DNA of 64,000 bases from Candidatus Parcubacteria bacterium (GTDB lineage Bacteria > Patescibacteriota > Minisyncoccia > Phycocordibacterales > Phycocordibacteraceae), in assembly GCA_034666125.1 (NCBI GenBank), contig JAXDML010000009.1, positions 975-64,974 on the forward strand, given 5' to 3'. Made by a program: the position numbers and the translations under genes. A model generated the notes under the pieces. The model saw nothing but the letters and a program-made list of their open reading frames with translations. It was not told the DNA's origin and did not search any database. The number at the start of each line of letters is the position of its first letter. Positions within the stretch are counted from its first letter, which is position 1. This document shows positions 1 through 64,000 of this stretch, piece after piece.

Positions 1-590
1 CCTGTCCTTGAGACTGTCCTTGAGTCCTCCGCGCATCTGTTGCTTTCGCTTTCGGCAGAACTTCCCGTCGCATGATCGGAGAAACAGGAGCCGGGACCTG
101 CCCGAGTACCGGCCTTCCCGTCTGCGCATGCATGTCCCTCGCGAGCGTGGCGAGGCTCGGCATCTCATCAAGGAGCAGGTGCGGCTCTTCGTAGCTCGCG
201 ACCTCTTGGAGGAGGCTGTGCGCTTCGCGTGCGATGAGATCCGCATTCATGGTGGACAGGATTCCTCCGCTTCGCGCGATTCCGAGGATGCTCGACAGCG
301 TGAGAAGCTCCCGAGAAAGCTCGTCCCGGCTGTCGGGCGGCGGGAGGATGGCCGCATCGATGAGTCCGATAGCGACGTCTTCGAGACGCTCGCGGAGCGC
401 GGGCGCGTTCGAGAACGCGGGCGCGATGAGGTGGATGGCCTTCGCGAGCCTCTCAGCCTTCTTATAGAGGTATACACGACGGATGTCCTTATCGAAGATG
501 TTGGAGAATATGCTCTTGTCTAGGACAAGGTCGCCCAATTCCCCGCTTCCGCGGTTAGTCCTGAGTTCCCTGTTCTGTCCTTTATCCTGC
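1..590 (-). CDS. Hypothetical protein, 5' portion only (ATG at about 588-590); the ORF runs off the window start with no stop
   Basis: Manual reverse-strand translation gives about 196 codons with no stop and normal amino-acid composition (MQDKGQNRELRTNRGSGELGDLVLDKSIFSNIFDKDIRRVYLYKKAERLAKAIHLIAP...). The + strand ORF 8..523 is Arg-rich and antisense-like. No family recognised. Confidence 0.3.
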
Positions 591-800
591 ATAGTTTCTT
601 TAAGGGACACTATACGCCCCTCGTCCTATTTAGCAACGTCTTAGACAGATCCTCACATGTCGCATGAGTGCGGAGCGAACGGGACATGCCGTTTCGGCCG
701 ACTTGAGGGAGGCCAAGGGAAACCGCATGGGAACCGTGAGTGAGCAACGAAGGCGAGCATGTGAGGGTCTGTCGCCGGCAGGTGCTAAAATGTCTTTGTA

Positions 801-2981
801 ATGGCTAAGAAGAAGGGGCGGAAAGCGCGGGACGCCGACAACTACAAAGCGGTCATGAAATGGACCGCCGCTATTCTTTGTATAGCGCTCGGTCTCCTCC
901 TCGCCCTCGGGGCCGCGGGTCAGGCTTTCGGCCTCATGCTTGCCGGCGACATCGGGAATATGATCTTCCTCTCCGCATGGGGTGGGTTCGGCGTCGGTGC
1001 CCTCGCCCTGCCCTTCCTCGCCATCCTGGTCGGCGTCGGGATCCTCAAGAACGACGTCTTCGTGGGGCCGTTCACGGCGATCGGCATCGCGCTCATCGCC
1101 CTTTCCCTCCTTACGCTCTTCGGAGTACTGACGGACGCGTTCGGAGGAGCGTTCGGACGCTTTCTCGGCGCGGAAGCCGTGCGGCTCTTCGGCTTCGGCG
1201 GCGCGTTCGTCATTCTTCTTGCTCTTGTGTTGGTCGGACTTGGTATCGTGACCGATATCGTCGCGCTCTGGCAGAGGCTCATGGAGATGGGGAGCGGTGC
1301 ACGCGACCGGCTCGGGAACGTGCGCATCTCCTTCCCGTCCGGCAGCAAGGAGGCTGAGGACGACGAGGAAGTGCCCGAAGAGGAGTACATAGAGGAAGAG
1401 CCCGTTGCCCCGGACGAGGAGGTACCCGATGCCGACCCGATCGTAACGATCTTCAACGAGAACGAGACGACTTCCGCGAAGGCCGTTCCCGCTATCCCGA
1501 ACTTCGACGCGGAGTACAAGCCCCCTCCCCTGGCGCTCCTCGGAGCCGATAAAGGGAAGCCTGGCGTCGGCGACATCAAGGCGAACGCGAATATCATCAA
1601 GCGGACCTTCCAGAACTTCGGCATCTCCGTGGAGATGGACGAGGTGTCAGTCGGCCCGACCGTAACCAGATACGCCATCAAGCCCGCAGAGGGCGTGCGC
1701 CTCTCCAAGATCATCAGCCTGCAGAACAACCTCGAGCTCGCGCTCGCCGCGCATCCGGTGCGTATCGAGGCACCCATTCCCGGCAAATCCCTCGTCGGCA
1801 TCGAGGTGCCGAACGCATCCAAGGCCATGGTCGGTCTCGGCGGCATCCTTTCGGCTCCCGAATGGAACTCGAGCAATAAGCCGATACTGGCGGGACTCGG
1901 ACGCGACATCACCGGCACTCCGCACTACGTGAACATCGCGAAGATGCCGCACGGCCTCATCGCGGGCGCGACCGGCAGCGGTAAATCGGTCGCCATCCAT
2001 GCGATCATCACTTCCCTGCTGTATCGGAGCGGCCCGAACGCGCTCAGATTCATCATGATCGACCCGAAGCGCGTGGAGCTGACTATGTATAACGGTATCC
2101 CGCACCTCCTGACACCGGTCATCACGGACCCCAGGAAGGCCATCCTGGCCCTCAAATGGGCGGCAAAGGAGATGGACCGCCGGTACAACATCCTCGAGGC
2201 CGAGAAGAGCCGCGACATAGATACATATCATAAGAACGTCTTCGAGCCCGCGAAGAAGAAAGGCCAAAAGGAACTTCCCGAAGCCATGCCGTACATCGCC
2301 ATCGTCATCGACGAGCTCGCCGACATCATGCAGACATACCCGCGCGAGCTCGAAGCCTGCATCGTCAGGCTCGCCCAGATGTCGCGCGCCGTGGGCATCC
2401 ACCTGATCCTCTCCACCCAGCGCCCGTCGGTGAACGTCATTACGGGGCTTATTAAGGCGAACGTGCCGACGCGCATGGCGCTTCAGGTGGCGAGCCAGAT
2501 TGACTCGCGCACCATCCTCGACGGTGCGGGCGCGGAATCCCTGCTGGGCGCCGGCGACATGCTCTACCTCGCTAGCGACATGCAGAAGCCCGTGCGCATA
2601 CAGACCGCCTACATCGCCGAAGCCGAAGTACGCAAGATCGTCGATTTCATAAAGAGGAACAACGCCGGAAGCCTCGGCGCGCTCGACCTCGGCAACGCGA
2701 ACGGCGGCATGCCTGCCGAACCGAACGAGGCCATCATGCTCGCGATGGAGGACGACTCGGACGATGACCTCTACCCCGACGCGAAGGCGGCAGTAGAGGA
2801 AGCCGGACGCGCCTCCACGTCGTACCTGCAGCGTAAGCTCCGCATCGGCTACTCGCGCGCCGCACGTCTTATGGATATCCTTGAGGAGAAGGGCGTCATC
2901 GGTCCGGCTGACGGCTCGCGTCCCCGCGATGTGCTTTCGTCCTCGGGTACTGCGCGCTCGGATGAAGAGGAGGTATTCTAG
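801..2981 (+). CDS. ftsK: DNA translocase FtsK/SpoIIIE
   Basis: N-terminal multi-TM region, acidic/Pro linker, motor domain with Walker A (GATGSGKSV), Walker B (IVIDELAD) and C-terminal winged-helix gamma domain (YLQRKLRIGYSRAARLMDILEEKGVIG). Confidence 0.9.
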   Translation: MAKKKGRKARDADNYKAVMKWTAAILCIALGLLLALGAAGQAFGLMLAGDIGNMIFLSAWGGFGVGALALPFLAILVGVGILKNDVFVGPFTAIGIALIALSLLTLFGVLTDAFGGAFGRFLGAEAVRLFGFGGAFVILLALVLVGLGIVTDIVALWQRLMEMGSGARDRLGNVRISFPSGSKEAEDDEEVPEEEYIEEEPVAPDEEVPDADPIVTIFNENETTSAKAVPAIPNFDAEYKPPPLALLGADKGKPGVGDIKANANIIKRTFQNFGISVEMDEVSVGPTVTRYAIKPAEGVRLSKIISLQNNLELALAAHPVRIEAPIPGKSLVGIEVPNASKAMVGLGGILSAPEWNSSNKPILAGLGRDITGTPHYVNIAKMPHGLIAGATGSGKSVAIHAIITSLLYRSGPNALRFIMIDPKRVELTMYNGIPHLLTPVITDPRKAILALKWAAKEMDRRYNILEAEKSRDIDTYHKNVFEPAKKKGQKELPEAMPYIAIVIDELADIMQTYPRELEACIVRLAQMSRAVGIHLILSTQRPSVNVITGLIKANVPTRMALQVASQIDSRTILDGAGAESLLGAGDMLYLASDMQKPVRIQTAYIAEAEVRKIVDFIKRNNAGSLGALDLGNANGGMPAEPNEAIMLAMEDDSDDDLYPDAKAAVEEAGRASTSYLQRKLRIGYSRAARLMDILEEKGVIGPADGSRPRDVLSSSGTARSDEEEVF

Positions 2982-3020
2982 GACTTTTCAAGCCACTCGT
3001 AACGTTTAAGTCAGTGACGG

Positions 3021-3043
3021 CCGTCTGGGACGACGTTGGAATC
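3021..3043. repeat. Copy 1 of conserved 25-bp site (CCGTCTGGGACGACGTTGGAATC), immediately 3' of the stop of the 3045..3509 gene
   Basis: Direct sequence comparison with copies at 3531, 4135, 4798 and 42263; the core CTGGGACGAYGTTGGAA is shared by copies 1, 3 and 4, with one substitution each in copies 2 (CTTTGG) and 5 (GACAAT). Confidence 0.6.
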
Positions 3044-3044
3044 T

Positions 3045-3509
3045 TTATGCCTTGTAGACTGGCAATACTGTAGACCCCTCAGGAATAACGTACTGGTCCG
3101 AAAATTCCTCAATAAAGGCCAGCTCCTTTTCTACACGCTTTGGCCGGCTTCGATTATGAATATTTCGGACACATGACGCACGGTCGTTTTCAAAGAATCT
3201 GAATTCGACTTCTGTAGTCGCGTTTAGTTTTGAGAGCAGTCGTCCCATCCCTTCCTGAGCCTCTCTCAGACGAGCCGGATCGCAGAAAAGTATATCCGCA
3301 ATAACGATATCCCTCCCTTCTTGCAAGGCAGCTTGTATATCCTCAAAGTATGCGCTTCCCTCAAACTCTAAAGACTTGCGCGGCCCAGTGGTCGCAGATT
3401 TATAGAAATCGTCGCATATAAGAGCATTGCCGAATTCCTTTTGGTGCGTTTCAAGATAGGTAGTCTTTCCTGACCCCGGTAAACCGGTAATAAAGAGTAT
3501 CTTGGGCAT
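3045..3509 (-). CDS. Small P-loop NTPase, kinase-like (154 aa)
   Basis: Walker A GLPGSGKTT at the N-terminus. Local GC is noticeably lower than the flanking genes. Confidence 0.55.
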   Translation of the reverse strand: MPKILFITGLPGSGKTTYLETHQKEFGNALICDDFYKSATTGPRKSLEFEGSAYFEDIQAALQEGRDIVIADILFCDPARLREAQEGMGRLLSKLNATTEVEFRFFENDRASCVRNIHNRSRPKRVEKELAFIEEFSDQYVIPEGSTVLPVYKA

Positions 3510-3518
3510 GCGTTCAGT

Positions 3519-4112
3519 CTACTCTACGAACTGGCCGCCTGGGACGACTTTGGAACCCTGGTCTGCAAATAAATAACTAAAGGCTTGTTCGCGCGGCTTC
3601 TCAAAGTCATGAGAGATATCGAAATATTGAATCCCGTACTTTCCGCATTCTGCTTCTAAGTACTTACTGAACTGGATCATTTCCTCAATTAGCTTCAGCA
3701 TTTCCTCGTCAGAATGGCCCTTCGTCCAATCAACTTGCCCTTGGTGATGAACTCTCACCAGAGCGAGCTTCTCTTCCTTGTTTAGTGCTGCATACCCGAT
3801 AAAACAACTTCTAATCTGATGACCTTCAAGCATTAGTTCACTTACTTGGCTTGGCAGGATCGAATCACCCTCAATGAGGAAGTCGCGCTCCTCGTGGAAG
3901 AAGAACCCCAGAAGAGGTTTCGCCACAGGCCACATCCGTTCAGCCCGTTCAATGAAGGGCTGGTCGTAGGCAATACCGAGTTGCGGCGTTCCATTGGCTA
4001 AACCGCCAAATAAAGCATCGAGTGGGAAATAAGGAACTCCCTTTTCAGAAACTGCTCTACGGGCAAGCAGCGTTTTCCCCGAACGCGAGGCCCCACCGAG
4101 TATATGGATCAT
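3519..4112 (-). CDS. Small P-loop NTPase, kinase-like (197 aa), a paralogous type
   Basis: Walker A GGASRSGKT. Low-GC. The repeat site overlaps its last codons. Confidence 0.55.
   Translation of the reverse strand: MIHILGGASRSGKTLLARRAVSEKGVPYFPLDALFGGLANGTPQLGIAYDQPFIERAERMWPVAKPLLGFFFHEERDFLIEGDSILPSQVSELMLEGHQIRSCFIGYAALNKEEKLALVRVHHQGQVDWTKGHSDEEMLKLIEEMIQFSKYLEAECGKYGIQYFDISHDFEKPREQAFSYLFADQGSKVVPGGQFVE
3531..3557. repeat. Copy 2 of the conserved site (CTGGCCGCCTGGGACGACTTTGGAACC)
   Basis: Sequence identity to the other copies; overlaps the 3' end of CDS 3519..4112. Confidence 0.55.
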
Positions 4113-4134
4113 GGAGAAAGTATACCTTCTGCGT

Positions 4135-4160
4135 CTGACTGCCTGGGACGATGTTGGAAA
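4135..4160. repeat. Copy 3 of the conserved site (CTGACTGCCTGGGACGATGTTGGAAA), lying between the divergent starts of CDS 3519..4112 and CDS 4225..4779
   Basis: Sequence identity to the other copies. Confidence 0.55.
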
Positions 4161-4224
4161 TTTTTATTGTGTAAATCGAGATTCTCAGTATAATCCAGAA
4201 GGACATTAGCGAAAGGAGGCCCGC

Positions 4225-4779
4225 ATGTCTGAGGGATATCTCTCATGGAGACGGGCCGCCTTTTGGCCACGTTACGAATCGGGGAAGGACAAAGGAATTG
4301 CCAGGGACGCAAGTCTCGTTTTCTTTGCAATCCTCACAATTTCATGTCTGTTCCGAGCAGTGTGGGGAGGACACCGGACCAACCTTCTCTGGCCACCCCT
4401 GGTTTACGCCGCATTCGGCGCGCTCTGGTGGATGGTTCTCATGGGTACGCGATGGTGGGGAAGATTCACTGCGCGACATCCGAAGGTCGCAAAGACGATC
4501 GACATCATCACCTTGATAACCGCGTGGGAGATTCGCCTGTTCATGGCGAGCGGCGGAGTGTCAAAGTGGCTTAAGAGATGGTGGTGGTGCCTTATGGGAA
4601 TATATTTGCTCGGACTTTATGGCTGGCAAGGTGAATTGCTCAGTCGGACGTACGGCATCGCCCTAATAATTACCGCCGAGGTCCTAAGCGAACTGACGGG
4701 CCTCTACCTCGCCTGGCAGGTTTGGAAGAGGCCCAAGGGTCCAGTCGAGCAAAGTGCGACCGAGCCGCCCCGGAATTAG
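4225..4779 (+). CDS. Trp-rich integral membrane protein (184 aa, about 4 TM)
   Basis: Strong SD (AAAGGAGG) 6 nt upstream of the ATG; hydrophobic helices. Low-GC. Confidence 0.55.
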   Translation: MSEGYLSWRRAAFWPRYESGKDKGIARDASLVFFAILTISCLFRAVWGGHRTNLLWPPLVYAAFGALWWMVLMGTRWWGRFTARHPKVAKTIDIITLITAWEIRLFMASGGVSKWLKRWWWCLMGIYLLGLYGWQGELLSRTYGIALIITAEVLSELTGLYLAWQVWKRPKGPVEQSATEPPRN

Positions 4780-4797
4780 GGCGGCATTTCTTTATTG

Positions 4798-4825
4798 CTG
4801 GCAGTCTGGGACGATGTTGGAACGC
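4798..4825. repeat. Copy 4 of the conserved site (CTGGCAGTCTGGGACGATGTTGGAACGC), 19 nt after the stop of CDS 4225..4779
   Basis: About 30-nt near-identity with copy 5 at 42263. Confidence 0.6.
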
Positions 4826-4896
4826 TGCTTCATAAACTCGTCACGCAAGCTCATCTATACTTTTCAGGTGCGCAGAACTAAAAACAACTAGCTAGT

Positions 4897-5154
4897 ATGT
4901 CTACTATCGTAAATAATCCAAACGGAGACAACGGTAACAGCTCGGCAGGATGGATTGTTGCCATTGTGGCAATTGTCATTCTTCTTCTGCTTGCCTTCTT
5001 CGTTTTCGGCGGCGACGCTGACGACGCACGTGATGCGGTACAGGATGTCCCTCAGAAGGTAGAAAACCGCGTCCAGAACGTCGATGTCCCTACCCCAATG
5101 AACAACACATTCAACAGCACCACCACGGTGAACTCCACCACAACCAATCCTTAA
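4897..5154 (+). CDS. Small membrane protein (85 aa), N/T-rich tail
   Basis: One TM helix (WIVAIVAIVILLLLAFFVF), followed by a terminator hairpin. The overlapping antisense ORF 4888..5193 is less plausible. Confidence 0.4.
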   Translation: MSTIVNNPNGDNGNSSAGWIVAIVAIVILLLLAFFVFGGDADDARDAVQDVPQKVENRVQNVDVPTPMNNTFNSTTTVNSTTTNP

Positions 5155-5168
5155 GCTGATCTGAGTGC

Positions 5169-5205
5169 AATGTCCCCGAACCGTCGGGGACATTTGCTTA
5201 TTAAT
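5169..5205 (+). terminator. Rho-independent terminator-like hairpin (AATGTCCCCGA..TCGGGGACATT) followed by a T-rich run
   Basis: Perfect 11-bp inverted repeat followed by TGCTTATTAATATCTT. Confidence 0.4.
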
Positions 5206-5284
5206 ATCTTGGCGTACTGAGTTTCGAACTAATTCGTGGGACGTAAATATACAGTTTTTCAGTAAATCGTTATAATTCCTTCAT

Positions 5285-5605
5285 ATGTTCATCCGCTATT
5301 CGGCCGGTATCATACTCCTCCTGGTCCTCGGATACGGCTCCGTGAAGGCCTGGCCGCTCCTTCGGGGCCCGGAAATACGCCTTGAAACGGAAGTCACCGG
5401 GTCCGCGCTGGGAGTCATCACCCTCTCCGGGCGCGCCCTCCATACCGAGACCCTGCTCCTGAACGGCGGCATCCTGCTTATCGACGGCGAAGGGCGCTTC
5501 GAGAAGACCCTGACGCTCCCGCCCGGGGGCGCTATACTGTCTTTAACGGCGACGGATCGCTTCGGCAGGAGCGTCTATGAGCGACGTGAGGTGTTCGTTC
5601 CTTAG
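5285..5605 (+). CDS. Hypothetical exported/membrane-anchored protein (106 aa)
   Basis: N-terminal hydrophobic segment (IILLLVLGYGSVKA). Precedes recA. Confidence 0.45.
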   Translation: MFIRYSAGIILLLVLGYGSVKAWPLLRGPEIRLETEVTGSALGVITLSGRALHTETLLLNGGILLIDGEGRFEKTLTLPPGGAILSLTATDRFGRSVYERREVFVP

Positions 5606-5634
5606 TAAGTCTTATTCATTAGTTTGATTTTCAT

Positions 5635-6699
5635 ATGCCAGTAAAAAAAGCAGCAAAGAAGCCATCGAAGCCGGTCGCTACGACCGCCGAGGTCAAGGAG
5701 CTCTCGGGAGACGCGGAGGGCAAGCGGCGCTCCATCGACCTCGCGATCAAGGACATCAAGACCAAGTTCGGTGACGAGGCCATCATGACATACGGCTCCG
5801 GCAAGGTGGCCGCGATGCCGTTCATCCAGACCGGCTCCATCGGGCTCGATAGCGCGCTCGGTATCGGGGGACTTCCCCGCGGACGTATCGTCGAGATCTT
5901 CGGCCCGGAGTCGTCAGGTAAGACGACGCTCGCGCTGCACGTCATCGCCGAAGCGCAGAAGACGGGCGGCGTGTGCGCGTTCGTCGACGCAGAGCACGCG
6001 CTCGACCCGCAGTACGCCAGGAAGATCGGGGTGAAGCTGGAGGAGCTGCTCATCTCGCAGCCGGACACCGGCGAGCAGGCGCTCGAGATCGTGGAGTCCC
6101 TCGTGCGGGCGAACTCCATCGACGTCATCGTCATCGACTCGGTCGCGGCGCTCACGCCGAAGGACGAGATCGAAGGCGACATGGGCGCGCATCACGTGGG
6201 CAAGCAGGCCCGGCTCATGAGCCAGGCGCTCCGCAAGCTCACTGCCATTACTGCAAAGAGCCGCACCATCGTCATCTTCATCAACCAGATCCGCATGCAG
6301 ATCGGCGTCATGTTCGGGAACCCCGAAACGACTCCCGGCGGCAAGGCCCTCAAGTTCTATACCTCAGTGCGCCTCGATATCCGCAGGATCGCGCAGATCA
6401 AGAAGGGCGAGGAGGTCGTGGGCGGGCGTACCCGCGTGAAAGTCGTGAAGAACAAGGTGGCGGCGCCGTTCAAGACGACCGAGTTCGACCTCATGTACAA
6501 CGAGGGCATTAGCCGCGAGGGCGAGATCATCGCGCTCGGCGAGAAGTTCGACATCATCCAGAAGTCCGGGACGAGCTATAGCTATGGCGAGACGAAGCTC
6601 GGCCGCGGGTACGACGCGACGCGCACGTTCCTCCGCGAGAACAAGCCGATCGCCAACGAGCTCCTGAAGCAGATCAGGGTGAAGCTGGCGGAAGCGTAA
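5635..6699 (+). CDS. recA: Recombinase RecA
   Basis: Walker [10 protein letters not shown] and the canonical RecA core ([37 protein letters not shown]). Confidence 0.95.
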
Positions 6700-6705
6700 T
6701 AGCCC

Positions 6706-7032
6706 TTAATCCGTCGGGAAATCCAGCTCTTTTTCGGGAATACCGCGCGATTTCCCGTATGCAACTGCGTCCTCGAGCGACCCGGGATCCGATCGCCTTA
6801 CCCGGAAGGTCTTTTCCTTGAATAGGACAAGGAACTCGTCTTCGCCCGGGGTCCAGAGGTGGATGTACCATGGGCCGTCCGCAAGGCAGCGGGCGAGGTC
6901 CGGGACCCGTCCCTGTTCTACGAGAACGTCGTGGAGTACCCGGTCCCCTTCCCGCCAGGTCCGGGTTATCTGTACCTGGGACAGCATGTCCTTATCGTCC
7001 AGGCTCTGTTCGATGATCGTGCCTTTCAACAT
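6706..7032 (-). CDS. Hypothetical protein (108 aa), third gene of the ECF sigma operon
   Basis: ORF in a tight array with the anti-sigma gene. Start chosen at MLKGTII to avoid overlapping it. Confidence 0.4.
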   Translation of the reverse strand: MLKGTIIEQSLDDKDMLSQVQITRTWREGDRVLHDVLVEQGRVPDLARCLADGPWYIHLWTPGEDEFLVLFKEKTFRVRRSDPGSLEDAVAYGKSRGIPEKELDFPTD

Positions 7033-7034
7033 AG

Positions 7035-7361
7035 TTAGGTGTAGCGCTGCTGATCCGGGATCATGAACCGCGCGCATTCGCGCGCCAGCCAGAGTCCGGC
7101 AAGGAGGGCGAGGACGACGAGCGCCTGCACGGCGAACGTCGTATTCAGGAAGGCGGCTTCGGCGAAGCGCAGGATGGAAGAAAGGTCCGCCGCAGGCACG
7201 TTGCGGAACACCTGCGCGACGAACACTTCCCTGCCGAGCATATACAGGGAGATACCGAGGAGCGCGATGGCGCCTGCGGCGTTGCTCGTGAACGGGCGCA
7301 CGGCGTGCACGAAGCGCACGCGGCGCATCACGTTCCGGCTGAGGTTACTGCTGTTGGTCAT
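7035..7361 (-). CDS. Putative membrane-anchored anti-sigma factor
   Basis: Immediately downstream of and overlapping the ECF sigma gene. C-terminal TM helix (ALVVLALLAGLWLA). Confidence 0.45.
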   Translation of the reverse strand: MTNSSNLSRNVMRRVRFVHAVRPFTSNAAGAIALLGISLYMLGREVFVAQVFRNVPAADLSSILRFAEAAFLNTTFAVQALVVLALLAGLWLARECARFMIPDQQRYT

Positions 7362-7911
7362 AGGCTTGTTTGAAAAGTTTTTTAGCACGGTGGACCCGGG
7401 TCTTCACGGCCGGGACAGAGCTCCCTTCGAGCCTCGCTATCTCGTCCTGTGTCTTCCCCTCAATGAATTGTAACCGCAGGATGCGCGCCGCGGTTACAGG
7501 CAGCTTCGAGAGGGCGGCGAGCACCTCGCTCCGTATCGACAGGTCCTCAAGGAAATCGGACGCGTCCGGAAGCCGCTCGTACGCTTCCGGTTCGAGGGCC
7601 TGCGTGCGCTCACGGGCCTTCTTCATCTTCCCGTAGCGAGTATAGCAAAGACGGATGAGGATCGCGTATGCCCATGAGGAAAAGGAGGCTCCCTCCTGGG
7701 CCTTGAACCGATCGGCATAGATATAGATACGGGTGAAGGTATCCTGCACGACCTCCTCGGCATCTTCCTTCGCGTAGACAATGCTCTTCGCCTTCCGCAG
7801 GAAGGCGTCCTCATACCTGACGACGAGCACCTCGAAAGCGTCCGGCTTCTTCTGCGAAAGCCGGAGTATCTGTTCGTCTGACAGCGAGTCGAGATCCTTT
7901 GAATACGGCAT
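7345..7911 (-). CDS. ECF-type RNA polymerase sigma-70 factor
   Basis: Sigma-70 region 2 (AQEGASFSSWAYAILIRLCYTRY) and a region 4 HTH (QDEIARLEGSSVPAVKTRVHRA). Confidence 0.8.
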   Translation of the reverse strand: MPYSKDLDSLSDEQILRLSQKKPDAFEVLVVRYEDAFLRKAKSIVYAKEDAEEVVQDTFTRIYIYADRFKAQEGASFSSWAYAILIRLCYTRYGKMKKARERTQALEPEAYERLPDASDFLEDLSIRSEVLAALSKLPVTAARILRLQFIEGKTQDEIARLEGSSVPAVKTRVHRAKKLFKQAYDQQQ

Positions 7912-7935
7912 GGTTCTCCTGTATGATACCCCTCT

Positions 7936-8511
7936 ATGGCCGTCCTCTCATACAACGAGATCACCCAGAAGAAAGTCATCGAATACAACAACGAACCGTA
8001 CGAGGTCCTCTCCTCGCACGTCTTCCGGATGCAGCAGAGGAAGCCCGTGAACCAGACCAAGCTCCGAAGCCTGCTCTCGGGCAGGGTTCTCGAGATATCC
8101 TTCCACCAGAGCGAGACCGTCAAGGAAGCCGACATCGGCACGATGAAGGCCGTATACCTCTACACGAACCGAGGCGAGTCCTGGTTCGCGGAGGAAGGCA
8201 ATCCCAAGAACCGCTTCTCCTTCCCCGAGGACGCCGTGCACGACAAGGCACGGTGGCTCAAGACCAACTCGCCGGTCGATATGATGACATACAAGGAGCA
8301 GCCCGCGACGGTGAAGATCCCCATCAAGATGGACCTCAAGGTGACCGACGCTCCGCCTGCAGTGAAGGGCGACACGGCAACGGGCGGTAGTAAGGTGGTG
8401 ACGCTCGAATCCGGCGCGACCGTACTCACTCCCCTCTTCATCAATCCCGGAGATATCATCCGCATCAACACCGACACTGGCGAATATGTGGAAAGGGTCG
8501 AAAAGGCCTAG
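7936..8511 (+). CDS. efp: Translation elongation factor P
   Basis: EF-P three-domain pattern with the KGDTATGGSK motif and C-terminal OB folds. Confidence 0.8.
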   Translation: MAVLSYNEITQKKVIEYNNEPYEVLSSHVFRMQQRKPVNQTKLRSLLSGRVLEISFHQSETVKEADIGTMKAVYLYTNRGESWFAEEGNPKNRFSFPEDAVHDKARWLKTNSPVDMMTYKEQPATVKIPIKMDLKVTDAPPAVKGDTATGGSKVVTLESGATVLTPLFINPGDIIRINTDTGEYVERVEKA

Positions 8512-8701
8512 GACCGGAAGGTATAGTTAGTATCGGAGAGTCCGGTTTCCAGCCCCTCCCCGTTCGGGCCCGATCGGTGATGCGGTTGCGGATTCAATTC
8601 CGGGTAGGGATCCGGGCTGTCTTGCTCTTGAGCTGCCACCCCGGATCCCATTCGCCCTGTCCGCTTTTCTAGCGGGCATATGTTTTTCCATAATCAAGCG
8701 C

Positions 8702-8731
8702 AATGAAACCGCCCTATCGGGCGGTTTCATT
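8702..8731. terminator. Perfect 13-bp stem hairpin (AATGAAACCGCCC tatc GGGCGGTTTCATT) between convergent efp and CDS 8777..9445
   Basis: Inverted repeat seen directly. No strong T-tract, so likely a bidirectional terminator or RNA-stability element. Confidence 0.35.
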
Positions 8732-8776
8732 GCGTACGCACAGTCTGATTAACGCCTTTAGAGGCACGCAATCGGA

Positions 8777-9445
8777 CTAACCCTTACGATCTATTTGCGC
8801 TTCGCAGGCAGCCGTTCCTCCTTTGCCGAAGAAATTAAGCCTGTAGGTCGCGCTCTGTTCCGGCTTGTGTGTCAGACTGCCCTTTGGCTTGTAGCGCTTC
8901 TTCTGGTGGATGTCGAAGCCGTGCGCATAGTCAACCGTGAGAAGCGCATAGTCCGCCGCTACGCTCGTCCACGCGAGTTTTACGGACCCATTAACCTTAT
9001 TCTTGGACTTGTCGACGGCTTTGAGCGTACAGGTCGGCTTGCCTGTATTAGGTATTTCAAGAGAACGTTTAGTTTTTTTGACCGTAACTTTGAGCGTTTC
9101 CTGGTCTGAGTATATGACCTGTCCCTGATCGATACTTCGCCCGTCCTTATATTTAAGCTGGGTGCAGTACAACATATACTTCGTTGTTTTCTGCGGAGTA
9201 AGCGTAAGCTCCCCGTATTGTCCCACGTTATCCCTCAGCAATTTCCCATCGTTATTCGTATCATCTCGCAACTGACAATTGGGTTTCCCCGAGACATTCC
9301 AGATCAGGGTAACGCTTTCGCCGGACAAGATCTCTGCAGAACTTGAGGTGAAGAGGTTAATACGTACTTTTGAAGCGGCGCCAGCGGTAGAAGGCACTAG
9401 GAAAATACACGCAAGGAGAACGACGGAAAATATGTTTCTATGCAT
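8777..9445 (-). CDS. Secreted hypothetical protein (222 aa)
   Basis: Signal peptide (MHRNIFSVVLLACIFLVPSTAGAAS). Confidence 0.5.
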   Translation of the reverse strand: MHRNIFSVVLLACIFLVPSTAGAASKVRINLFTSSSAEILSGESVTLIWNVSGKPNCQLRDDTNNDGKLLRDNVGQYGELTLTPQKTTKYMLYCTQLKYKDGRSIDQGQVIYSDQETLKVTVKKTKRSLEIPNTGKPTCTLKAVDKSKNKVNGSVKLAWTSVAADYALLTVDYAHGFDIHQKKRYKPKGSLTHKPEQSATYRLNFFGKGGTAACEAQIDRKG

Positions 9446-9448
9446 GCC

Positions 9449-9835
9449 TCAAACTTTAGCATTTTCTGGAGATTTGGCAAGGCGGCTCCCGAGCCGTAAA
9501 GCGATATACAGCAGTACGCCGTAAAAGACGAAGCCAAATATTCCGAGAAGAACCGCGCCGCGCAGGGAAAGCTCTTGCACCATACCGGGGAAGGCCAGTA
9601 CCAGGCCACCTGCCAGAGAGATAAAGTAGATACCTATAACTTTGGCGCATTCTAACCTCGCTATCTTTTCTCGCTTGATAGACGAATGGATCAACCCGAG
9701 AGCCACCGCAAATACTAGAGGAATAATGAGGGTGGCAAAGCCGACTGGCACGAACTTATGAGAGATGCCGCTTAGTACAACCAACAGGAGCCCGAGGGTG
9801 TAGCCGCTTACCACTATCCTTTTAAGGATGTTCAT
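9449..9835 (-). CDS. Small integral membrane protein (about 4 TM)
   Basis: Hydrophobic profile. Confidence 0.5.
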   Translation of the reverse strand: MNILKRIVVSGYTLGLLLVVLSGISHKFVPVGFATLIIPLVFAVALGLIHSSIKREKIARLECAKVIGIYFISLAGGLVLAFPGMVQELSLRGAVLLGIFGFVFYGVLLYIALRLGSRLAKSPENAKV

Positions 9836-9885
9836 ACCTGAATTCTAATCCGGAAAGAATGTGTATTTGCATCTGAGTCTAATAA

Positions 9886-9913
9886 CTCACAAACCGCCCA
9901 AATGGGCGGTTTT
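9886..9913 (-). terminator. Rho-independent terminator downstream of the rpsF-ssb-rpsR operon
   Basis: AAACCGCCC aaat GGGCGGTTT hairpin; on the minus strand it is followed by TTTGTGAGTTATT. Confidence 0.5.
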
Positions 9914-9942
9914 GCGAGGACGCACAGTTGGCGAGCCTTTAA

Positions 9943-10149
9943 CTAGGCAGCTAGGTACGGCAGGAGCGCCATATAGCGCGCGCGCTTGATGGCGAGCGCG
10001 ATCTCGCGCTGGCGGGAGGCCGAGATGCCCGTGCGCTTCTTGCCCATGATCTTCGCGTGCGGATTCATGAACTGACGGAGGTAGGGTACGTCCTTGTAGT
10101 CGACGAACTTCTTGTTCTCTATCTCTTCGCGTTCTGCCTGGTGTGCCAT
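9943..10149 (-). CDS. rpsR: 30S ribosomal protein S18
   Basis: Conserved S18 core (DYKDVPYLRQFMNPHAKI, GISASRQREIALAIKRARYMALLPY). Confidence 0.9.
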   Translation of the reverse strand: MAHQAEREEIENKKFVDYKDVPYLRQFMNPHAKIMGKKRTGISASRQREIALAIKRARYMALLPYLAA

Positions 10150-10193
10150 GATTGCGTAAACTTACTATATACAAATGATTCGGTCAAAATTCC

Positions 10194-10655
10194 CTAGAAC
10201 GGGATGTCCTCCGGATTGATCTCATCGTCCGGATACTGGATGGAGTCGCCGCCCGCGCTTCCGGCGTCCTGCGAACCTCCATCGGCGGCGGGGGCCTGTC
10301 CCTTGTCATACGAACCTCCACCGACGCCGGCCGCCTGCGGACCGAACTGGAAGTTATCGACGACGATCTCGGTGCGGTACTTCTTTTGTCCTTCCGCTTC
10401 CCACGAACGCGTCTGGATGCGCCCTTCGACGAAGACCGGCCGGCCTTTCTTCAGGTACTGCCCCATGACCTCCGCGGTGCGCCCGAAGGCGACGATGTTA
10501 TGGAACTCGGTCTGTTCCTGCTGCTGCCCTTCCTTGTTCTTGAAGGTGCGATTGGTGGCGAGTCCGAAGGTCGCGACCTGCTGGCCGCTTGGGAGCGCGC
10601 GGACTTCCGGGTCGCGGGTAAGGTTGCCGTAGAGAAAGGCTTTGTTGAGGTACAT
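10194..10655 (-). CDS. ssb: Single-stranded DNA-binding protein
   Basis: OB-fold SSB core (NKAFLYGNLTRDPEVR..) and the acidic C-terminal tail DDEINPEDIPF. Confidence 0.9.
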   Translation of the reverse strand: MYLNKAFLYGNLTRDPEVRALPSGQQVATFGLATNRTFKNKEGQQQEQTEFHNIVAFGRTAEVMGQYLKKGRPVFVEGRIQTRSWEAEGQKKYRTEIVVDNFQFGPQAAGVGGGSYDKGQAPAADGGSQDAGSAGGDSIQYPDDEINPEDIPF

Positions 10656-10686
10656 CGGATTAAGGGATTAGATGCTAATTCCTGAA

Positions 10687-11211
10687 TTATACACCCGCCT
10701 CTTTGAGCGCGGCATCGAGTTCTACCTCCGCAGCGTCGTCTTCGGAGGCAGGTTGTTCAAGAGCGGCGCGCGCGAAGAGCTCATGCATCTCGGCTGCATG
10801 CTTGGCGGCGTCCTTAGTCGTGCGGATATCGAGGTGGCGGATGATGTTCGACTGGGAGCGGACGAACTCGCCGATATCCTCGTGTCCTGCGCCGTCGGCC
10901 TCGTATGCGATCCAGCAGAAGAACGCGCTGTCGAAGTCGCGGCGCCCGGTCGTTTCCTGGCGGGAAATGGTGTAGGCAAGCGGCACTTTCGTGGGTTCGC
11001 CTTCGGCGACGACCGTCCCGATGGCCGTGATGCGGTCACGGATGCCCTGGTACGCCTTCTTTGCTTCCTCCTGGGGAAGCTCGCCATCGAGATGAAAACC
11101 GAGTTCGTAGACGCGGGTTTCCGTGAGGTCACCCTCTTCAGCGGCCTCTATGCCTTCGATCGATTCATTATTTTCTGCCTGATTTGCCATATGATTAGCC
11201 GATACTAGCAC
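10687..11211 (-). CDS. rpsF: 30S ribosomal protein S6 with acidic extensions
   Basis: S6 core (RVYELGFHL..) in the conserved rpsF-ssb-rpsR order. Confidence 0.75.
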   Translation of the reverse strand: MLVSANHMANQAENNESIEGIEAAEEGDLTETRVYELGFHLDGELPQEEAKKAYQGIRDRITAIGTVVAEGEPTKVPLAYTISRQETTGRRDFDSAFFCWIAYEADGAGHEDIGEFVRSQSNIIRHLDIRTTKDAAKHAAEMHELFARAALEQPASEDDAAEVELDAALKEAGV

Positions 11212-11241
11212 GGCAGTAAAAAGCCCGCAAACGCGCCGTTT

Positions 11242-12045
11242 CTATGCAATAGCTGCAGGCAAGCTAAAGAGTTTCCTCGCGTTCTGGAGGATATCCACAC
11301 GGACGGTTTCCGGGTCCTCGTTCCGGATACCGGCGATCGCTTCCACGACCCGTATGACGGCCCGCGGGTCGTTACGCTTCCCGCGATTCGGGGCGGGAGC
11401 CACGTACGGCGAATCGGTCTCGGAAAGGATGTGCGTCCCGGGGACGAAGCGCACGACATCGTCATAATCGCGGGCGAAGGTGAGCACGGCCGTGAAGGAG
11501 AGCGTGAAATCAAGTTCGATGAGCGTCCGCGCCTCTTCCACGCCGCCGACGAAGAAATGGATGTTGCCCCGGAAGCCGTCGCCGTATTCCTTCTTCGCGC
11601 TCGTGAGGATATCGATGAGGTCGCGGTACGCGTCATTCGTTCCTTTCGCCGGGCGTGCATGGATCATGAGCGGCTTTCCCGTCTCTCCGGCAAGCGCCAC
11701 GTGCGCCTCGAACACTTCGAGCTGTTTTGTTTTCGTGACTTCCGGGTCCTCCGGGCGATAGTTGTCGAGTCCGCACTCCCCTATCGCTACGACCCGAGGG
11801 TCCTTCGCAAGCTGTCGGTACGGCTCAATGTCCGTAAACTCGTGAGCCGAGTTCGGATGGAGTCCGACGCTTGCCCACAAGCTCCCGCTCGGGCGCACGA
11901 GCTCAAGGGCGGCTGCGGACGATTCTTCGTCGACTCCGACTACGAGCCCGCCGACGCCCTGCTCCTCCATTGACGCCAGCAATCGCTCGCGATCCTCATC
12001 ATACTGCGGGAACTGGATGTGGCAGTGCGCGTCGAAATACCGCAT
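11242..12045 (-). CDS. tatD: TatD-family metal-dependent DNase/hydrolase
   Basis: N-terminal DAHCH metal-binding motif and TIM-barrel hydrolase pattern. Confidence 0.85.
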   Translation of the reverse strand: MRYFDAHCHIQFPQYDEDRERLLASMEEQGVGGLVVGVDEESSAAALELVRPSGSLWASVGLHPNSAHEFTDIEPYRQLAKDPRVVAIGECGLDNYRPEDPEVTKTKQLEVFEAHVALAGETGKPLMIHARPAKGTNDAYRDLIDILTSAKKEYGDGFRGNIHFFVGGVEEARTLIELDFTLSFTAVLTFARDYDDVVRFVPGTHILSETDSPYVAPAPNRGKRNDPRAVIRVVEAIAGIRNEDPETVRVDILQNARKLFSLPAAIA

Positions 12046-12047
12046 GG

Positions 12048-13475
12048 CTAATCCAATCGCGGGAACAGGTTCTCCGGCTTCTTGTTCTCGCGGACCGTAG
12101 TAAGAATGGCTTCGGAAGTCGCGGGCATGGCGGGAGCGAGATGCGCGGCGACCTTCGCGAGGTGCCGGACGAGCTTCTCGATGTCGGCGAGCGCCTCGGC
12201 CTTCGTGGACTGGTCCTTGATTTTCTTATACGGCTCCGTGCTCGTCATGTACTCGTCGCCCTTGCCGATATGCTCGAAGATAAGGTCCATCGCTTCATTG
12301 AAGCGGTATGCTTCCACCTTCTTGAAGAAGGCGTCCTCGACGCTCATATCCTCGTCGGTGAGTACGACCGGACCCGGCAGATGCTCCTCCGCGAGCTTCA
12401 TCACCCGCGCGACCAGGTTACCAAGGCCGTTCACCAAGTTCGCCGTGTATGCCTCCCTCAGCCCTTCCTCCGTAACATCCGAGTCCTCGAAGGGATGCAC
12501 GTGCCGGAGCACCAGGTACCGGACAGCGTCCACGCCGTACGTGTCCGCAAGCGCCACAGGATCGATGACGTTCCCCAAGGACTTCGACATCTTCTGCCCG
12601 CCGGAATTGATGAACCCGTGTATGAATATCTGCCTGGACGGCGCGACTCCGGCCGACATGAGCATCGCCTGCCACATCGCCGACTGCTGGCGCAGGTTGT
12701 CCTTCCCGGCGAGCTGTATGCCCGGCCACCACTTCTGGAATCCACCTTCCTCCCGCGGCCAGTTGATGACGGAAATATAATTCACGAGCGCATCGAACCA
12801 CACGTACATGACATGCTCATCGTCCCCCGGCACCGGCACGCCCCACGGGAGCTTCTCCTTACGTCGGCTGATGCTGAAGTCCTTCAGGCCGCGTTCCACG
12901 AATGAGCGGATCTCGTTCATGCGCACGTCGGGCACGACGAAGTCGGGTCGCGCGGCGTAGAGCTTCAGGAGCGGCTCCTGGTACTTCGAGAAACGAAAAT
13001 AGTAATTCTCCTCCTTAATGAGCTGTATCTCGAGATGCGGATGTATGACGCACCGTCCGTTGTCGAGTTCCGAGTCGGTCTTCTCGAGCTCGCACCCGAT
13101 GCAGTATTTCACTTCATACATCGCCTTATAGATGTCGCCGGCCTGCTCGCAGCGCTTCCAGAACGCCTGCGCGGCCGCCTTGTGTCCCGGGCTCGTCGTC
13201 CTCGTGAACGCGCTGTACGAGATGTTCAGGCGGTCCACGAACGCCTTGAACCGCGCCGCATACTCGTCGACGTACGCCTGCGGGTCCTTCCCCGTTTCCT
13301 GCGCCTTCTGCAGGATCTTGGTGCCGTGCTCGTCGGTGCCGGTATTGAAGAATACTTCCTCCCCCCGCAGTCGTGCGGCGCGCGCGAGCACATCCGCCTC
13401 GACGAATTCGAGCGCGGTACCGAGGTGCGGGTCCGCGTTCACGTATGGAAGCGTCGTCGTGAAGTACTTCGCCAT
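12048..13475 (-). CDS. metG: Methionyl-tRNA synthetase (short form, no C-terminal tRNA-binding domain)
   Basis: HIGH-like motif (PYVNADPHLGT) and KMSKS; class I fold. Confidence 0.9.
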   Translation of the reverse strand: MAKYFTTTLPYVNADPHLGTALEFVEADVLARAARLRGEEVFFNTGTDEHGTKILQKAQETGKDPQAYVDEYAARFKAFVDRLNISYSAFTRTTSPGHKAAAQAFWKRCEQAGDIYKAMYEVKYCIGCELEKTDSELDNGRCVIHPHLEIQLIKEENYYFRFSKYQEPLLKLYAARPDFVVPDVRMNEIRSFVERGLKDFSISRRKEKLPWGVPVPGDDEHVMYVWFDALVNYISVINWPREEGGFQKWWPGIQLAGKDNLRQQSAMWQAMLMSAGVAPSRQIFIHGFINSGGQKMSKSLGNVIDPVALADTYGVDAVRYLVLRHVHPFEDSDVTEEGLREAYTANLVNGLGNLVARVMKLAEEHLPGPVVLTDEDMSVEDAFFKKVEAYRFNEAMDLIFEHIGKGDEYMTSTEPYKKIKDQSTKAEALADIEKLVRHLAKVAAHLAPAMPATSEAILTTVRENKKPENLFPRLD

Positions 13476-13483
13476 TATGTCGT

Positions 13484-14539
13484 TTATGCCAACTCGACCG
13501 CCTCGCGCTTGCCGCGGTCGTAATCGTTCAGGAACTCGCGGAGCGCCGCCGCGACCGGAATGGCGATGAGTACGCCGAGGAATCCGGCGAGCTCGTACCC
13601 GGTGATGAGGGCGAGGATGACGAGCAGGGGCGGTATGCCCACCACCTTATTCACCACCAATGGATGTATCAGATGCGACTCGAACTGGTTGATGATCACG
13701 TAGAGTCCGGCGACGATGAGTGCGAGGGTGGTGCCGCCCGTGGAGAACGCGACCGCGATGGCCGGCAGCGCCGAGAGGAACGAGCCGAAGATCGGCACGA
13801 GCATCATCGCGGCGGTGAATACCGCAAGGAGGAACGAGTACGGAATGCCAAGTATAAGAAGGCCGAGATACGCGATGACGCCGCCGATGACGGACGAGAG
13901 GAGCTGTCCCTGCATCCACTGGCCGATCTTCTTCTGCGCGCGCAGCCAGAGCCCCACGACGTACTCCTCGCGGTTAGCCGGCGTGATGAGGCGGAGGAAG
14001 TCCTCGACGCCCGTGTCCCGCATCGCGAAGTAGAACGAGAGGACCACCAGGAGGATGAAGGACACGATACCGCCAAAGAACGCCGCCATGAGCTTGAACG
14101 CGCCTTCCGACGAGCCGGTGAACGCGGAACGAAAGGTAAGAATGGAATTGAATATCGACTCGGCGCCGGTCGAGCTCTGCGCGGCTGGCACAAGCTGCGA
14201 CAGGTCGCCGAACGGTCCCGGGAGATTGAGCGAGCCCAGGTACTGCGGGATGAGCGAGAAGATACCCTGGATGTCGCTCAGTATCGGCGGGAGGAAGAAG
14301 TACACGATGCCGAACAGGGAGCCGAAGACGGCGACATACATGCCGAGGACGGCGAGCACGCGCGGTATGCGATGCCGCACGAAGAAGAGCACGCCCGGCT
14401 CGATCGCCGAGGCGATGACGATCGCGGTCAATACCAGGAGTGCGAGCTCACGCAGGGTCCAGACGGCATACGCCAGGGCCCCGATGATGATCGCCCGGAT
14501 GAACGTGCTCGATTGGATGGATATGACCTTCGCGTCCAT
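13484..14539 (-). CDS. AI-2E family transporter (PerM/YhhT-like permease)
   Basis: About 8 TM helices with the typical family architecture. Confidence 0.65.
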   Translation of the reverse strand: MDAKVISIQSSTFIRAIIIGALAYAVWTLRELALLVLTAIVIASAIEPGVLFFVRHRIPRVLAVLGMYVAVFGSLFGIVYFFLPPILSDIQGIFSLIPQYLGSLNLPGPFGDLSQLVPAAQSSTGAESIFNSILTFRSAFTGSSEGAFKLMAAFFGGIVSFILLVVLSFYFAMRDTGVEDFLRLITPANREEYVVGLWLRAQKKIGQWMQGQLLSSVIGGVIAYLGLLILGIPYSFLLAVFTAAMMLVPIFGSFLSALPAIAVAFSTGGTTLALIVAGLYVIINQFESHLIHPLVVNKVVGIPPLLVILALITGYELAGFLGVLIAIPVAAALREFLNDYDRGKREAVELA

Positions 14540-14574
14540 ATAGTGCCTAGCGTAGCACTAAGGCCCTTTCGCGG

Positions 14575-15960
14575 CTACGCGAGCGCGTCACGAAGCCTCT
14601 CGGCGACCTCGGCGACTGAAAGCCGCTCCTGTTCCCCGCTGTCGCGGTGGCGGAGCGTGACCGTGTCCGTAAGGCTCGGATTCTCGCCGAGCGTGTCGAA
14701 GTCGACCGTGATGCAGAACGGCGTGCCGATCTCGTCCTGGCGGCGGTACCGTTTGCCGATGTTCCCGTTATCGTCCCAGGCGATCGCCGGATGCACCTTG
14801 CGGAGCAGATCGCGCACTTCGCGCGCCTTCTCCACCAGTTCCGGCTTGTTCTTCAGGAGCGGCGACACCATCGCCTTCACCGGGGCCACTTTCGGCGCGA
14901 GCGCGAGGTACGTGCGCGTCTCGCCGCCGAGATCGTCTTCGCGGTATGCGTCGAGGAGAATGAATAGGAACGCGCGTCCCACGCCGCCCGAGGTCTCGAT
15001 TATCCACGGCATGATCTTCTCTCCCGACTCATCGATATACGTCATGGGCACGCCCGAATATTCCTGATGTCGACGCAGGTCCCAGTCGCCGCGGTGATGG
15101 ATGCCCCATGCCTCCTTCCATCCGAACGGGCTCTGATATTCGATATCCCATGCTTCCTGCGCGTAGTGCGCGCGTTCGTGCTCCTCGTGCTGCCTGAAGC
15201 GCAAATTCTCCTCCCGGATGCCGAGCCCCCGATACCAGTCCATGCTGCGCTGCTTCCAATATTCATACTGCTTCTTCCCTTCTCCGGCTTCCGGACGGAT
15301 GTAGTACTGAAGCTCCATTTGCTCGAATTCGCGTACGCGAAAAAGGAAGTTCCCGGGGACGATCTCATTGCGGAACGCCTTGCCTATCTGTGCGATGCCG
15401 AACGGCAGCTTCGGATGCATCGAGTCGAGCACGTTCTTGAAGTTCACCTGCACGCCCTGGGTAATCTCGCCGCGAAGGTATACGGACTCCTTTTGGCCTT
15501 CGACCGCGCCGATGCCGGCTTCGACCAGAAGATTGAAGACCTTGGGTTCCGTAAGCGGGTTACCGTCAGGACTCTTCATCCCTTTCTCCGCCATGAGCTT
15601 TCCCATGTCTTTCACGGAAAGGTTATGCGTATCCACACCCGCATCTTCAAGCAAATGGTCGGCACGATAACGCTTATGCGTTACCTTGTCCTCGACCAGC
15701 GGGTCGGTGAATCCTTCCGTATGACCGGAAGCCTCCCATACGCGGGGTGTCATGAGGATCGATGCGTCGACGCCGTAGACGTCATCGCGCTCGTATACAA
15801 AGTTCTGCCACCAAGAGCATTTGATGTTCTCGTTAAGAGCGACGCCGAGCGGACCGTAGTCATACGTACCCGCAAGCCCGCCGTATATCTCGGAGCCCGG
15901 AAATACGAATCCGCGCCTCTTGCAAAGCGAAACGATCTTCTCCATCAGGTTCTCTTTCAT
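14575..15960 (-). CDS. glyS: Glycyl-tRNA synthetase, alpha2 (eukaryote/archaeal-like) type
   Basis: Class II motifs and anticodon-binding domain. Start set at MKENL because the longer ORF would overlap the upstream gene. Confidence 0.85.
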   Translation of the reverse strand: MKENLMEKIVSLCKRRGFVFPGSEIYGGLAGTYDYGPLGVALNENIKCSWWQNFVYERDDVYGVDASILMTPRVWEASGHTEGFTDPLVEDKVTHKRYRADHLLEDAGVDTHNLSVKDMGKLMAEKGMKSPDGNPLTEPKVFNLLVEAGIGAVEGQKESVYLRGEITQGVQVNFKNVLDSMHPKLPFGIAQIGKAFRNEIVPGNFLFRVREFEQMELQYYIRPEAGEGKKQYEYWKQRSMDWYRGLGIREENLRFRQHEEHERAHYAQEAWDIEYQSPFGWKEAWGIHHRGDWDLRRHQEYSGVPMTYIDESGEKIMPWIIETSGGVGRAFLFILLDAYREDDLGGETRTYLALAPKVAPVKAMVSPLLKNKPELVEKAREVRDLLRKVHPAIAWDDNGNIGKRYRRQDEIGTPFCITVDFDTLGENPSLTDTVTLRHRDSGEQERLSVAEVAERLRDALA

Positions 15961-15967
15961 ATATAGG

Positions 15968-17869
15968 TTATTGCGTGACCAGGCCCTCTCCGGAACGATA
16001 TGCCGGATCTTCCGAGAACTGCGCCGTGAGGCGCTCACTCTTTACCGAGACCGGCCCCTGCGTAAAGCGGTCGGTCGCGGTAAAGGTCTGCTCCGGTATC
16101 AGGACGGGACTGATCCCGACCTGGGAAAGGCTCGGCAGGAAGGCGATCTGGAACGAGGCCTTTCCGGTCGCGCCGCCGGCCAGGTCGTTCAGCCGCCAGG
16201 TCACGGTACGCGTACGCTCGTCATACGTCACGCTGCCCGCAGGGCTGACCGCGCCCGTGAAGCGGACGTACGAAGGAAGGACCATGACCGCCTGCGCGCC
16301 GGCGATGGCGTTGACCGAATTCACGGCCGACAGTTCGACGGTATACGTCGTTTCCGCATTCGCCTTCGGCGGCACCGGGCCGGTATTCGTGAACGGCCCG
16401 ACGCTTCGGAGGAGACGCGAGGTGAAGTTCACGCTCGTGCCGACCTTCACCGTCTTCGTGACCGTGGACGAGACCGCCTCCGGCACGCCCGTCTGGCTGA
16501 GGCGGTTCCCCGCGATGGAGACGGTAAGCATCACGACCGGGCTCGGGACGCCGGCAAGCGCCGCGGCCGATTTCGGAATGAACGAGAATGAGCCGTTCCC
16601 CGTGTCGCCCGGAAGGAGCTGCACGAGCCCGGGGTCCGTATCCTTCGAGAAGAGCAGGGTCGAGTCGCTCGAACGGTAGAAGCCGCTCTGCGCGAAGACC
16701 TGCGCCGGATCGAACCCGCTGCCCGAGAACCGTACGCTTATCTGCGCGTCCGACACCGGAACGTTAAGGTTGTTCTTCCACGAGAGGGTCCCGTTCACGG
16801 ACTGCCCGGGCGGCGCGAGTACCGTGTCCGCCGTATCGCGGTTGAGCGACAGGATCGTCGCGAGGAACGGCCGCGCGACCTGCACGAGCGCGTCCGTACT
16901 CGCGTACGGGAGCGCGATTGTCGTCGCGTCGGCGGACGTGCGTGTACCGGCGCTGATGCGGAACACGCGCTCGTCCGTATCCTGCCCCGTAAGCACCCCG
17001 TTTATGCTGACGTTCTGCTGCGCCCCCGGAGCGAGCGTGCCGAGGCTGAAGAGCGTTCCCGTGGACGGACGCGGGATGGTGTTCGTGGGCGTGAATCCTG
17101 GGGGATAGCTCACCTCGACGCCCACATTCTCGAGCGGCGTCGGCGCGTTGCTCCGCGCCGTCACGACAAGCGTGAACGGCTCCCCCGATGCCGCTTCCCT
17201 CGGCGCGGCGACGGTGAGCGAGAGCGGCGAGGTCGTCACCGTCACCGTATACTCCCCTTCCGTGACGAAAGACGCATTCGACGCTTCGGCCTTGTACTCC
17301 ACGCGTATCGGCACCGTAAGCACCTGGTTCTGGGCGCCGAACAGGACCGCGTTCACCGTGCGCGACGCTTCCGCACCGGGGCCGAGATCGCCGAGCGTGT
17401 CGGTGTAGTGGTCGAAAGGCTGCGTTTTGTCGACCGCCTGCCGGGTGCCCGCAGGCAGGTCGATGACGATGTTCGTGTTCGTGATGGTCGCCGGATTATT
17501 GTTCTTCACCTTCACGACGATGGCCACCGTGTCCCCGCTCCCGATCGAGGGAGGCCCGTCGGTGTCGATGGCCACGTTCTCCGCCGAGATGGAACGCGAC
17601 CCGTGCAGGAACAGGAAGGCGGCGACGCCGCCGGCGATGAGGAAGAATCCCACGGCGACCACGAGAAAACGGCTCGTCCACGGCATGGCCGCCCATCCGC
17701 GCGGGGTCTTCACGATTGGAGGAGGCGGAGGCGTCCAGCCCTGTTGAACGGGTACCGGACGCTGGATGTCGTGGCGCAAGGGTTGCTGCACCGCGGACTC
17801 GACTGGTCCCGGCGCATAGAGGCGCTTCCGCATCTCCTCAAGCGGGCTGTCGGCGTCTTCGGGAGGCAT
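15968..17869 (-). CDS. Large T/S/V-rich surface protein with N-terminal TM anchor (633 aa)
   Basis: N-terminal hydrophobic anchor followed by beta-rich, low-complexity repeats. First gene of a nine-gene surface operon. Confidence 0.55.
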   Translation of the reverse strand: MPPEDADSPLEEMRKRLYAPGPVESAVQQPLRHDIQRPVPVQQGWTPPPPPIVKTPRGWAAMPWTSRFLVVAVGFFLIAGGVAAFLFLHGSRSISAENVAIDTDGPPSIGSGDTVAIVVKVKNNNPATITNTNIVIDLPAGTRQAVDKTQPFDHYTDTLGDLGPGAEASRTVNAVLFGAQNQVLTVPIRVEYKAEASNASFVTEGEYTVTVTTSPLSLTVAAPREAASGEPFTLVVTARSNAPTPLENVGVEVSYPPGFTPTNTIPRPSTGTLFSLGTLAPGAQQNVSINGVLTGQDTDERVFRISAGTRTSADATTIALPYASTDALVQVARPFLATILSLNRDTADTVLAPPGQSVNGTLSWKNNLNVPVSDAQISVRFSGSGFDPAQVFAQSGFYRSSDSTLLFSKDTDPGLVQLLPGDTGNGSFSFIPKSAAALAGVPSPVVMLTVSIAGNRLSQTGVPEAVSSTVTKTVKVGTSVNFTSRLLRSVGPFTNTGPVPPKANAETTYTVELSAVNSVNAIAGAQAVMVLPSYVRFTGAVSPAGSVTYDERTRTVTWRLNDLAGGATGKASFQIAFLPSLSQVGISPVLIPEQTFTATDRFTQGPVSVKSERLTAQFSEDPAYRSGEGLVTQ

Positions 17870-17915
17870 ATATAGGGAGTATAACGTACGACGACACGGA
17901 TCCCGACGCTGGAAA

Positions 17916-18872
17916 TTACTTTTGGGTCTTGAGCTTCTTCTCGACGATGCTTTCGACGTCTGCGAGGTCTTTCTCGAACTGGTCGATGAAATCGATCTCT
18001 TTCTTCGTGAGCGACGAATCCGGAAGGCGTTTCAAGCGCGCGAGATGCGCGTTCAAGTCCTTGCGCAGGAGTCCGAAGGAGCGATGGACTACGTCGCCTT
18101 GCGCGAGACGGCGCATCCGCTCTCCGTAAAGGAAGCGCGAAATGCCGTATGCGCCCGCGAGTGCGAGTGCGACCAATCCGATGACGGCGAGAATGAGTAT
18201 GAGAAACGGAGAGAACTCGCGCGCGACACCGGTGGAGATCGTGGGGACTTCAGAAAGTGCGGGCTCGACCGAAGCGGAAGTGGTCGCGGTCTCGTCAGTA
18301 ATATCCGGTTGACCGACCTCTTCCGTCTTAGGCATCGGTACCGGCTTAGGTTTCGATACGGGAACGGAAGGCTCGACGGCAGGAGTCACCGGCGAAGCCA
18401 GAGAAAGCGTGCGCGGACCGGCGCTCGTCAATACATTGGTGCCTCGTCCGTCGTTGGCGAGCACCGACGCGCTTCCGAACGAGAGAGTCGCCGTACCCGG
18501 CGCCTTCACCTGGAACACGAAGGTGATGACACGGCCTCCCTGCCCGGAGTATCCGGGATTCGGGACGATGCCCTCGAGCGAAGCGGTGCCGGCGGAATTG
18601 GAAAAGCTCGGTTCCTCGGCCCAGAACGTAACGATGCTGCCTGCTTTCGATATGGAAAGGAGCGTGAGCTTGTCCGTCGGGAAGTTCACGCGCGCGGAAA
18701 TGCCGTTCAGCGACTCGCCGCCCTGAGCCGATACGAGCACCGACACCGACACTGTCTGCCCGACAGTTCCCGAAGCGCCCGTGAACGACAGGGTCGCCGC
18801 GTGCGCAGGAAGAGCGAAGAGGAGTAGTCCTATGACGACGAGAGCACGGTACGTAAAAGCATTAGCGTGCAT
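17916..18872 (-). CDS. Secreted protein with C-terminal TM anchor and charged cytoplasmic tail
   Basis: Signal peptide; C-terminal TM (FLILILAVIGLVALALAGAYGI); about 80-aa K/E-rich tail. Confidence 0.5.
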   Translation of the reverse strand: MHANAFTYRALVVIGLLLFALPAHAATLSFTGASGTVGQTVSVSVLVSAQGGESLNGISARVNFPTDKLTLLSISKAGSIVTFWAEEPSFSNSAGTASLEGIVPNPGYSGQGGRVITFVFQVKAPGTATLSFGSASVLANDGRGTNVLTSAGPRTLSLASPVTPAVEPSVPVSKPKPVPMPKTEEVGQPDITDETATTSASVEPALSEVPTISTGVAREFSPFLILILAVIGLVALALAGAYGISRFLYGERMRRLAQGDVVHRSFGLLRKDLNAHLARLKRLPDSSLTKKEIDFIDQFEKDLADVESIVEKKLKTQK

Positions 18873-19755
18873 GGAAGCGGTGGCGGACGAAGGCGAGGAC
18901 TGCGCCGAGGAGGAACAGCACTATCAGTATAGCGAGCCATGGTGAGCCGTACCACGGCGTCGGGTGCGTCGGCGGCAGGGTCACGATGCGCTCGTTACCC
19001 GCGCGATCGACCGCTTTCACATGCACGTACGAATGCAGTCCCTGGTCCGTAAGGCGGTAGGGGGATTCGGCGTGCGCAAAGTTCCCCGGACGCGCCGTGC
19101 GCGTTTCTCCGACTTCGTAGTGATCTACCCCCGATGCAAGGTCGTTCGCCGCGAAGGCGACGAAGAAAGCTCCATCGAAGATGTCCGTGGACGAGGCGAC
19201 CTCCGGTTCGAACTCTTCGGGTAGCGTCGTGTCGGGAACCGGTTCCACCTGCTCTTCCCCGCCTGCCTGTATCGTGAAAACGGCATCGCCAGTCGTTACC
19301 GCAACCATCGTCCCCTTCCCGTCGTTGAGGAACGCGCGGCCGGACGGACCGAGCGTCGCGCGCGCGGGCCCCTCATCGGTCGCCCGGAGCAGGAGCGTGT
19401 ACAGGGTCCCCGGATGCCCGCCTTCCCAGAACGGGCTCAGCACCCCGCGGAAGCCGCCGGGTATGACGCCCGAGAAGGAGCTTGCCTGCCCTCCGGCACT
19501 TGGCCGCTCTACCCAAAGCGGTACTATCGATCCTTCTTCCTGAACGCCCGTGACGGCGAGATTGTCTGACACGAGGACGGTCCCCTCGACGGCATTCACG
19601 TCCTCTCCTTCGGTGTCGAGCATAAGCGTGACCGATATGGTATCGCCGACATGCACCGTCCCCTCCGGAGCTTGGAGGTAGAGGCGCGCGGCGAAGGATG
19701 TCGCTGGCAGCGCAAGCAGCATGAGAAGTGCGACGATGAGAGATGAGTAGCGCAT
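18862..19755 (-). CDS. Secreted protein with C-terminal TM anchor
   Basis: Signal peptide; C-terminal TM. Confidence 0.5.
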   Translation of the reverse strand: MRYSSLIVALLMLLALPATSFAARLYLQAPEGTVHVGDTISVTLMLDTEGEDVNAVEGTVLVSDNLAVTGVQEEGSIVPLWVERPSAGGQASSFSGVIPGGFRGVLSPFWEGGHPGTLYTLLLRATDEGPARATLGPSGRAFLNDGKGTMVAVTTGDAVFTIQAGGEEQVEPVPDTTLPEEFEPEVASSTDIFDGAFFVAFAANDLASGVDHYEVGETRTARPGNFAHAESPYRLTDQGLHSYVHVKAVDRAGNERIVTLPPTHPTPWYGSPWLAILIVLFLLGAVLAFVRHRFHAR

Positions 19756-19757
19756 AG

Positions 19758-20672
19758 CTAGCCTGTCCAGTGGTACGCCATGATGCTGAAGTCGACCAGG
19801 TTCACGACGCCATCACCGTTCAGGTCGGTCGTTGATGGCGGGCCGGACTTCTTGAACCAGAAGGCGAGGATGGAGAAATCGACAATGTTGATGCGGTTGT
19901 CGCCGTTCAGATCGTTCTCTCCTGCGGCCGCCCCCGGTAGTGCGTTCTCGCCGACGCTGAATACGGCAGTGTTCGAGAGCCCGCTCACGGTCCCTGAAAT
20001 GGTCGTGCGCGACTGCGCCTCGTGGCGTCCGTCCTCGAGCAGGTCGGTCAGGAAGGTGTAGGCATAGATGCCTGCCGCGTCGGCTGCAGCGACAAAGGAG
20101 AGTTTGTTTACGGAGTTCACGGTGATCGACACATTGCCGGACGGCGCGGTCTGGCCGAGGATCGTGATGGGCTCGCCGCGCGCGACAGTGCTGCGGTTCA
20201 CGGCGATGGTCGGCGCGATGAATATGCCCGACACGGTCGTGATGAGGTCGGTGGTCACGCTGATCGGGAAGGACTGCGTGGCCGAACGGACGCCGTTGCG
20301 GTCGGTCGAGTAGAGGCCGTACGTATGGTTCCCGGGCGCGACGTTCTGGAGCGTAAAAGAGAAGGTCGCATCGCTTCCGGCGATGCTCGAGCCGCGGCGG
20401 GAGCCCTTTTCAAGGATGGTCACGGTGCTTCCGGGGTACGCGCGCCCGGAGAAGACGACCGTCGCCTTGCCTTTGGGAACGGCGCCGCTTCCCCCACCCC
20501 CTCCACCCCCGCCACCACCACCACCACCACCACCGCCCGAAGGAGCGCCAGGGACGGTCGCGGTGATGGTCACGCTCTGCTGCACCGACTGGCCGTAACT
20601 GGTGATCGGTACGACGCCGAGCAGGAGGACGAGGCCTAGGAGCGCGGCTGCTGTGCCTTTGCGATGATCCAT
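19758..20672 (-). CDS. Secreted beta-rich protein with a 16-residue poly-Gly linker and a C-terminal dockerin-like module
   Basis: Signal peptide. G16 run. Two dockerin-type Ca-binding repeats (DLNGDNRINIVDFSILAFWF and DLNGDGVVNLVDFSIMAYHW). Confidence 0.55.
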   Translation of the reverse strand: MDHRKGTAAALLGLVLLLGVVPITSYGQSVQQSVTITATVPGAPSGGGGGGGGGGGGGGGGSGAVPKGKATVVFSGRAYPGSTVTILEKGSRRGSSIAGSDATFSFTLQNVAPGNHTYGLYSTDRNGVRSATQSFPISVTTDLITTVSGIFIAPTIAVNRSTVARGEPITILGQTAPSGNVSITVNSVNKLSFVAAADAAGIYAYTFLTDLLEDGRHEAQSRTTISGTVSGLSNTAVFSVGENALPGAAAGENDLNGDNRINIVDFSILAFWFKKSGPPSTTDLNGDGVVNLVDFSIMAYHWTG

Positions 20673-21592
20673 CGGTTATACCGGCGCAGGCCGTGGCGAA
20701 GGAGCGGGAGCAGCAGGACGATCACCACCAGGACGATGAGCAGGAGGTGCCAGGGGAACATGAAGACCCAGGCGGAGTCGCTCGCTTCTCCGTCGACACC
20801 GTACGCTAGAGCGAGCTTCGCACGATAGGGACCGAAAGCGAAGTGCTTCAGTTCATAGCCAGCTGCGGCGAAGAAGCCGGACGGGCGCGCTTCCGCCGTG
20901 TCTCCCCAGGAGGTCTCGAACTTGCGTACGCTTCCGGGAAGCACGTTCCCTTCTCCGGGGTTGGCGGGAATCACCCCCTTCTTGAGGCCTATGAGATTCC
21001 GGATGACGACTTCGCCGCGCGGATTCACGCGGTCGCCACCGTTATTGGTGAAGCGGTATGAAAAGCCGGCGGGCAGGCTCACGTTGAAGAATCCGTCCGC
21101 GGCAAAGTCCGACACGCCGCCGGCTTCGGATACGTCCCCCGAAACCCGGAGGAGGAGGAGCACGCCGACCTTCGCGCCGATCGACACCTGCGCGTCGCCC
21201 GGTGGTACGGTCGAAAGGAAGATGGCTGCGAAGTGCCCGCCCGCGTCGGCGTCGGCCGGAATGGCGATGCTGAATGCCACGGCCTGCTTCTCGCCTTGCG
21301 CGAGCGTGACCTCCGAAGGGACCGATACCCAGGAAGCAAGGCCCGTATCGCCGTCCACGAAGTTCGGCGTGCCGGTCTCGCCGCGCGCCTCGAAATTCTG
21401 GGCGGACGTGTAGAAGGTCCGGCTTCCCGTTTCCTCGTTGAGGAGGACGAACTCGCCCGTGACGGTCGTTCCGGGGTCGCCCGTAAGCTCCATGCGCGCC
21501 GGCGCGATGGTCAGCGCCTGCGCGACGCTCGAAAATGCGAAGAAGAGCGCCGCCGCCGCGATGAACGGCTTAGAAGTTAGCCGTCGCGACAT
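20636..21592 (-). CDS. Secreted protein with C-terminal TM anchor
   Basis: Start set at MSRRL with a signal peptide; C-terminal TM (HLLLIVLVVIVLLLPLL). Confidence 0.5.
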   Translation of the reverse strand: MSRRLTSKPFIAAAALFFAFSSVAQALTIAPARMELTGDPGTTVTGEFVLLNEETGSRTFYTSAQNFEARGETGTPNFVDGDTGLASWVSVPSEVTLAQGEKQAVAFSIAIPADADAGGHFAAIFLSTVPPGDAQVSIGAKVGVLLLLRVSGDVSEAGGVSDFAADGFFNVSLPAGFSYRFTNNGGDRVNPRGEVVIRNLIGLKKGVIPANPGEGNVLPGSVRKFETSWGDTAEARPSGFFAAAGYELKHFAFGPYRAKLALAYGVDGEASDSAWVFMFPWHLLLIVLVVIVLLLPLLRHGLRRYNRWIIAKAQQPRS

Positions 21593-22646
21593 AGTTGAGG
21601 CTCGCGGTGTAAGTACCTGCCTCGGTCGTCGGTGCGATGTTGGCGATATAGTGGAGCGAATAGGTCTCGGTTGCGGTTGCGGAGCTTCCTGTCGCGAAGG
21701 TCGCTGCCGCGCCTGCGGTGCCGTCGTACCCGAAGGAAGAGCCGGTTGCATAGGTCGGGTCAATTGTACCATTAACGCCGCCGGCCTTCGTGGTGTAGAT
21801 GCCGAACTGCTCGGTACCGGTGCTCGAGGTAGCGGGAGTCGAACCGTTGGCGGTGATGGTGTTACCAGCGTTCTGCTGGCTGGTGAGCGTCGCGCCCTGC
21901 ACGCTGACTGAATACCCGGACGGCGCGTTCGTCGCCACCGCGAGCGTGTGCGCGACCACGTCGGAACCGGAACCGGTCGAAGTGTTCGCGTAGCGCGCGT
22001 TCCCCGAGTCGAGCGTACCGAAGGAGATCGAGTTCGAGTTGACCGCGAAGGTGATCGACTGGTTGACCGTACCCGACACGACGACCGTATCGTCGGTAAG
22101 GAGCGTCGTCGTTATGTTGCCGGTGTCGCCGTTCACGTTCAGCGTGGTTACGTGACTCGCTGCGGTCGAGGCGTTGATCGAGTTCGTGCTGTCATACGTG
22201 ATGATACCCTTCTGGCCCGCCGAAAAGGCCGCGGCGCCGGTACCGTCGGTCGCGTTCGTAAGCGTGAGTATGCGGTTCTGGGTTCCGGAGAACACCGCTC
22301 CCCAGGCGGATGCCGAAGGCGACGCTGCCAAGGTCTCGGTCGATTCGGCACCGGTGGTCGCGCCGTGCGTGAACGTGAGCGAGGCGATCGTCTTGCTCGT
22401 AAAGTTGAAGTCGGACGGGAAGGTGATGACGATCGTCTGGCCTGCACCGGTAACGCCGGTTGGGGTGGTGAATCTGATGATGTGACTTGAAGCCGTACTG
22501 ATCTTGACCGACGACATGGTGTCGGAAAGGCCGGAAAGCGCTGCGGCTTCGGCGGATGGGCTATAAAATCCGCTGGTGAAGCACAGGACGGCTAGGGCGA
22601 GTACCGCGCCAAGGGCACGATTTGAAAGGAACTTCGGGAGTTTCAT
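21570..22646 (-). CDS. Secreted T/S/G/A-rich surface protein, C-terminus ..YVATANF (paralog A)
   Basis: Signal peptide. Paralogous to 22717..23703, sharing N- and C-terminal motifs. Confidence 0.5.
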   Translation of the reverse strand: MKLPKFLSNRALGAVLALAVLCFTSGFYSPSAEAAALSGLSDTMSSVKISTASSHIIRFTTPTGVTGAGQTIVITFPSDFNFTSKTIASLTFTHGATTGAESTETLAASPSASAWGAVFSGTQNRILTLTNATDGTGAAAFSAGQKGIITYDSTNSINASTAASHVTTLNVNGDTGNITTTLLTDDTVVVSGTVNQSITFAVNSNSISFGTLDSGNARYANTSTGSGSDVVAHTLAVATNAPSGYSVSVQGATLTSQQNAGNTITANGSTPATSSTGTEQFGIYTTKAGGVNGTIDPTYATGSSFGYDGTAGAAATFATGSSATATETYSLHYIANIAPTTEAGTYTASLNYVATANF

Positions 22647-22716
22647 GCCCCTATTATAGGGGTCTATGAAGACTTTATGAAAAGTTGCGATTCAAAGGTG
22701 GGGATAAGTCAAGTCC

Positions 22717-23703
22717 CTAGAAGTTGGCCGTAATGACGTATATAAGGCTGCCTGTATAGATCCCCGACTCGGTCTGCGGGGCGATGTTCGCCAGATATCG
22801 TGTGGAATACGTCGTATCCACGCCGTTCCCCGACGTGGCGCTCGCGACCTGGCTCGGCGTCGTGGCGTTGGCCGCATAGGCGAATCCGGAGGCTGCGTAC
22901 GGCGAGGTGACGGTGCCGACACCCCCGGTCGCCGTCATCCTGAGCCCGAATTGCTCGGTACCGGCCGCAGAAGCCGTATTCGTGCCCCCGATGGCGCTCA
23001 CCGTATAGATACCTGAGGTCAGGGTCGCTCCCTGGACCGTAAGGGTATACCCAGAACCTGCGGTCGTGTTCGCCACGATGGTGTGCGCCGCGATCTCGGT
23101 ACCCGAGCCGAGGGTGTCGCCGGTAGCATGGCGCGCCGCTCCCGAGGCAAGGGTACCGAAGCCGATGCTCGAATCCGAGATCGTGAAGGAGAGGGTCGGT
23201 CCCGTACCGACGGCAGTGCCGCATATCTTCGTCGCGTATGCGGACGTGTCTCCGGCGTGCGCGTTCGTGGCGGCCGTCATGGAACCGAGCGTCGTGTCCT
23301 GCCCCGTGCAATTGGATGCCTGGTACGAGACCGCCACCGTGCCGCCTGCGGGCACGGAGAGGCAGGCGTTCGTGCCGTAGTTCGCCTGCGTGTTCTGTTC
23401 GATGTGCGAGTTCGTATTTCCCGTGAGCTTCGCCACGGTGGCGTTCGTGCCGGTACACGTGTTCGCGAGTCCCGATACGCCGCTGCAGCACATCACCGAG
23501 TTCGCGTATCCTGCGGTCGACTGGCTCGGAAGCTCGGTGTGGGCGTTGCTTGCTCCCGACAGCCTGAGCGCGATGACGCTCGGCGACGTACATGCTGCGG
23601 CGGTCGTAACGGAGCACGAGAGCGTGCCCGCACGCACGGGGAAGGAGTAGCTTATAGCGAGGATCGAGATGAGAGTGGCGAGACCGAGGAAACGCGGCAT
23701 CAT
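22717..23703 (-). CDS. Secreted T/S/G/A-rich surface protein, C-terminus ..YVITANF (paralog B)
   Basis: Signal peptide. Paralogous to 21570..22646. Confidence 0.5.
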   Translation of the reverse strand: MMPRFLGLATLISILAISYSFPVRAGTLSCSVTTAAACTSPSVIALRLSGASNAHTELPSQSTAGYANSVMCCSGVSGLANTCTGTNATVAKLTGNTNSHIEQNTQANYGTNACLSVPAGGTVAVSYQASNCTGQDTTLGSMTAATNAHAGDTSAYATKICGTAVGTGPTLSFTISDSSIGFGTLASGAARHATGDTLGSGTEIAAHTIVANTTAGSGYTLTVQGATLTSGIYTVSAIGGTNTASAAGTEQFGLRMTATGGVGTVTSPYAASGFAYAANATTPSQVASATSGNGVDTTYSTRYLANIAPQTESGIYTGSLIYVITANF

Positions 23704-24707
23704 TGCGAGGTGCGTACGAAGACGCTTGGGATGGGGACCGCGGTGACTCCCGCGGCGCCTCCGGTGAACGTTGACGGGAGCGCTCCAAAGGTGAAAGCGA
23801 CGCTCCAGCCGAGGTTCGGCGCGGTGCCGAGCGCCGAGGGGTAGCCCAGGATCGGAACGAGCGAGGCGACGGCGAAAGTGCGGATGGTCGGAGCCGTCGC
23901 GTTCGTGACGTACGCGAGCCAGTACATGCCGGGGTCGAGCGTTACCGGCAGGCCGGTCGTATACGTCTTCACGCCGGTGGTCGCGCCCGACTGCGTACCG
24001 GCGTCAACGACGAGCGCCCCAGGATACAGGTTCCCGTTATCGGCGTAGATGCCGATGCGCGGCGTGCTTCCCGTGCCGAGGGTCGTCACGTTGATGGCCA
24101 TCTGGTCGATGGTCGTGATCTTGCTTATGACGAACGGGATCGCGAAGAGCGTGTTCGCGGCTGGTGCGCCGGTGGTGAGGGCGGTTCCGGTCACTTCGGC
24201 GGTGTACCACTGGTTAAGCGTCGAACCCTTGGTCCGGTACGCGGAGATATCGAAGTCGCGGCGCTGGAGGGTGCGCCAGTTCGTGCCATCGGATTGAAGC
24301 GTTACCGACTCGCCGCGCTGCGCGAGCTGTATCGTCAAAAGTCCGTCGATGGTCTCCGAAGCGTTCGGGTCGATCGTCACCAGGTTCGCGAGTGCCGCGT
24401 CGATCTTCTTTATGAAATACACCTGTTTGGGGGTGGTTGCCGAAGCTGCGGGAAGCGTGAGGGTGATCGCGCCCGAGGTCGCGTCCGCAAGAACGACGGT
24501 CTCGGTCGCGGTCAGGGTCGCGTTACCGGTCTTAGTGACCTGGTTGAGATCAAGGTCACTGAAGGCATGTCCCGGGTTCGGCGTCGTTGCCAGCACGAAA
24601 CGGACGATCGAGAACGTGATGCCGATAAGGAGTACCGCGCTCAACAGCACGTTGAGCGGCGTGACGAAACGGGAGGCCTTACTCGGCCGGAGGCGCATCT
24701 GGTGCAT
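23700..24707 (-). CDS. Membrane-anchored secreted beta-rich protein
   Basis: N-terminal TM (LNVLLSAVLLIGITFSIV). Confidence 0.5.
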   Translation of the reverse strand: MHQMRLRPSKASRFVTPLNVLLSAVLLIGITFSIVRFVLATTPNPGHAFSDLDLNQVTKTGNATLTATETVVLADATSGAITLTLPAASATTPKQVYFIKKIDAALANLVTIDPNASETIDGLLTIQLAQRGESVTLQSDGTNWRTLQRRDFDISAYRTKGSTLNQWYTAEVTGTALTTGAPAANTLFAIPFVISKITTIDQMAINVTTLGTGSTPRIGIYADNGNLYPGALVVDAGTQSGATTGVKTYTTGLPVTLDPGMYWLAYVTNATAPTIRTFAVASLVPILGYPSALGTAPNLGWSVAFTFGALPSTFTGGAAGVTAVPIPSVFVRTSQ

Positions 24708-26199
24708 CGTTTTCTAATGGTACTACGGGCTCCGGCTCGGGTTCCGGGCTCTCAACAGGCGGCCCCGGATCCTCGTCCGGCGGTACCTCGATCACCGGCA
24801 CCGGAGAAGGCTCCCCTTCTGCGGGCGGGACCTCGGACGTGGTCGACGCGGTCGAGGACGCAAGACGTGCCGCGAGTATGCCCGGGATGTCCTCAGGGAG
24901 CGCGACGGTGACGAGCGTCTGGCCGAGGGAGCCGCGCGCTATGCACTGGGACAGGTACAGATTGCTGCAGTGCCATTTCTGCGTGGTGTTAACGAGCATG
25001 AAGCGCCCCGGGAAAAGCGTTTTCGCTTCGAGAGCGACCGTGCCGTCGTCCCCGACGATAGCCGCGTACACGTTCGACGCTTCCGGTGCGGTATCCGGAT
25101 CATCGAGCCAGTACACCTGGACGGCGCTACGGGGCTCCGAACTGCTGATGACCATGAGGTCCGTCATGGCATAGAGGTCCTTGTCGGCGAAGAAGCGTGT
25201 CACGGCAAGCGGATCGTAACCAACGCGCAGCTCCATCCCGTCGAGGTACACCGGCGGCGCGCCGTCCAGGGTCGCGCTGCTCCGCACGCTTATCTGGAAG
25301 CTCGACAGATTGGTCCAGGACGTCTCGGGCGGGACCGGGATAGAGAAGGTCGTCGGCACGACGTGCTCCTTGTCGAACGTGCCGAGCGAATGCCAGGTGG
25401 TGCCGTCGAGCGTGTAGCGGACCTCGATGAAGGCCGCGTTCGGAAGGACCACGGGCACCTCTTCGGGCGGCGCGGGTCCGTCCGGAAGCGGATCCGGTTC
25501 GGGGGCCGGAGGCTCTTCCTCCTGCGCATATGCGGTGGCGACGAGACGTTTCAGCAGCGACACGGGACCCGGGTCTGCGGCAGGCTCAGGAGTGGATTCA
25601 GGAGCGGTATCTGCCGGTTCTTCAACGGGCGGCTCCGCAGGCGGAGCTGGAGGTTCTTCCGATGCCGGAGCCTCTTCAAGAGGCGTGTCCTTGGGCTCGA
25701 TAAGCTCGAACGACGGCTCACTCCCTGCGGGGGCATCGAGCACCTCCCGGCTCGACGAGGCGAAATCCTCTCCCGAAACGACCGGCGGGTCCTCCGCTCG
25801 CTCAGTGCTCCATGCGAGGAGAAGCGTGAGGGTCTTCGGCTCCGTCCCCGGAGGGATATCCGCGGTGAAGCCGCCGCAGAATATCTCGGACACCGTGTCG
25901 GCAGGCAGGATCGCCGAGGATCCTTCGGCGAAGGCGTGCAGGTTCGATGCGTCTTCGGTCAGTTCGCCCTGCGCGCGCTCGGGATTGTCCCATCCCCCGA
26001 GGCAAGCGCTCGGGTACAGGGTCAGCGTCTCTGCGTTCAATACGGAACGTATGAAAAGGAAGCTTGAGCCGCCGGCGAGGACCAGCATGGTGACCGAAAA
26101 GACCACGAAACGCCTCGAGAGACGCCGCGTACGTGCAGGAATAGAGGGCTGGATATCGTGATACAGCCGGCTCTTAGGTCTTCGGCGGAAGAGACTCAT
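24679..26199 (-). CDS. Membrane-anchored Pro/Glu-rich surface protein (506 aa)
   Basis: N-terminal TM; long P/E/A-rich low-complexity region. Confidence 0.5.
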   Translation of the reverse strand: MSLFRRRPKSRLYHDIQPSIPARTRRLSRRFVVFSVTMLVLAGGSSFLFIRSVLNAETLTLYPSACLGGWDNPERAQGELTEDASNLHAFAEGSSAILPADTVSEIFCGGFTADIPPGTEPKTLTLLLAWSTERAEDPPVVSGEDFASSSREVLDAPAGSEPSFELIEPKDTPLEEAPASEEPPAPPAEPPVEEPADTAPESTPEPAADPGPVSLLKRLVATAYAQEEEPPAPEPDPLPDGPAPPEEVPVVLPNAAFIEVRYTLDGTTWHSLGTFDKEHVVPTTFSIPVPPETSWTNLSSFQISVRSSATLDGAPPVYLDGMELRVGYDPLAVTRFFADKDLYAMTDLMVISSSEPRSAVQVYWLDDPDTAPEASNVYAAIVGDDGTVALEAKTLFPGRFMLVNTTQKWHCSNLYLSQCIARGSLGQTLVTVALPEDIPGILAARLASSTASTTSEVPPAEGEPSPVPVIEVPPDEDPGPPVESPEPEPEPVVPLENDAPDAPPAE

Positions 26200-26273
26200 T
26201 AGAGGTACAGGGAAAGGCTTCCCTAGTAAAAGTGTAGCACTCGCTTCATGAAGCTTCCGAACTTCCCTTTCAC

Positions 26274-26840
26274 CTATAGACCGCTCGCGATGATGCCGTT
26301 ATTTACCCTGGCGATATAGGTTTTTCGTCCGTTCTCGACCGCCGCAAGCGCCTCCTTCCCGTAGTCGCAGAATGTCCCCGGCATCTCGCCCGCGTCGAGT
26401 CCTAGGATGTGGAGCACGCGGAGAGCCGCCAGGCACTCCGCCGCGTCCTGTTCCTCCTCCGGAAGTTTCGCGAGCGCGTCCGCGAACGAGAGCGCTTCCG
26501 TGTAGAGACGCGGTTCGGCCTCCTCCCCATGCGACAGACGCTGCATGAGTTCCGAGACGCGGGCGAAGCGTTTGCGGCTCTCGAAGGAGAGTTCCTTCGA
26601 CCAGTCGCGGAGCGAAAGCGCCCCCGCGAGGCGCCAGCCATCCTTCGCACGTATGAGCGCGATGTTGCTTTCCATCAGGGTCTGGAGCCCGGCAGCCATC
26701 TTCGAGCCCGGCTTCCGGAGTCCTGCCGTGCGCGCCCGGATGATCCCGAAGTCCGGAGTCGCGAGCACGACCGAGGCGTCGTGCTCCTTCACGGGATGGC
26801 GCGCGAGCACGAGGACCTCCGTACGGTACTTATGCTGCAT
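26274..26840 (-). CDS. recO: RecO-like recombination mediator (short, 188 aa)
   Basis: N-terminal OB-fold pattern typical of RecO (EVLVLARHPVKEHDASVVLATPDFGIIRARTAGLRKPGSKMAAGLQ). No zinc finger. Confidence 0.55.
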   Translation of the reverse strand: MQHKYRTEVLVLARHPVKEHDASVVLATPDFGIIRARTAGLRKPGSKMAAGLQTLMESNIALIRAKDGWRLAGALSLRDWSKELSFESRKRFARVSELMQRLSHGEEAEPRLYTEALSFADALAKLPEEEQDAAECLAALRVLHILGLDAGEMPGTFCDYGKEALAAVENGRKTYIARVNNGIIASGL

Positions 26841-29800
26841 GGATATCGAACGCCACCCTCCCTATCGAAAGTTCGGCTGCATACGCTGCGTCGGCGGGTG
26901 CGTCGAAGGCGATATCCGTAACGCCCGGGAGGGTTCCGGTGAGGGTATCCTTCGCGGTAGCGCTCGCGCGTACGTGCGCGAGGTCCTTCGGCGAGAATCC
27001 TTCCTCCTTCCGCGCGTCGGCAAGCGCGCGCATGAATTCCCGCACGTCCCCTTCCCGCACGAGTTCCGGCGTGAGTTCCGTGTCGAGCGACGCTTCCGCA
27101 GCCCCGGTACGTATCTCCTTAACGTTCACTTCCTCCGCAAGAAGGGTCTGCAGTTCAATTGAAAGTTCTCCCGGTATCGACAGCGCCGCGAGCGGCTGAC
27201 GCACCTTGATGTTCGCCTTCTGGCGGAGCATGAGGCCTTCCGATGCAAAGGCTCGTGCGCGCTCCATGCCGAGCATAAGTCCCGTATCATCCGGCGTACC
27301 GCCGAACACTTTCTTCAAGAAGCCGACTCGCTCTACCTCAGGCCAATCAGCAAGGTGCACGCTTTCGGGGTCGTTCTCCCCTTTTACGCCCCGGTATACC
27401 TCATCGGCGACGAAGGGCATCACCGGGGCTATGACCTTTGAGAGCTCCAGGAGCACATGGCGGAGCGTATGAAGCGCCGCCTGCTTGTCGGTCTCGTGCG
27501 CGCTCTTCACGCGATCGCGCGACCGGCGCACGTACCACGTCGAGAGGTCGCTGACGAAGTCGCGCATCGGACGGACCGCACGGGGCATCTCGTACCGGTC
27601 GAAGGCGTCGGTCGCGGTGGCGGTGAGCTCCCTGAGACGCGCAAGTATCCACCGGTCGAGCGGATGTGCTGCGAAGTCGGGAGTCGCCGTATCGTCAAGG
27701 TCGTCCTTATAGAGGGCGTAGAACGCGTGGATATTGCGGAGCATGTTGACGGTCCGGTTCTGCGCCTCCTTTACCTCCTCGTCGCGGAACACCAGGTCCT
27801 CCGCCTGCATGACGACGCTTCCCATGAGGTAGAGGCGGAACGCGTCGGCGCCGTACGTGTCGAAGAGCGCATACACATCCGTATAGTTCCTCTTGCTCTT
27901 CGAGAGCTTCTCGCCATCGGAGCCGAGAATGTTGCCCGTCACCGCGACGTTCTTGAAAGGCGCCCGATCGAAGAGCTCGACCGACATCGCATGCATGTAA
28001 TAGAACCAGGCGCGCGTCTGCGCGATGTATTCGGAGACGAAATCGCCCGGCGAGCAGTTCTCGAACTCCGCGCGGTTCTCGAACGGGTAATGGTATTCAG
28101 CGAACGGCATGGATGCCGATTCCACCCAGCAGTCGACCACTTCTGGTATGCGCGTGAGGGGCCTTCCGTCCTCTGATTCGAGACGTACCTCGTCGATATA
28201 CGGGATGTGGAAGTCGAGCTCATAGTCGCGATTGTGCGGGATCGGGACGAAGTTCAGATCGACTACCTTCCCGCGCTCAGGATACGCGATGCGTACGGCG
28301 CGGTCCGGCAAGGCGCCCTCAACGACGGCATAAAGTGCCCACAGCGGCTCCCCGTGCGAGATGATCAGGATGTTTTTGCTCTGATATTTCTCCTCAAGCG
28401 AGTATAGAAAGTCGCCCACGCGCTTGCGCACATCATTGATGGACTCCCCTCCATCGGGACCTTGATAAAAGCGTGAAAGGTCGCCTTCCGGGGTATCAGG
28501 ATATATCTCAAAGAATTCCTTGAGGGGCCGTCCATTGAATACGCCGTGGTTGTATTCCGCTATAGCACCTTCCTCTATGACCTGCTGAGGTGCGAGTCCG
28601 AGCTCCTTCGCGACGATATCAGCCGTCTCGCGCGTGCGTACGTACGGCGAGGTGACGATAAGGTCGATATTCTTTTCCTTGAGACTTCCCGCTGCCTTTT
28701 TGACCTGTTCCTTCCCCTCTTCCGTAAGATGAACAGGATCGTGCGGGTCAGCGCTGATCAGGCTGTCGCGATTGCTATCTGCTTCTCCATGCCGGAGCGT
28801 ATAGTACGCATTACCGCTCTTCTTCCTACGAGCCTTCAACTCTTCGAGCGAGCCGATGACCGTTACGTTCCCGTCCGCGTCCTTCCATATGGGAAGCGGA
28901 CTCGCCCAGAACCGGTTGCGGGAGATGGTCCAGTCAGGAGCGCTTTCGAGATTGTGCTTGAAACGTCCGTGCTTAAGGTGCGCGGGCGACCAGGCGATCT
29001 TCTCGTTCTCCTCAAGAAGACGCTGCTTCACTGACTGGATGTCGATGAACCAGCTCGACACGGCGTTATATATAAGAGGAGTGCCGCAACGGTAGCAATG
29101 CGGGTACGAGTGGGTATGGCGTGCTTTCGCGAAAAGTAGCTCTCGTGTTTCGAGATCCGCCTTAATCTCAGTCTCTGCTTTCTTTATGTACTTGCCGCGC
29201 AGGAATTCCGGGGCATCGTCGTTATACGTCGCGTTCGGGTTCAAGAGCGGTATCATCGGCAATCCTTCCTTAAGCCCGAGCGCGTAGTCGTCCTCACCGT
29301 ATATGACCGCCGTATGCACGATGCCGGTGCCGTCCTCAGCCGTAACGAAAGCAGCTGAAAGGACTTCCCACTTCTTCCCGGCATGTGCCGCGACTTTCGG
29401 AATCTCATAGAGCGGCTCGTATGCAAGGCCTACGAGTTCGCTGCCCTTGAAGGATTTCTCCTTCGTTCCGAACTCGCCTGCAAGCTCCGCCGCTTCCGCG
29501 AAGTATTGGGTCGACATAATGTAGTGGCCTTTTGTGAGATGTAGGATCCCGCCTCCGACTTCCTGGTTACGGTCCGTACCAACACGTACAAGGACGTAGT
29601 CGATGTCTTGCCCGACGGCGAGCGCGACATTTCCGGGAAGCGTCCACGGCGTCGTCGTCCACGCAAGGAGAGAGGTATCCTCTGGCAGCTTGTCCGAACT
29701 CCTTATCTTGAACTTCGCCGTCACCGCTTCCTCGGTGATGTCCTTATACGTATTGTCCATCGCGATCTCGGCCTTGGCGAGCGGCGTTTCGCAGTGCGGA

Positions 29801-30342
29801 CAGTACATGAGCACTTTCCTGCCCTCGTACAGGCGCCCTTTCTTATGTATCTCCTTGAGGGCCCACCATACCGATTCGATGAACGCGCTGTCCATCGTCT
29901 TGTATGAGTTATCGAAATCGACGAATCGCCCGACACGCTCGACGTAGCGCTTCCAGTCGTGCACGTACTCGAGCACCTTCGAGCGCGCGATGTCATTGAA
30001 CTTCTCGACGCCGAGCTCGAGGATATCCTTCTTGGACTTGAGTCCGAGCTCCCGCTCTACGATGGACTCTATGGGAAGGCCGTGCGTATCCCACCCCCAT
30101 CGGCGACGCACGCGGTATCCGCGCATCGTCTTGTACCGCGGAACCACGTCCTTGGAAACCGAGGAAAGGAGCGAGCCCTGGTGGGGCAACCCCGTGGCGA
30201 ACGGCGGGCCGTCGTAGAAGACGAACTCGCCCTTAGGCGCGGGTTTCTCGAGCGTCTTTTCGAATATCTTGCTCTGCTGCCAGAACGCGAGCACTTCTTC
30301 CTCGCGCCGCGCTACGTCGGACTTTCCCCGTTCTTCGGTCAT
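26830..30342 (-). CDS. ileS: Isoleucyl-tRNA synthetase (eukaryote-like type) carrying an inserted histidine-phosphatase (RHG) domain
   Basis: PPFATGLPHQGS (HIGH-type), TPWT editing-domain motif, KLSKS, anticodon-binding domain. Residues about 510-700 form a complete histidine-phosphatase fold (RHGEADSN ... TSPYVRTRETA ... ISHGEPL). Confidence 0.9.
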   Translation of the reverse strand: MTEERGKSDVARREEEVLAFWQQSKIFEKTLEKPAPKGEFVFYDGPPFATGLPHQGSLLSSVSKDVVPRYKTMRGYRVRRRWGWDTHGLPIESIVERELGLKSKKDILELGVEKFNDIARSKVLEYVHDWKRYVERVGRFVDFDNSYKTMDSAFIESVWWALKEIHKKGRLYEGRKVLMYCPHCETPLAKAEIAMDNTYKDITEEAVTAKFKIRSSDKLPEDTSLLAWTTTPWTLPGNVALAVGQDIDYVLVRVGTDRNQEVGGGILHLTKGHYIMSTQYFAEAAELAGEFGTKEKSFKGSELVGLAYEPLYEIPKVAAHAGKKWEVLSAAFVTAEDGTGIVHTAVIYGEDDYALGLKEGLPMIPLLNPNATYNDDAPEFLRGKYIKKAETEIKADLETRELLFAKARHTHSYPHCYRCGTPLIYNAVSSWFIDIQSVKQRLLEENEKIAWSPAHLKHGRFKHNLESAPDWTISRNRFWASPLPIWKDADGNVTVIGSLEELKARRKKSGNAYYTLRHGEADSNRDSLISADPHDPVHLTEEGKEQVKKAAGSLKEKNIDLIVTSPYVRTRETADIVAKELGLAPQQVIEEGAIAEYNHGVFNGRPLKEFFEIYPDTPEGDLSRFYQGPDGGESINDVRKRVGDFLYSLEEKYQSKNILIISHGEPLWALYAVVEGALPDRAVRIAYPERGKVVDLNFVPIPHNRDYELDFHIPYIDEVRLESEDGRPLTRIPEVVDCWVESASMPFAEYHYPFENRAEFENCSPGDFVSEYIAQTRAWFYYMHAMSVELFDRAPFKNVAVTGNILGSDGEKLSKSKRNYTDVYALFDTYGADAFRLYLMGSVVMQAEDLVFRDEEVKEAQNRTVNMLRNIHAFYALYKDDLDDTATPDFAAHPLDRWILARLRELTATATDAFDRYEMPRAVRPMRDFVSDLSTWYVRRSRDRVKSAHETDKQAALHTLRHVLLELSKVIAPVMPFVADEVYRGVKGENDPESVHLADWPEVERVGFLKKVFGGTPDDTGLMLGMERARAFASEGLMLRQKANIKVRQPLAALSIPGELSIELQTLLAEEVNVKEIRTGAAEASLDTELTPELVREGDVREFMRALADARKEEGFSPKDLAHVRASATAKDTLTGTLPGVTDIAFDAPADAAYAAELSIGRVAFDIHAA

Positions 30343-30364
30343 AATCTACCCATCCTAGCGTTCT

Positions 30365-30402
30365 GTATATAAAAAGGAAATGGCCGGCGCTCTGCGCCGG
30401 CC
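30365..30402 (-). terminator. GC-rich hairpin (GGCCGGCGC tct GCGCCGGCC) plus T-run, 25-40 nt upstream of the ileS start; terminator or attenuator-like
   Basis: Inverted repeat seen directly; the minus strand is followed by ATTTCCTTTTTATATAC. Confidence 0.35.
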
Positions 30403-30426
30403 GTGCCTCTTTCGGGGGTGACGCGA

Positions 30427-30642
30427 TCAACGTCGCGTAATCATTACCGGCACCTTCCCTTTGCCGGTGCTTTTGCCCTGACGGGCGATGATGCGGCACG
30501 ACAGGACTTTGCTCGTTCCCCCACAGCTAACTTCGAAGGTACCGGGGAAATGCGCTGCCCTGACAGTGGTGGTGGCGGTGGCTCCGGGTCCGGCTCGCAA
30601 TTGTTGGTGGATTGCCGGTGAAACTAAAATCTTCTTGCACAT
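30427..30642 (-). CDS. Small Cys-containing hypothetical protein (71 aa) with a strong SD
   Basis: AAGGGAGG 6 nt upstream of the ATG (MCKKILVSP...). No family recognised. Confidence 0.45.
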   Translation of the reverse strand: MCKKILVSPAIHQQLRAGPGATATTTVRAAHFPGTFEVSCGGTSKVLSCRIIARQGKSTGKGKVPVMITRR

Positions 30643-30716
30643 GAAGAACCTCCCTTGTCGCCATTGGGGCAACCTATAGAGTCTACTCCCGCGAGCTTAA
30701 AATTCAAGCAAGATAT

Positions 30717-32402
30717 CTACATCCTTTCCGGTACGGGAATGCCGAGCAGCCACAGCCCATTCTTCATCGTGTTGGCGAACGCACGCACGAGCGAGAGCTT
30801 GTGCGCCTCGTAGTTGCCGCCGATGATACGCTCCTTCGCATAAAAAGAATTCCACTCGCCCGCAAGCTGGGTGAGGTACTGCGCGACGACATGCGGCGCT
30901 TCGAGTGATTGTGCCTTTTTCACGACTTCCGGGAAACGCGTGATGAGACGTGCGATATCGTACGCCTCATCCGGCACATCGGTCGAATCCGCCGCTTCGC
31001 CCGCGTTCGCGAGTATGGACATCGCGCGCACGTACGCGTACTGGAGATACGGCCCCGAATCGCCGTCGAGTGAAAGCGATCTTTCCGGGTCGAAGGCGAT
31101 GTTCCCGCCGAGCGCGCTTCGCAGGATCATGTACTTAAGTGCGCCGACGGCGACCTGCTCGGCGACGACCGGATCGGGATTGCGCTCGTTCGCCGCCGTT
31201 ATGAGGTCGCGTATGACCTCTGCTGCCGTGATGACGTTCCCTTTGCGCGACGACATCTTTCCGGTGGTGAGACGCAAAAGCCCGTGCGCGATGTGGGAGG
31301 TCTTAGCGGCGAGCTTCGGGGCGATATCCTCGAGTGCGGCAAGCACTACCTTGAAGTGGCTTATCTGCTCCACTGCCGTTACGATCACCACTCGATCCGT
31401 CTCGACGCGCTCCTCCTTAAGGAAGGCGAGGCCGATATCCTTCGTCTCGTAGGTCGGATTCCCGCGCGAGGTGATGAAGACGAGAGTGAAGAGCCCTTTC
31501 TTCTCTCCCTTATATACGATTGCTCCCTCGCTTTCCTCGAAGATGCCCTGCGCGAGGCTGTCGCGCACGACACGGACGCCGGTGCGGGTCGTATCGCTGT
31601 CAAAGAACGTATAGTCATGACGCGTGCCGAGTATCTTAAAAAGCCGCTCGAATTCCTCCATGGAGACTTCCCTGCCTTTCTGCCATATATATAGGAGCGC
31701 ACGGTCGTCTTCCGGAAGCGCCGCCGCCTCTTCCTGCCTGTCAACGATCTCGTATATCTTCGTATTCAGGCCGTCTATTTCTGCTTTTGCCGTCTCGCTC
31801 TCCTCATACGCCGTCGCACCCCGTGTGTACGCCTTTCCTATCTCGCCGGCGGACGCGATATCCGTAATGCCATCCTTCCGGAGCGCCCATAACGCCTTGG
31901 CTACCTGCGGCCCCACGTCCCCGCCGAACGTGTCGCGGAGCGTATGTGCGCCCGAAGCTTCAAGCAGCCTCGAGAGCGATTCGCCCACGATCGCGCCGAC
32001 CAGGTGCCCGAGGTGCATCTCCTTGAACGGATTCGGATTGCCATATTCGATCATCACTCGCTCCCCTTTCCGGATGTCATTACGACCCCACACTTCTTTT
32101 GCTTCCATGGCGGCTTCGAGTTCGCGCGCGATCGCCTCACCCGAAAGCGTGATGTTCACGAAGCCCGGTCCTGCCGCCTCGACATTCGCTGCGTCTGCGC
32201 CGAGCGCGCCTCGTAATGCAGGAACGAGCGCATCCGCGATCTCGCGAGGCGGCTTGCCGAGCGCCTTGCTTGCGGCCATCGCCGCATTCGTCGCGAAGTC
32301 GCCGTGGGAGAGCTCCGCCGGCCATTCGATGGCGAACCCGACCTCGCTTGCTCCGAGCTTCGCGATCTCGGCCCCGATAACGCTTCGTATCCGTTCGATC
32401 AT
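30717..32402 (-). CDS. argS: Arginyl-tRNA synthetase
   Basis: N-terminal Add-1 domain, HVGH-type motif (MHLGHLVG), DALR anticodon-binding domain. Confidence 0.9.
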   Translation of the reverse strand: MIERIRSVIGAEIAKLGASEVGFAIEWPAELSHGDFATNAAMAASKALGKPPREIADALVPALRGALGADAANVEAAGPGFVNITLSGEAIARELEAAMEAKEVWGRNDIRKGERVMIEYGNPNPFKEMHLGHLVGAIVGESLSRLLEASGAHTLRDTFGGDVGPQVAKALWALRKDGITDIASAGEIGKAYTRGATAYEESETAKAEIDGLNTKIYEIVDRQEEAAALPEDDRALLYIWQKGREVSMEEFERLFKILGTRHDYTFFDSDTTRTGVRVVRDSLAQGIFEESEGAIVYKGEKKGLFTLVFITSRGNPTYETKDIGLAFLKEERVETDRVVIVTAVEQISHFKVVLAALEDIAPKLAAKTSHIAHGLLRLTTGKMSSRKGNVITAAEVIRDLITAANERNPDPVVAEQVAVGALKYMILRSALGGNIAFDPERSLSLDGDSGPYLQYAYVRAMSILANAGEAADSTDVPDEAYDIARLITRFPEVVKKAQSLEAPHVVAQYLTQLAGEWNSFYAKERIIGGNYEAHKLSLVRAFANTMKNGLWLLGIPVPERM

Positions 32403-32429
32403 TGAAATGAGTGTACCAAATTAGGAGTA

Positions 32430-33767
32430 CTAGGCGGGAATGGGATAGTCCTTCGTGAATTCGCGTATCTCGTCACGAATAACCCCTAATTCTTTATTAC
32501 TCTTCAGGGATTCATTAAATTCTTTAAGGTACGCAGTGCGTTCCTTCATATCGGTCGGCAGTCTGCGATCGCCTACGGCTTCTACGACGCGCGCTATCCA
32601 TTCGGCCACTTTTCCCATTTCCTTTTCCTTCATTCCGCGGGTAGTAAGGGCGGGGGTGCCGAGGCGGACTCCGCTCGGATAGAACGGTGATGCCGGATCC
32701 TTAGGCACGGTGTTCTTGTTCGCCGTCATTCCGGCCGCTTCCATCGCGTCGCTTACGAATACCCCGCCCCCGGGACCGAGTATCGGCGCGAGGTCCATAA
32801 GGAGGAGATGATTCTCCGTTCCGCCCGATACGAGCGTAAGCCCGTGCTTCTTTAGCCCTTCGGCGAGCGCCTTGGCGTTTGCCACTACCTGGTGGCCGTA
32901 CGCTTTGAACTCCTCGGTCGTCGCTTCCTTAAGCGCGATGGCGATGGCGGCAGTCTGGTGATCGTGCGGGCCGCCCTGGAGACCCGGGAATACGGCCTTG
33001 TCGAGCTTGGCCGCGAGGTCGGGATCCTTCGCCAGGCCGCGTTCGGTCGTCATGATGATGCCGCCGCGCGGGCCGCGAAGCGTCTTGTGGGTCGTGGTCG
33101 TGACTATGTGCGCATGCGGGACCGGGGACGGATGCGCGCCTGCCGCGATAAGGCCCGCGACGTGCGCGATGTCCGCCGCGAAGTATGCTCCGACCGAGTC
33201 CGCTATCTCTGCGAACTTCTCGTACTCATACAGGAACGGATATGCCGTCGCGCCTGCCCAGATAAGCTTCGGCGCATGCTCCTTCGCGAGCGCCCACACC
33301 TCGTCCATGTCGATGCGTCCGTCTTCCCGCACGTGGTACGGGACGCTGTTATAAAAGATGGCGGTCGCCGAGATCTTCCACCCGTGGGTCAGGTGCCCGC
33401 CGTCCGGAAGGTTGAGTCCCATGATCGTGTCGCCCGGATTCGCGGTCGCGAGGTACACCGCGAGGTTGGCGGGGCTTCCGGAGTACGGCTGCACGTTCGC
33501 GTGCGCGACGCCGAACAGCGACTTCGCGCGCTCGATCGCGAACGTCTCCACCTGATCGATGAACTCGTTGCCGTTGTAGTAGCGTTTGCCCGCGTACCCT
33601 TCCGAGTACTTGTTCGTGAGGATGCTGCCCATCGCCTCCATGACGGCTGCTGAGGCGTAGTTCTCGGATGGTATGAGCTCGAGCCCTTCAGCCTGTCGCT
33701 TCTCCTCGCCTACTAGGGCGTGATATATGTCCTCGTCTTCGTTCCTGATGTGAGCGTAGGGATCCAT
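32430..33767 (-). CDS. glyA: Serine hydroxymethyltransferase
   Basis: SHMT signature (TTTTHKTLRGPRGG), PLP lysine and overall conservation. Confidence 0.9.
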   Translation of the reverse strand: MDPYAHIRNEDEDIYHALVGEEKRQAEGLELIPSENYASAAVMEAMGSILTNKYSEGYAGKRYYNGNEFIDQVETFAIERAKSLFGVAHANVQPYSGSPANLAVYLATANPGDTIMGLNLPDGGHLTHGWKISATAIFYNSVPYHVREDGRIDMDEVWALAKEHAPKLIWAGATAYPFLYEYEKFAEIADSVGAYFAADIAHVAGLIAAGAHPSPVPHAHIVTTTTHKTLRGPRGGIIMTTERGLAKDPDLAAKLDKAVFPGLQGGPHDHQTAAIAIALKEATTEEFKAYGHQVVANAKALAEGLKKHGLTLVSGGTENHLLLMDLAPILGPGGGVFVSDAMEAAGMTANKNTVPKDPASPFYPSGVRLGTPALTTRGMKEKEMGKVAEWIARVVEAVGDRRLPTDMKERTAYLKEFNESLKSNKELGVIRDEIREFTKDYPIPA

Positions 33768-33782
33768 GGTCAGATCATATAG

Positions 33783-34475
33783 TCAGGGCTTGAGGAGCGC
33801 GAGTACGGCCTGCACGATCTCTCCGTGAATGTCCTCTCGCGCACGCATGGTGCCGTCCTTTTCGCAGTCGACGACCCTCCAGTTCGGCTCATGCGAGGCG
33901 AGCCACGTCGCGGTCTCATGGCTTCGTTCCAGATACGCCCGATCGTCCTCGACCGTATCCTTTTGCCCGTCATCAAGGGACGAGTTCTTCGATGCGCGTT
34001 TCTGTAAGAGGAGTTCGAGGCTTATGTCCAGGGGAACGCGCAAATAAAAGATGGCATCGGGACGCGGAACGCCGAGTACGCCGTGCTCGATGAGCTCGAG
34101 CCACGAGAGGAACCGCTTCCGTTCCTCGACGTCGGCGATCTTGCCGCCTTGGTGTATCTGATTGGCGCTCGTGAAGCGGTCGGCGACCACAACGGTTCCG
34201 GCTTCCAGGTGCTTCCGGATAGCGTCGGAGGATTCGAACCGGTCGAGGGCGTACAGCGTGGACGCGATCTTCGGGTCGAGGTTCACGAAGTCGCCGTGCC
34301 GGCCCGACAGGCATTCGCCGATGAGCGTGCCGAAGACGTTCCGGTCGTATGCAGGGAAATCAACGCGTTCGGCCGGCACGCCCTTCGCGTTCAGGTACTC
34401 CGCAAGAAGCCGCGACTGGGTCGCCTTTCCCGAACCGTCGTTGCCGTCGAAAACGAGTAGAAGTCCCTTGCGCAT
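33783..34475 (-). CDS. tmk: Thymidylate kinase
   Basis: P-loop DGNDGSGKATQ, DRF motif (ADRF), typical length. Confidence 0.85.
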   Translation of the reverse strand: MRKGLLLVFDGNDGSGKATQSRLLAEYLNAKGVPAERVDFPAYDRNVFGTLIGECLSGRHGDFVNLDPKIASTLYALDRFESSDAIRKHLEAGTVVVADRFTSANQIHQGGKIADVEERKRFLSWLELIEHGVLGVPRPDAIFYLRVPLDISLELLLQKRASKNSSLDDGQKDTVEDDRAYLERSHETATWLASHEPNWRVVDCEKDGTMRAREDIHGEIVQAVLALLKP

Positions 34476-34481
34476 GATTGG

Positions 34482-34910
34482 TTACAGGCCGGTCGTGCCG
34501 TACGCGCCGCGGTCGGGACTCCCCAGTGACGCCTCTTCCTTCCAGGTGACCCGGTCATACGGAAGCACGACGATCTGCGTCACGCGTTCTCCGCGCTTCA
34601 CCTCCACGGGCGCGTCGGTGAAGTTGTAGAGCGCCGCATGATACTCGTCCTTATCTCCCGCGTAATCCTCGTCAAGGATACCGATGCCGTTCGCGAGCAT
34701 GAGACCGCGCTTCTGCAGCGAGCTTCGTGCGGCCATGAGCACGAAGTGTCCGGGCGGCGGCTGTATGGCAACGTTCAACGGGAATACCGTTATGGATTTC
34801 GGGGCTACGGTCGCGGTCTCGCGCACGCACAGATCCATGGCGGAGGCGCCTGCCGTCTTGTACTCGGGGAGCGGCAGGTCCGCATCCATCCTCTTTATAG
34901 GCACCTTCAT
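34482..34910 (-). CDS. dut: dUTP diphosphatase
   Basis: dUTPase motifs (AGASAMDL, PGHFVLMAARSSL, GIGILDEDYAGD). Confidence 0.85.
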   Translation of the reverse strand: MKVPIKRMDADLPLPEYKTAGASAMDLCVRETATVAPKSITVFPLNVAIQPPPGHFVLMAARSSLQKRGLMLANGIGILDEDYAGDKDEYHAALYNFTDAPVEVKRGERVTQIVVLPYDRVTWKEEASLGSPDRGAYGTTGL

Positions 34911-34959
34911 GAGGCCAGTGTATCACCGTAAGGAATTGGGCTATACTTTTCAGACTTCC

Positions 34960-35862
34960 ATGAAGAACCCCATCACGCTCACGAAAATCCACTCCCTGAA
35001 CGAGCTCAAGGACATGCTCCGGAAGATCTCCTACCGCGGCGTGTATACGTCGGACGGCGAGAAGGTCCTGCCGTACAAGGACGCCCGGTTCTCTATCACG
35101 ACGGTGTACCCGCAGTCGTCCCCAGGGTCTTCTCCGCACATACGGATCGGCAGGCGTCGGGAACCTCTCTTCACACCCCAGCCGACGATCTATGAGAACC
35201 AAACGAAGACGCTCGAGGAGGCGGACAAGTTCCTCCTGGCGCACGACATGAAGATGAGCAGCTTGCGGGGAGCGGTCGAATACGCCTGGGAGGGGCGTGG
35301 CGAATTCCATATGCTCCCCCCGGTCATCGAGAAGCACTCCTACTACCTGAAGAACGGGTACCTCGACCTCCCGCACCTGCTCAAGCGGTTCAAGGGTCTT
35401 CGCGTAAAAGATGCCGCGGGGAACCTGCATCCGCTCTCGGAGCGTACCCTACGCTCCTTCTATATCGACGAGGTGAGCAGCATCGACCATTTGGATGTCT
35501 TCAACTCGAACGTACCGATCATCAACTACGGCCTCGGACATAACGGGGTGTTCACGTTCTATATCGTCTGCGACGGAGCCCATCGCCTCGACTACGTGCT
35601 CGAGAAGATCAAGCAGCCCATGAACGTCCTCCTGGTAGAGCCGGCGACCGACGAGGAGACCCTGTATCCCTATTACGCCTTCCCGGTCCCCTTCCGCCCG
35701 TCGCTGCGGCTCTCGAGCAAGCAGTCGGAGAAGATGTACCATCGGCTGGAACGCGACAAGATCCATCTTTTCAACGACTTCATACGGAAGGTCCTGCATT
35801 ACGACTGGGAGTCGGCCGGACTCAAGGTGAGCAAGCTGCGGTCTAACGTGGAGATCTATTGA
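34960..35862 (+). CDS. Hypothetical protein (300 aa), first gene of the putative nucleotide-modification island
   Basis: Start at MKNPI. Normal composition, while the overlapping antisense ORF is R/L-rich. No family recognised; contains GHNGVFTFYIVCDGAHR. Confidence 0.5.
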   Translation: MKNPITLTKIHSLNELKDMLRKISYRGVYTSDGEKVLPYKDARFSITTVYPQSSPGSSPHIRIGRRREPLFTPQPTIYENQTKTLEEADKFLLAHDMKMSSLRGAVEYAWEGRGEFHMLPPVIEKHSYYLKNGYLDLPHLLKRFKGLRVKDAAGNLHPLSERTLRSFYIDEVSSIDHLDVFNSNVPIINYGLGHNGVFTFYIVCDGAHRLDYVLEKIKQPMNVLLVEPATDEETLYPYYAFPVPFRPSLRLSSKQSEKMYHRLERDKIHLFNDFIRKVLHYDWESAGLKVSKLRSNVEIY

Positions 35863-35871
35863 GCCTGCCCT

Positions 35872-36750
35872 ATGGATGCTCCTGCCGTCGATTCCGCTCT
35901 CGCCCGGTCGCTCGAGCTCTCCCTGCCGCCCGGCACGCAGGCAGTGACTGGTTCGGTCGCCGTCTCAAGGGACGGAACCTGCTATTCAGCAGGCTCAGTC
36001 GGGTCGCAGACCCATCTGCTCGACATCCCTTCCGAACTCGCCGCGCTCGTGCGGGCCGTGCAGCATAACGACGTACATATCAAGGAGGTCCGCACAGTTA
36101 CGACCGATCCCCTCGCGTCGGTCTCGCCGCTGGTGCTGAAGATACTGGCTGACCATGGCACGCGCATCGGCACCGCCATGCGATATGTCGTACAGGATAC
36201 GTCCGGGAAGATCCTGTTCGAGAGCGCCGACGTGCGCGAGCTTCTCCCGTGGTACACCGAACCGGGTACGGCTCTCGCTTCGCTAATGCAACGCACGGCG
36301 GGACCTGCGAAAAGCCGGCTCGACGAAGCGTCCGGACTGTCCATCGAGTTGCAACTACGGTCGTGGGCGCTGAGGGGCCGCGAGCGGAACTTCCCGACGT
36401 ACGACGCCGCTTCCGGGTATGGCGCGGCGGTCCTTACGAAGACCGGCGACATCTACTATGGTGGGCAATACTCGACTTATGAGCACCGCCTCGGCGTGCA
36501 TGCGGAGATGGGCGTGCTCCTGAACGCGCTCATGGACGGTGTGCGTGACATCACCCACATCGGGGTTGCCTCCTCCAAATTCCCCGACACTCCGTGCAGT
36601 CCGTGCGGATGCTGCCGCCAGCTCATGGCCGAACTCTCGCTGAAGTGCGGACTCTCGCCTGTCGTATATCTTTTCGCGTCAGAGAACGAGGAATTCGCGT
36701 TATATACCCTGGACGAGCTGTTACCTGCACAATGGACAAACAAGAAATGA
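35872..36750 (+). CDS. Tandem-duplicated cytidine/deoxycytidine deaminase-fold protein (degenerate N-terminal repeat, catalytic C-terminal repeat)
   Basis: C-terminal half: GAAVLTKTGDIYYG ... HAEMGVLLNAL ... SPCGCCRQL ... ELLP matches the cytidine deaminase H/C/C zinc motif. N-terminal half has the same fold pattern but the zinc ligands are replaced (IPSE, SPLVLKIL). Confidence 0.75.
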   Translation: MDAPAVDSALARSLELSLPPGTQAVTGSVAVSRDGTCYSAGSVGSQTHLLDIPSELAALVRAVQHNDVHIKEVRTVTTDPLASVSPLVLKILADHGTRIGTAMRYVVQDTSGKILFESADVRELLPWYTEPGTALASLMQRTAGPAKSRLDEASGLSIELQLRSWALRGRERNFPTYDAASGYGAAVLTKTGDIYYGGQYSTYEHRLGVHAEMGVLLNALMDGVRDITHIGVASSKFPDTPCSPCGCCRQLMAELSLKCGLSPVVYLFASENEEFALYTLDELLPAQWTNKK

Positions 36751-39152
36751 CTACCACAGCACGTCCCCAATTCCCCATAGTTGATGCGTTACTGCTCACG
36801 CCGCCCGAGGCCGCCGATGGCCACATCGGCATCTGCACGAATACTGCGGCGCCGGGACAGGTGTTCAACGACATCTCCGAGGAGAACCGTCCTGCGGTCT
36901 CGGTCCTGGGCCCTCTGATCGTGAGCCGCGACGGGACCGAACGGATGATCCTGAATGCGCTTGTGCATCCGACCGTCACGTATCTCATCCTCTTTTCCGA
37001 GGAGTCGCTCACCTTCTCTCCGAGCACCAATCTGCTGCTTGCCCTGATGCACGGTCTCGACGGCACGCGCGAGGGAAACTACATCGCCAAGGGAGAAGCC
37101 GCCTCGGCCCACCTCCCGAACCTTTCCAAGGACATCGTGGACCTGTTCCGCGAGAACATCACCGTGCTGCCGCTCTTCATGTCGCAGAACAAGCAGAGCG
37201 CGGCGATTACTGCCGAATATCTTGAATGGCTCGGGTCCCGCGTGCCGGAAGACGTCCTCTCCTTCCTTAAGGAGGCGAACTCGAAGGATAAGAAATACTA
37301 CGATGCGCTGAACGGGCTCATCACGCTCCTCAAGTCGGTACCGCAAAAGAAGAAGGCTATGGTCGAGCTCGATCCCAAGGACTTCCAGCAGCTGCAACCA
37401 CCCAAGATAGCCATCCCGGAAGACCACGCCCCCTCGCCAGCCCTCTTCCGCGTCACGCTCGAAGACAACCTCCTTCGTCTCGACATCGCGGTCGGCGGCA
37501 AATCGTACTTCATGCGCGGAGATGACGACTTCCGCATCGAATATTCCCTGATGAAGTTCCTGGCCGAACGCAAAGAATTGCTTACGCCGCGCGAACAGCT
37601 CCTTATCGGCGCCGAGCTCAACCGCCTCAACGTCGAACGGACTGCCGGCATCGTTTCTGAGCCATTCATAGTGCCAAGTGACGTCGCAGGCACTGAAGAG
37701 ATACTCCTTGAGCCGGCTACGGATCTTATCCCTGACCAGGAGTATTACTACAAGATAGGATTGAAGGACGACGAAGTCTCGGTGATGTGCATGGCCTTCG
37801 ACATCTGCACCGAGGTCTTCGACCTGCGCTCGAAGGGCGCGACCGGGCTCTTCGACTGGCTGGCCGAGAAGGACCGCTTCCAGGTGTACGAGATGGATAT
37901 CCTGCACCGCATGGACGTGGGTGGGCAGATCGGGCGAGCCGTCATCGCCGCGCGCTTCGGCTACTCGTTCGTACAGGACTTCTCGAGCATTTTCAAGGTG
38001 AACACTGAGACCCTGCCGCTCCTGGCCGCCGAAGGCGACTCGTTCCTCGACGTGCACCGCTCTACGCTGCTCAAGGTCTATACCGAAGGCATCACCGAGG
38101 AACACGGGGACGCACGCAAAGGCCTGTCGCGCACCGCGATCGCGCTGGCGATCTATCGTAACGCCAGGCAGGCCTTTGACCGTCTTCCCGAGATCTACAA
38201 GCAGGGCGACCTCTCGACCGAGGAGATGCGCGCGGCATATAAGGCGCAGCTCCTGCGCCTCGATCATGACGGTGACTACAGCTACGGCGAGCGCACGCGG
38301 GTCCATTTCGGTTTCGATCAGCTCGAGAGGGCGATCTCGATACTGCAAAAGGATCCTTCCCGACCTACGCTCATCCAGCGATTCGATCCGACCGTGGACA
38401 TGGGCGCGTCGCTCGATCCGGATACCGGACGGGCGGTCTATACGCATGATCCGTGCCTGACCCACGATGTCCTCTTTTGTATAGACGGGAAACTGCATTC
38501 GTTCCATATCGCTCGCGCGCATAACCTGGCGAACGCGTACCCTGAGAACGTCTTCGGTCTCTTCGATGCATACGCGAGTACCGTACGGGAGGCTCTCAAG
38601 CTCGATTCCGGCGACCTGTACATGCTCTCGAGCCGCGGGAACATCCTTCTTCTCACGGAAGAACAGCGGGTGCGCAAGATCATCGCCGAACCTTCCAAGC
38701 CTATCGGCGAGGTCGACCGCGCGAGCGGGCCGAGACTCTTCGGGGAGAACGTGCGCACCGCAGCAGGGATGGGCGGCGTATCCTACAGCACGGCCCCGCT
38801 TGAGGAAGTTCCCCTGTATGCGCATCCGGTCATCGAGCGCGTGAAAGCCTTCGAAGGCGTCGATACCCTTGCGCGCGCGACCGGCTATCTTAAGCAGAAG
38901 GGCGGCAGTCACAACAATCCGATCCTCACCACGTACCAGGCCGGGCACTCCGATCCGCAGGCAGACCATCTCGCGTTCTTTCAGGCGAATGTCTTCGGCG
39001 AGAAGCTCCACGCGACCGCTGTCTTTACCAATCATGAGCCCGTGCCGGCAGACGACCTGAAGCTCGTTTCGGCCCTTGCCACGACGTACGCGAAGGTCCT
39101 GGACGTCCCGCTCGGGAATGGAAGTATCTTTTACATCAATGGAAACGCCTGA
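36747..39152 (+). CDS. Large fusion protein: about 375-aa domain of unknown function fused to a divergent thymidylate-synthase/pyrimidine-hydroxymethylase (ThyA-fold) domain
   Basis: ATGA start/stop overlap with the preceding gene. ThyA-like blocks FGYSFVQDF, DQLERAISILQKDPSRPTLIQRFDP (compare DQI..[16 protein letters not shown]), DPCL catalytic Cys (compare PCH), HIARAHNLANAYPENVFGL (compare YQRS.D..LG.PFNIASY). The antisense 748-aa ORF is rejected on composition. Confidence 0.6.
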   Translation: MTTTARPQFPIVDALLLTPPEAADGHIGICTNTAAPGQVFNDISEENRPAVSVLGPLIVSRDGTERMILNALVHPTVTYLILFSEESLTFSPSTNLLLALMHGLDGTREGNYIAKGEAASAHLPNLSKDIVDLFRENITVLPLFMSQNKQSAAITAEYLEWLGSRVPEDVLSFLKEANSKDKKYYDALNGLITLLKSVPQKKKAMVELDPKDFQQLQPPKIAIPEDHAPSPALFRVTLEDNLLRLDIAVGGKSYFMRGDDDFRIEYSLMKFLAERKELLTPREQLLIGAELNRLNVERTAGIVSEPFIVPSDVAGTEEILLEPATDLIPDQEYYYKIGLKDDEVSVMCMAFDICTEVFDLRSKGATGLFDWLAEKDRFQVYEMDILHRMDVGGQIGRAVIAARFGYSFVQDFSSIFKVNTETLPLLAAEGDSFLDVHRSTLLKVYTEGITEEHGDARKGLSRTAIALAIYRNARQAFDRLPEIYKQGDLSTEEMRAAYKAQLLRLDHDGDYSYGERTRVHFGFDQLERAISILQKDPSRPTLIQRFDPTVDMGASLDPDTGRAVYTHDPCLTHDVLFCIDGKLHSFHIARAHNLANAYPENVFGLFDAYASTVREALKLDSGDLYMLSSRGNILLLTEEQRVRKIIAEPSKPIGEVDRASGPRLFGENVRTAAGMGGVSYSTAPLEEVPLYAHPVIERVKAFEGVDTLARATGYLKQKGGSHNNPILTTYQAGHSDPQADHLAFFQANVFGEKLHATAVFTNHEPVPADDLKLVSALATTYAKVLDVPLGNGSIFYINGNA

Positions 39153-39828
39153 CTATCTGAACGACATACGCGTGGTCGGCTTCGATCTCGATCAGACGCT
39201 GTACCCGAAGTCCCCGGTCATCGACGAGATGATCCAGTCCTACCTGTACCTGAAGATCGCCGAGCACATGGGCGTAAGCCTGGCCGAGGCCGAGAAGCTT
39301 TTCAAGGGCCGGTACCGCGGCGGGGCGGGCATGAGCGGCCGGGAGACCCTCGAAGACCTCGGTCTTCCGAACGCGTCGGACCTCGTGCAAGAGGCGCTTG
39401 AGCACGCCGACCTTACCTCGGTACTCGTGCCCGACCAGGAGACGAACCTCTTACTGGCTCGCGCGCGGGAGGCTTATGAAGGCATGGATCTCATTACGGG
39501 CTCTAACCTGGAGCAGACTCGAAAGAAGCTCGTCGCGCTGGATATAGGAATGGACGCCTTTTCACATGTCATCACTCAGGATGACGCATGGAAACTGAAC
39601 GGCGACGCGTACCGGCTTTGGCTTTCGTACTATCCGCATCTGGAACCGCATCAGTTCCTGTACGTCGGCGACCGCGCGCGAAGCGATCATGAGGTACCGG
39701 CCTCCCTCGGCATACGCACCTGCCTCGTGTACGTAGAGTCCCCGGACGTCGCCTTGCCTGCCCTGCAGCTCGTGAATCTTCGGGACCTCCGTGACATGCT
39801 TCCGCTGAAAGGTCCGACAGCCAACTAG
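39139..39828 (+). CDS. HAD-superfamily phosphatase
   Basis: Motif I VGFDLDQTLY (DxDxT) and motif IV YVGDRARSD. Overlaps the upstream stop by 14 nt. Confidence 0.65.
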   Translation: METPDYLNDIRVVGFDLDQTLYPKSPVIDEMIQSYLYLKIAEHMGVSLAEAEKLFKGRYRGGAGMSGRETLEDLGLPNASDLVQEALEHADLTSVLVPDQETNLLLARAREAYEGMDLITGSNLEQTRKKLVALDIGMDAFSHVITQDDAWKLNGDAYRLWLSYYPHLEPHQFLYVGDRARSDHEVPASLGIRTCLVYVESPDVALPALQLVNLRDLRDMLPLKGPTAN

Positions 39829-39925
39829 CCCGTCAGGCCGCGATTCTGCTTTCTCCACCCCTGTGGATAGGTGCCTCCGGATCCGCTATACTTCCAGTAG
39901 ATGCAACTTGAACCTGGAGGGTTCC

Positions 39926-40744
39926 ATGGAACTCAACGCACACGATGGCTTGGCTCAAGCCGAACTGTGGCCGGATGTTCTCTCCTTCCATGGGAGAACG
40001 TACGACCACGCAGACGCGGCGACGGCGATCCTCTCGCGGGAAACGCCGAAGCCTATCGGCATCCGGATCCAAGGCCTCCGGCCAGGAGACGTTAAGGTCG
40101 CGAAGAACGGCCTGATCCGTTTCAACTCCGAGGTTTCTCCGGAACAGCAGATCGCGTGGGCGCTTAACGTGCCGCGCGATCCAGAATTCGACGAGGAGGA
40201 CGACGGAATCATCCTGAAGGACGAGAACGACAGGAAGAATTACCTCCATTATCGGCCGGACCTGGAGAAGCTGCTGCTTGCGCTCAGGGGCATCACGCCC
40301 ACGAGGTGGCAGCGGGAGTGGTTCGCTGCGTGCAATCGCATCCGTACCGCGTGCGTGACCCATCTGATCGGTTTGGCACGCCAGATGGATGTCGTCCGGC
40401 CCGGCTATGGTTTCGAAGAACGGGTCACGGATTACTCGGACCAGCACGTGGTCCGGGTACTGAACTACGTGCCGCGGGAGGGGATCATCGCGAAGCCCCA
40501 CACGGACCGCTGCGCGATCACCTTCCATCTGGCAGAATCCGCGCCAGGTCTGTGCGCGTACAACGTCTACGAACGCCGGCCGTACGCAACGCCGAAGACG
40601 CCGTGCGCGCTTTGCTTCTCCGGCCAACAGCTGGAGCGGGTCACGCGCGGCGCAGTTCCCGCCGTCTATCACGAAGTGGAAAACAACACTCCGGGCAGGA
40701 TGCGCTGGGCACTCGTCTTCTTCGGGAAGATGCGTCCGAAATGA
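39926..40744 (+). CDS. 2-oxoglutarate/Fe(II)-dependent dioxygenase
   Basis: HxD...H facial triad (KPHTDRCAITFHL ... YHEV) and the 2OG-binding Arg (RMRWALVFF). Confidence 0.7.
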   Translation: MELNAHDGLAQAELWPDVLSFHGRTYDHADAATAILSRETPKPIGIRIQGLRPGDVKVAKNGLIRFNSEVSPEQQIAWALNVPRDPEFDEEDDGIILKDENDRKNYLHYRPDLEKLLLALRGITPTRWQREWFAACNRIRTACVTHLIGLARQMDVVRPGYGFEERVTDYSDQHVVRVLNYVPREGIIAKPHTDRCAITFHLAESAPGLCAYNVYERRPYATPKTPCALCFSGQQLERVTRGAVPAVYHEVENNTPGRMRWALVFFGKMRPK

Positions 40745-40751
40745 ATGGGTT

Positions 40752-40777
40752 CCGGCTTCGGCCGGGCCCTTTTTACT
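40752..40777 (+). terminator. Terminator for the + strand island (CCGGC ttcg GCCGG then GCCCTTTTTAC)
   Basis: Hairpin plus T-tract directly after the dioxygenase stop. Confidence 0.45.
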
Positions 40778-40780
40778 TAT

Positions 40781-40822
40781 ACGTAACAAAGACCCGCAGG
40801 ACCTTGTCCCGCGGGTCTTTGC
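40781..40822 (-). terminator. Terminator for rplK (AAAGACCCGCAGG..CGCGGGTCTTTG); T-run on the minus strand
   Basis: Convergent back-to-back terminators in the 90-bp gap. Confidence 0.5.
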
Positions 40823-40832
40823 TTTAAGAAAA

Positions 40833-41252
40833 CTACTTCACCTCTATCCCCATCGACTTCGCGGTCCCTTCTACCATGCGCTCCGCGGCTTCGATGCTGC
40901 CCGCGTTCAGGTCAGGCATCTTGGTCTCCGCGATCTCGCGGACCTGGGCCTTGGTGAGCGTGCCGGCGCGCTTGAGCGGGGTCTTGCCCGAACCCTTATC
41001 GATGCCGACGGCTTTCAAAATGAGGCGGGACATGGGAGAGACCTTGAGCACGAAGGTGAACGTGCGGTCGTCGTACACGGTCATATCGACCGGGATGATG
41101 ACGCCCGGCATATCCTTGGTCTGCTCGTTGAACTTGTTCACGAAATCGCCGATGTTGATGCCGGCGGGTCCGAGCACGGTACCGACGGGCGGAGCGGGGG
41201 TCGCCTTCCCTCCCGGGATCTGGAGCTTGATCTTCTTTACTACCTTAGCCAT
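40833..41252 (-). CDS. rplK: 50S ribosomal protein L11
   Basis: Strongly conserved L11 sequence ([26 protein letters not shown]). Confidence 0.9.
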
Positions 41253-41275
41253 ATGAATGTGTAACGGACTGTACC

Positions 41276-41845
41276 TTAGAGTTTCCTAATCTGCAAAAAG
41301 TCGAGCTCGACCGGGGTCTCGCGGCCGAACATGGCGACCATGACCTTCACCTTGCCGCGCTCCTCGTCAATCTCGCCGATCTTCCCCTCGAGGTCCTTGA
41401 ACGGGCCGTCCATGATGACGATCGGATCGTCCTTCACGAGGTCGATGCGGTGCTTCGGCGCCTCCTGATCCATGCGCTTCATGAGGGTCGCGACCTCGGA
41501 TTCCTCCATGGGAACCGGCGTCACTCCCGAACCCACGAAGCCCGTCACGCGCGGGGTGTTGCGCACGACGAACCACGAGTCCTCGTCCACCACCATGTTC
41601 ACGAGGATATATCCCGGATAGATCTTCTCCTCCTCGATGACGCGCTTGCCGCCCTTCACCCGGATCTTCTTCTCGGTCGGGACCACGACCTGGAAGATTT
41701 TGTGTTCCATGCCGAGCGACTCGATGCGCTGTTTGAGGTTACGTTCGACAGCGTTCTCGTATCCGGCGTACGTATGGATGGTGTACCAGCGGGGCTCCTG
41801 GCTTGCCGCTTCGTCGGAGAATTCGGGGGTGGTGCGCGTATCCAT
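41276..41845 (-). CDS. nusG: Transcription termination/antitermination factor NusG
   Basis: NGN domain ([14 protein letters not shown]) and KOW motif. Confidence 0.9.
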
Positions 41846-41847
41846 GA

Positions 41848-42030
41848 TTAAGAGATTAGGAAACCGACGCCTTTCGTGAAGAAATGATCGAGTATGGCGA
41901 TGAGCACTGCGGTTATCGCGGCGATGAGTATGATGAGCGCGAGATGCGTTAGCGACTGGCGCTTGGTCGGCCAGACGACATGCGAGAGCTCGGCGCGCAC
42001 GTTCTTGAGGTAGGTGACGAATGAAGTCAT
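41848..42030 (-). CDS. secE: Preprotein translocase subunit SecE
   Basis: 60 aa with a single TM, in the conserved position upstream of nusG. Confidence 0.7.
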   Translation of the reverse strand: MTSFVTYLKNVRAELSHVVWPTKRQSLTHLALIILIAAITAVLIAILDHFFTKGVGFLIS

Positions 42031-42262
42031 GGAATGGGATAATCAGCCCAAATTAAAAAAGACCCCCGGGCCTTCAATGAATACAGGATACTATGGCAGA
42101 TTTGGGGTGTCAATTACCGTATTTGGAACGAAGCTGGAACCTTACTTGGGGCTTATCTTATCGTGAACGTGAGCCCTCTATCTGGAGACTCTCTATACAC
42201 GCCTGCCGTTGTAGCAAATTGGTAAATGCTGGGCTTCGCGAATGGTCCCGCCGGGATGATGG

Positions 42263-42290
42263 TTGGCAGTCTGGGACAATGTTGGAACCG
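42263..42290. repeat. Copy 5 of the conserved site (TTGGCAGTCTGGGACAATGTTGGAACCG), abutting the NUDIX gene stop
   Basis: About 30-nt near-identity with copy 4. Confidence 0.6.
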
Positions 42291-42725
42291 CTACTTAACT
42301 TCCTCGGTGTAGCTAATACTATCAATATAGTTCTTCAGAAAAGTCCGGTGAAAATCAAGGGTATCTTCAGGCAATTTGTTTATGGGATAAAATTGCCATC
42401 CCTCACACTTATGCGGTTCACAATTTTTTATTTCACCTTCGTATTTTTCACACAAGACTGCAAATCCAAGGAATAAGACTCTCTCTTTTACGTAATGAAT
42501 AGAATTTACCGTAATCACGTTACCTTTCAGCATTGTAACGCCAACCTCTTCTTCAAGCTCGCGCTTAGACGCTTCTAAAATATTTTCCCCATTTTCTATT
42601 TGACCCCCAGGTAATGCGAAATAGCCCGAATGACTTGTATTAGTTCTTTTTCCTAAAAGAACTTTGTCTCCATTTAGTACAATTACTGCAACTCCTGCAT
42701 CAAGATTTGATGGATGGTTTCCCAT
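42291..42725 (-). CDS. NUDIX hydrolase
   Basis: Nudix box GGQIENGENILEASKRELEEEVG. Gene is markedly low-GC. Confidence 0.8.
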   Translation of the reverse strand: MGNHPSNLDAGVAVIVLNGDKVLLGKRTNTSHSGYFALPGGQIENGENILEASKRELEEEVGVTMLKGNVITVNSIHYVKERVLFLGFAVLCEKYEGEIKNCEPHKCEGWQFYPINKLPEDTLDFHRTFLKNYIDSISYTEEVK

Positions 42726-42768
42726 ACCCGAAGTATACCTAATCTACAGATTTACTTTGCAACTCTAG

Positions 42769-42789
42769 CTGGCAGACTACGTTTTGAAC
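42769..42789. repeat. Degenerate/truncated copy of the conserved site (CTGGCAGACTACGTTTTGAAC), upstream of the NUDIX gene
   Basis: Shares CTGGCAG..CT..ACG..TT.GAAC with the consensus; weaker. Confidence 0.3.
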
Positions 42790-42794
42790 TTTTA

Positions 42795-42840
42795 TGTGCA
42801 CGAAAGCAGAACCGTCCGAAAGGGCGGTTCTGCTTTTGCA
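42795..42840 (-). terminator. Hairpin terminator (AAAGCAGAACCGTCC gaaa GGGCGGTTCTGCTTT) downstream of the SIMPL gene
   Basis: 15-bp stem; flanking T-runs on both strands. Confidence 0.45.
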
Positions 42841-42855
42841 AACTATATAAGGCTT

Positions 42856-43665
42856 CTATTTGATCTCGTACGTGATGCTGACGTTCACGACCGATTCGTT
42901 CTGTCCTTGCGGAAGCGGGACAGCAGGGCGCGCCGCCATATCCATGGCTACCCCTCCGAAAGCTTTGTTCATGCTTTCGTACATCGGCATCGCATCGCCG
43001 TTCTCGCTGAAGGAAACAACGTCGCCGAGACGCACATGGAGCTGTTTGGCGAGGATATGAGCCTTCTCGCGCGCGACCTCGATGGCCTTGCCGCGCGCTT
43101 CCTCCATGACCTCTGAGTCGTCGTCCACCTGGAAGTCGGGCCCGGTGGTGTTCTGTACGCCTGCGGTGCCGAGCGCGGCGAGCACGCCAGCCGCCAGGTC
43201 GGTATTCCGAATCTTCACCGTTACCGTCTGGCTTACCTGGTACCCGACGATCTTCGGCGAGCCCTGCACGCACGGGAAGCCCGGACGGCATGGCTGGAGG
43301 GTCTCGTACTGCGGATTCGTCTGATACCCGGCCGCCTGCACGTCCTTGTCCTCGATGCCGAGCGCGCGGATGGCATCGAGCGCGGCGGTCGCCTTCCTGC
43401 TTGCCGCGTCCTGCGCCTCGGCTACGGTGCCCGCGGTCTCCTGCACCGTGAATACGACGTGCGCGATGGTCGGCGGGGTCTCGGCCTTACCGGTGCCGGT
43501 GACCGTGACCACGTTCGGACCGGCATACGGCGACTTGCCCATGCGGTCGAAGGCGTCGACCGTCTTCGCGAGGAGGAAGAGCGCGAGGAGAACGAGTACC
43601 GCGACGACCGCGTACCCGAGCAATTTCCCCTGGTCGTTGACGAATTTCTTCAAGGTTTCGTTCAT
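42856..43665 (-). CDS. SIMPL-domain (DUF541/YggE-like) periplasmic protein
   Basis: N-terminal TM, then the SIMPL pattern (VTVTGTGKAETPPTIAHVVFTV..). Confidence 0.65.
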   Translation of the reverse strand: MNETLKKFVNDQGKLLGYAVVAVLVLLALFLLAKTVDAFDRMGKSPYAGPNVVTVTGTGKAETPPTIAHVVFTVQETAGTVAEAQDAASRKATAALDAIRALGIEDKDVQAAGYQTNPQYETLQPCRPGFPCVQGSPKIVGYQVSQTVTVKIRNTDLAAGVLAALGTAGVQNTTGPDFQVDDDSEVMEEARGKAIEVAREKAHILAKQLHVRLGDVVSFSENGDAMPMYESMNKAFGGVAMDMAARPAVPLPQGQNESVVNVSITYEIK

Positions 43666-43726
43666 ATGCTGATTAGTTAAGTATGCGGTAATTGTAGCAC
43701 CTTAGGATGGGCGTATACTTCCCTCC

Positions 43727-44836
43727 ATGACGCTCCGGGCTGCCTTTTTACTGACGATTTTCCTGCTTTTTTCTCCTTTCGGGGCGCTTGCCCAGGAAGC
43801 CGAACCCGACCCATACATACCTGATGTCGAAATCATCGCGAAGGCACGGGTCCTTGAGGTAACCGGTACGCAGGCTGCTACTCTTCCCGGTACGAATGTG
43901 GAGGACGATTCGCAGACCCTGGTCGTGGAGATCCTCGAGGGTTCTGAGAAAGGCGTACGCGCCACCTTCGAGAACGACTTCACGCAGCTTGAGGTCGGTG
44001 ACGTGTTCTATGCACGGCACATCGTAAGCGCGGACGGGAGCGAGATGTGGTCGGTATCGGATCCCTACCGCCTTCCGGTCTTGCTCGCGCTCGCCGCGGT
44101 ATTTCTCGTACTCCTGCTTCTCTTCGGCGGTTCGCAGGGCATACGGGGGCTCGCAAGCCTCATCGGAAGCCTCTTCCTCATCTTCTATCTTCTACTACCC
44201 GGCATCTACGGGGGCCACTCCCCCATTCTCATTTCGATCGGCGTCTCGTCGCTCATCATCCTCGTCGGCTCGTACATCACGCACGGCTTCAACCGCGCGA
44301 CTTCAAGCGCCGTACTTGGCATGATCGCGACAGTCGTCGTTACGGGACTTGCCGCGTACTGGGCAGTGCACGCCGGGAACTTATCGGGCTTCACGACCGA
44401 AACGAACGCCTATCTCAATTTCAGTACCGACGGGCGCATCAATATGGTGGGGCTCCTCTTCGGCGGCATCATGATCGGTCTTCTCGGCGTCCTTTACGAC
44501 ATCGCAATAGGCCAGGCAGTTGCGATCGACGAACTATACCGGGCACAGCCGGCCTTAACGCGCGTCGAGGCGTACCGACGAGGCCTCAGGATAGGGCGTG
44601 AACACATAGGGGCACTGGTGAATACGCTCGCCATCGCCTACGTGGGCGCCTCCCTGCCCCTTCTCCTTCTTTTACAGCAATCAAACGTGAGTATCGCCTA
44701 CGTCCTCAACGGCGAAGTCTTCGCTACCGAGATCGTTCGCATCCTCATCGGCAGCATCGGACTTATCCTCGCAGTCCCCTTGACCACGTTCATCGCTTCG
44801 CGCATGCTGTACGGTATCGCCGCCCACTCCCACTAA
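43727..44836 (+). CDS. YibE/F-family integral membrane protein
   Basis: Signal peptide, an extracytoplasmic domain, then about 7 TM helices. Confidence 0.6.
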   Translation: MTLRAAFLLTIFLLFSPFGALAQEAEPDPYIPDVEIIAKARVLEVTGTQAATLPGTNVEDDSQTLVVEILEGSEKGVRATFENDFTQLEVGDVFYARHIVSADGSEMWSVSDPYRLPVLLALAAVFLVLLLLFGGSQGIRGLASLIGSLFLIFYLLLPGIYGGHSPILISIGVSSLIILVGSYITHGFNRATSSAVLGMIATVVVTGLAAYWAVHAGNLSGFTTETNAYLNFSTDGRINMVGLLFGGIMIGLLGVLYDIAIGQAVAIDELYRAQPALTRVEAYRRGLRIGREHIGALVNTLAIAYVGASLPLLLLLQQSNVSIAYVLNGEVFATEIVRILIGSIGLILAVPLTTFIASRMLYGIAAHSH

Positions 44837-44893
44837 CTAGTGCTTGAACCTCTTGTTATCCATCCGCTTCATCAAATAACTACTACCTGACCC

Positions 44894-45649
44894 ATGCTTG
44901 CGACCATCTTATACGCGCTCGGGAGCGTAGCGATCATCAGCCTCATCTCGCTCGCAGGGGTCTTCACCCTGTCCATGAACGCGGAGCGCCTGCGTACCGG
45001 GCTCTTCGTCCTCGTCTCGCTCGCCGTGGGAGCGCTCCTGGGCGACGCGTTCATCCACCTCATACCGGAAGCGTTTGAAACGACGAGCGATCCGGTCATG
45101 CTGTCGCTCGCTATCATCGGAGGGATACTCGCATTCTTCGTTATCGAGAAGGTGCTCCACTGGCATCATCACCAGGGCATCGAAGACTCGGAGCCCCAGA
45201 TACATCCGGTCGGCCGTATCATCCTCTTCTCCGACGGTTTTCATAACTTCATCGATGGCCTCATCGTGGGACTTGCGTACACCGTGAGCATCGAGGTTGG
45301 CATCGCCACGACCATCGCGGTCATCCTGCATGAGATACCGCAGGAGATCGGCGACTTCGGCGTACTGCTCCACGCGGGCTATACGAAGTCGAAGGCGCTC
45401 TGGCTCAATTTCCTTTCCGGGCTTCTGGCCATCATCGGAGCCGGTACTGCGCTCGTGCTCGGCGAGGTCGCGGAGCCTCTCACTCTCTTCCTGGTTCCCA
45501 TTACTGCTGGCGGCTTCATTTATATAGCCCTGTCGGATCTCATTCCGGAACTCCACAAGATGAAGTCGGCACGCAAGTCCTTCATCCAGCTCGTGGCAAT
45601 ATGCATCGGCGTCGGCGCGATGTTCCTTCTGCTCAGTCTTGAGGGATAG
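44894..45649 (+). CDS. zupT: ZIP-family zinc/metal transporter
   Basis: ZIP signature HEIPQEIGDFGVLL and a His-rich loop. Confidence 0.8.
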   Translation: MLATILYALGSVAIISLISLAGVFTLSMNAERLRTGLFVLVSLAVGALLGDAFIHLIPEAFETTSDPVMLSLAIIGGILAFFVIEKVLHWHHHQGIEDSEPQIHPVGRIILFSDGFHNFIDGLIVGLAYTVSIEVGIATTIAVILHEIPQEIGDFGVLLHAGYTKSKALWLNFLSGLLAIIGAGTALVLGEVAEPLTLFLVPITAGGFIYIALSDLIPELHKMKSARKSFIQLVAICIGVGAMFLLLSLEG

Positions 45650-45652
45650 CGT

Positions 45653-46312
45653 TTAGTTTCCCTGGAACGTGCCGAGCATGCGCAGGAGCGCGCTGTGCTC
45701 CGGCAGGTCGGCGACGACGAGATCCGGATTCATCCACTCGGTCACGTCGTGCTCGACGATGTCGAACCGGAGCACGTCGTTCTCGCGTACGAGGAAGTAC
45801 GAACTCTGTACCAAGGCCTCGAACCGCTCGATCACGGTACTGCGGTACGACTTCCCTCCCGCGTTCACCGTCGTGAAGCGAGTCAGGTCCTCGGCCTGCA
45901 TATCGACGGGCTGGTACCGGGTATTCGCGAGGATTACCTGCTCGGCGGTCTGTCCTGCGGGAATCGGGTACCGCTTCACGTGTATGGTATGCGGCGCGTT
46001 CTCGGAAAGGCTGGGCTTCTCGAAGATCCGGAGCGTTTCCTGGTCGGGAGCGCCCGAAAGGAGTTGGGTATAGCCGGAAGGGACGGCGAACGAGACGCCG
46101 GCTTCGGGAATCTCCACGTTCGGGAAGGCGCACGGAGCGAAGCTGCAGTCCGGGCCTGAACGCCCGACCGACGAACCGTCCGGACAGATACGCGCCTCCA
46201 TCGTGCACGCCGTTACGTCCGTCTGATCCGGCTGCTCCATGGTGTACCGATACACGAATCCTCCGAGTCCGAGAACGACGATAAGCACCAATAAGAGAGC
46301 GAGTTGTTTCAT
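45653..46312 (-). CDS. Exported hypothetical protein
   Basis: Signal/anchor MKQLALLLVLIVVLGLGGF. Confidence 0.5.
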   Translation of the reverse strand: MKQLALLLVLIVVLGLGGFVYRYTMEQPDQTDVTACTMEARICPDGSSVGRSGPDCSFAPCAFPNVEIPEAGVSFAVPSGYTQLLSGAPDQETLRIFEKPSLSENAPHTIHVKRYPIPAGQTAEQVILANTRYQPVDMQAEDLTRFTTVNAGGKSYRSTVIERFEALVQSSYFLVRENDVLRFDIVEHDVTEWMNPDLVVADLPEHSALLRMLGTFQGN

Positions 46313-46323
46313 GGAAATAAGTA

Positions 46324-46722
46324 TTAGCGGTTAACGATGAGATCCCGGATCTCCTCGAGCACTTCGAGCTCCGGGCTTTTCTGCTCGGGCGCTACGGCTC
46401 CGTCCTGCCGCTCTTCGCGCGCGAGCCGCACCAGGCGGTTGATGAACCTGACGAAGAGGAAGAGCGCCAGTGCGGTGATGAGCAAGTTCACGACCGCCTG
46501 AATGAAGAGCCCGTACGCGATCACCGCGTCGCCGCCGAGCTCGATGCCAAGCTTGCTGAAGTCGATACCTCCCATGAGGAGCCCGATCGGCGGGGTGAGC
46601 ACGTTGGTCACGAGCGAGTTCGTGACCGCCGTGAACGCGGCGCCGATGACGACGCCGACCGCCAGGTCGACCACGTTGCCGCGCAATGCGAATGTCTTGA
46701 ATTCTTCGAGGAAGGATTTCAT
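46324..46722 (-). CDS. mscL: Large-conductance mechanosensitive channel
   Basis: MscL conserved N-terminus (FKTFALRGNVVDLAVGVVIGAAF). Confidence 0.9.
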   Translation of the reverse strand: MKSFLEEFKTFALRGNVVDLAVGVVIGAAFTAVTNSLVTNVLTPPIGLLMGGIDFSKLGIELGGDAVIAYGLFIQAVVNLLITALALFLFVRFINRLVRLAREERQDGAVAPEQKSPELEVLEEIRDLIVNR

Positions 46723-46735
46723 ATCTAGTTACCGG

Positions 46736-46809
46736 GGCGACCTGTGGGGCTCGAACCCACGACCGTCGGTACCACAAACCGATGCTCTACCAGCTGAGCT
46801 AAGGCCGCC
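46736..46809 (-). tRNA. tRNA-His (anticodon GTG) with a genomically encoded G-1; CCA not encoded
   Basis: Manual folding gives an extra 5' G pairing with discriminator C73, a GCTCAGCTGGTAGAGC D-arm, the anticodon loop TTGTGGT and a GGTTCGAGCCC T-arm. Confidence 0.8.
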
Positions 46810-46841
46810 ATGCACGTGCGATTTATAACACGAAATACGCG

Positions 46842-47411
46842 CTACTTGTAGCGCGGCGTCTCGCGCGGAATGCCCGAGCTCTCGTTCGCGAAGCGTGCGA
46901 GTGCGAAAAGGAGCGATGACAAGCGGTTCAGATAGGCTTTCGTATTCGGAGATATCTTCCGCAGACCAAGCTCCGCGACGCCGATGACCCGCCGTTCCGC
47001 GCGACGCGAGATCGTGCGCGCCACATCGAGCGTTGTCGAGAGCTCCGTGCCTCCGGCGACCGTGAAGTTCGTGATGGGCGGCATGAGCTTCTCGAGCGTG
47101 TTGATGATGAGTTCCGACTGCGTTACCTTCGGCTTGGCTACTTTCTTGGGCGCACCCGCTACCTCCGCCTGCACGATGAACAACGTCTGCTGGATATCGG
47201 CAAGGATATCCGACGTTCTGCGCGTACGCGCCCCGAGCGGCACCATCGGGTCGGGTCCGCCTGCGGCCCGCACCTTCGCGAGGCCGAGATACGAGTTCAG
47301 CTCGTCGAGCGTGCCGAGCGCCTCGGGCAGCTCGGACGACTTCGAGATGCGCTGCTGGTCGCAGCCGAAGGTCTTCGTCGTCCCGCCGTCGCCTTTGCCG
47401 GTATAGAGCAT
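46842..47411 (-). CDS. PduO-type ATP:cob(I)alamin adenosyltransferase
   Basis: N-terminal YTGKGDGGTT...DELNSYLG signature. Confidence 0.8.
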   Translation of the reverse strand: MLYTGKGDGGTTKTFGCDQQRISKSSELPEALGTLDELNSYLGLAKVRAAGGPDPMVPLGARTRRTSDILADIQQTLFIVQAEVAGAPKKVAKPKVTQSELIINTLEKLMPPITNFTVAGGTELSTTLDVARTISRRAERRVIGVAELGLRKISPNTKAYLNRLSSLLFALARFANESSGIPRETPRYK

Positions 47412-47482
47412 GGGAGAAGTATAGCAACGTGCGGCCCTTTCTTTTTGGCCGTCCTTTTCGTATAGTAAGCGGGTTCATGCCT

Positions 47483-47567
47483 GCCCAGGTGTTGAAATTG
47501 GTAGACAAGCATCCTTGAGGTGGATGTGCCGCAAGGCGTGGAGGTTCAAGTCCTCTCCTGGGCACCA
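47483..47567 (+). tRNA. tRNA-Leu (anticodon GAG), long variable arm, CCA encoded
   Basis: Acceptor GCCCAGG/CCTGGGC, anticodon loop TTGAGGT, variable arm GTGCCGCAAGGCGTG, T-arm GGTTCAAGTCC. Confidence 0.85.
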
Positions 47568-47721
47568 GATAGGACAGAGCGCTTCAAAAGGACGTTAAAA
47601 GCGTCCTTTGCGCTATATTCTACAAGGCTGCGGTTCTCGAACGTGAGTTCGTAAAATACCTGCATGACAAGCGGGAGAACATATCCCTTAAGCTGTGTTT
47701 CAACGAAAGGACGCATAATCG

Positions 47722-49041
47722 TTAGGGCTTCCTATCAACGCTGAGGACGTTGTGCAGCCGTCCGGCTGCTTGCATGCCGCTCGTGAACGCGCCTTCGATA
47801 AAAGCGCCACCGATGTAGTCTCCTGCAAATACTAGAGGTTCGCTAGTCGTTTCTTCTTCCTCGATAAAACGCTCGAGCTTCCTGAAGTATCCCTTTTCTG
47901 CAGTGGGCAAAGCCTCGTCCCGATGCCAGATAAAGCTTGAGAGCGGGGTCGCACCAGGCCTGAAAATGTCTTTCTCCACGTGGCGTGACCCGTCGGTAAG
48001 CGTCTTGAAGATGGTTGCGTTGTCTTTCCCGCGCAACTCCTTGCCGACCCCGTATACCTTTACCCAGCCGACGCGTTTCCCGCGAACGCTGGTACTGCCC
48101 GCCACGGGAGACCCTTCACTACTTGGAAAGACGATACCTCTGGATCCAGGAAGGTCTTCTTTGCGGAACGTACGGCCGACGTATGTGGTAGACGAATATC
48201 GAATACTGTCTATAAACGTCTTGCGCTCCGGGGGCAGGTTCGGGAAGAGTTTTGCAGCAACCGTGGCGGTTGTGGCACACACAATACCGTCTGCATGCAA
48301 AACTCGCTCGTTGTCGTCGTGCGTTACCGTTACTTCGTAGGAACCATTCGGGCGTCTATCCACCTGCGTCGCGGTATGTTCCAAAAGAACCGTACTTCCT
48401 TCGGCCGCCTTTTCCGGAATCCGTTGCAGTCCGCCGCGCATCGTATACGTCCCTCGCGTAAGAACGGCCTTGCCCGCGACGAGCAACAGGCCTTCGCTCG
48501 TCTGCGCGACGTCTTCCGGTGGCCAGTACCAGGTGCCGGTCAGAGCCGGTTGTATGAAGTAGTCAAAAAGTTCGGCGCCTTCCGGAGTCGCTCGGTAGTC
48601 GCCGATGGAAACATCGTCGTACCGGGCAAGTTTCCATGGATGGTGTATATCAATTGATCTCCAATTCCTTAATACTTTCGCGAGAAAAAGAAATCCTTTC
48701 CATTTTGCTTTCCATGAAAGCAGTGTGGTGCCGAAAATCGTACGCAGGCCAAGAAACCGAACCTTTCCTCCCCGTACGATTCCCGCAGAGGCGTGGGGGT
48801 TGCGACAAAGATCTTTATGTAAACCACTCTCCCGCAGGAAGCGGAGCGTATTTGCGTATATATCCATGACGAATCCCGCGCCCTGCTCTAGGACAATGCC
48901 GTCAGTCAGTTTGCTCTTCATGCGTCCTCCCAAACGGTCATTTTTCTCGACGATCGTGACGTCATAGCCCCGTCTGCGGAGGAAGTGGGCAGCGGAGGTG
49001 CCGGCCATGCCTCCGCCTATGACAATAATCCTTTGGCTCAT
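47722..49041 (-). CDS. FAD-dependent oxidoreductase (amine oxidase / protoporphyrinogen-oxidase-like)
   Basis: N-terminal dinucleotide-binding motif IIVIGGGMAGTSAAHFL..VTIVEKNDRLGGR. Confidence 0.75.
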   Translation of the reverse strand: MSQRIIVIGGGMAGTSAAHFLRRRGYDVTIVEKNDRLGGRMKSKLTDGIVLEQGAGFVMDIYANTLRFLRESGLHKDLCRNPHASAGIVRGGKVRFLGLRTIFGTTLLSWKAKWKGFLFLAKVLRNWRSIDIHHPWKLARYDDVSIGDYRATPEGAELFDYFIQPALTGTWYWPPEDVAQTSEGLLLVAGKAVLTRGTYTMRGGLQRIPEKAAEGSTVLLEHTATQVDRRPNGSYEVTVTHDDNERVLHADGIVCATTATVAAKLFPNLPPERKTFIDSIRYSSTTYVGRTFRKEDLPGSRGIVFPSSEGSPVAGSTSVRGKRVGWVKVYGVGKELRGKDNATIFKTLTDGSRHVEKDIFRPGATPLSSFIWHRDEALPTAEKGYFRKLERFIEEEETTSEPLVFAGDYIGGAFIEGAFTSGMQAAGRLHNVLSVDRKP

Positions 49042-49155
49042 GCCTGTAACATTAGCAGGTCTTTAAGAACGTCAGCCCCTCCATCCGGCTCAGGCTCTCT
49101 CTGACGAGAGGGTAGATAGTGAGGAGTTCGGAAAAGAGGTAGTCTGGGGCACCCG

Positions 49156-51588
49156 TTACGCGGGCGTACGCTTGATTCCCGCATCGATGCGATGCTCGCG
49201 ATGGTTGAGGAATTTCGCCAACCCTTGCTTCGCTATTTCCGATACGATGAAATACACGAGTGCGATTCCTAGGATGATGCTGAGGTGCGTCGTCGTTGGC
49301 GGAGTGAATTCGAAGAAAGCCGCGGTAAGCGGGATAAAGGGGAGAGCGATCGCAAGCACGAAAGCGAACGCGGAGATCCCGGTGATGAGCGGAGCCGGCC
49401 ATCCGGCCCGGAAGATGGGGAGCATGGAGCGGATGGAGAAGAGCAGCAGCAGCTCGGTGATGACACTTGCGACGAACCAGTTGGTCTGCAGCACGGCAGG
49501 AGAGATCGTATAGAAAAGTCCGAAGTACAGGAAATCGAAGAGCGTGCTCACAAGACCGAGTACCGCGAAGGTGACGTAGAGCGAGCGGAAATCATATTGT
49601 TGCGGCTTCTTGATCTCCTCCTTGCTGACGCGATCGAAGGCGATCGCCATCATCGGAACGTCGGAAAGGAGGTTCAGGAGGAGGAGCTGTTTCGGGAGCA
49701 TGGGCAGGAAGGCGATGAACAGGGAGCCGACGGCCACCGCATAGAAATTGCCGAAGTTCGACACCATCGTGGCGCGGATGTACTTCAGGGTATTCACGTG
49801 GGCCTCGCGCCCCAGCCGGACGCCCTCCACGATAACGCCCAGGTCGCTCTTAAGGAGCACGATATCGGCGGTCTCGCGCGCGACATCGGAGGCTGACTGC
49901 ACCACCATCGAGACGTTCGCCGCCTTGAGTGCGGGAGCGTCGTTGATGCCTTCGCCCAGATACCCGACCGTGTACTGCTCCTTAAGGAGCTTGATGATCT
50001 CGAGTTTCTGCTCGGGCGTGGTACGCGCGAAGACGCGGATGGTACGGGCGCGCTCGCGCTGCGCGCTTGCCGGAAGCGCGAGGAAATCCTTCGCCTCGGT
50101 AACATGAGCGTGTTCGGTCACCAGGCCGATATCGCGTCCGACTGCTTCGGCCACCAGGCGCGCGTCACCCGTAATGATCGTAAGGGCGATGCCCAGCTCT
50201 TCGGCGGCCTCCACGGTAGCGCGTGCGGTAGGCTTCAGGGTATCGCTGAAGGAGACGAGCCCGCCGAATCGCATGCCGCTGCCGTCGTCGTAACTCAGTC
50301 CCAGCACCCGATGACCGTGCTCCTCTTCCTTCGTAAGCCACTCCCCGAACGTGCCGCGATCGGCAAGCCCGTGATCGACGAAGTACTCCGGGCTGCCGCG
50401 GCGTATTTCGAGCATGCTGCCGTCCGCGCGCTTCAAGGTCACGCTATTGATGCGGGTCGCCGGGTCGAAGGGCTCCTCCTTGAGGAGCTCGTAGGCGCCA
50501 AGTTCGGATCTCTGGTCCGGAGAGACCGCTTCGTCGGTCGCGCGGTCGAAGGGTTCGGGAATGCGTTCGTTGAGGCTGCACGCCGCGAGTCGGCAGAGAA
50601 GAACCGGATGGAACGGAGCGTTCGGCGCAACGTAGGCGTTCTGGTATACGAGCTTATTCTCCGTAAGCGTTCCGGTCTTGTCGCTGCACAGCAGATCGAT
50701 GGATCCGAGGTCCTGGACCGACGTGAGGCGCTTCACGATCACGTCCTTCTTCGCCAGCTGCAACGCGCTGCTCGAGAGGGAGAAGGTCATGACGAGCGGC
50801 AACGCCTCGGGAATGACCGATACGGCAAGGGCTATCGCGAAGATAAGGAGGTGGACTATGTCCCCGGGACCTTCGATGAGCACGTTGGCAACGACTACGA
50901 ATATAAGGACGATACTTGTCGAGCGCAGAATGAAGGTGCTGATGCGGTCGATATTATTGGTGAACTGGCTTTGGACCCGTATTTCCGAAGAGGTCTTCGC
51001 GATACCCGCAAGCCGGGTCCGGGCTCCCGTAGCCGTCACTTCCGCAAGCGCGCTTCCACGAACGATAGTGATGCCCTGCAAGATCGTCTGTTCATCGGTC
51101 CCCGACCCTTCAATAACAGCAGTCTTCACGACGGGCACGCTCTCCCCGGTGAAGGTCGTCTCGTCCACGAGGAAGTTGTCCGCCTCCCGCACGACGGCAT
51201 CGGCGGGAACGATATCGCCGACCTGGAGCTTGACGAGGTCTCCGGGCACGAGTTCGTCCACGGTCACGTCCTGATACGTCCCGTCTCGGCGCACGGTGAC
51301 GGTCTGCCGGAGATACGACTTGAGCTTGCTGGCTGCGGCATTCGACTTGTATTCCTGGAACAGGCTCAGGCCCACGCCGAGGACGATGAAGAGGACGATG
51401 AAGGCGGCGTCAAAAAGCTCGCCGAGGGCGAGCGTCACTATCGCGGCGACGAGGAGCACGATATTGAACGTGCTGCGCGCCTGCCGCGCCAAGAGGCGCA
51501 GAAAGGTAAATTGCGGAACCGGAAGGCTGTTGGGACCATATATTCCGTGTCGTTTGCGCGCTTCCGGAGTCGTGAGGCCCTCAAGCAT
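49156..51588 (-). CDS. Cation-transporting P-type ATPase
   Basis: DKTGTLT phosphorylation motif, TGDAR, GDGINDAPAL hinge, 10-TM architecture. Confidence 0.9.
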   Translation of the reverse strand: MLEGLTTPEARKRHGIYGPNSLPVPQFTFLRLLARQARSTFNIVLLVAAIVTLALGELFDAAFIVLFIVLGVGLSLFQEYKSNAAASKLKSYLRQTVTVRRDGTYQDVTVDELVPGDLVKLQVGDIVPADAVVREADNFLVDETTFTGESVPVVKTAVIEGSGTDEQTILQGITIVRGSALAEVTATGARTRLAGIAKTSSEIRVQSQFTNNIDRISTFILRSTSIVLIFVVVANVLIEGPGDIVHLLIFAIALAVSVIPEALPLVMTFSLSSSALQLAKKDVIVKRLTSVQDLGSIDLLCSDKTGTLTENKLVYQNAYVAPNAPFHPVLLCRLAACSLNERIPEPFDRATDEAVSPDQRSELGAYELLKEEPFDPATRINSVTLKRADGSMLEIRRGSPEYFVDHGLADRGTFGEWLTKEEEHGHRVLGLSYDDGSGMRFGGLVSFSDTLKPTARATVEAAEELGIALTIITGDARLVAEAVGRDIGLVTEHAHVTEAKDFLALPASAQRERARTIRVFARTTPEQKLEIIKLLKEQYTVGYLGEGINDAPALKAANVSMVVQSASDVARETADIVLLKSDLGVIVEGVRLGREAHVNTLKYIRATMVSNFGNFYAVAVGSLFIAFLPMLPKQLLLLNLLSDVPMMAIAFDRVSKEEIKKPQQYDFRSLYVTFAVLGLVSTLFDFLYFGLFYTISPAVLQTNWFVASVITELLLLFSIRSMLPIFRAGWPAPLITGISAFAFVLAIALPFIPLTAAFFEFTPPTTTHLSIILGIALVYFIVSEIAKQGLAKFLNHREHRIDAGIKRTPA

Positions 51589-51635
51589 ACGGTCATTATA
51601 GGGTATGGAATTCCCTGCCGATCGAGTAATCCCGA

Positions 51636-51678
51636 ACTGAAGCGAAAAGCCCCGCAGCGTAGCTGCGGGGCTTTTCGC
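51636..51678 (-). terminator. Terminator downstream of rplS (GAAAAGCCCCGCAGC gta GCTGCGGGGCTTTTC)
   Basis: 14-bp stem, then TTTTCGCTTCAGTT on the minus strand. Confidence 0.45.
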
Positions 51679-51689
51679 TTATCCGTACG

Positions 51690-52289
51690 TTACGAAACCT
51701 TCGTTTCCCCGGTCTCCGCTTCGGGAGCAGCCACCGCTTCCTCCACCTCCGGAGCTTCGGGCGCGCCCGCCTCCTCCTCTGCAGGGGCAGCCTCCGTACC
51801 GTCGGGCTTCTGCATCGGGTCGGCTTTCCGTACTTCCTCGACGGTCACTTCCGTTTCTTTCGGCTTCTCTTCTTCGGCGAAGTCGGTGGTCGAGATTTTC
51901 ACGAGGCGCATGTTGCGCAGTTGGCGGCGTACCTCGCGCGCGACCTTCTCGCGGATGAAGTAGAGCTTGGCGCGGCGGACCTTCGAGCGGCGCACGATCT
52001 CGATCTTCTCGATGAACGGCGCATAGAGCGGGAATATCTTCTCGACGCCGACGCCTGACATGGTCGCGCGGACGGTGAAGGTCGCACCGGCTTCGGTGCC
52101 GTGCTTCACGGCGAGCACGAGCCCCTCGAACACCTGGATGCGAGCGGTCTTGGTGGTGGTCTCCTTCTTGTTCGCCGCCTTGCCCTTCTTGAATTCGACG
52201 ATCTTCTGGTGGACACGGACCGTATCGCCCGGACGGATACCGAGCTTTACGCGCTCCTCGGTTTTAACGGGAGTTATTACGTCAGACAT
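51690..52289 (-). CDS. rplS: 50S ribosomal protein L19 with an about 80-aa Ala/Glu/Pro-rich C-terminal extension
   Basis: L19 core ([30 protein letters not shown]) plus a low-complexity tail. Confidence 0.85.
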
Positions 52290-52337
52290 GATTGCGGAAC
52301 TGTATCACGCCGCCTATATAAACGCAAAAGACGTTCT

Positions 52338-53054
52338 TTAGTTGAATTTGCGGGCTGCTTGAGCGAGGTCCTCCGGTAGTGGAGACTCGATACTGAGCCG
52401 TTCGCCTGCAGGAGTCGGCAGGTCAAGCTTCGCCGCATGGAGCCCGAGCCGCGAAAAGCCGAGGTCGCAGGCGTGATTCTTCGGGGCATACAGCGGGTCG
52501 CAGACGACCGCGTGATGGATGGCCTTCAGATGGACCCGTATCTGGTGCGTGCGGCCGGTCTCGGGCGACACCTCGAGCAGGGAGTGGGTGCCGATATCCC
52601 CGAGCACCCGGTATCGCGTGATCGCCTCGCGCATACGACCTTTCGCCTTCGGCTGGGCGGAGCGCAATCGGAAATCTTTCCGTGAGCGCCCTATGGCGAA
52701 GTCGATCGTTCCCTGCGCCTCCTTGGGTACGCCGTACACGAAGGCAAGGTACGTCTTGCGGGCTTCACGCTCCTGGAAGGCATTCTTCAGGAAGGCGTGG
52801 GACTCGTTCGTTTTCGCGAGCACGAGCACGCCCGACGTGTCGCGGTCGAGCCGGTGCACGACGCCCGGCCGGGTGATCTCCGTGCCGTCCTTGAGCCGCT
52901 GCGTCTCGCCCACGTTCGCGGACTCCGGGTACCGCGCGGCGAACCAGTCGCTCACGGTTTCCTCGGTAGTGACTCCATCCGGGTGCGTCATCACGCCTGC
53001 GGGCTTGTCGACCGCGACAAGATCGTCGTCCTCGAAGAGGATGGAGAGTTCCAT
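52338..53054 (-). CDS. RluA-family pseudouridine synthase
   Basis: Catalytic Asp motif HRLDRDTSGVLVLAKT. Confidence 0.8.
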   Translation of the reverse strand: MELSILFEDDDLVAVDKPAGVMTHPDGVTTEETVSDWFAARYPESANVGETQRLKDGTEITRPGVVHRLDRDTSGVLVLAKTNESHAFLKNAFQEREARKTYLAFVYGVPKEAQGTIDFAIGRSRKDFRLRSAQPKAKGRMREAITRYRVLGDIGTHSLLEVSPETGRTHQIRVHLKAIHHAVVCDPLYAPKNHACDLGFSRLGLHAAKLDLPTPAGERLSIESPLPEDLAQAARKFN

Positions 53055-53076
53055 CGCTCAACCCTAGCACAGTCCT

Positions 53077-53346
53077 TTATATGATGCGGAAATCGTCGTA
53101 GTCCCCTTCTGAAGGGACGCACGAGTGCGTTACATCGGTGACGTTCGCGAGCTCGGGACCTTCCTTGAGATGCTCTATAAGAAGGTCGAGCTTCTCGCGT
53201 GGTCCTTCGGCAATTACATGAACGGTGCCGTCCGGAAGATTCTGCGCGGTGCCCGCAAGGTCGAGCGCTTTGGCCTGGCGCGTAACGAAGTCGCGGAACC
53301 ATACGCCCTGCACCTTTCCCGACACGACCGCCTCGAGCCGCTCCAT
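53077..53346 (-). CDS. acyP: Acylphosphatase
   Basis: VSGKVQGVWFRDFV signature; 89 aa. Confidence 0.8.
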   Translation of the reverse strand: MERLEAVVSGKVQGVWFRDFVTRQAKALDLAGTAQNLPDGTVHVIAEGPREKLDLLIEHLKEGPELANVTDVTHSCVPSEGDYDDFRII

Positions 53347-53347
53347 G

Positions 53348-54727
53348 CTAGTACTGGCGCAATACGTACGCGACCATCTCCTGCATGTCCTTCTTCACGT
53401 CCTGCGAATCAAGGAGCACGAAGGCGACCGAGCGCTCCACTCCCTGTATCGTCACGTTGTATACGGCAATGGCCGTATTCCCCGCTGCGAGCGTCTGTCC
53501 CACCTTGCCGCCCAGGAACTCGGCGTTCGGGACGCCGAAATTATTGAAATTCTGGAGGTCGCCATATATAGGAGCGCCATATGCGCTCGTATTCAGTTCC
53601 CCCGTGCTTATCTTCAGCACGAAGCTCCGGTTGTTGTACACGTATTTCAGGAGCACGAAGAGGTCCTCGGCGGTCGAGACGTTCTCGAACTTGCGGCCTG
53701 CCGGATCGGCGAAGTGCGTCGACGCCATGCCGATGGATTCCGCCTTCTTATTCATGAGGTTCACGAAGCGGTCCGGGCCGACGCTCCGCGCGAGCGCCTC
53801 CGCCGCCTCGTTCGAGGACTCCATGAGAAGCGGGTAGAGGAGCTGGAACGCCTGGACGCTCTGTCCCGGCTGGAGTCGGGGGCGCGAGGTGTCGACGATC
53901 ATCGTCTGCGTGATCCCGATCGGCTTGTCGAGATTGATATATTCGGCCGAGACGAGCGCGGTCACGAACTTCGTCAGGGATGCGATCGGAACTACCTCCC
54001 TCGAGCTTTTTTCGGCGAGGACCGAATTGCTCCGCAGGTCCGCAGCGAGGAACGCGGCCGCAGACACGTTCGGCTGCTTTTTCGCATACGTAAAGGAATC
54101 GCTCCCGAAGTCCTGCTCGAAGACGATGACCGGCGTTCCTACCTCGACCAGGTCGTACACCGCCTGCGCGTCCTCGTTGGAGAGCCGGATGCACCCTCCG
54201 GAGAACTGCGAGGACACCGGCGAGCCGTCCGGATGATACGGCCACCCGTGTATGAAGAAATTTCCCTGGAAGGCCATGCTCCAGGGCTGGTACACGGAGC
54301 CGAAGGACGAGAAATGATTCTCCTCCTTCGTCTCGATGCGGTACACGCCCGCAGGCGTCTCCCACCACGACCCTTCGCGGCCTTTCGTGAGTATCTTGAA
54401 TTCTTTCGCCACTTGTCCTTCCTTATATACGCGGATGACCATGCTCGAGAGATCCGCCTCGACGAAGGTCGCCCCTTCGGCGACAAGCCGGTTCTTCACC
54501 GTGTTGAAATGGTCTATGTTCGAGAGCGATGGGGACGAGCCGAATTCGAGGGCGGTCAACGGCTTGGGCACATGTCGGAAGAGCGAGTCGGTGCCGTTCG
54601 CATACGCATACCAGGATACGCCCCCGGCGATCACGACCAATACGCCGAGAATACTCGCTATCGCCCACAGCGGCACGCCGCGTTTCCAGAAAGGTGGCCG
54701 GGCTTGCGGCGCGTACGGTTCGTTCAT
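53348..54727 (-). CDS. Fusion of an L,D-transpeptidase (YkuD) domain and a D-Ala-D-Ala carboxypeptidase (S11/PBP5-like) domain, N-terminally membrane-anchored
   Basis: YkuD motifs (IHGWPY ... SGGCIRL) followed by the SxxK (ASLTK), SxN (SSN) and KTG-like motifs. Start moved to MNEPY because the longer ORF overlaps tRNA-Val. Confidence 0.7.
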   Translation of the reverse strand: MNEPYAPQARPPFWKRGVPLWAIASILGVLVVIAGGVSWYAYANGTDSLFRHVPKPLTALEFGSSPSLSNIDHFNTVKNRLVAEGATFVEADLSSMVIRVYKEGQVAKEFKILTKGREGSWWETPAGVYRIETKEENHFSSFGSVYQPWSMAFQGNFFIHGWPYHPDGSPVSSQFSGGCIRLSNEDAQAVYDLVEVGTPVIVFEQDFGSDSFTYAKKQPNVSAAAFLAADLRSNSVLAEKSSREVVPIASLTKFVTALVSAEYINLDKPIGITQTMIVDTSRPRLQPGQSVQAFQLLYPLLMESSNEAAEALARSVGPDRFVNLMNKKAESIGMASTHFADPAGRKFENVSTAEDLFVLLKYVYNNRSFVLKISTGELNTSAYGAPIYGDLQNFNNFGVPNAEFLGGKVGQTLAAGNTAIAVYNVTIQGVERSVAFVLLDSQDVKKDMQEMVAYVLRQY

Positions 54728-54786
54728 GGAGGCAGTATAACGCAGCGTCTTCAAAAAACGCGCCGTTTGGGGTATCGTGCAGCTAT

Positions 54787-54859
54787 GCGCGCTTAGCTCA
54801 GTTGGTAGAGCGCCCCGTTTACACCGGGATGGTCGCAAGTTCGAGTCTTGCAGCGCGCA
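54787..54859 (+). tRNA. tRNA-Val (anticodon TAC); CCA not encoded
   Basis: Acceptor GCGCGCT/AGCGCGC, D-arm GCTCAGTTGGTAGAGC, anticodon loop TTTACAC, T-arm GCAAGTTCGAGTCTTGC. Confidence 0.8.
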
Positions 54860-54860
54860 C

Positions 54861-56126
54861 TTACTTTCGATGCCGTAACCGGTGAGGTTTCCGGGGCGTC
54901 CGTCCGGTAACGATCGGGACGGGACTGCGGCGCGCGAGGAACTGGAACGAGGCCCAAGTGAGGAAGAGCAGCGCCGCGCCCGAGGCGATCGTCCAGGACG
55001 GACCTACGAGCATATAGAGGACTCCTGCTGCGGCGGGGCCGATCGCCCACCCGAGATCCTGGGCGAGATTGATGACGCTCGCGATCAGGCCGTCGCTGTC
55101 ATGGTCGCGGTCGAGCGCATGAAGCCAGGACCAGAGCGATATGCTCGCCATCTCGTCGCCCGTGGTCGCGAGGAATCCGAAGATGAGGAAGAGCCAGTTG
55201 AAGCTGAAGCTCAGTACGAACGCCGATATGGAAAAGAGGAGGACGCCGAAGAAGACCAGGGTGCGCTTGTTCCCGCGGTCGGCGATGCTCCCCAGCGCGA
55301 AACCGAGCGCCACGACCGCGAAGTCGAATATGCCGAGCCCGAGACTCAGGATCCCGGCTTCGGCCTGATGGGCGATCACGATGGGTACCACGAACCAGAC
55401 GAGTCCGTAGAAGATCGATGAGGTAAGGCTCAACGCAACGAGCATGAAGCAGGCGGGGTTGAGCTTCTTAAGTACGCGCACCGATTTGAACAGGGACGTG
55501 CGCCTGATGTAATGGTGCTGCGTCTCTATCTTCTTCCGTGCAGGAAGCCGGCCCAGATCCTTGGGGCTCATCCACAGTGCCAGGAGCGCGATCGCCAGGA
55601 GCGCGAAGATGAGGGCGCCCATGGCCTGGGTGGGTATGCCGAGGACCAGTCCCAGTATCGCGCTCGCGCACACCACCCCGAGCGAGCCGAAGACGTCGCG
55701 GAAGGATATGAACTTGCCGGCGTCCTCATCCGGCGCATGGGATAGGACGTAGGCGTTCACGCCCGGACCGAAGAAGAGCCATCCGAGTTCCCCGATGGCG
55801 AAGGTGACGATGAAGGTGACTACGTTGAAGTCGAGTACGAGCACGAGCGCTCCCAGGAGGAACAGGATCGTGGTGATCTTAAGGAGCCGCTTATACCCGA
55901 AGCGGTCGAGCAGATGCCCTGCGGGCACATCGAGCAGCATCAGTACGAAAGAACCGGCACCGAGGATGAACCCTACCGCCCATATCGGCAGTACCCGCTC
56001 CCCGAGCGGCGCCAAGAGCGTGTAATGAAGGCCGCCACCGAATTTGAAGAAGAAAAGGAAAAACCAGAATGGCAGGAATGCCGTGAAGAGCTTCCTGACC
56101 CGATGCACTGTTGCGGCACGCGTCAT
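54861..56126 (-). CDS. MFS transporter
   Basis: 12-TM profile. Start moved to MTRAAT because the longer ORF overlaps tRNA-Leu. Confidence 0.7.
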   Translation of the reverse strand: MTRAATVHRVRKLFTAFLPFWFFLFFFKFGGGLHYTLLAPLGERVLPIWAVGFILGAGSFVLMLLDVPAGHLLDRFGYKRLLKITTILFLLGALVLVLDFNVVTFIVTFAIGELGWLFFGPGVNAYVLSHAPDEDAGKFISFRDVFGSLGVVCASAILGLVLGIPTQAMGALIFALLAIALLALWMSPKDLGRLPARKKIETQHHYIRRTSLFKSVRVLKKLNPACFMLVALSLTSSIFYGLVWFVVPIVIAHQAEAGILSLGLGIFDFAVVALGFALGSIADRGNKRTLVFFGVLLFSISAFVLSFSFNWLFLIFGFLATTGDEMASISLWSWLHALDRDHDSDGLIASVINLAQDLGWAIGPAAAGVLYMLVGPSWTIASGAALLFLTWASFQFLARRSPVPIVTGRTPRKPHRLRHRK

Positions 56127-56159
56127 GATTTCACGATAGCATGCTGGCGAGAACTCCGG

Positions 56160-56243
56160 TGCCCGGGAGAGGACTTGAACCTCCACGCCCTTGCGGGCTC
56201 TACGACCTGAACGTAGCGCGTCTACCAATTTCGCCACCCGGGC
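56160..56243 (-). tRNA. tRNA-Leu (anticodon CAG), long variable arm; CCA not encoded
   Basis: Acceptor GCCCGGG/CCCGGGC, anticodon loop TTCAGGT, variable arm, T-arm GGTTCAAGTCC. Confidence 0.8.
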
Positions 56244-56276
56244 AATGCGGGAACTGTACCACCAAACGTAGGGTAC

Positions 56277-56822
56277 CTAAAAGAGCAGCACCTTGAACGC
56301 CAGGAGCACAAGGACGAGCGCGCCGAGGAGCTCTATCTTCGTCCCGACCAGGTGCCGGCTCCTCCTCCCGACGTACACGCCCGCGAGCGACATGAGGAAC
56401 GTGACCAAGCCGATGATCGCGGACGTAGGCAGGACCGAGACGGGAAGGAAGTTGAACGTGATGCCGATGACGAGCGCATCGATGCTCATCGCGAAGGCGA
56501 GGACGAGCAGTACCCGCATGTGCAGGATGTCCTTCTCGCGCGCGGTGTCTTCCTGCCTAAGCGCGTCCCGCAGCATCTTGAGCGCAACCAAGAGAATGAG
56601 CACGAAGCCGACGATGTGCCCATATTCGGTCAGGTATCCCCTGAACCAGTAGCCTGCCGCCCAGCCGAGAAGCGGCATGACCGCATGAAAAGCGCCGAAG
56701 AAGAAGGCGATCACGAGCGCTTTACGGATGTTTATCCTGTTCAGTACTCCCGCACCGACCGACACGACCACCGCGTCGAGCGAGAGGCTCAGGGCCAGGA
56801 GGAGTATCTCGAGAGCCGACAT
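56277..56822 (-). CDS. mntP: MntP-type manganese efflux pump (6 TM)
   Basis: Size and topology; conserved FGAFHAVMP segment. Confidence 0.65.
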   Translation of the reverse strand: MSALEILLLALSLSLDAVVVSVGAGVLNRINIRKALVIAFFFGAFHAVMPLLGWAAGYWFRGYLTEYGHIVGFVLILLVALKMLRDALRQEDTAREKDILHMRVLLVLAFAMSIDALVIGITFNFLPVSVLPTSAIIGLVTFLMSLAGVYVGRRSRHLVGTKIELLGALVLVLLAFKVLLF

Positions 56823-56831
56823 AGCGACACC

Positions 56832-59135
56832 TTATATCGAAAACTCGGGTATGTCCTGCCCCTGCGCGGCCGGCAGCGTGAACGCGAAGGTGCTTCCCTC
56901 TCCGAGTGCGCTCTTCTCGAGCGTGACGGTCCCGTGCATCGCGGTCATGATGAGCTTCGATATATAGAGGCCGAGACCCGTGCTCTGGTTCGCCTTCCGC
57001 GCGAGCATGTTCTCGCCGGCCTGCTCGAACTTCCTGAAGAGACGGGACTGGTTGTGCGGGGAGATGCCAATGCCCGTATCGGTGACCGAGACCTTCACCG
57101 TATCACCCAAGGATTCCGTACGGACTGTGACGCTTCCCGTATCTGTAAACTTAAGGGCGTTCCCGATAAGGTTGTCGAGCACCTGCTCCACCCGGTCCCG
57201 GTCACCGACGACGCGCGTATTGGTCCCGGGGATGGGCGGGACGCTTGAGAGCTTGAGCTTCCTCTCGATCGCCATCTTCTCCAGGTTGCGAATAGTCTTT
57301 TCGACCACTTCGCAGACGTCGAATTCTTCCTTCTTGGTCTCCATCTTTCCCTGCTCGAGCTGCGAGACCTCGAGGAAATCACGGACGATGGAGATGAGGC
57401 GGAGGCTCGAGTCGTAGATATCCTTCAGCATCGCTTTCTCTTCGGCCTCCTGCGGCATCCTCTCCTTCTTCAGGAGCATATCGGAGTTCCAGCGGATAGC
57501 CGTAAGCGGCGTGCGCAGCTCGTGCGAGGCGATGGCGAAGAACTCTTCGCGGCTGCGCTCCGTATTTTTTGCTTCGGTGATATCCTCGATGACGAGCACG
57601 AAGCCGATCACTTCCGCAGATGTCTTCCCTTCCGCCAGGACCGGAGCGCAGAGGAAACGGAGGTACTTCTTCCCGAACGATACGCACTTATTTTCCGTGA
57701 TCTTCCCGGATGCGCGTGCGCCGCGCACGAAAGCGAGCAGGTCGAAGGCGTCTGTGTTCTCTCCGCTCGTTTGCGTGAATAGCGGTGCAATACCTTCGAG
57801 AGCGTCCGGCGTTTCCGTAAGACCGAGTACCGCGGTCAATGCTGGGTTGCGGAACAGTATCCTATTCTCCATGTCCGTAATGACGAAGCCGAAGGTGAGG
57901 CTGTCGATCGATGCCGCGAGCCGTGCCTTCTCGTCGCGCAGTTCCCGGGTCCGCTCCACGACCATCTCCTCCGCACGCTCCTTACCGTGCTTGATATCCT
58001 CAAGGAGTGCCACGACCTCTCTCTTGGACTTCGCCTCCGCATCCTGCGCCGCAGACAGCCATCCGAGCATCCGGTTTATCTTGTCGGCGAGCCTGCCGAT
58101 GTCGTCCCGCACGTCGCCGCCGACCCGCATGGAGATATCCTTCTCGTTGTTTATCTTTTCCACGTCTCGCGTAAGCGACACGAAGCGTCGCACCACGAAC
58201 TTCTCGAGGAGCCCCGTCATCCCGAGGCCGAACAGGAGGAGCGCAGCCGCGCCGATAATGAGAAAGAAGACGAGCGTTCCCTGCCCCTGCGTGTGAATGG
58301 GCCGCGGCATCTCGATACGGAGTATGAGGATAGGATTCCCGTACACGTCGTAGAGCAGACGATATCCGTGGATGACTTCGTCCGATACCGGAGTTATAAC
58401 ATTCGGATTTGCCTTCGAGAGGAAGCGCTTCGCTTCCTGCACGTCTTCGGGCAGCACGTTGCCTTCGAACGGGAATACCTGTATCGCCAGATGCGTGACG
58501 TCCGCGAAGTCCTGCACCTTCCGCTCATCGAGGAACCGGAGCATGGACACCGACGCATTGATCGGGCCGGTGTTGTCGTTCTTGAGTACCGGCTTCGAGA
58601 CGATCACCGCGGGGCCTTCCGGAAGCATCACCAGTCCTTTGGTGAAGTGCTCCGGGTCGCCGTGCACTATCAGGTCCCTATGATTCTCGAGATACGCCAC
58701 TACCGTCGAGGAGGAGACTTCCGTCTCCTGTTCCAGGTCGAGGACGTGCGCAAGGAAGATCCTGCCTTCGTTGTCGGCCAGAAAGAAGCCGTTCTGATCC
58801 TGCCGTACGAAGCCGAGCGCGAAGAGCGTCTCCTCCTCGAAGACCGGGTCGCGGGTGAGCGTGTAGTCGTAGAGGTCGCTCCACGGCGACCAGTCCTGCA
58901 GGTTCAGGAACCAGTTGTCCTCGAACTCCCGGACGGTATCCGTCGCGCGGTCGAGGTTCTGGAGCACGTCGTCGCGCTCGATGGCGAGATAGCTCCGGGT
59001 GAGCACCTGGGTGGCGATCGCGTACATCAGGACGCAGAGCACCACGACGCTGACGGCGATGACCGAGAGTATCTTCGCACGCACCGACAGGTATCGTTTT
59101 TCCTTCATGCAAACAGTAACTTTATAGTACCGCAC
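56832..59135 (-). CDS. Sensor histidine kinase (TM, extracytoplasmic domain, HAMP, PAS-like, HisKA, HATPase_c)
   Basis: H-box (FFAIASHELRTPLTAI), N/G1/G2 boxes (DNLIGNALKFT, DTGIGI, GLGLYISK). No response regulator within the window. Confidence 0.85.
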   Translation of the reverse strand: MRYYKVTVCMKEKRYLSVRAKILSVIAVSVVVLCVLMYAIATQVLTRSYLAIERDDVLQNLDRATDTVREFEDNWFLNLQDWSPWSDLYDYTLTRDPVFEEETLFALGFVRQDQNGFFLADNEGRIFLAHVLDLEQETEVSSSTVVAYLENHRDLIVHGDPEHFTKGLVMLPEGPAVIVSKPVLKNDNTGPINASVSMLRFLDERKVQDFADVTHLAIQVFPFEGNVLPEDVQEAKRFLSKANPNVITPVSDEVIHGYRLLYDVYGNPILILRIEMPRPIHTQGQGTLVFFLIIGAAALLLFGLGMTGLLEKFVVRRFVSLTRDVEKINNEKDISMRVGGDVRDDIGRLADKINRMLGWLSAAQDAEAKSKREVVALLEDIKHGKERAEEMVVERTRELRDEKARLAASIDSLTFGFVITDMENRILFRNPALTAVLGLTETPDALEGIAPLFTQTSGENTDAFDLLAFVRGARASGKITENKCVSFGKKYLRFLCAPVLAEGKTSAEVIGFVLVIEDITEAKNTERSREEFFAIASHELRTPLTAIRWNSDMLLKKERMPQEAEEKAMLKDIYDSSLRLISIVRDFLEVSQLEQGKMETKKEEFDVCEVVEKTIRNLEKMAIERKLKLSSVPPIPGTNTRVVGDRDRVEQVLDNLIGNALKFTDTGSVTVRTESLGDTVKVSVTDTGIGISPHNQSRLFRKFEQAGENMLARKANQSTGLGLYISKLIMTAMHGTVTLEKSALGEGSTFAFTLPAAQGQDIPEFSI

Positions 59136-60303
59136 GACGCTCCGCTTGAAGTCGTATCTGTTCCGCTAAAGGAGCGAGGCGGTATCGACCGGCAGCCTTT
59201 ATGGTCACTTGAGTACCCTGGACCGCGGACATACGGATCTTCTCCGCAAGCGCCGCGTATCCGGACGGCCTCACCCTCTGTAGCCGAGGCTCGTGTGCGC
59301 GTAAAAAGCCGAAAGCTCTCTCCGGTCCGACGAAATACAGCTCGTCAAAGTCCTGCAGCAACTCTGCGATACGAGCATAGTGTCCTTGCACATCGAGGAG
59401 GAGCGGATGCATCGCGCTGAGAACGACGATACGCCGTCGCGCAGGCAGGGAGAGAGCGTACTGAAGCGTGCTTCGGACGCAGTACGGGACGGCCTTGTAC
59501 GTATCCGATACGACCGTTATCCCTCCCTGCAGGGAGACCCGGATACGATCGGAGGGCGGCTCGTACGTATCGATCACCTCTTGAGCTCCGCCCGTTCCAT
59601 TCGTTAGGATCAGCAGGCACGTTATCGCATGCCCCAGGGCCTCCCGGTGCGCGGGTATGAAACTCCCATGCCTCGGACGAAAGACCGCTCGCGTACTATC
59701 GCCTTCGAGTATCTCGACCTCCCGGTCGCTGAAATCGAACTCGACCAGGCGGACATCACTCGCGCTCGTCCGCGCAAGCGAACGGAGAGTCGCAAGACTC
59801 GGATTGGCACGGCCGAGGATAACGGGACCTTCCGGAGACAGCGCGGCGAGCAGCCTGCCCTTATCTTCGAGTATGTCGCGCAGAGGCCGCGCCCACTCGA
59901 CAGTATCCAGGTCCGTGAGGAAGACCATGTGCGGCGCGAGACGATCCGTGAACCATGTCGTATCAGACCTCCAGTCGGCTCCGAGCTCGATACATACGTA
60001 CGCATCCTTCGGAGCCGTTCCCGTAAGCACACGGAAGAGGCCGCGAAGGGAATGCAGCCGTATCGGTTCCTCGATACCCAGGAGCGCAAGGACTATGCCG
60101 AGCTCGTTGGTATAGCCGTACGGCAACGCGATGACGGTCCTGCCCGACTGCGAGAGGGCATGCCGTACCGCAAGCCGGGCAAGCGTCTTGCCCGCCGTTC
60201 CGGAAAAGACGAGTATCTTGAGGTCGTTGCGCGTACAGCTTCCCTTCCGCACCAGGAAGATGACGTCGGCGGCTATGCGGATGAGAGCGTTCCGAAAAGA
60301 CAT
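59122..60303 (-). CDS. murF: Mur ligase family protein, MurF-like
   Basis: Divergent P-loop (FSGTAGKT) and a C-terminal domain pattern (VSDTYKAVP ... compare DDSYNANP). Confidence 0.55.
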   Translation of the reverse strand: MSFRNALIRIAADVIFLVRKGSCTRNDLKILVFSGTAGKTLARLAVRHALSQSGRTVIALPYGYTNELGIVLALLGIEEPIRLHSLRGLFRVLTGTAPKDAYVCIELGADWRSDTTWFTDRLAPHMVFLTDLDTVEWARPLRDILEDKGRLLAALSPEGPVILGRANPSLATLRSLARTSASDVRLVEFDFSDREVEILEGDSTRAVFRPRHGSFIPAHREALGHAITCLLILTNGTGGAQEVIDTYEPPSDRIRVSLQGGITVVSDTYKAVPYCVRSTLQYALSLPARRRIVVLSAMHPLLLDVQGHYARIAELLQDFDELYFVGPERAFGFLRAHEPRLQRVRPSGYAALAEKIRMSAVQGTQVTIKAAGRYRLAPLAEQIRLQAERRAVL

Positions 60304-61520
60304 CGTGCGTACGTGGCTTCAGTATATAAGCGGCGACTTCGTCTCGGACCCGCGATCACCGACTCGGATCCCTTGCCGGTCAGCAGCAGGGCGTCCCCCG
60401 GACCGAGCAGCTTCTTTGCCAGAGCGATTGCGTCCTCCCTCTTGCGGACCGTATGCACTTCATGCGCGTCGGAAAAGCCCTTCCGGATGCCGTAAGCGAT
60501 GCTCTCTTCACGCTCATCGAACGGATTCTCTTCAGTAACGATGCTCACGTCCGCGTACCGCTCCGACAGCGCGGCGAGCAGCGGCCGCTTGTAACGATCC
60601 CTTCCCCCGCCTGCCGCGCCGAACACGTGAATGACCTTCCCCGTAGTCTTCCGGCGCACGAAGGAGAGTTGCGATTCGAGCGCGGCCAGCGTATGCGCGT
60701 AGTCGACGATAACGAGAGGGCGTGCGGATACGATCTCGCAGCGTCCGGGAACCGGCGCCTGCACACGCATCGCCTCCTTCACGTCATTAAGGGATGCGCC
60801 AAGCGCGGTAGCGAGACCTGCGGAGAAAAGTATATTGCGCGCGGCGAACGGACCGCCGAGAGACGCAGTCACGACTGCGCGCTCGTTCCTTCGAACGATC
60901 GTGAGCGTGGTGCGTGTCAGCGTCGACACGATTCCCGTTGCGCGCAGGTCGCCGTTTCCTCCGCAGATCCGCATCATAAGGCCGTGCGGCAGGCGATCTC
61001 GAAGGATGTTCAGAGCGTCTTCCGAAACGACAAGTCCCAGGCTGCCCGGGAGCAGCTCGCGAGCAAGCGATGCCTTCGACTCGCGATAGCGCTCGAAGCT
61101 CCCATGTGCCTCGACGTGTTCGGGCGTCACGTTCGTGACCCCTACGAGCATGAAGCCGATGAAGCGATGTCGGTGCTGGAGCATTCCCTGGGACGTGACC
61201 TCGATGACGGCATGGGTCGCTCCGTTCGCGATCGCCGCCGCAAGGAATCGGTGGAGTCCCATACGGCCGGGCGTGCTTATCTTGGTCTCGTTCCTCCGTT
61301 CCGTCAGTCCGTCATGTATCGAGACCGATGAGTAGTGCGCGACCCGATGGCCTGCGGACCGAAGGATGCCTGCCGTGAAGGCAACCGAGGAGCTTTTGCC
61401 GTCCGTTCCCGTGATCCCGACAGTGACGATTCGCTTACCGAGCCTTCCGAAGCGCAGGAATGCGAAGGCGGGGTATACGATATGGAGCCCGTTCTTAAGC
61501 CGCTGGATCGACATGGTCAT
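60273..61520 (-). CDS. murE: Mur ligase, MurE-like (UDP-MurNAc-tripeptide synthetase)
   Basis: P-loop GITGTDGKSS and the DYAHT motif (VIVDYAHTLAAL). Confidence 0.75.
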   Translation of the reverse strand: MTMSIQRLKNGLHIVYPAFAFLRFGRLGKRIVTVGITGTDGKSSSVAFTAGILRSAGHRVAHYSSVSIHDGLTERRNETKISTPGRMGLHRFLAAAIANGATHAVIEVTSQGMLQHRHRFIGFMLVGVTNVTPEHVEAHGSFERYRESKASLARELLPGSLGLVVSEDALNILRDRLPHGLMMRICGGNGDLRATGIVSTLTRTTLTIVRRNERAVVTASLGGPFAARNILFSAGLATALGASLNDVKEAMRVQAPVPGRCEIVSARPLVIVDYAHTLAALESQLSFVRRKTTGKVIHVFGAAGGGRDRYKRPLLAALSERYADVSIVTEENPFDEREESIAYGIRKGFSDAHEVHTVRKREDAIALAKKLLGPGDALLLTGKGSESVIAGPRRSRRLYTEATYARCLFGTLSSA

Positions 61521-62857
61521 AGGCAGGTATCGACATCATACAGAAATGGCCGCAACTCGCGCGCACACTCTGGGACGTAGTCTCCTTCGACGGGCCGCGC
61601 GAGAATATAGGCCGGCTGAGGGAAACTCGCCAGGAAGGCGCGTTCGAACTGCGGTTCGGCGTGGCTCCAGTAGCGGTTCCATTCCTCGGTCGCATGCGGC
61701 TCCTTGAAGATCCCCGGTGCATGGACCTCGACGATACTCCATCCGTGCGCCCAGGGAAGGAGCGCCGGCGAGGTGACGACGGCGCTGCCCTTAGGTAGAG
61801 CCGAGAGCGTCCGCACCGTTTCCTGTATGTCCGGGGATATAGACGCTTCAGAATGCTTCTGAAGCCAGAACATGGGAAAGGCGGCGGCGATGACGAGGAC
61901 CGCTCCTGCAAGGGGCGCTAGGGAGCGAGCCCGAACACGGAACCATCCATAGGCGACGAGCGCCCCGTATGCGGCCGGGACGGCCAGGAGAAGATCGAGA
62001 AAGACATACACGCGGCTGTAAAAAGGGAGCCGGAGGATGACGAACAGGAGCAGTATGCCGAGCGAACCCAGTAGGACATGGTTCCTCTTGGCGACGGGAA
62101 GAAAACTGCGCACGCCGAGTACGACGAATGCAAAGAGCGGTACCGACCAGAGAAGGTACTCGGATGGCGAGATGAAGAGGCTCACGGGCGGAGATGCCAC
62201 TTTTTGCGCCACGTGCGGATGAAGCAGGAGGTATGCTGCCGCGACCGCCGTTACCGAAAAAGCATATGCGAGAGGGATGCTTCTCGTGAAGAACGCCCGA
62301 GTGAGGAAACCTGTCCCGGCGAGGACGATATATAGGACGGAGCTTGTCTGGTGCGTCAGTACTATGAGGATGCCCAGGCAGGCACCGAGGGCGTAGCGGC
62401 GAGTCTCGAAGGCGAGGACCCCGAAAAGGAACAGGGGCAAAGCTGCCGCCTGCTTAAAGAAGAATGCCTGTTGCGCCGAGAACTGGACCGCTGAAAGGAT
62501 ATATAGAAGGGTCGCTGCAACGGCTCCACGATTCCCCGTATAATGCTTCGTGAAGAAGTAGACGCTGATTACGCCGGCTATGCCGAGTCCAAGGTACGTA
62601 CCGTAGAGGGCAACATCGGGGTTGCGAACGAAAAAGTGGACCAGGTCGAGAAGGATCCGCGGAAGGAAGACCGTATGATCGAGCCCCGGGACCGGGGTAT
62701 TCGGGAACGAGACGAACGGCTCGAGGAGGTAGCGTCTGTAGAGGCCGCTATCGTAGCCGTATCCGAACGGGCCGAACCGCACGAACGTTACGAGCCAGAT
62801 AGCGAGGCCGGCAGAACAGAGGATCGGAAGAGCAATCGCCGTCCTCGCGTACCGCAT
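61517..62857 (-). CDS. Polytopic membrane protein (about 12 TM), possibly a GT-C-fold glycosyltransferase-like protein
   Basis: Hydrophobicity only. Confidence 0.45.
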   Translation of the reverse strand: MRYARTAIALPILCSAGLAIWLVTFVRFGPFGYGYDSGLYRRYLLEPFVSFPNTPVPGLDHTVFLPRILLDLVHFFVRNPDVALYGTYLGLGIAGVISVYFFTKHYTGNRGAVAATLLYILSAVQFSAQQAFFFKQAAALPLFLFGVLAFETRRYALGACLGILIVLTHQTSSVLYIVLAGTGFLTRAFFTRSIPLAYAFSVTAVAAAYLLLHPHVAQKVASPPVSLFISPSEYLLWSVPLFAFVVLGVRSFLPVAKRNHVLLGSLGILLLFVILRLPFYSRVYVFLDLLLAVPAAYGALVAYGWFRVRARSLAPLAGAVLVIAAAFPMFWLQKHSEASISPDIQETVRTLSALPKGSAVVTSPALLPWAHGWSIVEVHAPGIFKEPHATEEWNRYWSHAEPQFERAFLASFPQPAYILARPVEGDYVPECARELRPFLYDVDTCL

Positions 62858-62859
62858 GC

Positions 62860-64000
62860 CTACTTAGGCTCGATCGCGATGGTCCGAAGCACCGCCGCGA
62901 CGATATGTTCCCTCTCCTGAGCCGTGAGCGCTTCTTCGTTCGCTACCTGTTGCGGATAGTCCGAGAAGATAAAGGAGACCACCGCATTGCCTTTGACCGC
63001 CTGGTATTCGTACTGGATTTGCGTTGCCCGGTAGTCACTGCATGTGCCAAGGCCTTTCAGAGGACCGATGAACTTCACGGACATCCCTTCGATCGTGAGC
63101 ATCTTCGATGCGGCATGCGAATTGCGTGTTCCAGAGGCCGACACTTGCTCCCTGAATTCTGCAGGGGTCAGTACGGTGAGCACCTTGCCCCAATCTTCGG
63201 GAACGTACCCTTCTCTCGGCGTAGTGGCGTTGAGCTTCGGGTACACGCCTGGCTGTAGCTTGATAGATACCCCGGTATTCCCTGCTCCGAATCCGAAGTC
63301 CATATCCGCGTAAGTTTCCTCAAGCCCGCACAGCTGTTTGTGATAGAGCGGCGTTACGCTGGTTTCGCTCTCAAGCTGAGTATCGCGATCTCCCCAGCTC
63401 TCCCCTACGGGACTGAGTCCGGGAAGGACGAACGATACGCGCGCGGTATCCATAGGATACTCGGGGTCATCGGCGCTCGTGAATTGCTGGCTGAAATTGC
63501 CCGACTCGTCCCGATACGCCGGGGTGACAAACGTAAGCACATAGCGATGAGAGTAGATGGTCAGGTACCGCTCGAACCTTTTTCCTTGCAAATCCGTCCC
63601 GGCAAGGCGCATAGCGCGATACCGCTCTCCGTCAGGCACTATAGATAGCGACGAAATATCTCCTACGTCCTTGAGCTCGACGATCTTGTTGATCTGTATA
63701 TAGGAAGAGGTGTCGGACTGCATTACCTCGAAGTCGACCAGGTACGTCTTATTTCCCGAAACGAACGTGCCGACCCCGACCTGAGAATAGTTGGTGCCCA
63801 GATACACCAAGTGCCGGAGCGCGGTCTTGCCCTGTCGTGTGATTTCCTGGCAAAGGCCGTTATCGTCGATCTTCGCCGTGTAGATCTCGTTGTCGATCCA
63901 GCCTTGCGCGTAGCGGTCGTCGCAACTGATCGTGTCTGCCGCGCCGAATTGCCGGATGAACTCTTCATAAAAAGCCGCGTTGTCCTCGGAGCCGTAGGGC
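62860..64000 (-). CDS. Hypothetical protein, 3' portion; the reading frame continues without a stop to the window end
   Basis: The track ORF begins at a TTG at 63810, but the frame stays open upstream through position 64000 (...PYGSEDNAAFYEEFIRQFGAADTISCDDRYAQGWIDNEIYTAKIDDNGLCQEITRQGKTALRHLV...). Confidence 0.4.
   Translation of the reverse strand, partial: PYGSEDNAAFYEEFIRQFGAADTISCDDRYAQGWIDNEIYTAKIDDNGLCQEITRQGKTALRHLVYLGTNYSQVGVGTFVSGNKTYLVDFEVMQSDTSSYIQINKIVELKDVGDISSLSIVPDGERYRAMRLAGTDLQGKRFERYLTIYSHRYVLTFVTPAYRDESGNFSQQFTSADDPEYPMDTARVSFVLPGLSPVGESWGDRDTQLESETSVTPLYHKQLCGLEETYADMDFGFGAGNTGVSIKLQPGVYPKLNATTPREGYVPEDWGKVLTVLTPAEFREQVSASGTRNSHAASKMLTIEGMSVKFIGPLKGLGTCSDYRATQIQYEYQAVKGNAVVSFIFSDYPQQVANEEALTAQEREHIVAAVLRTIAIEPK

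Follow-up and report, generated by a model that had tools for sequence, protein, structure and literature searches.

Single-gene cassette arrays closed by a copy of the tRNA-Gln 3' end in Paceibacteria genome assemblies

Sequence comparison shows that a repeated site of 25 to 35 bp marks the boundaries of single-gene mobile cassettes, which pile up in arrays closed by a copy of the tRNA-Gln 3' end. This integron-like gene-capture layout recurs in the many Paceibacteria (Parcubacteria) genome assemblies sampled here, and we found no paper in the searchable literature that holds the sequence or describes such arrays. The starting point was a 64,000-nucleotide stretch of Candidatus Parcubacteria contig JAXDML010000009.1 (here, the window). 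A sequence-only reading had noted in it an AT-richer island between ftsK and recA, divided into three small gene units by four same-strand copies of a short site, with a fifth copy and a degenerate copy flanking a low-GC NUDIX gene 38 kb away. It proposed an integron-type or other site-specific recombination cassette array of promoter-less foreign genes, or alternatively a new regulatory or processing site.

The observation itself held up. A search of the window with the pattern CTGGCMGYCTGGGACGAYGTTGGAA, allowing up to 3 mismatches, gave exactly five hits, all on the + strand, against 0.00 expected from 100 shuffles, and the 17-nt core of the site gave the same five. Start-to-start spacings within the island are 514, 604, and 663 bp, and GC content falls from 0.60 to 0.67 in ftsK and recA to 0.45 to 0.56 over approximately positions 3000 to 5250. 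The open reading frames (ORFs) were as described, but four points required correction. The island contains a fourth unit, an 85-aa gene closed by a degenerate short site. A 106-aa core gene (p106) lies between the island and recA. The degenerate copy beyond the NUDIX gene is real, but it is a different, shorter type of site (S) rather than a decayed copy of the long site (M). Finally, the description of the genes as promoter-less is not supported: the + cassettes carry hairpin terminators, and in other genomes many cassettes have TTGACA or extended -10 boxes just after the site.

Features of the two cassette arrays in the window. Positions are those of the window; M, long site; S, short terminal site; E values are from nhmmer.
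Position	Strand	Feature	Description	E value
3017..3041	+	M1	Long site farthest from S in array 1; left part degenerate (ACGGCCG where the consensus has CTGGCAG); begins 36 nt after the ftsK stop codon	2.8e-08
3045..3509	-	Gene of cassette 1	154-aa P-loop kinase (Pfam AAA_33), GC 0.46; stop codon 3 nt from M1, ATG 22 nt from M2	
3531..3555	+	M2	Overlaps the last codons of the 197-aa gene	
3519..4112	-	Gene of cassette 2	197 aa, P-loop (GGASRSGKT) recognized by eye, no Pfam family, GC 0.49	
4135..4159	+	M3		
4225..4779	+	Gene of cassette 3	184-aa Trp-rich membrane protein, no Pfam family	
4764..4785	+	Terminator of cassette 3	Hairpin plus T-run, directly before M4	
4798..4822	+	M4	Perfect match to the consensus; long site nearest to S	5.5e-11
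4897..5154	+	Gene of cassette 4	85-aa small membrane protein, no Pfam family	
5169..5194	+	Terminator of cassette 4	11-bp stem	
5209..5229	+	S1	Short terminal site (TTGGCGTACTGAGTTTCGAAC), degenerate; matches the S consensus CTGGCAGACTAGGGATCGAAC (reverse complement of the tRNA-Gln 3' end) at 14 of 21 positions; same place as the better-preserved S of locus L121 (19241)	
5248..5276	+	Promoter-like site	TATACA-17-TATAAT, for p106 (5285-5605) and recA	
42263..42287	+	M5	Long site of the single-cassette array 2	4.8e-09
42291..42725	-	Cassette gene of array 2	144-aa NUDIX hydrolase, GC 0.37	
42769..42789	+	S2	Short terminal site (CTGGCAGACTACGTTTTGAAC), next to the SIMPL gene (42856-43665, -); orthologous S in locus L233	

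To determine how widely the site occurs, we searched a genome collection and recovered at least 118 stretches, about 95 of which lie in Patescibacteria metagenome-assembled genomes labeled Kaiser-, Nomura-, Wolfe-, or Lloydbacteria, Paceibacterota, and others (loci are designated here by L numbers). The full site M is an asymmetric sequence of about 35 bp, TTGCTGGCAGTCTGGGACGATGTTGGAACCTTT. All 136 adjacent M pairs less than 3 kb apart share one orientation. The 147 units have a median length of 602 bp, and each holds one ORF with a median coding fraction of 0.77, on either strand (86 against 55). Within M, TGGGACGATGTTGGAAC is nearly invariant even in the 120 weaker copies found only by profile search, while the left part varies, a pattern of conservation like that of a protein-binding site. 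Because the loci were found with a pattern that fixes 17 bases and restricts two more, the apparent conservation of those positions is partly circular, and the profile search mitigates this only in part. There is also a weak polarity: in 12 of 14 arrays the M score falls with distance from S, and in the window M1 to M3 carry 4 to 5 mismatches.

The sequence-only reading did not recognize that the arrays, which have the form (M-cassette)n-S, end in a copy of the tRNA-Gln 3' end. S, ATTGCTGG[C/G]AGACTAGGGATCGAAC, is the reverse complement of roughly the last 21 to 26 nt of tRNA-Gln(UUG), from the T-loop to the 3' end, plus a short trailer. Of 35 S sites found by regex, 34 lie 140 to 880 bp beyond the last M on the same strand, with no M after them; about a third are real tRNA-Gln genes, the commonest anchor, and the rest are isolated 3'-end copies. 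Of the 22 tRNA-Gln genes in the loci, 21 have the array on their 3' side with M on the opposite strand. Neither window array lies at a tRNA, nor do roughly two thirds of all arrays with an S; these carry an isolated copy of the tRNA-Gln end instead. Alignment score alone is weak evidence for the identity of the terminal copies, since those of the window and L121 score only 1.7 to 2.7 sd above shuffles, with S1 at about 1.7 sd and itself one of the seeds used to write the S regex; the claim rests instead on the 35-site survey. In 577 kb of DNA not selected for the site, the S regex hit only 5 times, 4 of them at arrays or hotspots. Among the tRNA tails compared with M, those of tRNA-Gln gave the 16 best alignment scores (23.5 to 31, against a shuffle mean of 14.4 and a 99th percentile of 22). 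M and S share the left end TTGCTGG.AG as well as GGGA and GAACC, M having about 5 extra bases and several substitutions. M may derive from S, but this is inferred from resemblance alone.

We next asked whether related genomes differ in gene content exactly at these sites, a comparison proposed beforehand as a test of the cassette interpretation. The ftsK|p106 site is empty in L120 (85% FtsK identity; 3-nt gap) and in L123 but is filled by 13 different genes with M copies and an S in L121; in empty-site relatives p106 starts 3 to 6 nt after ftsK. The SIMPL|secE site is empty in L232 and holds a different array with M copies and S in L233. A third hotspot, xer|xth, is empty in at least 10 loci, is a solo S in L160, and reads xer-(M-c)n-S-xth in L021, L162, and L216. 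Whole cassettes also recur in other genomes: L011 2900-3527 matches L094 7108-7740 at 88% identity, and L090 4981-5743 matches L003 6201-5442 at 78.5%. In both pairs, homology runs from M to M and the flanks are unrelated. Consistent with a shared cassette pool, array GC is 0.470 +/- 0.034 whatever the backbone GC (0.375 to 0.60), and the 140 cassette proteins hit 61 Pfam families of small enzymes, including short-chain dehydrogenases, HAD hydrolases, NUDIX, HD, and alpha/beta hydrolases. All evidence for mobility is comparative, at 78 to 88% identity at best, and no excised circle or recent event was seen.

The interpretation offered by the sequence-only reading was partly supported: the site demarcates mobile single-gene cassettes of foreign composition and, as that reading stated, no integrase lies in the window, but the system is not of the integron type. 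Like integrons, including integrase-less CALIN arrays, these loci have single-gene cassettes each with one site in fixed polarity, a distinct site at one end, diverse small accessory enzymes as cargo, and rapid turnover between relatives. However, M does not fold as an attC site does. Its minimum free energy is -0.3 or 0 kcal/mol, worse than shuffles (z +1.1 and +1.2), flanked copies give z between -1.05 and +0.34, and M is conserved in sequence rather than in structure. Moreover, a Xer-based profile HMM run against all ORFs of 80 aa or more in the window and in about 800 kb of array loci found only one tyrosine recombinase, a Xer gene in L021 (4195-5142); Pfam scans of the window ORFs showed no recombinase, and clustering of 724 ORFs neighboring the arrays gave only housekeeping families. 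Integrons also differ in that here genes lie on both strands and appear to carry their own promoters and terminators, there are several arrays per genome, and the anchor is a tRNA-Gln 3' end.

We favor, with moderate confidence, a model in which a recombinase encoded elsewhere in the genome recombines M with S or with another M, inserting, excising, and reshuffling circular cassettes downstream of the tRNA end or its copy, with the exchange probably in the shared left third. The architecture, the fixed polarity, the tRNA-Gln anchoring, the precise empty sites, the solo S, and the recurrence of cassettes between unrelated neighbors come directly from the analysis; that the reaction is conservative site-specific recombination, where the exchange occurs, and which enzyme performs it, including any action of Xer on the site, are inferences. 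The conserved single Xer-type tyrosine recombinase of these genomes is a candidate only. It shows 62 to 89% identity across 80 metagenome loci, but only 3 of these 80 have M nearby. M also has no dyad symmetry, unlike the core sites of tyrosine or serine recombinases. The model does not explain how isolated S copies reach places that lack a tRNA, and the empty sites contained no S-like or M-like target.

The main rival explanation is that M and S are not recognized by a dedicated recombinase but provide only portable homology. In this view, cassettes are gained, lost, and swapped after natural transformation by RecA-dependent recombination, or by slippage, between the 30- to 35-bp repeats and between flanking core genes, the repeats staying uniform because cassettes circulate in a shared pool. 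No recombinase gene is linked to the arrays, RecA and RecO are present in the window, and Patescibacteria are reported to be naturally competent (PMC10633639). The same hotspots are occupied in non-sister genomes (the window and L121) while a closer relative (L120) is empty, which transfer through flanking core-gene homology would fit, and M-to-M homology boundaries are equally expected if RecA simply uses the repeats. However, this view does not explain why one end of nearly every array is a copy of the tRNA-Gln 3' end, why the real tRNA-Gln is the commonest anchor, why polarity is absolute among the adjacent pairs, or why 17 bases are nearly invariant across lineages labeled as distant candidate phyla while neighboring bases vary. 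Furthermore, the solo S in L160, and any M-by-S exchange, would have to use only about 10 bp of identity. We consider this explanation unlikely.

More doubtful still is the possibility that the arrays are immobile fossils of classical integrase-bearing elements, such as prophages or integrative elements, that integrated repeatedly into tRNA-Gln, M and S being old attL/attR repeats whose integrases and most cargo were deleted. The location of arrays on the 3' side of tRNA-Gln, the direct repeats related to the tRNA 3' end, and the degeneracy of many copies, especially far from S, fit this view. Against it, units are uniformly single-gene and show no phage or integrase remnants, the same M consensus is shared across the many lineages sampled although M is not the tRNA sequence, most arrays lie away from any tRNA, and content differs completely between relatives at three hotspots. 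In addition, no Patescibacteria-type M was found in the viral contigs of IMG/VR, the phage records of INPHARED, or the plasmid records of PLSDB.

The alternative that M is chiefly a regulatory or insulating element, for example a -35/UP-type promoter part or the binding site of a regulator or silencer of foreign genes, appears very unlikely as a primary role, although a secondary regulatory or processing role is not excluded. In a subset of + cassettes (seven exact regex hits; roughly two dozen by eye), the TTGGAA of M lies 18 nt before a conserved TGnTAGGTT box, followed by a Shine-Dalgarno sequence and an ATG; in - cassettes the ATG lies about 20 nt from M, with a TAnnnT box about 7 nt upstream of it. 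However, M keeps one orientation while genes face both ways, the distance from M to the gene start is variable or the gene end abuts M, many + cassettes have their own TTGACA box, and a consensus promoter scan of the window island showed no enrichment. Such a role does not explain the indels, the terminal S, or the tRNA-Gln anchoring.

Other known systems share some of these features. tRNA-targeted integrative islands and tandem accretions, such as cis-mobilizable elements of streptococci and tycheposon-type island arrays of Prochlorococcus, insert on the 3' side of a tRNA gene, a position that the present arrays take at 21 of the 22 tRNA-Gln genes in the loci but that neither window array, nor roughly two thirds of all arrays with an S, occupies. 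They likewise have direct repeats related to the tRNA 3' end, stack in tandem, and include units lacking their own integrase. Here, S fits the tRNA 3' segment but the repeated site M is a longer relative of it, units are single genes of about 0.6 kb, and no integrase-bearing partner element was found. The pdif modules of Acinetobacter plasmids and other elements that exploit the host Xer recombinase (IMEX) are also small gene modules bounded by short conserved sites, with the recombinase (host XerC/D) encoded elsewhere. However, dif-like sites, of roughly 28 bp, have two inverted 11-bp arms around a 6-bp (or 6- to 8-bp) spacer and alternate in orientation in pdif modules, whereas M shows at most 3 bp of symmetry around any center and never inverts, and the present arrays are chromosomal and scattered rather than on plasmids or at the terminus; a dif site was rejected for lack of dyad symmetry, the repeat and fold analyses also showing no dyad. 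The mobile regulatory cassettes (PeSL) of T4-type phages are small genes flanked by repeated promoter/terminator-type sequences that allow modular shuffling by homologous recombination, but the present system is cellular, its site is related to a tRNA end, it has a distinct terminal site, and its polarity is strict. A REP/MITE-type repeat is not supported, as M is not palindromic and its copies are confined to variable islands, with only 8 copies in the 577 kb of unselected DNA. Nor is a DNA uptake sequence, expected at about one copy per kb in both orientations, since the 64-kb window has 5 copies, all in two islands and on one strand.

Little is known about how Patescibacteria, with their tiny genomes, exchange genes. 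If the model holds, a simple sequence rule, M repeats closed by a tRNA-Gln-end copy, would locate their accessory-gene pool in any assembly and define cassette boundaries for hundreds of orphan genes. It would make testable whether integron-like gene capture evolved more than once and can work without a dedicated, linked integrase, and the sites would be natural candidates for a genetic tool (a landing pad plus a donor site) in a group where genetics has barely begun. Identifying the enzyme would reveal either a new job for Xer-type recombinases or a new recombinase. A bolder reading is possible, though we hold it only tentatively: Paceibacteria would run a gene-capture system that arose independently of integrons, in which the tRNA-Gln 3' end or its portable copy serves as docking site for cassettes carrying a site that resembles it, and the recombinase, not part of the element, may be the single, highly conserved housekeeping Xer of these minimal genomes or an enzyme class not yet linked to cassettes. 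This would then be a main route of accessory-gene flux in a large group of ultra-small, uncultivated bacteria.

Two further identities for the site were examined and rejected. Rfam searches found only tRNAs in the window and in 18 array loci, with nothing at E up to 10 around the NUDIX gene or at E up to 1 in the L021 array. M reads LAVWDDVGTF in one frame, with variation that looks synonymous, and the same 23-nt pattern occurs in Rhodobacteraceae and Myxococcus within the coding sequence of a prophage C5 DNA methyltransferase (..PVWDDVGTFDG..FPCQ..). In Patescibacteria, however, stop codons flank the site and it lies out of frame with neighboring genes, and we treat the resemblance as coincidence. 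Finally, a tblastn search of the loci with the four island cassette proteins returned only a non-array homologue of the 85-aa protein in L090, and the NUDIX protein had no homologue above 46% identity.

The repeated motif that the sequence-only reading had described is present. A search allowing up to 3 mismatches gave five hits within the window, all on one strand, against 0.00 expected from shuffles, and the core alone was searched with the same outcome. GC drops from 0.60-0.67 in ftsK and recA to 0.45-0.56 between about 3000 and 5250. The units of this island hold four genes, one of which, encoding an 85-aa protein, had not been counted in that reading. A core gene of 106 aa (here p106) separates the island from recA.

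To determine how widely the site is distributed, we scanned one genome per species and found at least 118 stretches. About 95 of them lie in Patescibacteria assemblies labeled Paceibacterota/Parcubacteria, Kaiser-, Nomura-, Wolfe- or Lloydbacteria, with some labeled Saccharibacteria. The remaining 20 or so (including loci L002, L004, L010, L017, L020 and L025), and almost all of the 27 hits in viral contigs (viral loci L124-L150), are the coding sequence of a prophage-borne C5 DNA methyltransferase of Rhodobacteraceae and Myxococcus (..PVWDDVGTFDG(R)PWRG..FPCQ..) and are unrelated to the Patescibacteria site. The same 23-nt pattern occurs inside that gene. Read in the same frame, the Patescibacteria site would give LAVWDDVGTF; the match is striking, but we judged it a coincidence. 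The Patescibacteria copies define a site of about 35 bp, here called M: TTGCTGGCAGTCTGGGACGATGTTGGAACCTTTnT. Because the search pattern fixed many positions, we also examined 120 weaker copies found only by a profile search. In these, TGGGACGATGTTGGAAC is almost invariant, with 3-16 mismatches per position in 120 copies, while the left part, TTGCTGGCAGTC, varies much more, with 19-67 mismatches per position. M has no dyad symmetry and no single-strand structure.

M occurs in arrays of up to at least 7 copies within a single 8-kb locus, and all 136 adjacent pairs less than 3 kb apart share orientation. The 147 intersite units have a median length of 602 bp, and each holds one open reading frame (ORF) filling about 77% of it, opposite to M in 86 cases and on the same strand in 55. 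Genes on the M strand usually follow a TTGACA box or a conserved TGnTAGGTT box and end in a hairpin terminator just before the next M, while genes on the other strand stop 3-10 nt from the TTGGAAC end of M and start about 20 nt from the next M. In a subset of unrelated cassettes (seven exact pattern matches and roughly two dozen by eye), M is followed by a conserved extension, CCTTTCTGCAAyATATGsTAGGTTCTGTCyAGA, and then by a Shine-Dalgarno sequence and an ATG. In these, the TTGGAA of M lies 18 nt before the TGnTAGGTT box, such that M may double as a -35 element. A purely regulatory role for M nevertheless fits the data as a whole less well than recombination does, and we consider it very unlikely. 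The cargo is diverse: the 140 cassette proteins hit 61 Pfam families (short-chain dehydrogenases, HAD, NUDIX, HD and alpha/beta hydrolases, peptidase S51, Ham1, isochorismatase and others), many hit none, and none is a recombinase. One "cassette" of locus L021, between an M and the terminal site, has a TTGACA promoter and a strong terminator but no ORF over about 250 nt; it may be a small RNA cassette, although a search of Rfam gave no match at E values up to 1. Array GC is 0.470 +/- 0.034 whatever the backbone GC (0.375-0.60), which suggests a shared cassette pool.

We next examined the tRNA genes in the loci, 22 of 42 of which are tRNA-Gln(UUG). In 21 of those 22, the array lies on the 3' side of the tRNA with M on the opposite strand. 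tRNA-Gln tails also give the 16 best alignment scores to M among the tRNA tails compared (23.5-31, against a shuffle mean of 14.4 and a 99th percentile of 22). A survey for the reverse complement of the tRNA-Gln 3' end, ATTGCTGG[C/G]AGACTAGGGATCGAAC (here called S), found 35 sites, of which 34 lie 140-880 bp beyond the last M on the same strand, with no M after them. About a third are living tRNA-Gln genes, and the rest are isolated copies that lose similarity inside the T-loop. Arrays therefore read (M-cassette)n-S, and both window arrays fit this form. The S that closes array 1 is degenerate and was one of the seeds used to write the search pattern for S, so it is weaker evidence, but the orthologous S in L121, a related locus, is clearer. 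The S that closes array 2 is the site that the sequence-only reading had described as a degenerate copy of the motif. In 577 kb of Paceibacteria DNA not selected for the site, the S pattern hits five times, and four of these hits are at arrays or hotspots. M and S align as follows:

M: TTGCTGGCAGTCT-GGGACGATGTTGGAACC
S: TTGCTGGGAGACTAGGGA-----TCGAACC

M therefore looks like a lengthened relative of the tRNA end. By our tally, isolated S copies mostly carry the M-like C in GG[C]AG (19 of 24), whereas living tRNAs keep G (10 of 11). At one hotspot shared by loci L019, L022, L083 and L101, the S copy is followed by sequence resembling the rest of a decayed tRNA-Gln, up to an anticodon-loop-like CTTGAAT; ARAGORN does not call it, and it may be a relic of a duplicated tRNA-Gln that seeded the array. 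In L011, an isolated S copy abuts the 3' end of a tRNA-Pro gene, separated by 6 nt, and other arrays lie 3' of tRNA-Pro (L080), tRNA-Met (L014) and tRNA-Ala (L042).

Three hotspots show alternative states in related genomes. At ftsK|p106, L120 (85% FtsK identity) and L123 (73%) have ftsK followed after 3-6 nt by p106, with no M or S, while L121 (79%) has about 7 kb with 13 other small genes, several M copies and variants, and an S. At SIMPL|secE, L232 is empty, with a 121-bp spacer, and L233 holds four other genes with M copies and an S next to SIMPL, as in the window. A further relative, L231, carries two genes there (TrmB-like, 244 aa; unknown, 300 aa) with no recognizable M or S; not all insertions at the hotspots use the site, or the sites have decayed. 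At xer|xth, at least 10 loci are empty, and L021, L162 and L216 read xer-(M-c)n-S-xth. L160 has a solo S (CTGGCAGACTGGGTATCGAAC) directly after the xer stop codon and before xth, with no cassette, which is either an emptied array or an unused docking site. In addition, two cassettes recur in different genomes with homology confined to one M-to-M unit and unrelated flanks, one shared by L011 and L094 at 88% identity and the other by L090 and L003 at 78.5% identity. An alternative explanation for these data could be RecA-dependent exchange between the repeats and between flanking core genes after transformation, which explains boundaries at M and shared hotspots. There is also weak evidence for polarity: M scores tend to fall with distance from S in 12 of 14 arrays, although the nearest-versus-farthest comparison is not significant (P = 0.19). 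In array 1, the M copy next to S is perfect and the others carry 4-5 mismatches.

Coordinates of features in the window and in loci (L numbers) from other assemblies
Sequence	Coordinates	Strand	Feature
Window	3017	+	M, array 1
Window	3045-3509	-	154-aa AAA_33 kinase
Window	3519-4112	-	197-aa P-loop protein
Window	3531	+	M, array 1
Window	4135	+	M, array 1
Window	4225-4779	+	184-aa Trp-rich membrane protein
Window	4798	+	M, array 1
Window	4897-5154	+	85-aa protein
Window	5209-5229		S, array 1
Window	5248-5285		S-proximal interval with the promoter-like site for p106 and recA
Window	5285-5605		p106
Window	8777-9835		Two low-GC genes between efp and rpsR
Window	42263	+	M, array 2
Window	42769-42789		S, array 2
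L120	12166-12170		ftsK|p106, empty
L123	8952-8959		ftsK|p106, empty
L231	4862-6636		Two genes at SIMPL|secE
L160	5919		Solo S at xer|xth
L021	about 3520-3770	-	Cassette without ORF
L011	2900-3527		Recurrent cassette, matched to L094
L094	7108-7740		Recurrent cassette, matched to L011
L090	4981-5743		Recurrent cassette, matched to L003
L003	6201-5442		Recurrent cassette, matched to L090
L011	2910 and 3518		Conserved extension after M (also in others not listed)
L090	6444 and 6781		Conserved extension after M
L094	7118		Conserved extension after M
L110	1787		Conserved extension after M
L117	6375		Conserved extension after M
L019	6212		S copy followed by decayed tRNA-Gln-like sequence
L022	1540		S copy followed by decayed tRNA-Gln-like sequence
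L083	3981		S copy followed by decayed tRNA-Gln-like sequence
L101	7329		S copy followed by decayed tRNA-Gln-like sequence
L011	4876-4976		Isolated S copy abutting tRNA-Pro

Searches for an enzyme linked to the arrays did not identify one. No tyrosine recombinase occurs in the window or in about 800 kb of array loci, apart from one Xer gene in L021 whose stop codon abuts an M. That Xer is highly conserved (62-89% identity in 80 metagenome loci), but only 3 of those loci have M nearby, and there is therefore no physical linkage. The genes that recur next to arrays are housekeeping genes: dnaX, dus, the CCA-adding enzyme and others. M is absent from the viral contigs, phage records and plasmid records searched.

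In light of these data, we consider it more likely than not that the architecture reflects conservative site-specific recombination between M and S, or between two M sites, catalyzed in trans by an unidentified enzyme. The features that point this way are a distinct docking site that is a tRNA 3' end, cassette-borne sites related to it, absolute polarity, precise empty and solo-S states, and a nearly invariant 17-nt block next to a variable block. The reaction itself, its catalysis in trans and the position of exchange are inferred, and no model considered explains how isolated S copies are seeded at sites that lack any similar target or how an asymmetric site would be handled by a known recombinase type. 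The exchange is probably in the shared left third, as inferred from the block of identity between M and S, the degenerate left parts of the first M in arrays (array 1 of the window, L094 and L011), and the solo S in L160. The main rival, RecA-dependent exchange, does not explain the tRNA-derived terminal site, the polarity or the conservation pattern, and we regard it as unlikely. That the arrays are decayed classical islands also fits less well, and we consider it still less likely.

The interpretation offered by the sequence-only reading, an integron-type or other site-specific recombination cassette array, is supported only in part. The system would work like an integron but fails two of the three integron features tested, as there is no adjacent IntI and no folded attC. 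It resembles tandem accretion at tRNA genes, but the repeat is not the tRNA sequence, the units are single genes, and most arrays are not at a tRNA. It resembles pdif/Xer modules in having the recombinase elsewhere, but it lacks dif symmetry and alternating orientation. Cassette arrays built at recombination sites are already known, but no paper in the literature that could be searched contains the sequence or describes such arrays in Patescibacteria.

Two further observations concern the surroundings of array 1. In the empty-site relatives L120 and L123, the close spacing of ftsK and p106 indicates that the two are probably cotranscribed, while in occupied genomes the S-proximal DNA supplies a new promoter-like site for p106 and recA. 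Elsewhere in the window, two further low-GC genes (222-aa secreted and 128-aa membrane proteins; GC, 0.49-0.50) lie between efp and rpsR, where the close relative L120 has only a 57-aa gene; this is a variable spot with no M or S.

Follow-up and report, generated by a model that had tools for sequence, protein, structure and literature searches.

A histidine phosphatase domain inserted in the isoleucyl-tRNA synthetase of Patescibacteria, with a free-standing counterpart beside ileS

The isoleucyl-tRNA synthetase (IleRS) encoded in a 64,000-nucleotide stretch of a Candidatus Parcubacteria genome (GCA_034666125.1, JAXDML010000009.1:975-64974; the whole stretch is called the window below) contains a complete, catalytically equipped histidine phosphatase domain, inserted in a loop of its CP3 subdomain. 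Its association with IleRS has been maintained over a very large part of the Patescibacteria, a group of ultra-small bacteria. We consider it probable that the insert is the fused form of a subfamily of accessory phosphatases dedicated to IleRS, with predicted phosphatase activity. No prior description of an IleRS-linked phosphatase, fused or adjacent, was found in the literature searched. The features of the gene and its neighbors are listed in Table 1.

Table 1. Features of ileS and its neighbors, in nucleotides counted from the first position of the window unless marked aa
Feature	Position	Strand	Basis
argS, upstream neighbor; relatives have the free-standing phosphatase gene between it and ileS	30717..32402	-	ORF and synteny
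ileS, type-2 IleRS with inserted phosphatase domain, 1170 aa, GenBank MEA2701759.1	26830..30342	-	ORF, TIGR00392 profile, identical database protein P0001
IleRS N-terminal part, aa 1-509: first Rossmann half, CP1 editing domain, CP2, CP2-CP3 linker, first CP3 hairpin VIGSLEEL	28816..30342	-	profiles, alignments
Class I signature variant HQGS instead of HxGH	30172..30183	-	motif and family alignment
CP2-CP3 linker APDWTISRNRFWA	aa 468-480	-	alignment and published CP domain definitions
Inserted segment G510-Y707, 198 aa	28222..28815	-	alignment with 40 insert-less orthologs, all without the segment
Pfam His_Phos_1 (PF00300), aa 514-687	28282..28803	-	E=7.6e-34, profile positions 2-171 of 194
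RHG motif (R517, nucleophile H518, G519)	28786..28794	-	homolog alignment
R569, second phosphate-binding Arg, within SPYVRTRETA	28636..28638	-	120/120 homologs
E596, predicted general acid/base Glu	28555..28557	-	115/120 homologs
R641, Arg of the GGES...R motif common to PspA and PhoE	28420..28422	-	120/120 homologs
H663, second catalytic His, in HGEPL	28354..28356	-	120/120 homologs
C-terminal connector FVPIPHNRDYE, aa 698-708	28219..28251	-	alignment of fused forms
IleRS C-terminal part, aa 708-1170: rest of CP3 (LDFHIPYID), second Rossmann half, anticodon-binding and C-terminal domains	26833..28221	-	profiles, alignments
RecO_N-domain ORF, downstream neighbor; synteny as in insert-less loci	26274..26840	-	domain match

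An earlier note on this DNA had described ileS as a single uninterrupted ORF of 1170 amino acids, and the reading frame is indeed unbroken over that length. The encoded protein scores 776.4 bits with the ileS profile TIGR00392 (cut-off 621.4), split over two stretches, which identifies it as an isoleucine-tRNA ligase; its closest relatives are IleRS2 and eukaryote-like enzymes. The best PDB matches are IleRS2 8c8v, 1ile and yeast IleRS, and 8c8v, the best among the solved IleRS structures, aligns with residues 9-488 and 703-1077, skipping the insert. In the AF2 model of the whole protein (mean pLDDT 83.9) the body resembles IleRS2 and yeast IleRS with target-normalised TM values of 0.79-0.90. 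Priestia megaterium IleRS2 (8C8V) and the yeast and Candida enzymes (7D5C, 6LDK) share this body type (sequence E ~1e-189, target-normalised TM 0.79-0.87), but they have a CP3 of ca. 60 residues without insertion and a canonical HxGH, whereas the window IleRS carries a 198-residue enzyme in CP3 and reads HQGS. The domain definitions for the CP regions of IleRS were taken from PMC7191050 and PMC7955072.

The DCWVESASMP and KLSKS motifs (the latter at residues 812-816, nt 27895-27909) sit in the second Rossmann half, and CP1 carries the editing motifs TTTPWT (residues 229-234) and GTGIVHTA, both invariant in the family. In HQGS the last His of the first class I motif is replaced by Ser. Among 120 close homologs HxGS occurs in 104, the most frequent forms being HSGS (63) and HQGS (29), while HPGH was found in seven. 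Since the TIGR00392 score exceeds its cut-off, the KLSKS and editing motifs are present and the synteny is orthologous, IleRS function is probably retained; the synthetic and editing sites appear to stay intact, and the protein, taken to be the housekeeping IleRS, is predicted to be bifunctional.

The earlier note had also placed a complete histidine phosphatase domain inside the catalytic body of IleRS, in agreement with the Pfam His_Phos_1 match, which falls between both halves of tRNA-synt_1. Of the limits proposed for it (28243-28815, equated with residues 510-700) the first residue stands, but the end does not: the alignment carries the segment on to Y707, at nt 28222. Occupancy in insert-less IleRS drops from 0.93 to 0.03 at residues 509-511 and returns to 0.93 at residue 708, and the interval between the two flanking profiles measures 23-53 residues in insert-less relatives vs 210-224 in fused IleRS. 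The connector at the insert's C-terminal end is specific to the fused form, as it is absent from free phosphatases and from insert-less IleRS. Among 42 divergent fusions at this position (site A) P702 is present in all, N704 in 34 and H703 in 31; such a common motif argues for a single origin of the fusion at site A. An intein or other mobile in-frame element was rejected: the protein has no Hint or intein Pfam match and no splice-junction residues, the insert begins with G510-N511, and H703-N704 is followed by Arg and then by ordinary CP3 sequence.

The architecture is widespread. All 120 closest homologs, on contigs of up to 742 kb, carry both PF00300 and PF00133, so that the conservation in related ileS genes that the earlier note proposed to check was borne out. 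The insert occupies the same site in 44 of the 80 best GTDB species loci, and IleRS joined to the phosphatase domain was found in 104 of the 150 best representatives of 50%-identity clusters. In the NCBI records, many fused proteins are labeled only 'class I tRNA ligase family protein'. The window derives from a metagenome-assembled genome, which is all that speaks for an assembly chimera or a frameshift artefact. We regard this explanation as having a negligible probability and rejected it: the same-site architecture recurs across many studies in more than 100 independent assemblies (well over 100 in all), among them contigs of 0.3-0.8 Mb and one closed chromosome of 827 kb (L003, OY970126.1), the ORF is unbroken, and base composition shows no break at the insert. 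The segment is thus a true in-frame insertion, as the earlier note had it, and not an end-to-end fusion.

Copy number and position vary. The domain is duplicated in tandem at site A in four proteins (L046, L059, P0198, P0199), extra copies occur at about residue 762 (P0195) and at residues ~885-892 (P0192, P0242), and one IleRS contains four copies (P0121). Taken together, multi-copy IleRS proteins bear two to four copies over three different surface loops, and each complete copy is catalytically intact. In the 64-kb window there is no second phosphatase copy, and among its four aminoacyl-tRNA synthetase genes only that of IleRS has the domain. The phosphatase is absent, whether fused or adjacent, in closely related IleRS2 of other Patescibacteria, DPANN archaea and Latescibacteria; the domain is therefore not needed for IleRS2 catalysis as such. 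In a neighbor-joining tree of IleRS the three phosphatase states are interspersed, the tree being too weak for counting fusion events.

The insert scores 117.5 bits with His_Phos_1 (cut-off 21.7), which places it in the histidine phosphatase superfamily (branch 1), and its pLDDT in the AF2 model is 90-98. The RHG, SPYVRTRETA and HGEPL motifs lie where they had been noticed, at residues 517-519, 565-574 (nt 28621-28650) and 663-667 (nt 28342-28356). In the model, strand 512-517 ends at RHG, as expected for the nucleophilic His. Among the 120 close homologs R517, H518 and S565 are invariant and G519 is found in 118. An alignment of 48 sequences, fused and free, has RHG, R569, R641 and H663 invariant and E596 at least 90% conserved, with Asp in a minority of copies. 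R569, E596 and H663 align with their equivalents in PspA and PhoE, forming the phosphate pocket, and R641 aligns with the equivalent Arg of 4ij5 and 1ebb. By analogy with the family, H518 would attack a terminal phosphoryl group held by R517, R569, R641 and H663, E596 would protonate the leaving group, and the resulting phospho-histidine intermediate would then be hydrolysed, with no need for a metal.

That the domain is a non-catalytic structural spacer or a decaying fusion relic seems extremely improbable. Its scaffold does evolve about twice as fast as the IleRS core (mean pairwise identity 41% vs 68-76%), and in one locus (L020) the cap has lost ca. 28 residues; yet L020 retains the catalytic residues, which are fully or almost fully conserved among fused, duplicated and free copies that are only 25-45% identical. 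RHG was found in every complete copy surveyed, and the catalytic constellation is kept in essentially all of ca. 200 domain copies, including the complete copies of the two- and fourfold proteins. The catalytic His and Arg being invariant among orthologs, the decay that the earlier note had allowed for is not seen. A fast-evolving scaffold with invariant catalytic residues suggests an active site under selection, and the insert is apparently a working phosphatase.

The description of the domain as phosphoglycerate mutase-like holds for the superfamily but not for the mutase proper. A profile built from 48 fused and free domains and compared with PDB chains matched best PspA (4ij5, 6.8e-30) and PhoE (1ebb/1h2e, 2e-29), while CobC and TIGAR were also matched over their full length; most true dPGM chains (1qhf, 4emb, 5um0) match only profile positions ~4-111, the N-terminal half. 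A true phosphoglycerate mutase (GpmA/dPGM) was rejected on scores of 43-69.5 bits vs NCBIfam equivalog cut-offs of 225-316. By profile, the domain is a phosphatase of the type represented by the small-molecule enzymes PhoE, PspA and CobC. It falls below every NCBIfam equivalog cut-off, with 71.7 bits for PspA (NF045917, cut-off 350) and 69.6 bits for CobC (TIGR03162, cut-off 162.9). The best NCBIfam match, PRK07238, reaches 90.6 bits, far under its cut-off of 326. This profile describes the Rv2228c-type RNase H/acid phosphatase, which resembles the insert in that a CobC-like His_Phos_1 domain is joined to a nucleic-acid enzyme; there, however, the fusion with the unrelated RNase H partner is end-to-end, whereas the IleRS case is an internal insertion.

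The broad-specificity PhoE of Geobacillus stearothermophilus (1EBB/1H2E), the α-ribazole phosphatase CobC and TIGAR share fold and catalytic constellation with the insert, and phosphoserine phosphatase 1 of Hydrogenobacter thermophilus (PspA, 4IJ5) has the same RHG, second Arg, Glu, GGES...R and second His. All four are of similar size (~190-210 residues), and the alignment with PspA and PhoE is gap-poor and full-length. Unlike these free-standing metabolic enzymes, which have no synthetase link, the IleRS-linked subfamily has been met solely as an IleRS insert or as a separate gene, which adjoined ileS in 10 of the 11 informative cases sampled. Another IleRS with an extra catalytic domain is ileS_w_GNAT (NCBIfam NF040702), in which an N-acetyltransferase domain differs in fold and chemistry; the window protein is not a member (321 bits vs a cut-off of 1999, no acetyltransferase Pfam match). 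One protein, P0200, combines the site-A phosphatase with a GNAT domain near residue 760.

In other lineages of the Patescibacteria the same subfamily is encoded by a separate gene of ca. 190 codons, and free and fused forms are mutual best matches among 1.84 billion representatives. Where the free-standing gene adjoins an insert-less ileS (L056, L081, L084/85, L086/87 and L088-L093), seven of the ten junctions fall between a 4-nt overlap and a 20-nt gap, the 4-nt overlap with the start of ileS being frequent. The two genes overlap by 11 nt in L086/87 and are 118 nt apart in L084/85; L081 has a convergent ileS, whose stop lies 2 nt from that of the phosphatase gene. The eleventh case (L083) is an exception, in which the free-standing member follows argS and the downstream ORF is not ileS. 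argS lies upstream wherever the contig reaches (9/10), at a distance of 3 nt to ~1.3 kb with other ORFs between, and recO lies downstream of ileS in five loci (L088-L091, L093). The conserved block at these loci comprises rplT-rpmI-infC, smpB, argS, ileS and recO; the neighborhood cases come from related genomes with this common syntenic block and hence are not independent. One free-standing phosphatase carries the JGI label 'isoleucyl-tRNA synthetase'. The free-standing gene is presumably ancestral, in which case a copy would have been inserted ~1.5 kb downstream, into the CP3-coding region.

Such a neighborhood could also house an unrelated phosphatase for phosphoserine, sugar phosphates or nucleotides that sat in the argS-ileS block and was later fused, the linkage reflecting co-expression only. 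The generic PhoE/PspA/CobC-like profile, below every equivalog cut-off, would suit such an enzyme, and with the whole block conserved, adjacency could be inherited rather than selected. Patescibacteria have compact genomes, and fusions are common in reduced genomes. No compensating change in IleRS was seen either: no residue co-varied with phosphatase status at conservation thresholds of ~85% and ~80% in the two groups. A four-Cys knuckle in CP3 was rejected as a correlate, being both present and absent in each group, and variants of the HIGH motif occur only in phosphatase-associated IleRS, but not in all of them and in a comparison confounded by phylogeny. We nevertheless hold this explanation to be unlikely. 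The domain entered an internal loop of an essential enzyme rather than its end, and then came copies at two further loops and tandem duplications. Among the 150 best representatives and the 120 best free-standing matches all fusions are with IleRS, never with the equally close ArgRS or another synthetase. The junction with ileS is mostly tight while the distance to argS varies, and in the whole protein library every nearest relative is either fused to IleRS or adjacent to ileS.

Selection appears to keep the dedicated phosphatase physically and stoichiometrically bound to IleRS, with one to four copies at three sites or as an abutting gene. This repeated linkage suggests that phosphatase and IleRS are functionally coupled, and points to a direct role in the isoleucylation cycle (clearing, repair or protection) rather than to an unrelated metabolic enzyme. 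If the coupling is direct, the phosphorylated 3' end of tRNA(Ile) is a possible if unlikely substrate, and equally tentative is a small molecule or product of nucleotide type at the adenylate site (AMP, or a PPi-like terminal phosphate). Under the same premise phospho-IleRS and a phosphorylated inhibitor are each quite improbable substrates, and a role in ligand sensing or regulation is just as doubtful. The PhoE-like cap and the acidic character of the fused domains (median pI 6.1; 5.0 in the window) fit a small-molecule enzyme and weaken the options with a macromolecular substrate, and the three different insertion loops argue against a single precise channelling geometry.

One special case of an accessory phosphatase dedicated to IleRS is healing of the tRNA(Ile) end in cis, in which the tethered domain would remove a charging-blocking 3'-phosphate or 3'-pyrophosphate from A76, for example a toxSAS lesion, with IleRS providing the specificity for tRNA(Ile). 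By analogy it would be a quality-control module acting in cis or in trans, like editing domains. In ProRS (INS, with YbaK/ProXp), AlaRS (with AlaX) and split ThrRS the editing domain is encoded in cis in some lineages and in trans in others, an accessory catalytic domain that is inserted or a separate gene just as the IleRS phosphatase is. Those modules, however, are aminoacyl-ester hydrolases acting on mischarged tRNA, whereas the insert has a phosphoryl-transfer fold, for which we know of no role in proofreading; nor is such chemistry known to figure in tRNA charging. The earlier note had suggested, as possible roles, hydrolysis of a phosphorylated intermediate or alarmone and processing of a tRNA 3'-phosphate or 2',3'-cyclic phosphate; opening of a 2',3'-cyclic phosphate is not typical of this fold. 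The insert follows, by at most 30 residues, the CP2-CP3 linker that lines the pocket for the tRNA CCA end and reveromycin. Lesions in which tRNA is pyrophosphorylated at its 3' end do occur, made by a toxin that can be tRNA-specific (PMC11559606; bioRxiv 10.1101/2021.04.30.441581); yeast branch-1 histidine phosphatases strip the terminal phosphate of single-stranded DNA and of ATP in vitro (PMC2737285). Against these points, no histidine phosphatase acting on RNA 3' ends was found in the literature searched, the nearest relatives are small-molecule enzymes with a full cap, and copies at three loops do not point to a single fixed route to A76. Fused domains have an acidic pI; free phosphatases have a basic one, but so do ArgRS and IleRS of the same AT-rich genomes. 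We regard end healing as a rather unlikely role.

A protein phosphatase or regulatory module is a further alternative, and one that we hold to be distinctly improbable; it would undo an inhibitory phosphorylation of IleRS or adjust charging by sensing a phosphorylated metabolite or alarmone. The superfamily includes the protein phosphatases SixA, PGAM5 and Sts-1, and toxin kinases target class I synthetases, Hip-type kinases phosphorylating GltX and TrpS with inhibitory effect. A patchy distribution over lineages, as seen here, is what conflict or regulatory accessories typically show, and unusual signature-motif variants in these IleRS clades, including GxHH, suggest antagonistic pressure; the title of PDB entry 8c8w associates the GxHH form with mupirocin hyper-resistance. 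The best alignments, however, are with capped small-molecule phosphatases and not with the cap-less protein phosphatases, no kinase partner was seen in the neighborhoods examined, IleRS shows no conserved Ser/Thr/His change that follows the phosphatase, and it is difficult to see why a sensor should come in two to four copies.

Whatever its substrate, the insert misleads automatic annotation and, when metabolism is reconstructed from CPR genomes, could be counted in error as a phosphoglycerate mutase. Aminoacyl-tRNA synthetases rarely gain new catalytic domains, and past additions, such as editing domains and the appended domains of eukaryotes, revealed new biology. The pattern of insertion, multiple copies or abutting genes indicates a recurring need of IleRS for phosphatase activity in these organisms. 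The need may lie in repairing phosphorylated tRNA ends, in clearing a product or inhibitor, or in undoing a modification; each of these would amount to a new principle of translation quality control or of resistance to toxins or antibiotics. A more speculative idea, to which we assign a rather low likelihood, is that the IleRS-tethered or ileS-coupled phosphatase is a new class of synthetase quality control that heals 3'-phosphate or 3'-pyrophosphate ends on tRNA(Ile) held by IleRS. If true, it would give these episymbiotic bacteria a built-in resistance to tRNA-specific toxins of the toxSAS type that pyrophosphorylate the CCA end; it would also be the first RNA-end phosphatase of the histidine phosphatase fold, and would add a third kind of synthetase proofreading beside pre-transfer and post-transfer editing.

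The window protein scored 776 bits against the NCBIfam model TIGR00392 (ileS; cut-off 621), with the match split into two stretches, and Pfam placed His_Phos_1 (PF00300, residues 514-687, E=7.6e-34) between both tRNA-synt_1 halves. The best solved relative, IleRS2 of Priestia megaterium (8c8v), aligned to residues 9-488 and 703-1077 and skipped the insert. The earlier note had claimed a complete histidine-phosphatase domain inside the IleRS catalytic core, and the motifs it quoted were found exactly where it had placed them. GenBank has the identical protein as MEA2701759.1, on a 232-kb contig of a Candidatus Parcubacteria MAG, and the GC content shows no break across the insert. In an alignment with 40 insert-less orthologs, occupancy drops at G510 and recovers at E708. 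On either side lies normal type-2 IleRS sequence, the hairpin VIGSLEELK... before the insert and LDFHIPYID... followed by DCWVESASMP after it; in insert-less IleRS these are joined by a loop of about 4-13 residues. Coordinates are collected in the table.

Features of the window around and beyond the fused ileS gene
Feature	Position	Strand	Residues	Remarks
ileS ORF	26830-30342	(-)	1170 aa	single, uninterrupted
Phosphatase insert	28222-28815		198 aa	
C-terminal connector	28219-28251	(-)	698-708	F-x-P-[LI]-P-H-N-x-x-[YF]-E
Class I 'HIGH' signature	30172-30183	(-)	54-57	HQGS
MetRS	12048-13475	(-)		ordinary length, no extra domain
Class II aaRS with HGTP anticodon domain	14575-16038	(-)		ordinary length, no extra domain
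ArgRS	30717-32402	(-)		ordinary length, no extra domain
Pro/Glu/Ala-rich ORF	24679-26199	(-)	506 aa	N-terminal hydrophobic segment; just downstream of recO-like gene; no Pfam match
ORF	36789-39035	(-)	748 aa	no Pfam match
ORF	61517-62857	(-)	446 aa	no Pfam match

By published domain definitions the insertion point falls in the CP3 subdomain (473-534 in Candida IleRS, 459-526 in yeast), the part of IleRS with the greatest structural variability, and the tRNA-CCA/reveromycin pocket is lined by the CP2-CP3 linker (PMC7191050, PMC7955072). In the window protein this linker is APDWTISRNRFWA (residues 468-480) and precedes CP3. An AlphaFold2 model (mean pLDDT 83.9, pTM 0.76) has the insert as a compact domain with pLDDT 90-98 and an IleRS body that superimposes on IleRS2 and yeast IleRS with target-normalised TM values of 0.79-0.90. 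In many IleRS2 a four-Cys knuckle (C-x-x-C ... C-x-C; window residues 487-492 and 721-729) flanks the insertion point; it is present or absent in fused and phosphatase-free enzymes alike, and the window protein is without it.

The fused form is widespread. All 120 best database homologs, on contigs of up to 742 kb from Paceibacterota, Parcubacteria, Kaiserbacteria and unclassified Patescibacteria MAGs, combine PF00300 with PF00133, and the probability of an artefact is close to negligible. In GTDB contigs taken from one genome per species, the domain sits at the same site in 44 of the 80 best IleRS2 loci, including Nomura-, Taylor-, Zambryski-, Jorgensen- and Sungiibacteria, Peri/Peregrinibacteria and one closed 827-kb chromosome; the rest, among them Falkow-, Morani-, Gottesman- and Magasanikiibacteria, DPANN archaea and Latescibacteria, have only 23-53 residues there. 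The insert alone, searched against 1.84 billion 50%-identity representatives, gave 46 matches at E<=1e-30, and domain-carrying IleRS make up 104 of the best 150 representatives.

Among solved structures the best profile matches were PspA 4ij5 (6.8e-30), PhoE 1ebb and 1h2e (2e-29), CobC and TIGAR, all aligned over the full length, whereas for most genuine dPGM mutases the match is confined to the N-terminal half of the insert-family profile. Assignments as PspA, CobC, GpmA/B, archaeal dPGM or Rv2228c-type equivalogs were rejected, all scoring far below the NCBIfam cut-offs. By sequence criteria the insert and its free-standing form constitute their own IleRS-associated subfamily. Across the 120 homologs (at least 60% identity) the insert has a mean pairwise identity of 41%, versus 68-76% for the IleRS core, yet R517, H518, S565, R569, R641 and H663 are each conserved in all 120, followed by G519 (118), E633 (117), E596 (115) and N524 (98). 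The R-H...S-R-E-E-R-H constellation is kept, with rare exceptions, in about 200 domain copies from far more divergent proteins and loci. A scaffold that evolves fast around a frozen catalytic set is the mark of an active site that functions; as judged from these alignments, the site is intact and under purifying selection, and an inactive relic is very improbable. In the IleRS part, KLSKS, the editing motifs and orthologous synteny are all retained, which marks the window protein as a bifunctional housekeeping enzyme with a predicted phosphatase activity. In one fused IleRS (L020, domain at residues 522-679) about 28 residues of the cap (profile positions 90-117) are deleted and all catalytic residues kept; this is a natural 'cap-less' variant whose active site could be more open.

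The same subfamily also has free-standing members, encoded by separate genes (about 190 aa); a profile built from them retrieved 1,618 proteins at E<=1e-10, the best 120 all single-domain. The genomic context of twelve was examined, one contig being too short. In 10 of the 11 informative cases, which are phylogenetically related and hence not independent, the phosphatase gene adjoins an insert-less ileS (L056, L081, L084/85, L086/87, L088-L093), in 9 directly upstream on the same strand. The junction ranges from a 4-nt overlap to a 20-nt gap at seven of the ten loci; the genes overlap by 11 nt in L086/87, are 118 nt apart in L084/85, and converge in L081 with stops 2 nt apart. In the remaining case (L083) the phosphatase follows argS, without ileS alongside. 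The order argS, phosphatase, ileS, recO parallels that of the window: argS, ileS with insert, RecO_N ORF. The distance from argS varies between 3 nt and about 1.3 kb, with further ORFs in the interval, and the phosphatase gene usually lies tightly against ileS; it is therefore ileS with which it is associated. The domain is missing from the three remaining synthetase genes of the window, and no fusion to another synthetase was found among the best matches (150 representatives and 120 free-standing proteins). The insert-less ileS of L081 (2682-5609 (-); HIGH motif HYAT) is split at the CP1/CP2 boundary into ORFs of 412 and 554 aa with a 24-nt gap; this could reflect natural splitting of the enzyme, decay to a pseudogene or an error in sequencing.

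Insertion into IleRS has recurred. A unit matching window residues 504-719 is tandemly duplicated in four Peri/Peregrinibacteria-type proteins (L046, L059, P0198, P0199), while a second copy lies at about residue 762 in P0195 and at about 885-892, just before the anticodon-binding domain, in P0192 and P0242; P0121 has four copies. Every complete copy in these multi-copy enzymes keeps the catalytic residues. The domain tree (all trees being neighbour-joining only) separates 'copy 1' from 'copy 2' as distinct clades, so the duplication is old. The C-terminal connector is conserved across divergent site-A (CP3-loop) fusions (P702 in 42/42) and absent from free phosphatases and insert-less IleRS; the Peribacteria group has a different one. 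This pattern argues for a single origin of the site-A insertion with defined docking there, and the connector probably arose through the fusion as a hinge or docking element. P0200 (1066 aa, a 50%-identity cluster representative) combines the phosphatase, at site A, with two further domains: a Y1 transposase domain of the IS200 type, lying within the CP1 editing domain (residues 340-461), and a GNAT acetyltransferase domain near window residue 760, the latter as in the NCBIfam model 'ileS_w_GNAT'. In these lineages, IleRS looks like a hotspot where domains are gained in frame.

An exception to the conserved IleRS motifs is the HIGH signature, HQGS in the window protein. Most of the clade has HxGS (HSGS in 63, HQGS in 29 and HPGH in 7 of the 120 close homologs), and other phosphatase-fused clades have HFGN, HHGS or GIHH, GVHH or AIHH (variants at L018, L022, L028, L030, L033-L036, L038 and L045), the latter three representing a swapped motif that the title of PDB 8c8w associates with mupirocin hyper-resistant IleRS2. 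Phosphatase-free IleRS2 loci have H[YH]GH in 33/33. This comparison, confounded by phylogeny, suggests unusual active-site selection on the fused enzymes.

No description of a phosphatase-bearing IleRS was found in the literature searched (full text; IleRS or aaRS with histidine phosphatase or Patescibacteria). Both folds are known, as are synthetases with accessory catalytic domains as a kind; what appears new is a phosphatase in this role, together with its dedicated free-standing counterpart. Databases name the fused sequences only 'isoleucyl-tRNA synthetase' or, for many at NCBI, 'class I tRNA ligase family protein', and JGI names a free-standing phosphatase (P0381, 197 aa) 'isoleucyl-tRNA synthetase'; the last two namings are annotation artefacts caused by the fusion. 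In metabolic reconstructions the domain could be miscounted as phosphoglycerate mutase. The three large Pfam-less ORFs of the window are typical uncharacterised Patescibacteria proteins.

The linkage, covalent or operonic, is specifically to IleRS. By family precedent, H518 would attack a terminal phosphoryl group held by R517, R569, R641 and H663, with E596 as general acid, and the phospho-enzyme would then be hydrolysed. The phosphatase probably assists isoleucylation itself, as an accessory activity acting directly in that cycle. An unrelated metabolic phosphatase merely co-expressed with ileS is unlikely, because an internal-loop insertion in an essential enzyme needs selection to persist, and because insertion recurred at other IleRS loops and never in the equally close ArgRS. 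Within the favoured accessory role, each specific substrate is at best unlikely. An appealing candidate is the 3' end of tRNA(Ile) in phosphorylated form, which the enzyme would heal. The phosphatase resembles synthetase editing domains in its pattern, inserted in cis in some lineages and encoded in trans in others. CCA ends are pyrophosphorylated by toxSAS toxins, which can act on specific tRNAs (PMC11559606; bioRxiv 10.1101/2021.04.30.441581), and yeast family members strip terminal phosphates from ssDNA and ATP (PMC2737285). Against this, three features point to a small substrate, or at least to no fixed channel: a cap like that of PhoE, the acidity of the fused domains, and insertion at three different sites. 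We regard such healing as unlikely. A protein phosphatase directed at IleRS, or a sensor, is improbable. Sister-lineage IleRS2 enzymes manage without the phosphatase; its function is therefore accessory and lineage-specific, and repair, protection or regulation fits better than core catalysis.

What the first reader, a model, noticed from the sequence alone, without database searches (positions are those of the whole stretch)
34960..40744. Five-gene island next to dut-tmk-glyA: putative undescribed pyrimidine nucleotide modification or salvage module
Five codirectional, tightly packed genes sit on the opposite strand between the housekeeping dut-tmk-glyA-argS-ileS operon and rplK-nusG-secE. 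Gaps between the first four are 9 nt, an ATGA overlap and a 14-nt overlap (the fifth follows a 97-nt gap), and a dedicated terminator follows at 40752. The genes encode (i) an unrecognisable 300-aa protein, (ii) a tandem cytidine-deaminase-fold protein, (iii) an 801-aa protein whose C-terminal half has the thymidylate-synthase fold signature with the catalytic Cys, (iv) a HAD phosphatase, and (v) a 2OG-Fe(II) dioxygenase. ThyA-fold enzymes, deaminases, phosphatases and dioxygenases are the enzyme classes used to make 5-substituted pyrimidines (phage hmC/hmU pathways, nucleoside-antibiotic C5-hydroxymethylation, fungal thymine-7-hydroxylase salvage). The adjacent SHMT (glyA) would supply the methylene-THF one-carbon unit, and dUTPase and thymidylate kinase handle the flanking nucleotides. 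I do not recognise this combination in a cellular genome. The alternative is a housekeeping dTMP-synthesis supercluster with accessory genes.
Basis: partly seen in the sequence, partly recalled or inferred. Interest (0 to 1): 0.8.

Follow-up and report, generated by a model that had tools for sequence, protein, structure and literature searches.

The report
Non-canonical thymidylate synthesis operon of Parcubacteria
Four of the five genes form an operon kept at the same chromosomal spot across a whole class of ultra-small (CPR) bacteria; it most likely makes the DNA base thymine with a giant, rearranged thymidylate-synthase relative and an unexpected ParB-like partner, and no paper found here describes this arrangement.

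Summary
The five genes, their spacing and the terminator-like hairpin are real. The unit is 4+1, not five, and it is not an island.

- **Conservation.** G1-G4 keep the same order, between glyA and rplK-nusG, in all 14 related Parcubacteria loci examined. G5, the 2OG oxygenase, is a rare clade-specific add-on.
- **G3 (801 aa).** It reads: MtrA-like domain, middle region with a pterin-binding-type module, archaeal-type ThyA core (catalytic Cys570, Arg590, uracil-type Asn601), then a second, degenerate ThyA copy.
- **G1.** This "unrecognisable" protein is a ParB/sulfiredoxin-fold ParB-CE protein. A ParB-CE gene also sits upstream of G3's sister family.
- **G2 and G4.** Each occurs naturally fused to G3 in other lineages.
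- **Replacement.** One lineage nested among carriers has canonical ThyA, DHFR and dCMP deaminase in exactly this slot. In another CPR genome a shorter MtrA-ThyA fusion sits in a dUTPase-dCMP deaminase-SHMT-FolD operon.

Best reading: a housekeeping dTMP-supply operon built on an undescribed ThyA variant.

Caveat: the folate-binding Asp169 is an invariant Asn, the signature of flavin-dependent ThyA-fold hydroxylases, and no DHFR lies nearby. The chemistry may therefore be new. No literature on the system was found.

The parts
34960..35862 (+). G1: 300-aa ParB/sulfiredoxin-fold protein of the ParB-CE family. It is the conserved partner of G3.
35569..35586 (+). G1 motif C204-D-G-x-H-R209, the phosphate-binding-loop position of the ParB/Srx fold.
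   Evidence: C204, D205, G206, H208 and R209 are invariant in 30 orthologues. The motif is shared with the L021 ParB-CE protein in the hhalign alignment.
35872..36750 (+). G2: tandem cytidine-deaminase-fold protein. The N-terminal half is degenerate and the C-terminal half is catalytic.
   Evidence: PF00383 scores 27.4 bits; TIGR01354 gives 4e-14 but stays below its cutoff. The best PDB match is B. subtilis CDA 1ux1 at 6e-12 over residues 162-289. The H..E and CGxCRQ motifs are invariant in 14 orthologues, and the N-half lacks the zinc ligands. G2 is naturally fused to G3 in P0251, 1111 aa.
36747..37226 (+). G3 residues 1-160: MtrA-like Rossmann-type domain without the corrinoid His ligand.
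37227..38018 (+). G3 residues 161-424: middle region. About residues 330-405 (37734-37961) correspond to a PterinBD-DUF4346-type module. C348 and C354 are invariant.
38019..38711 (+). G3 residues 425-655: archaeal-type ThyA catalytic core. Cys570 is at 38454-38456, Arg590 and Asn601 are present, and Asn593 (38523-38525) replaces E. coli Asp169.
38712..39152 (+). G3 residues 656-801: second, degenerate ThyA-like domain with no catalytic Cys or Arg. It probably acts as a built-in pseudo-subunit.
   Evidence: hhalign against stand-alone methanogen-type ThyA gives probability 96.0%, E 4e-9, over 137 columns. BLASTP of G3 661-800 against the ThyA core of P0251 gives E 9e-4. The direct self-comparison was colinear but weak at probability 3%. 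The order of secondary-structure elements mirrors the active core.
39139..39828 (+). G4: HAD phosphatase, closest to pyrimidine 5'-nucleotidases.
   Evidence: PF00702 scores 29.4 bits against 26.4; TIGR01993 gives 5e-10 but stays below its cutoff. D16-x-D-x-T, T120-G-S-N and G177-D-R-x-x-S-D are invariant in 14 orthologues. G4 is naturally fused to the C-terminus of G3 in P0252, 981 aa.
39926..40744 (+). G5: 2OG-Fe(II) oxygenase. It is a clade-specific accessory gene and not part of the conserved cassette.
   Evidence: PF03171 scores 26.1 bits against 23. H192-x-D, H249 and R258 are present. Only 5 clusters exist in the 5.8-billion-protein database. It is absent from L001-L013. It is present in L017 after G4, and in L018-L020 after DHFR. 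A promoter-like site lies at 39864-39892.
40751..40776 (+). Terminator-like hairpin plus T-run after G5.
   Evidence: Consensus scan. Such sites are not enriched over shuffles.
32430..34910 (-). Divergent neighbours glyA (SHMT, 32430-33767), tmk (33783-34475) and dut (34482-34910). dut starts 49 nt from G1.
   Evidence: Pfam assigns SHMT at 7e-157, Thymidylate_kin at 1e-16 and dUTPase at 7e-19. glyA is next to the cassette in 10 of the 12 loci that reach far enough upstream. dut is next to it in 5 of them, counting a weak 31% match in L005. tmk is there only in the window.

Best explanation
G1-G4 is the vertically inherited, housekeeping thymidylate (dTMP) supply operon of Parcubacteria (Paceibacteria-type CPR bacteria). 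It is built around a non-canonical member of the ThyA superfamily.

**G3** is a single-chain pseudo-dimer. One archaeal-type ThyA core carries the catalytic Cys570, the phosphate-binding Arg590 and the uracil-recognising Asn601. This is followed by a degenerate second ThyA copy that takes the place of the partner subunit. It is preceded by an MtrA-like domain and a pterin-binding-type module that presumably hold the one-carbon carrier.

*Inferred mechanism:* Cys570 adds to C6 of dUMP, and C5 receives a one-carbon unit from a pterin cofactor charged by the neighbouring SHMT. dUTPase, and thymidylate kinase in this genome, handle the adjacent steps.

**G2**, a CDA-fold deaminase sometimes fused to G3, supplies the uracil substrate from a cytosine nucleotide or nucleoside. 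It plays the role that dCMP deaminase plays in canonical operons.

**G4**, a HAD nucleotidase sometimes fused to G3, trims or balances pyrimidine monophosphates.

**G1**, a ParB/Srx-fold ParB-CE protein, is an obligatory nucleotide-binding partner of the large ThyA-type protein. It may be an activator, a regulator or a phosphotransferase. Its role is the least certain.

**G5** is an unrelated clade-specific passenger.

*Shown:* domain architecture, active-site residues, co-conservation, fusions, and replacement by a canonical module. *Inferred:* substrate, cofactor, product, and the roles of G1, G2 and G4.
For: 1. **Synteny.** G1-G4 lie in the same order between glyA/argS/ileS and rplK-nusG in L001-L013 and L017. 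G1 is 52-88% and G3 50-84% identical to the window proteins.
2. **In-situ replacement.** L018 is 91-92% identical in NusG+RplK to carriers L001 and L002 and nests with them in a neighbour-joining tree. Between the same glyA and rplK anchors it has canonical ThyA (TIGR03284 164.8 bits against 108.35; the D169, N177 and PC motifs are intact), DHFR and a dCMP deaminase. It has no G1-G4.
3. **Family context.** A 519-aa MtrA-ThyA-PterinBD fusion of the same superfamily sits in the operon dUTPase - cytidylyltransferase-like - HIT - dCMP deaminase - fusion - SHMT - FolD in another CPR genome, L024.
5. **Rosetta-stone fusions.** G2+G3 occur as P0251 and G3+G4 as P0252.
6. **Partner conservation.** A ParB-CE gene lies upstream of the sister-family 877-aa protein in L021 and L022.
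7. **No alternative synthase nearby.** tblastn finds no canonical thyA, thyX, folA or tdk in the 64-kb window or in any G1-G4 locus.
8. **Not defence, barely phage-like.** There are no defence-system hits, and the only phage-family hit is a thymidylate synthase.
Against: - The residue equivalent to E. coli Asp169, which contacts the folate pterin, is an invariant Asn593. Leu143 is His567, and the hydrophobic folate contacts Leu172 and Phe176 are Asn596 and Glu600. D169N is reported as diagnostic of flavin-dependent 5-hydroxy-dCMP synthases (PMC13326640).
- The best structural matches are exactly those enzymes, 9iqu and 9iqc.
- G3 fails the curated thresholds of every thymidylate synthase model.
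- I could not scan whole genomes, so a thyA or thyX elsewhere in G1-G4 carriers is not excluded.
- A nucleotidase in a synthesis operon is counter-intuitive.
- G1's role is unexplained.
- Archaeal-type ThyA biochemistry is itself poorly characterised (PMC9931769, PMC9012536).
- There are no experimental data.
Confidence: 0.58

Rival explanations
1. G3 is not a methylating synthase. It is a C5 hydroxylase or hydroxymethylase making 5-hydroxy-dUMP or 5-hydroxymethyl-dUMP (or the ribo forms). The cassette would then produce a modified pyrimidine for DNA, for RNA or for a small molecule.
For: Asn593 sits at the Asp169 position, the diagnostic signature of flavin-dependent 5hodCMP synthases (PMC13326640). 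The top structural hits are those enzymes. A polar His567 occupies the Leu143 water-exclusion position, as in hydroxymethylases (PMC13326640). The best-scoring phage relative is annotated as a dUMP hydroxymethyltransferase, phiRSL1 ORF230. A HAD phosphatase could release a modified nucleoside.
Against: - A nested lineage swaps the cassette for plain ThyA, DHFR and dCMP deaminase at the same spot, which argues for the same metabolic output.
- The cassette is universal in the sampled carriers and sits beside SHMT and dUTPase.
- No glycosyltransferase, kinase or other hypermodification gene accompanies it.
- The sister family and many relatives keep Asp at this position, so Asn may only reflect a different cofactor pose.
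- From general knowledge, an O2-dependent hydroxylase would be odd as a core enzyme of largely anaerobic groundwater CPR.
Confidence: 0.14
2. The cassette does make dTMP, but by new chemistry. A flavin or other redox cofactor bound in the altered folate site relays or reduces the methylene, as ThyX does but on a ThyA fold. The pterin is held by the MtrA-like and PterinBD modules. Tetrahydrofolate rather than dihydrofolate is released, so no DHFR is needed. G1 would supply an NTP-dependent activation step.
For: D169N is shared with flavin-binding ThyA homologues. DHFR accompanies canonical ThyA in L018 but is absent from every G1-G4 locus and from the L024 fusion operon. The extra conserved domains carry invariant Cys30, Cys348 and Cys354. 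There is a precedent for a ParB-fold protein activating a pyrimidine-C5 enzyme (PMC13229309).
Against: No flavin- or NAD(P)H-binding motif was identified. DHFR could be encoded elsewhere in the genome. The argument is purely inferential. The sister family that also has a ParB-CE partner keeps Asp.
Confidence: 0.2
3. All five genes, including the 2OG oxygenase G5, form one pathway, for example thymine/thymidine hydroxylase-type salvage or modification coupled to the ThyA-like enzyme.
For: G5 follows G4 on the same strand in the window and in L017. In L018-L020 its homologue again sits at the end of a thymidylate/folate gene set. So in every context seen it lies beside dTMP-synthesis genes.
Against: G5 is absent from 13 of the 14 related loci that carry the cassette and has only 5 clusters in 5.8 billion proteins. 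It is separated by a 97-nt gap containing a promoter-like site. It stays in place when G1-G4 is swapped out, so G1-G4 neither needs it nor is needed by it. It belongs to the generic PF03171 class and shows no hit to nucleic-acid or nucleobase oxygenases.
Confidence: 0.06
4. The region is a horizontally acquired island or an anti-phage defence/toxin module using nucleotide-modifying enzymes.
For: Deaminases, ParB-like proteins and ThyA homologues all occur in phage and defence contexts. A Thermoprotei MtrA-ThyA fusion sits in a virus-like neighbourhood, L023.
Against: GC content equals the surroundings. Synteny is strict across a class, and sequence divergence tracks that of NusG and RplK. There are no PADLOC hits. 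No integrase or mobile-element gene flanks the cassette.
Confidence: 0.02

Closest known systems
Archaeal ('methanogen-type') thymidylate synthase, NCBIfam TIGR03283, and the MtrA-ThyA(-PterinBD/DUF4346) fusion proteins of archaea and other CPR bacteria
   Same: The G3 core aligns over the full length of the stand-alone ~200-aa proteins (hhalign probability 99.5%). It shares the N-terminal MtrA-like domain and the pterin-binding-type module with the 460-520-aa fusions. One such fusion sits in a dUTPase-dCMP deaminase-SHMT-FolD operon.
   Different: G3 scores 47 bits against the 174.6-bit cutoff. It has a ~265-residue middle region and a second, degenerate ThyA copy. Asn replaces the Asp169 equivalent, which the sister family and many fusions keep. 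It is always accompanied by ParB-CE, CDA-fold and HAD genes. The biochemistry of the archaeal family is itself barely characterised (PMC9931769, PMC9012536).
Canonical ThyA + DHFR (FolA) + dCMP deaminase modules
   Same: Same chromosomal slot and same neighbours (glyA, rplK) in the nested lineage L018. Same fold, catalytic Cys, Arg166 and Asn177 equivalents.
   Different: There is no Pfam PF00303 hit. Asp169 is Asn, Leu143 is His and the Arg126-Arg127 pair is not conserved. G3 is a single-chain pseudo-dimer rather than a homodimer. No DHFR lies nearby. The deaminase is of the CDA (nucleoside) type rather than the dCMP-deaminase type.
Flavin-dependent 5-hydroxy-dCMP synthases of phages (HY126 AfhB, PDB 9iqu/9iqc; RB69 gp48; DLP3 gp80)
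   Different: Those enzymes have Asp at the Asn177 position (cytosine-specific) and Glu at Leu143. G3 has Asn601 and His567. They are ~220-240-aa phage proteins sitting beside sugar-activation and glycosyltransferase genes. G3 is an 801-aa cellular housekeeping protein. Flavin binding by G3 is untested.
ThyX (flavin-dependent thymidylate synthase)
   Same: It is a possible functional analogy: dTMP synthesis with no DHFR gene nearby.
   Different: The fold is unrelated and ThyX has no catalytic Cys. No ThyX similarity was found in the window or loci. The analogy is inference only.
ParB/sulfiredoxin-fold proteins used as enzyme partners or enzymes: phage 5mYOX-associated ParB activators (PMC13229309), sulfiredoxin, free serine kinase SerK/SbnI, DndB-type DGQHR proteins
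   Different: G1 has no recognisable HTH or dimerisation domain and no GERR CTP-binding box. Its partner is a ThyA-fold protein, not a TET/JBP dioxygenase. More than half of G1 has no structural relative. No function of the ParB-CE family was found in the literature.
E. coli-type two-domain cytidine deaminase (Cdd)
   Same: G2 has two CDA-fold halves in one chain, only one of which is catalytic, with His-Cys-Cys zinc ligands.
   Different: The domain order is reversed, with the catalytic half at the C-terminus. Scores fall below every CDA equivalog cutoff. G2 is fused to the ThyA-type protein in some lineages, which suggests it feeds that enzyme directly.

Membership tests
ThyA superfamily (thymidylate synthase / dNMP hydroxymethylase fold) | ThyA alpha/beta fold | tested here: met
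ThyA superfamily (thymidylate synthase / dNMP hydroxymethylase fold) | Catalytic nucleophile Cys in a Pro-Cys motif (E. coli C146) | tested here: met
   P569-C570 aligns to P145-C146 and is invariant in 30 orthologues.
Canonical thymidylate synthase ThyA (PF00303 / TIGR03284) | Score above the curated family threshold | tested here: not met
   There is no PF00303 hit at E<=1 and no TIGR03284 hit. A profile of 30 orthologues finds no ThyA chain in the PDB at E<=1.
Canonical thymidylate synthase ThyA (PF00303 / TIGR03284) | Folate-pterin-binding Asp169 and hydrophobic Leu143, Leu172 and Phe176 | tested here: not met
   The equivalents are Asn593, His567, Asn596 and Glu600.
Canonical thymidylate synthase ThyA (PF00303 / TIGR03284) | dUMP recognition: Arg166, Asn177 and Tyr94 equivalents | tested here: met
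   Arg590, Asn601 and Tyr513 are invariant.
Canonical thymidylate synthase ThyA (PF00303 / TIGR03284) | Obligate homodimer donating Arg126'-Arg127' to the partner active site | tested here: inconclusive
   The position-539 equivalent varies (R, K, G, Q, V). A degenerate second ThyA domain within the same chain (hhalign probability 96%) may replace the partner subunit.
Canonical thymidylate synthase ThyA (PF00303 / TIGR03284) | Catalyses dUMP + CH2-THF -> dTMP + DHF | not testable with these tools
   Only indirect evidence exists: in-situ replacement by canonical ThyA and DHFR and the operon context of a related fusion.
Methanogen-type thymidylate synthase (TIGR03283 equivalog) | Score above the 174.55-bit cutoff | tested here: not met
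   G3 scores 47.4 bits, E 1.6e-12, over residues 434-607. Homology itself is clear: hhalign probability 99.5%.
Flavin-dependent 5-hydroxy-dCMP synthase (AfhB / RB69 gp48 type) | Asn at the Asp169 position | tested here: met
   Asn593 is invariant. RB69 gp48 shows R-S-Q-N in the same register (PMC13326640).
Flavin-dependent 5-hydroxy-dCMP synthase (AfhB / RB69 gp48 type) | Asp at the Asn177 position (cytosine specificity) and an acidic residue at Leu143 | tested here: not met
   G3 has Asn601 and His567.
Flavin-dependent 5-hydroxy-dCMP synthase (AfhB / RB69 gp48 type) | Bound flavin and O2-dependent hydroxylation | not testable with these tools
   Requires purified protein.
MtrA (corrinoid subunit of the H4MPT:CoM methyltransferase) | MtrA fold | tested here: met
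MtrA (corrinoid subunit of the H4MPT:CoM methyltransferase) | His84 lower axial ligand of the cobamide | tested here: not met
   His84 aligns to the invariant Phe90. True MtrA and some fusions keep His. That His84 is the cobalt ligand is my recollection of the MtrA structure paper, not something checked here.
ParB/Srx superfamily, ParB-CE family (PF24392) | Score above the Pfam gathering threshold | tested here: met
   G1 scores 26.7 bits against 23, over residues 185-245. hhalign against a 144-bit ParB-CE protein gives probability 94.8%.
ParB/Srx superfamily, ParB-CE family (PF24392) | ParB/Srx core fold with a phosphate-binding G-x-x-R type loop | tested here: met
Chromosome-segregation ParB (CTPase clamp) | GERRxRA CTP box, HTH DNA-binding domain and C-terminal dimerisation domain | tested here: not met
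   There is no PF02195 or HTH hit. The motif is CDGxHR, and the rest of the model is beta-rich with no ParB DNA-binding-domain match.
Cytidine deaminase (CDA; TIGR01354/TIGR01355) | Zinc ligands H/C-A-E and P-C-x-x-C plus the C-terminal LLP motif | tested here: met
   H210-A-E, C245-G-C-C248-R-Q and 'ELLPAQW' occur in the C-terminal half. H..E and CGxCRQ are conserved in 14 orthologues.
Cytidine deaminase (CDA; TIGR01354/TIGR01355) | Score above the equivalog cutoffs | tested here: not met
   52.9 against 113.65 bits, and 33.6 against 275 bits.
HAD phosphatase / pyrimidine 5'-nucleotidase (TIGR01993) | HAD motifs I-IV | tested here: met
   D16-L-D-Q-T, T120-G-S-N and G177-D-R-A-R-S-D are present. 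PF00702 scores 29.4 against 26.4.
HAD phosphatase / pyrimidine 5'-nucleotidase (TIGR01993) | Equivalog threshold for pyrimidine 5'-nucleotidase | tested here: not met
   39.5 against 142.9 bits.
2OG-Fe(II) oxygenase (PF03171) | Pfam threshold and the H-x-D...H facial triad plus the 2OG-binding Arg | tested here: met
   26.1 against 23 bits. H192-T-D, H249 and R258 align to 3oox.
TET/JBP or thymine-7-hydroxylase type nucleobase oxygenases | Specific similarity to nucleobase or nucleic-acid dioxygenases | tested here: not met
   The only PDB sequence hits are 3oox (putative oxygenase), anthocyanidin synthase and an iron/ascorbate oxidoreductase, all at E>=0.01. No structure model was made for G5.

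The most novel reading that the evidence does not exclude
Parcubacteria make their 'thymine' nucleotide by a third, undescribed route. The enzyme is a single-chain pseudo-dimeric ThyA-fold protein with built-in MtrA-like and pterin-binding modules. Its folate-binding Asp is replaced by the Asn that marks flavin-binding ThyA homologues. It works with a ParB/sulfiredoxin-fold partner. Two outcomes are possible. Either it methylates dUMP without releasing dihydrofolate, so no DHFR is needed, or it produces 5-hydroxy- or 5-hydroxymethyl-dUMP, so that the DNA of a whole bacterial class carries a non-canonical pyrimidine.
Probability: 0.25. Interest if true: 0.9.

Novelty: new variant of a known kind. 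Interest (0 to 1): 0.66.

Why it matters
Thymidylate synthesis is essential and a classic drug target, and only two enzyme solutions are known: ThyA with DHFR, and ThyX. Here a large bacterial class appears to rely on a third configuration. It combines:
- a ThyA core of the poorly characterised archaeal type, duplicated into a one-active-site pseudo-dimer;
- fusion to MtrA-like and pterin-binding modules;
- an altered cofactor-binding residue;
- genetic coupling to a ParB/Srx-fold protein, a CDA-fold deaminase and a HAD nucleotidase, with no DHFR gene nearby.

If confirmed, several things follow:
- It would explain what metabolic reconstructions of CPR genomes are really counting as 'thyA'.
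- It would give a tractable entry, through E. coli thyA complementation, into the unresolved cofactor chemistry of archaeal-type thymidylate synthases.
- It would assign a first function to the ParB-CE family.
- It would add a second case of a ParB-fold protein partnering a pyrimidine-C5 enzyme.

The natural swap to canonical ThyA and DHFR in one lineage is a ready-made comparative control.

Tried and rejected
- **PDB sequence searches.** Searches with G1 (single sequence and 30-sequence profile) gave only chance-level hits to MRE11 and GppA. The G3 profile found only MtrA, not ThyA. Structure prediction was needed.
- **First test of G3 internal duplication.** hhalign of residues 420-660 against 655-801 was colinear but only 3% probable. 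The duplication was accepted only after comparison with stand-alone archaeal ThyA gave 96% and after a BLASTP cross-hit.
- **Corrinoid-dependent methyl transfer via the MtrA-like domain.** Considered and set aside, because the cobalt-ligand His is an invariant Phe.
- **Defence or phage origin.** There are no PADLOC hits, and the single PHROG hit is a thymidylate synthase.
- **FolC check.** The two Mur-ligase genes at 59-61.5 kb are murE/murF-like.
- **Canonical genes.** tblastn with E. coli ThyA, FolA and Tdk and T. maritima ThyX found nothing in the window or the G1-G4 loci. ThyA and FolA were validated by their clean hits in L018.
- **Literature.** Searches for Parcubacteria thymidylate synthase, ParB-CE, MtrA-thymidylate fusion, DUF4346/PterinBD and ParB-sulfiredoxin-thymidylate found no description of this system.
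- **Homology between window and L018 genes.** G4 against the L018 213-aa protein and G2 against the L018 deaminase showed no orthology.
- **Not possible here.** Whole-genome presence or absence of thyA, thyX and folA in carriers; a structure search of the G3 middle region alone; models of G2, G4 and G5; and a G1-G3 complex model.

Full report
**Observation.**
- The five + strand ORFs are present exactly as described: G1 34960-35862, G2 35872-36750, G3 36747-39152, G4 39139-39828 and G5 39926-40744.
- The junctions are as stated: a 9-nt gap, an ATGA overlap, a 14-nt overlap and a 97-nt gap.
- A GC-rich hairpin with a T-run follows at 40751-40776. A promoter-like site lies inside the G4-G5 gap.
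- Pfam confirms dut, tmk, glyA and rplK on the opposite strand.
- GC content is the same as in the surroundings.
- A protein identical to G3 is deposited as a hypothetical protein of a 'Candidatus Parcubacteria bacterium' MAG.

**What the proteins are.**
- **G2.** Only the C-terminal half keeps the zinc and catalytic residues (H210-A-E, C245-G-C-C248-R-Q). The best solved relative is B. subtilis cytidine deaminase at 6e-12. The N-terminal half is a degenerate copy.
- **G4.** It is a HAD phosphatase with all motifs intact and is nearest to pyrimidine 5'-nucleotidases, though below that threshold.
- **G5.** It is a generic PF03171 2OG-Fe(II) oxygenase with an intact H-x-D...H triad.

**G3 architecture.** The AF2 model has pLDDT 84.
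- **Residues ~330-405.** These correspond to the PterinBD-DUF4346 module detected in an orthologue and in the sister family.
- **Residues 656-801.** These form a second, degenerate ThyA domain lacking the catalytic Cys and Arg (hhalign probability 96%, E 4e-9; BLASTP cross-hit). G3 therefore looks like a single-chain pseudo-dimer with one active site.

The register against E. coli ThyA is:

| E. coli ThyA | G3 |
|---|---|
| C146 | C570 |
| R166 | R590 |
| N177 | N601 (uracil type) |
| Y94 | Y513 |
| D169 | N593 |
| L143 | H567 |

All of these are invariant or nearly so in the orthologues.

**Conservation and linkage.**
- A scan of one genome per GTDB species returned 13 loci. In all of them G1-G2-G3-G4 are contiguous and in the same order wherever the contig extends far enough. 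They are wedged between glyA(/dut)/argS/ileS and rplK-nusG.
- G5 has no homologue in any of these loci. It has only five clusters among 5.8 billion proteins.
- tmk is next to the cassette only in the window. The slot between G4 and rplK holds different genes in different lineages.
- A profile search of 1.84 billion cluster representatives shows that full-length G3 orthologues form only about eight 50%-identity clusters. It also turned up two natural fusions: CDA-fold G2 + G3 (P0251, 1111 aa) and G3 + HAD G4 (P0252, 981 aa).
- A sister family of 811-906-aa proteins has a strong ParB-CE gene just upstream (L021 and L022). The pairing of a ParB-CE protein with a giant pterin-module/ThyA protein therefore extends beyond the G1-G3 family.

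**Evidence on function.**
- **L018-L020.** The G5 homologue P0245 led to these contigs. Their NusG+RplK are 91-92% identical to those of carriers L001 and L002, and they nest with those carriers in a neighbour-joining tree. Between the same glyA and rplK anchors they carry no G1-G4. Instead they hold a canonical ThyA that passes TIGR03284 and has Asp169, Asn177 and a hydrophobic 143 position. Alongside it sit a HIT-like gene, a dCMP deaminase, a cytidylyltransferase-like gene, a DHFR and then the G5 homologue. This is an in-situ replacement of the cassette by the textbook dTMP module.
- **L024.** In another CPR genome a 519-aa MtrA-ThyA-PterinBD fusion sits in the operon dUTPase - cytidylyltransferase-like - HIT - dCMP deaminase - fusion - SHMT - FolD. 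That is where thyA would be expected, and again there is no DHFR.
- **No canonical genes nearby.** No thyA, thyX, folA or tdk is detectable in the window or in any G1-G4 locus.
- **Conclusion.** Together these points make dTMP supply the most likely role of G1-G4. G2 acts as the deaminase that provides the uracil substrate and G4 as a pyrimidine nucleotidase. G1 is an obligatory nucleotide-binding partner of unknown action.

**What does not fit a plain ThyA.**
- The Asp169 equivalent, which binds the folate pterin in ThyA, is an invariant Asn. A 2026 study reports exactly this change as diagnostic of flavin-dependent ThyA-fold dCMP 5-hydroxylases (PMC13326640). Those enzymes (9iqu, 9iqc) are G3's best structural matches.
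- G3 nevertheless has Asn, not Asp, at the base-specificity position. The sister family and many related fusions keep Asp.
- The hydrophobic folate contacts are polar in G3.
- DHFR accompanies canonical ThyA in L018 but is not seen next to any G3-type gene.
- The cofactor pose, and perhaps the chemistry, therefore differ from ThyA. Two readings remain open: a DHFR-independent, possibly flavin-assisted methylation, or a hydroxylated or hydroxymethylated product.
- Archaeal-type ThyA biochemistry is acknowledged as largely unexplored (PMC9931769, PMC9012536).
- A recent paper shows that phage ParB-like proteins activate thymine dioxygenases (PMC13229309). That is a precedent for a ParB fold serving a pyrimidine-C5 enzyme, but the proteins involved are different.

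**Comparison and novelty.**
- The cassette works like a ThyA/dCMP-deaminase module. G3 is clearly homologous to archaeal-type ThyA, but it fails every curated thymidylate-synthase threshold and one defining residue test.
- It shares one signature with flavin-dependent 5-hydroxy-dCMP synthases but fails their specificity residues and context.
- Database names for G3 homologues are 'hypothetical protein' or an automatic 'thymidylate synthase'.
- Nine literature searches found no description of the architecture, the ParB-CE partnership or the operon.
- I rate it a new variant of a known kind.

**Limits.**
- I could not scan whole carrier genomes for thyA, thyX or folA.
- I could not model G2, G4, G5 or a G1-G3 complex.
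- I could not inspect model coordinates.
- All functional assignments beyond fold, motifs and gene context are inference.

Noticed in passing
L018:1219-6273 (ENA ERZ4903055 k141_2012036); also L019, L020: A close relative carries canonical ThyA, a HIT-like gene, a dCMP deaminase, a cytidylyltransferase-like gene, a 213-aa unknown, DHFR and the G5 homologue between glyA and rplK. This is the exact slot where the window has G1-G5.
   Followed up: yes
L024:3689-9741 (GCA_964422865.1 CAYRCU010000009.1): The operon reads dUTPase - cytidylyltransferase-like - HIT - dCMP deaminase - 519-aa MtrA-ThyA-PterinBD fusion - SHMT - FolD. The cytidylyltransferase-like, HIT and dCMP deaminase genes (same Pfam families; orthology not checked) recur in L018, which suggests a conserved but uncharacterised CPR pyrimidine salvage set.
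   Followed up: partly
P0293 (786 aa; GCA_016648615.1, no DNA held): This protein has two ThyA-like repeats (residues 248-373 and 560-686). The second has Pro-Ser instead of Pro-Cys, so it is an independent case of an active plus degenerate tandem ThyA. It also carries a PterinBD module and lies next to a HIRAN-domain gene.
   Followed up: partly
L023:6001-7569 (P0294; a member of its 90% cluster is named Thermoprotei archaeon): An MtrA-ThyA fusion that keeps the corrinoid-ligand His sits among a resolvase, a PD-(D/E)XK protein and many ORFs without Pfam hits. This looks like an archaeal virus or mobile element.
   Followed up: no
window 33783-34475 (-): tmk lies between glyA and dut only in this genome. 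The closest relative, L017 (95% NusG+RplK identity), has glyA directly followed by dut, so tmk is a recent local insertion.
   Followed up: partly
L002:13072-13635 (-), L006:13096-13677 (-), L008:13062-13640 (-), L011:13106-13711 (-); L017:8871-9452 (+): The slot between G4 and rplK is a variable region. L002 holds an ORF that I judged dCTP-deaminase/dUTPase-like from its sequence alone. Several loci hold ~190-200-aa ORFs of unknown function. L017 holds a GATase after G5.
   Followed up: no
window 13664-26199: This is a run of large ORFs, mostly without Pfam hits. One has dockerin and bacterial Ig-like domains and one has DUF11. GC rises to 0.63-0.65 between 16 and 26 kb. They may be cell-surface proteins.
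   Followed up: no
window 36789-39035 (-) and 39833-40789 (-): Long antisense ORFs of 748 aa and 318 aa overlap G3 and G5. They are probably artefacts of the 60% GC coding strand opposite and not genes.
   Followed up: no
window 47722-49041 (-): A flavin-containing amine-oxidase/protoporphyrinogen-oxidase-like FAD protein lies next to a P-type cation ATPase. It falls below all equivalog cutoffs and its function is unclear in a CPR genome.
   Followed up: no
L015:5707-7527 (Pseudomonas phage phiH1): The phage ThyA homologue gp60 has Asp at the Asn177 position, which indicates cytosine specificity, yet it is annotated as thymidylate synthase. It sits beside a dCMP deaminase and a DHFR, so the annotation may be wrong.
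   Followed up: no
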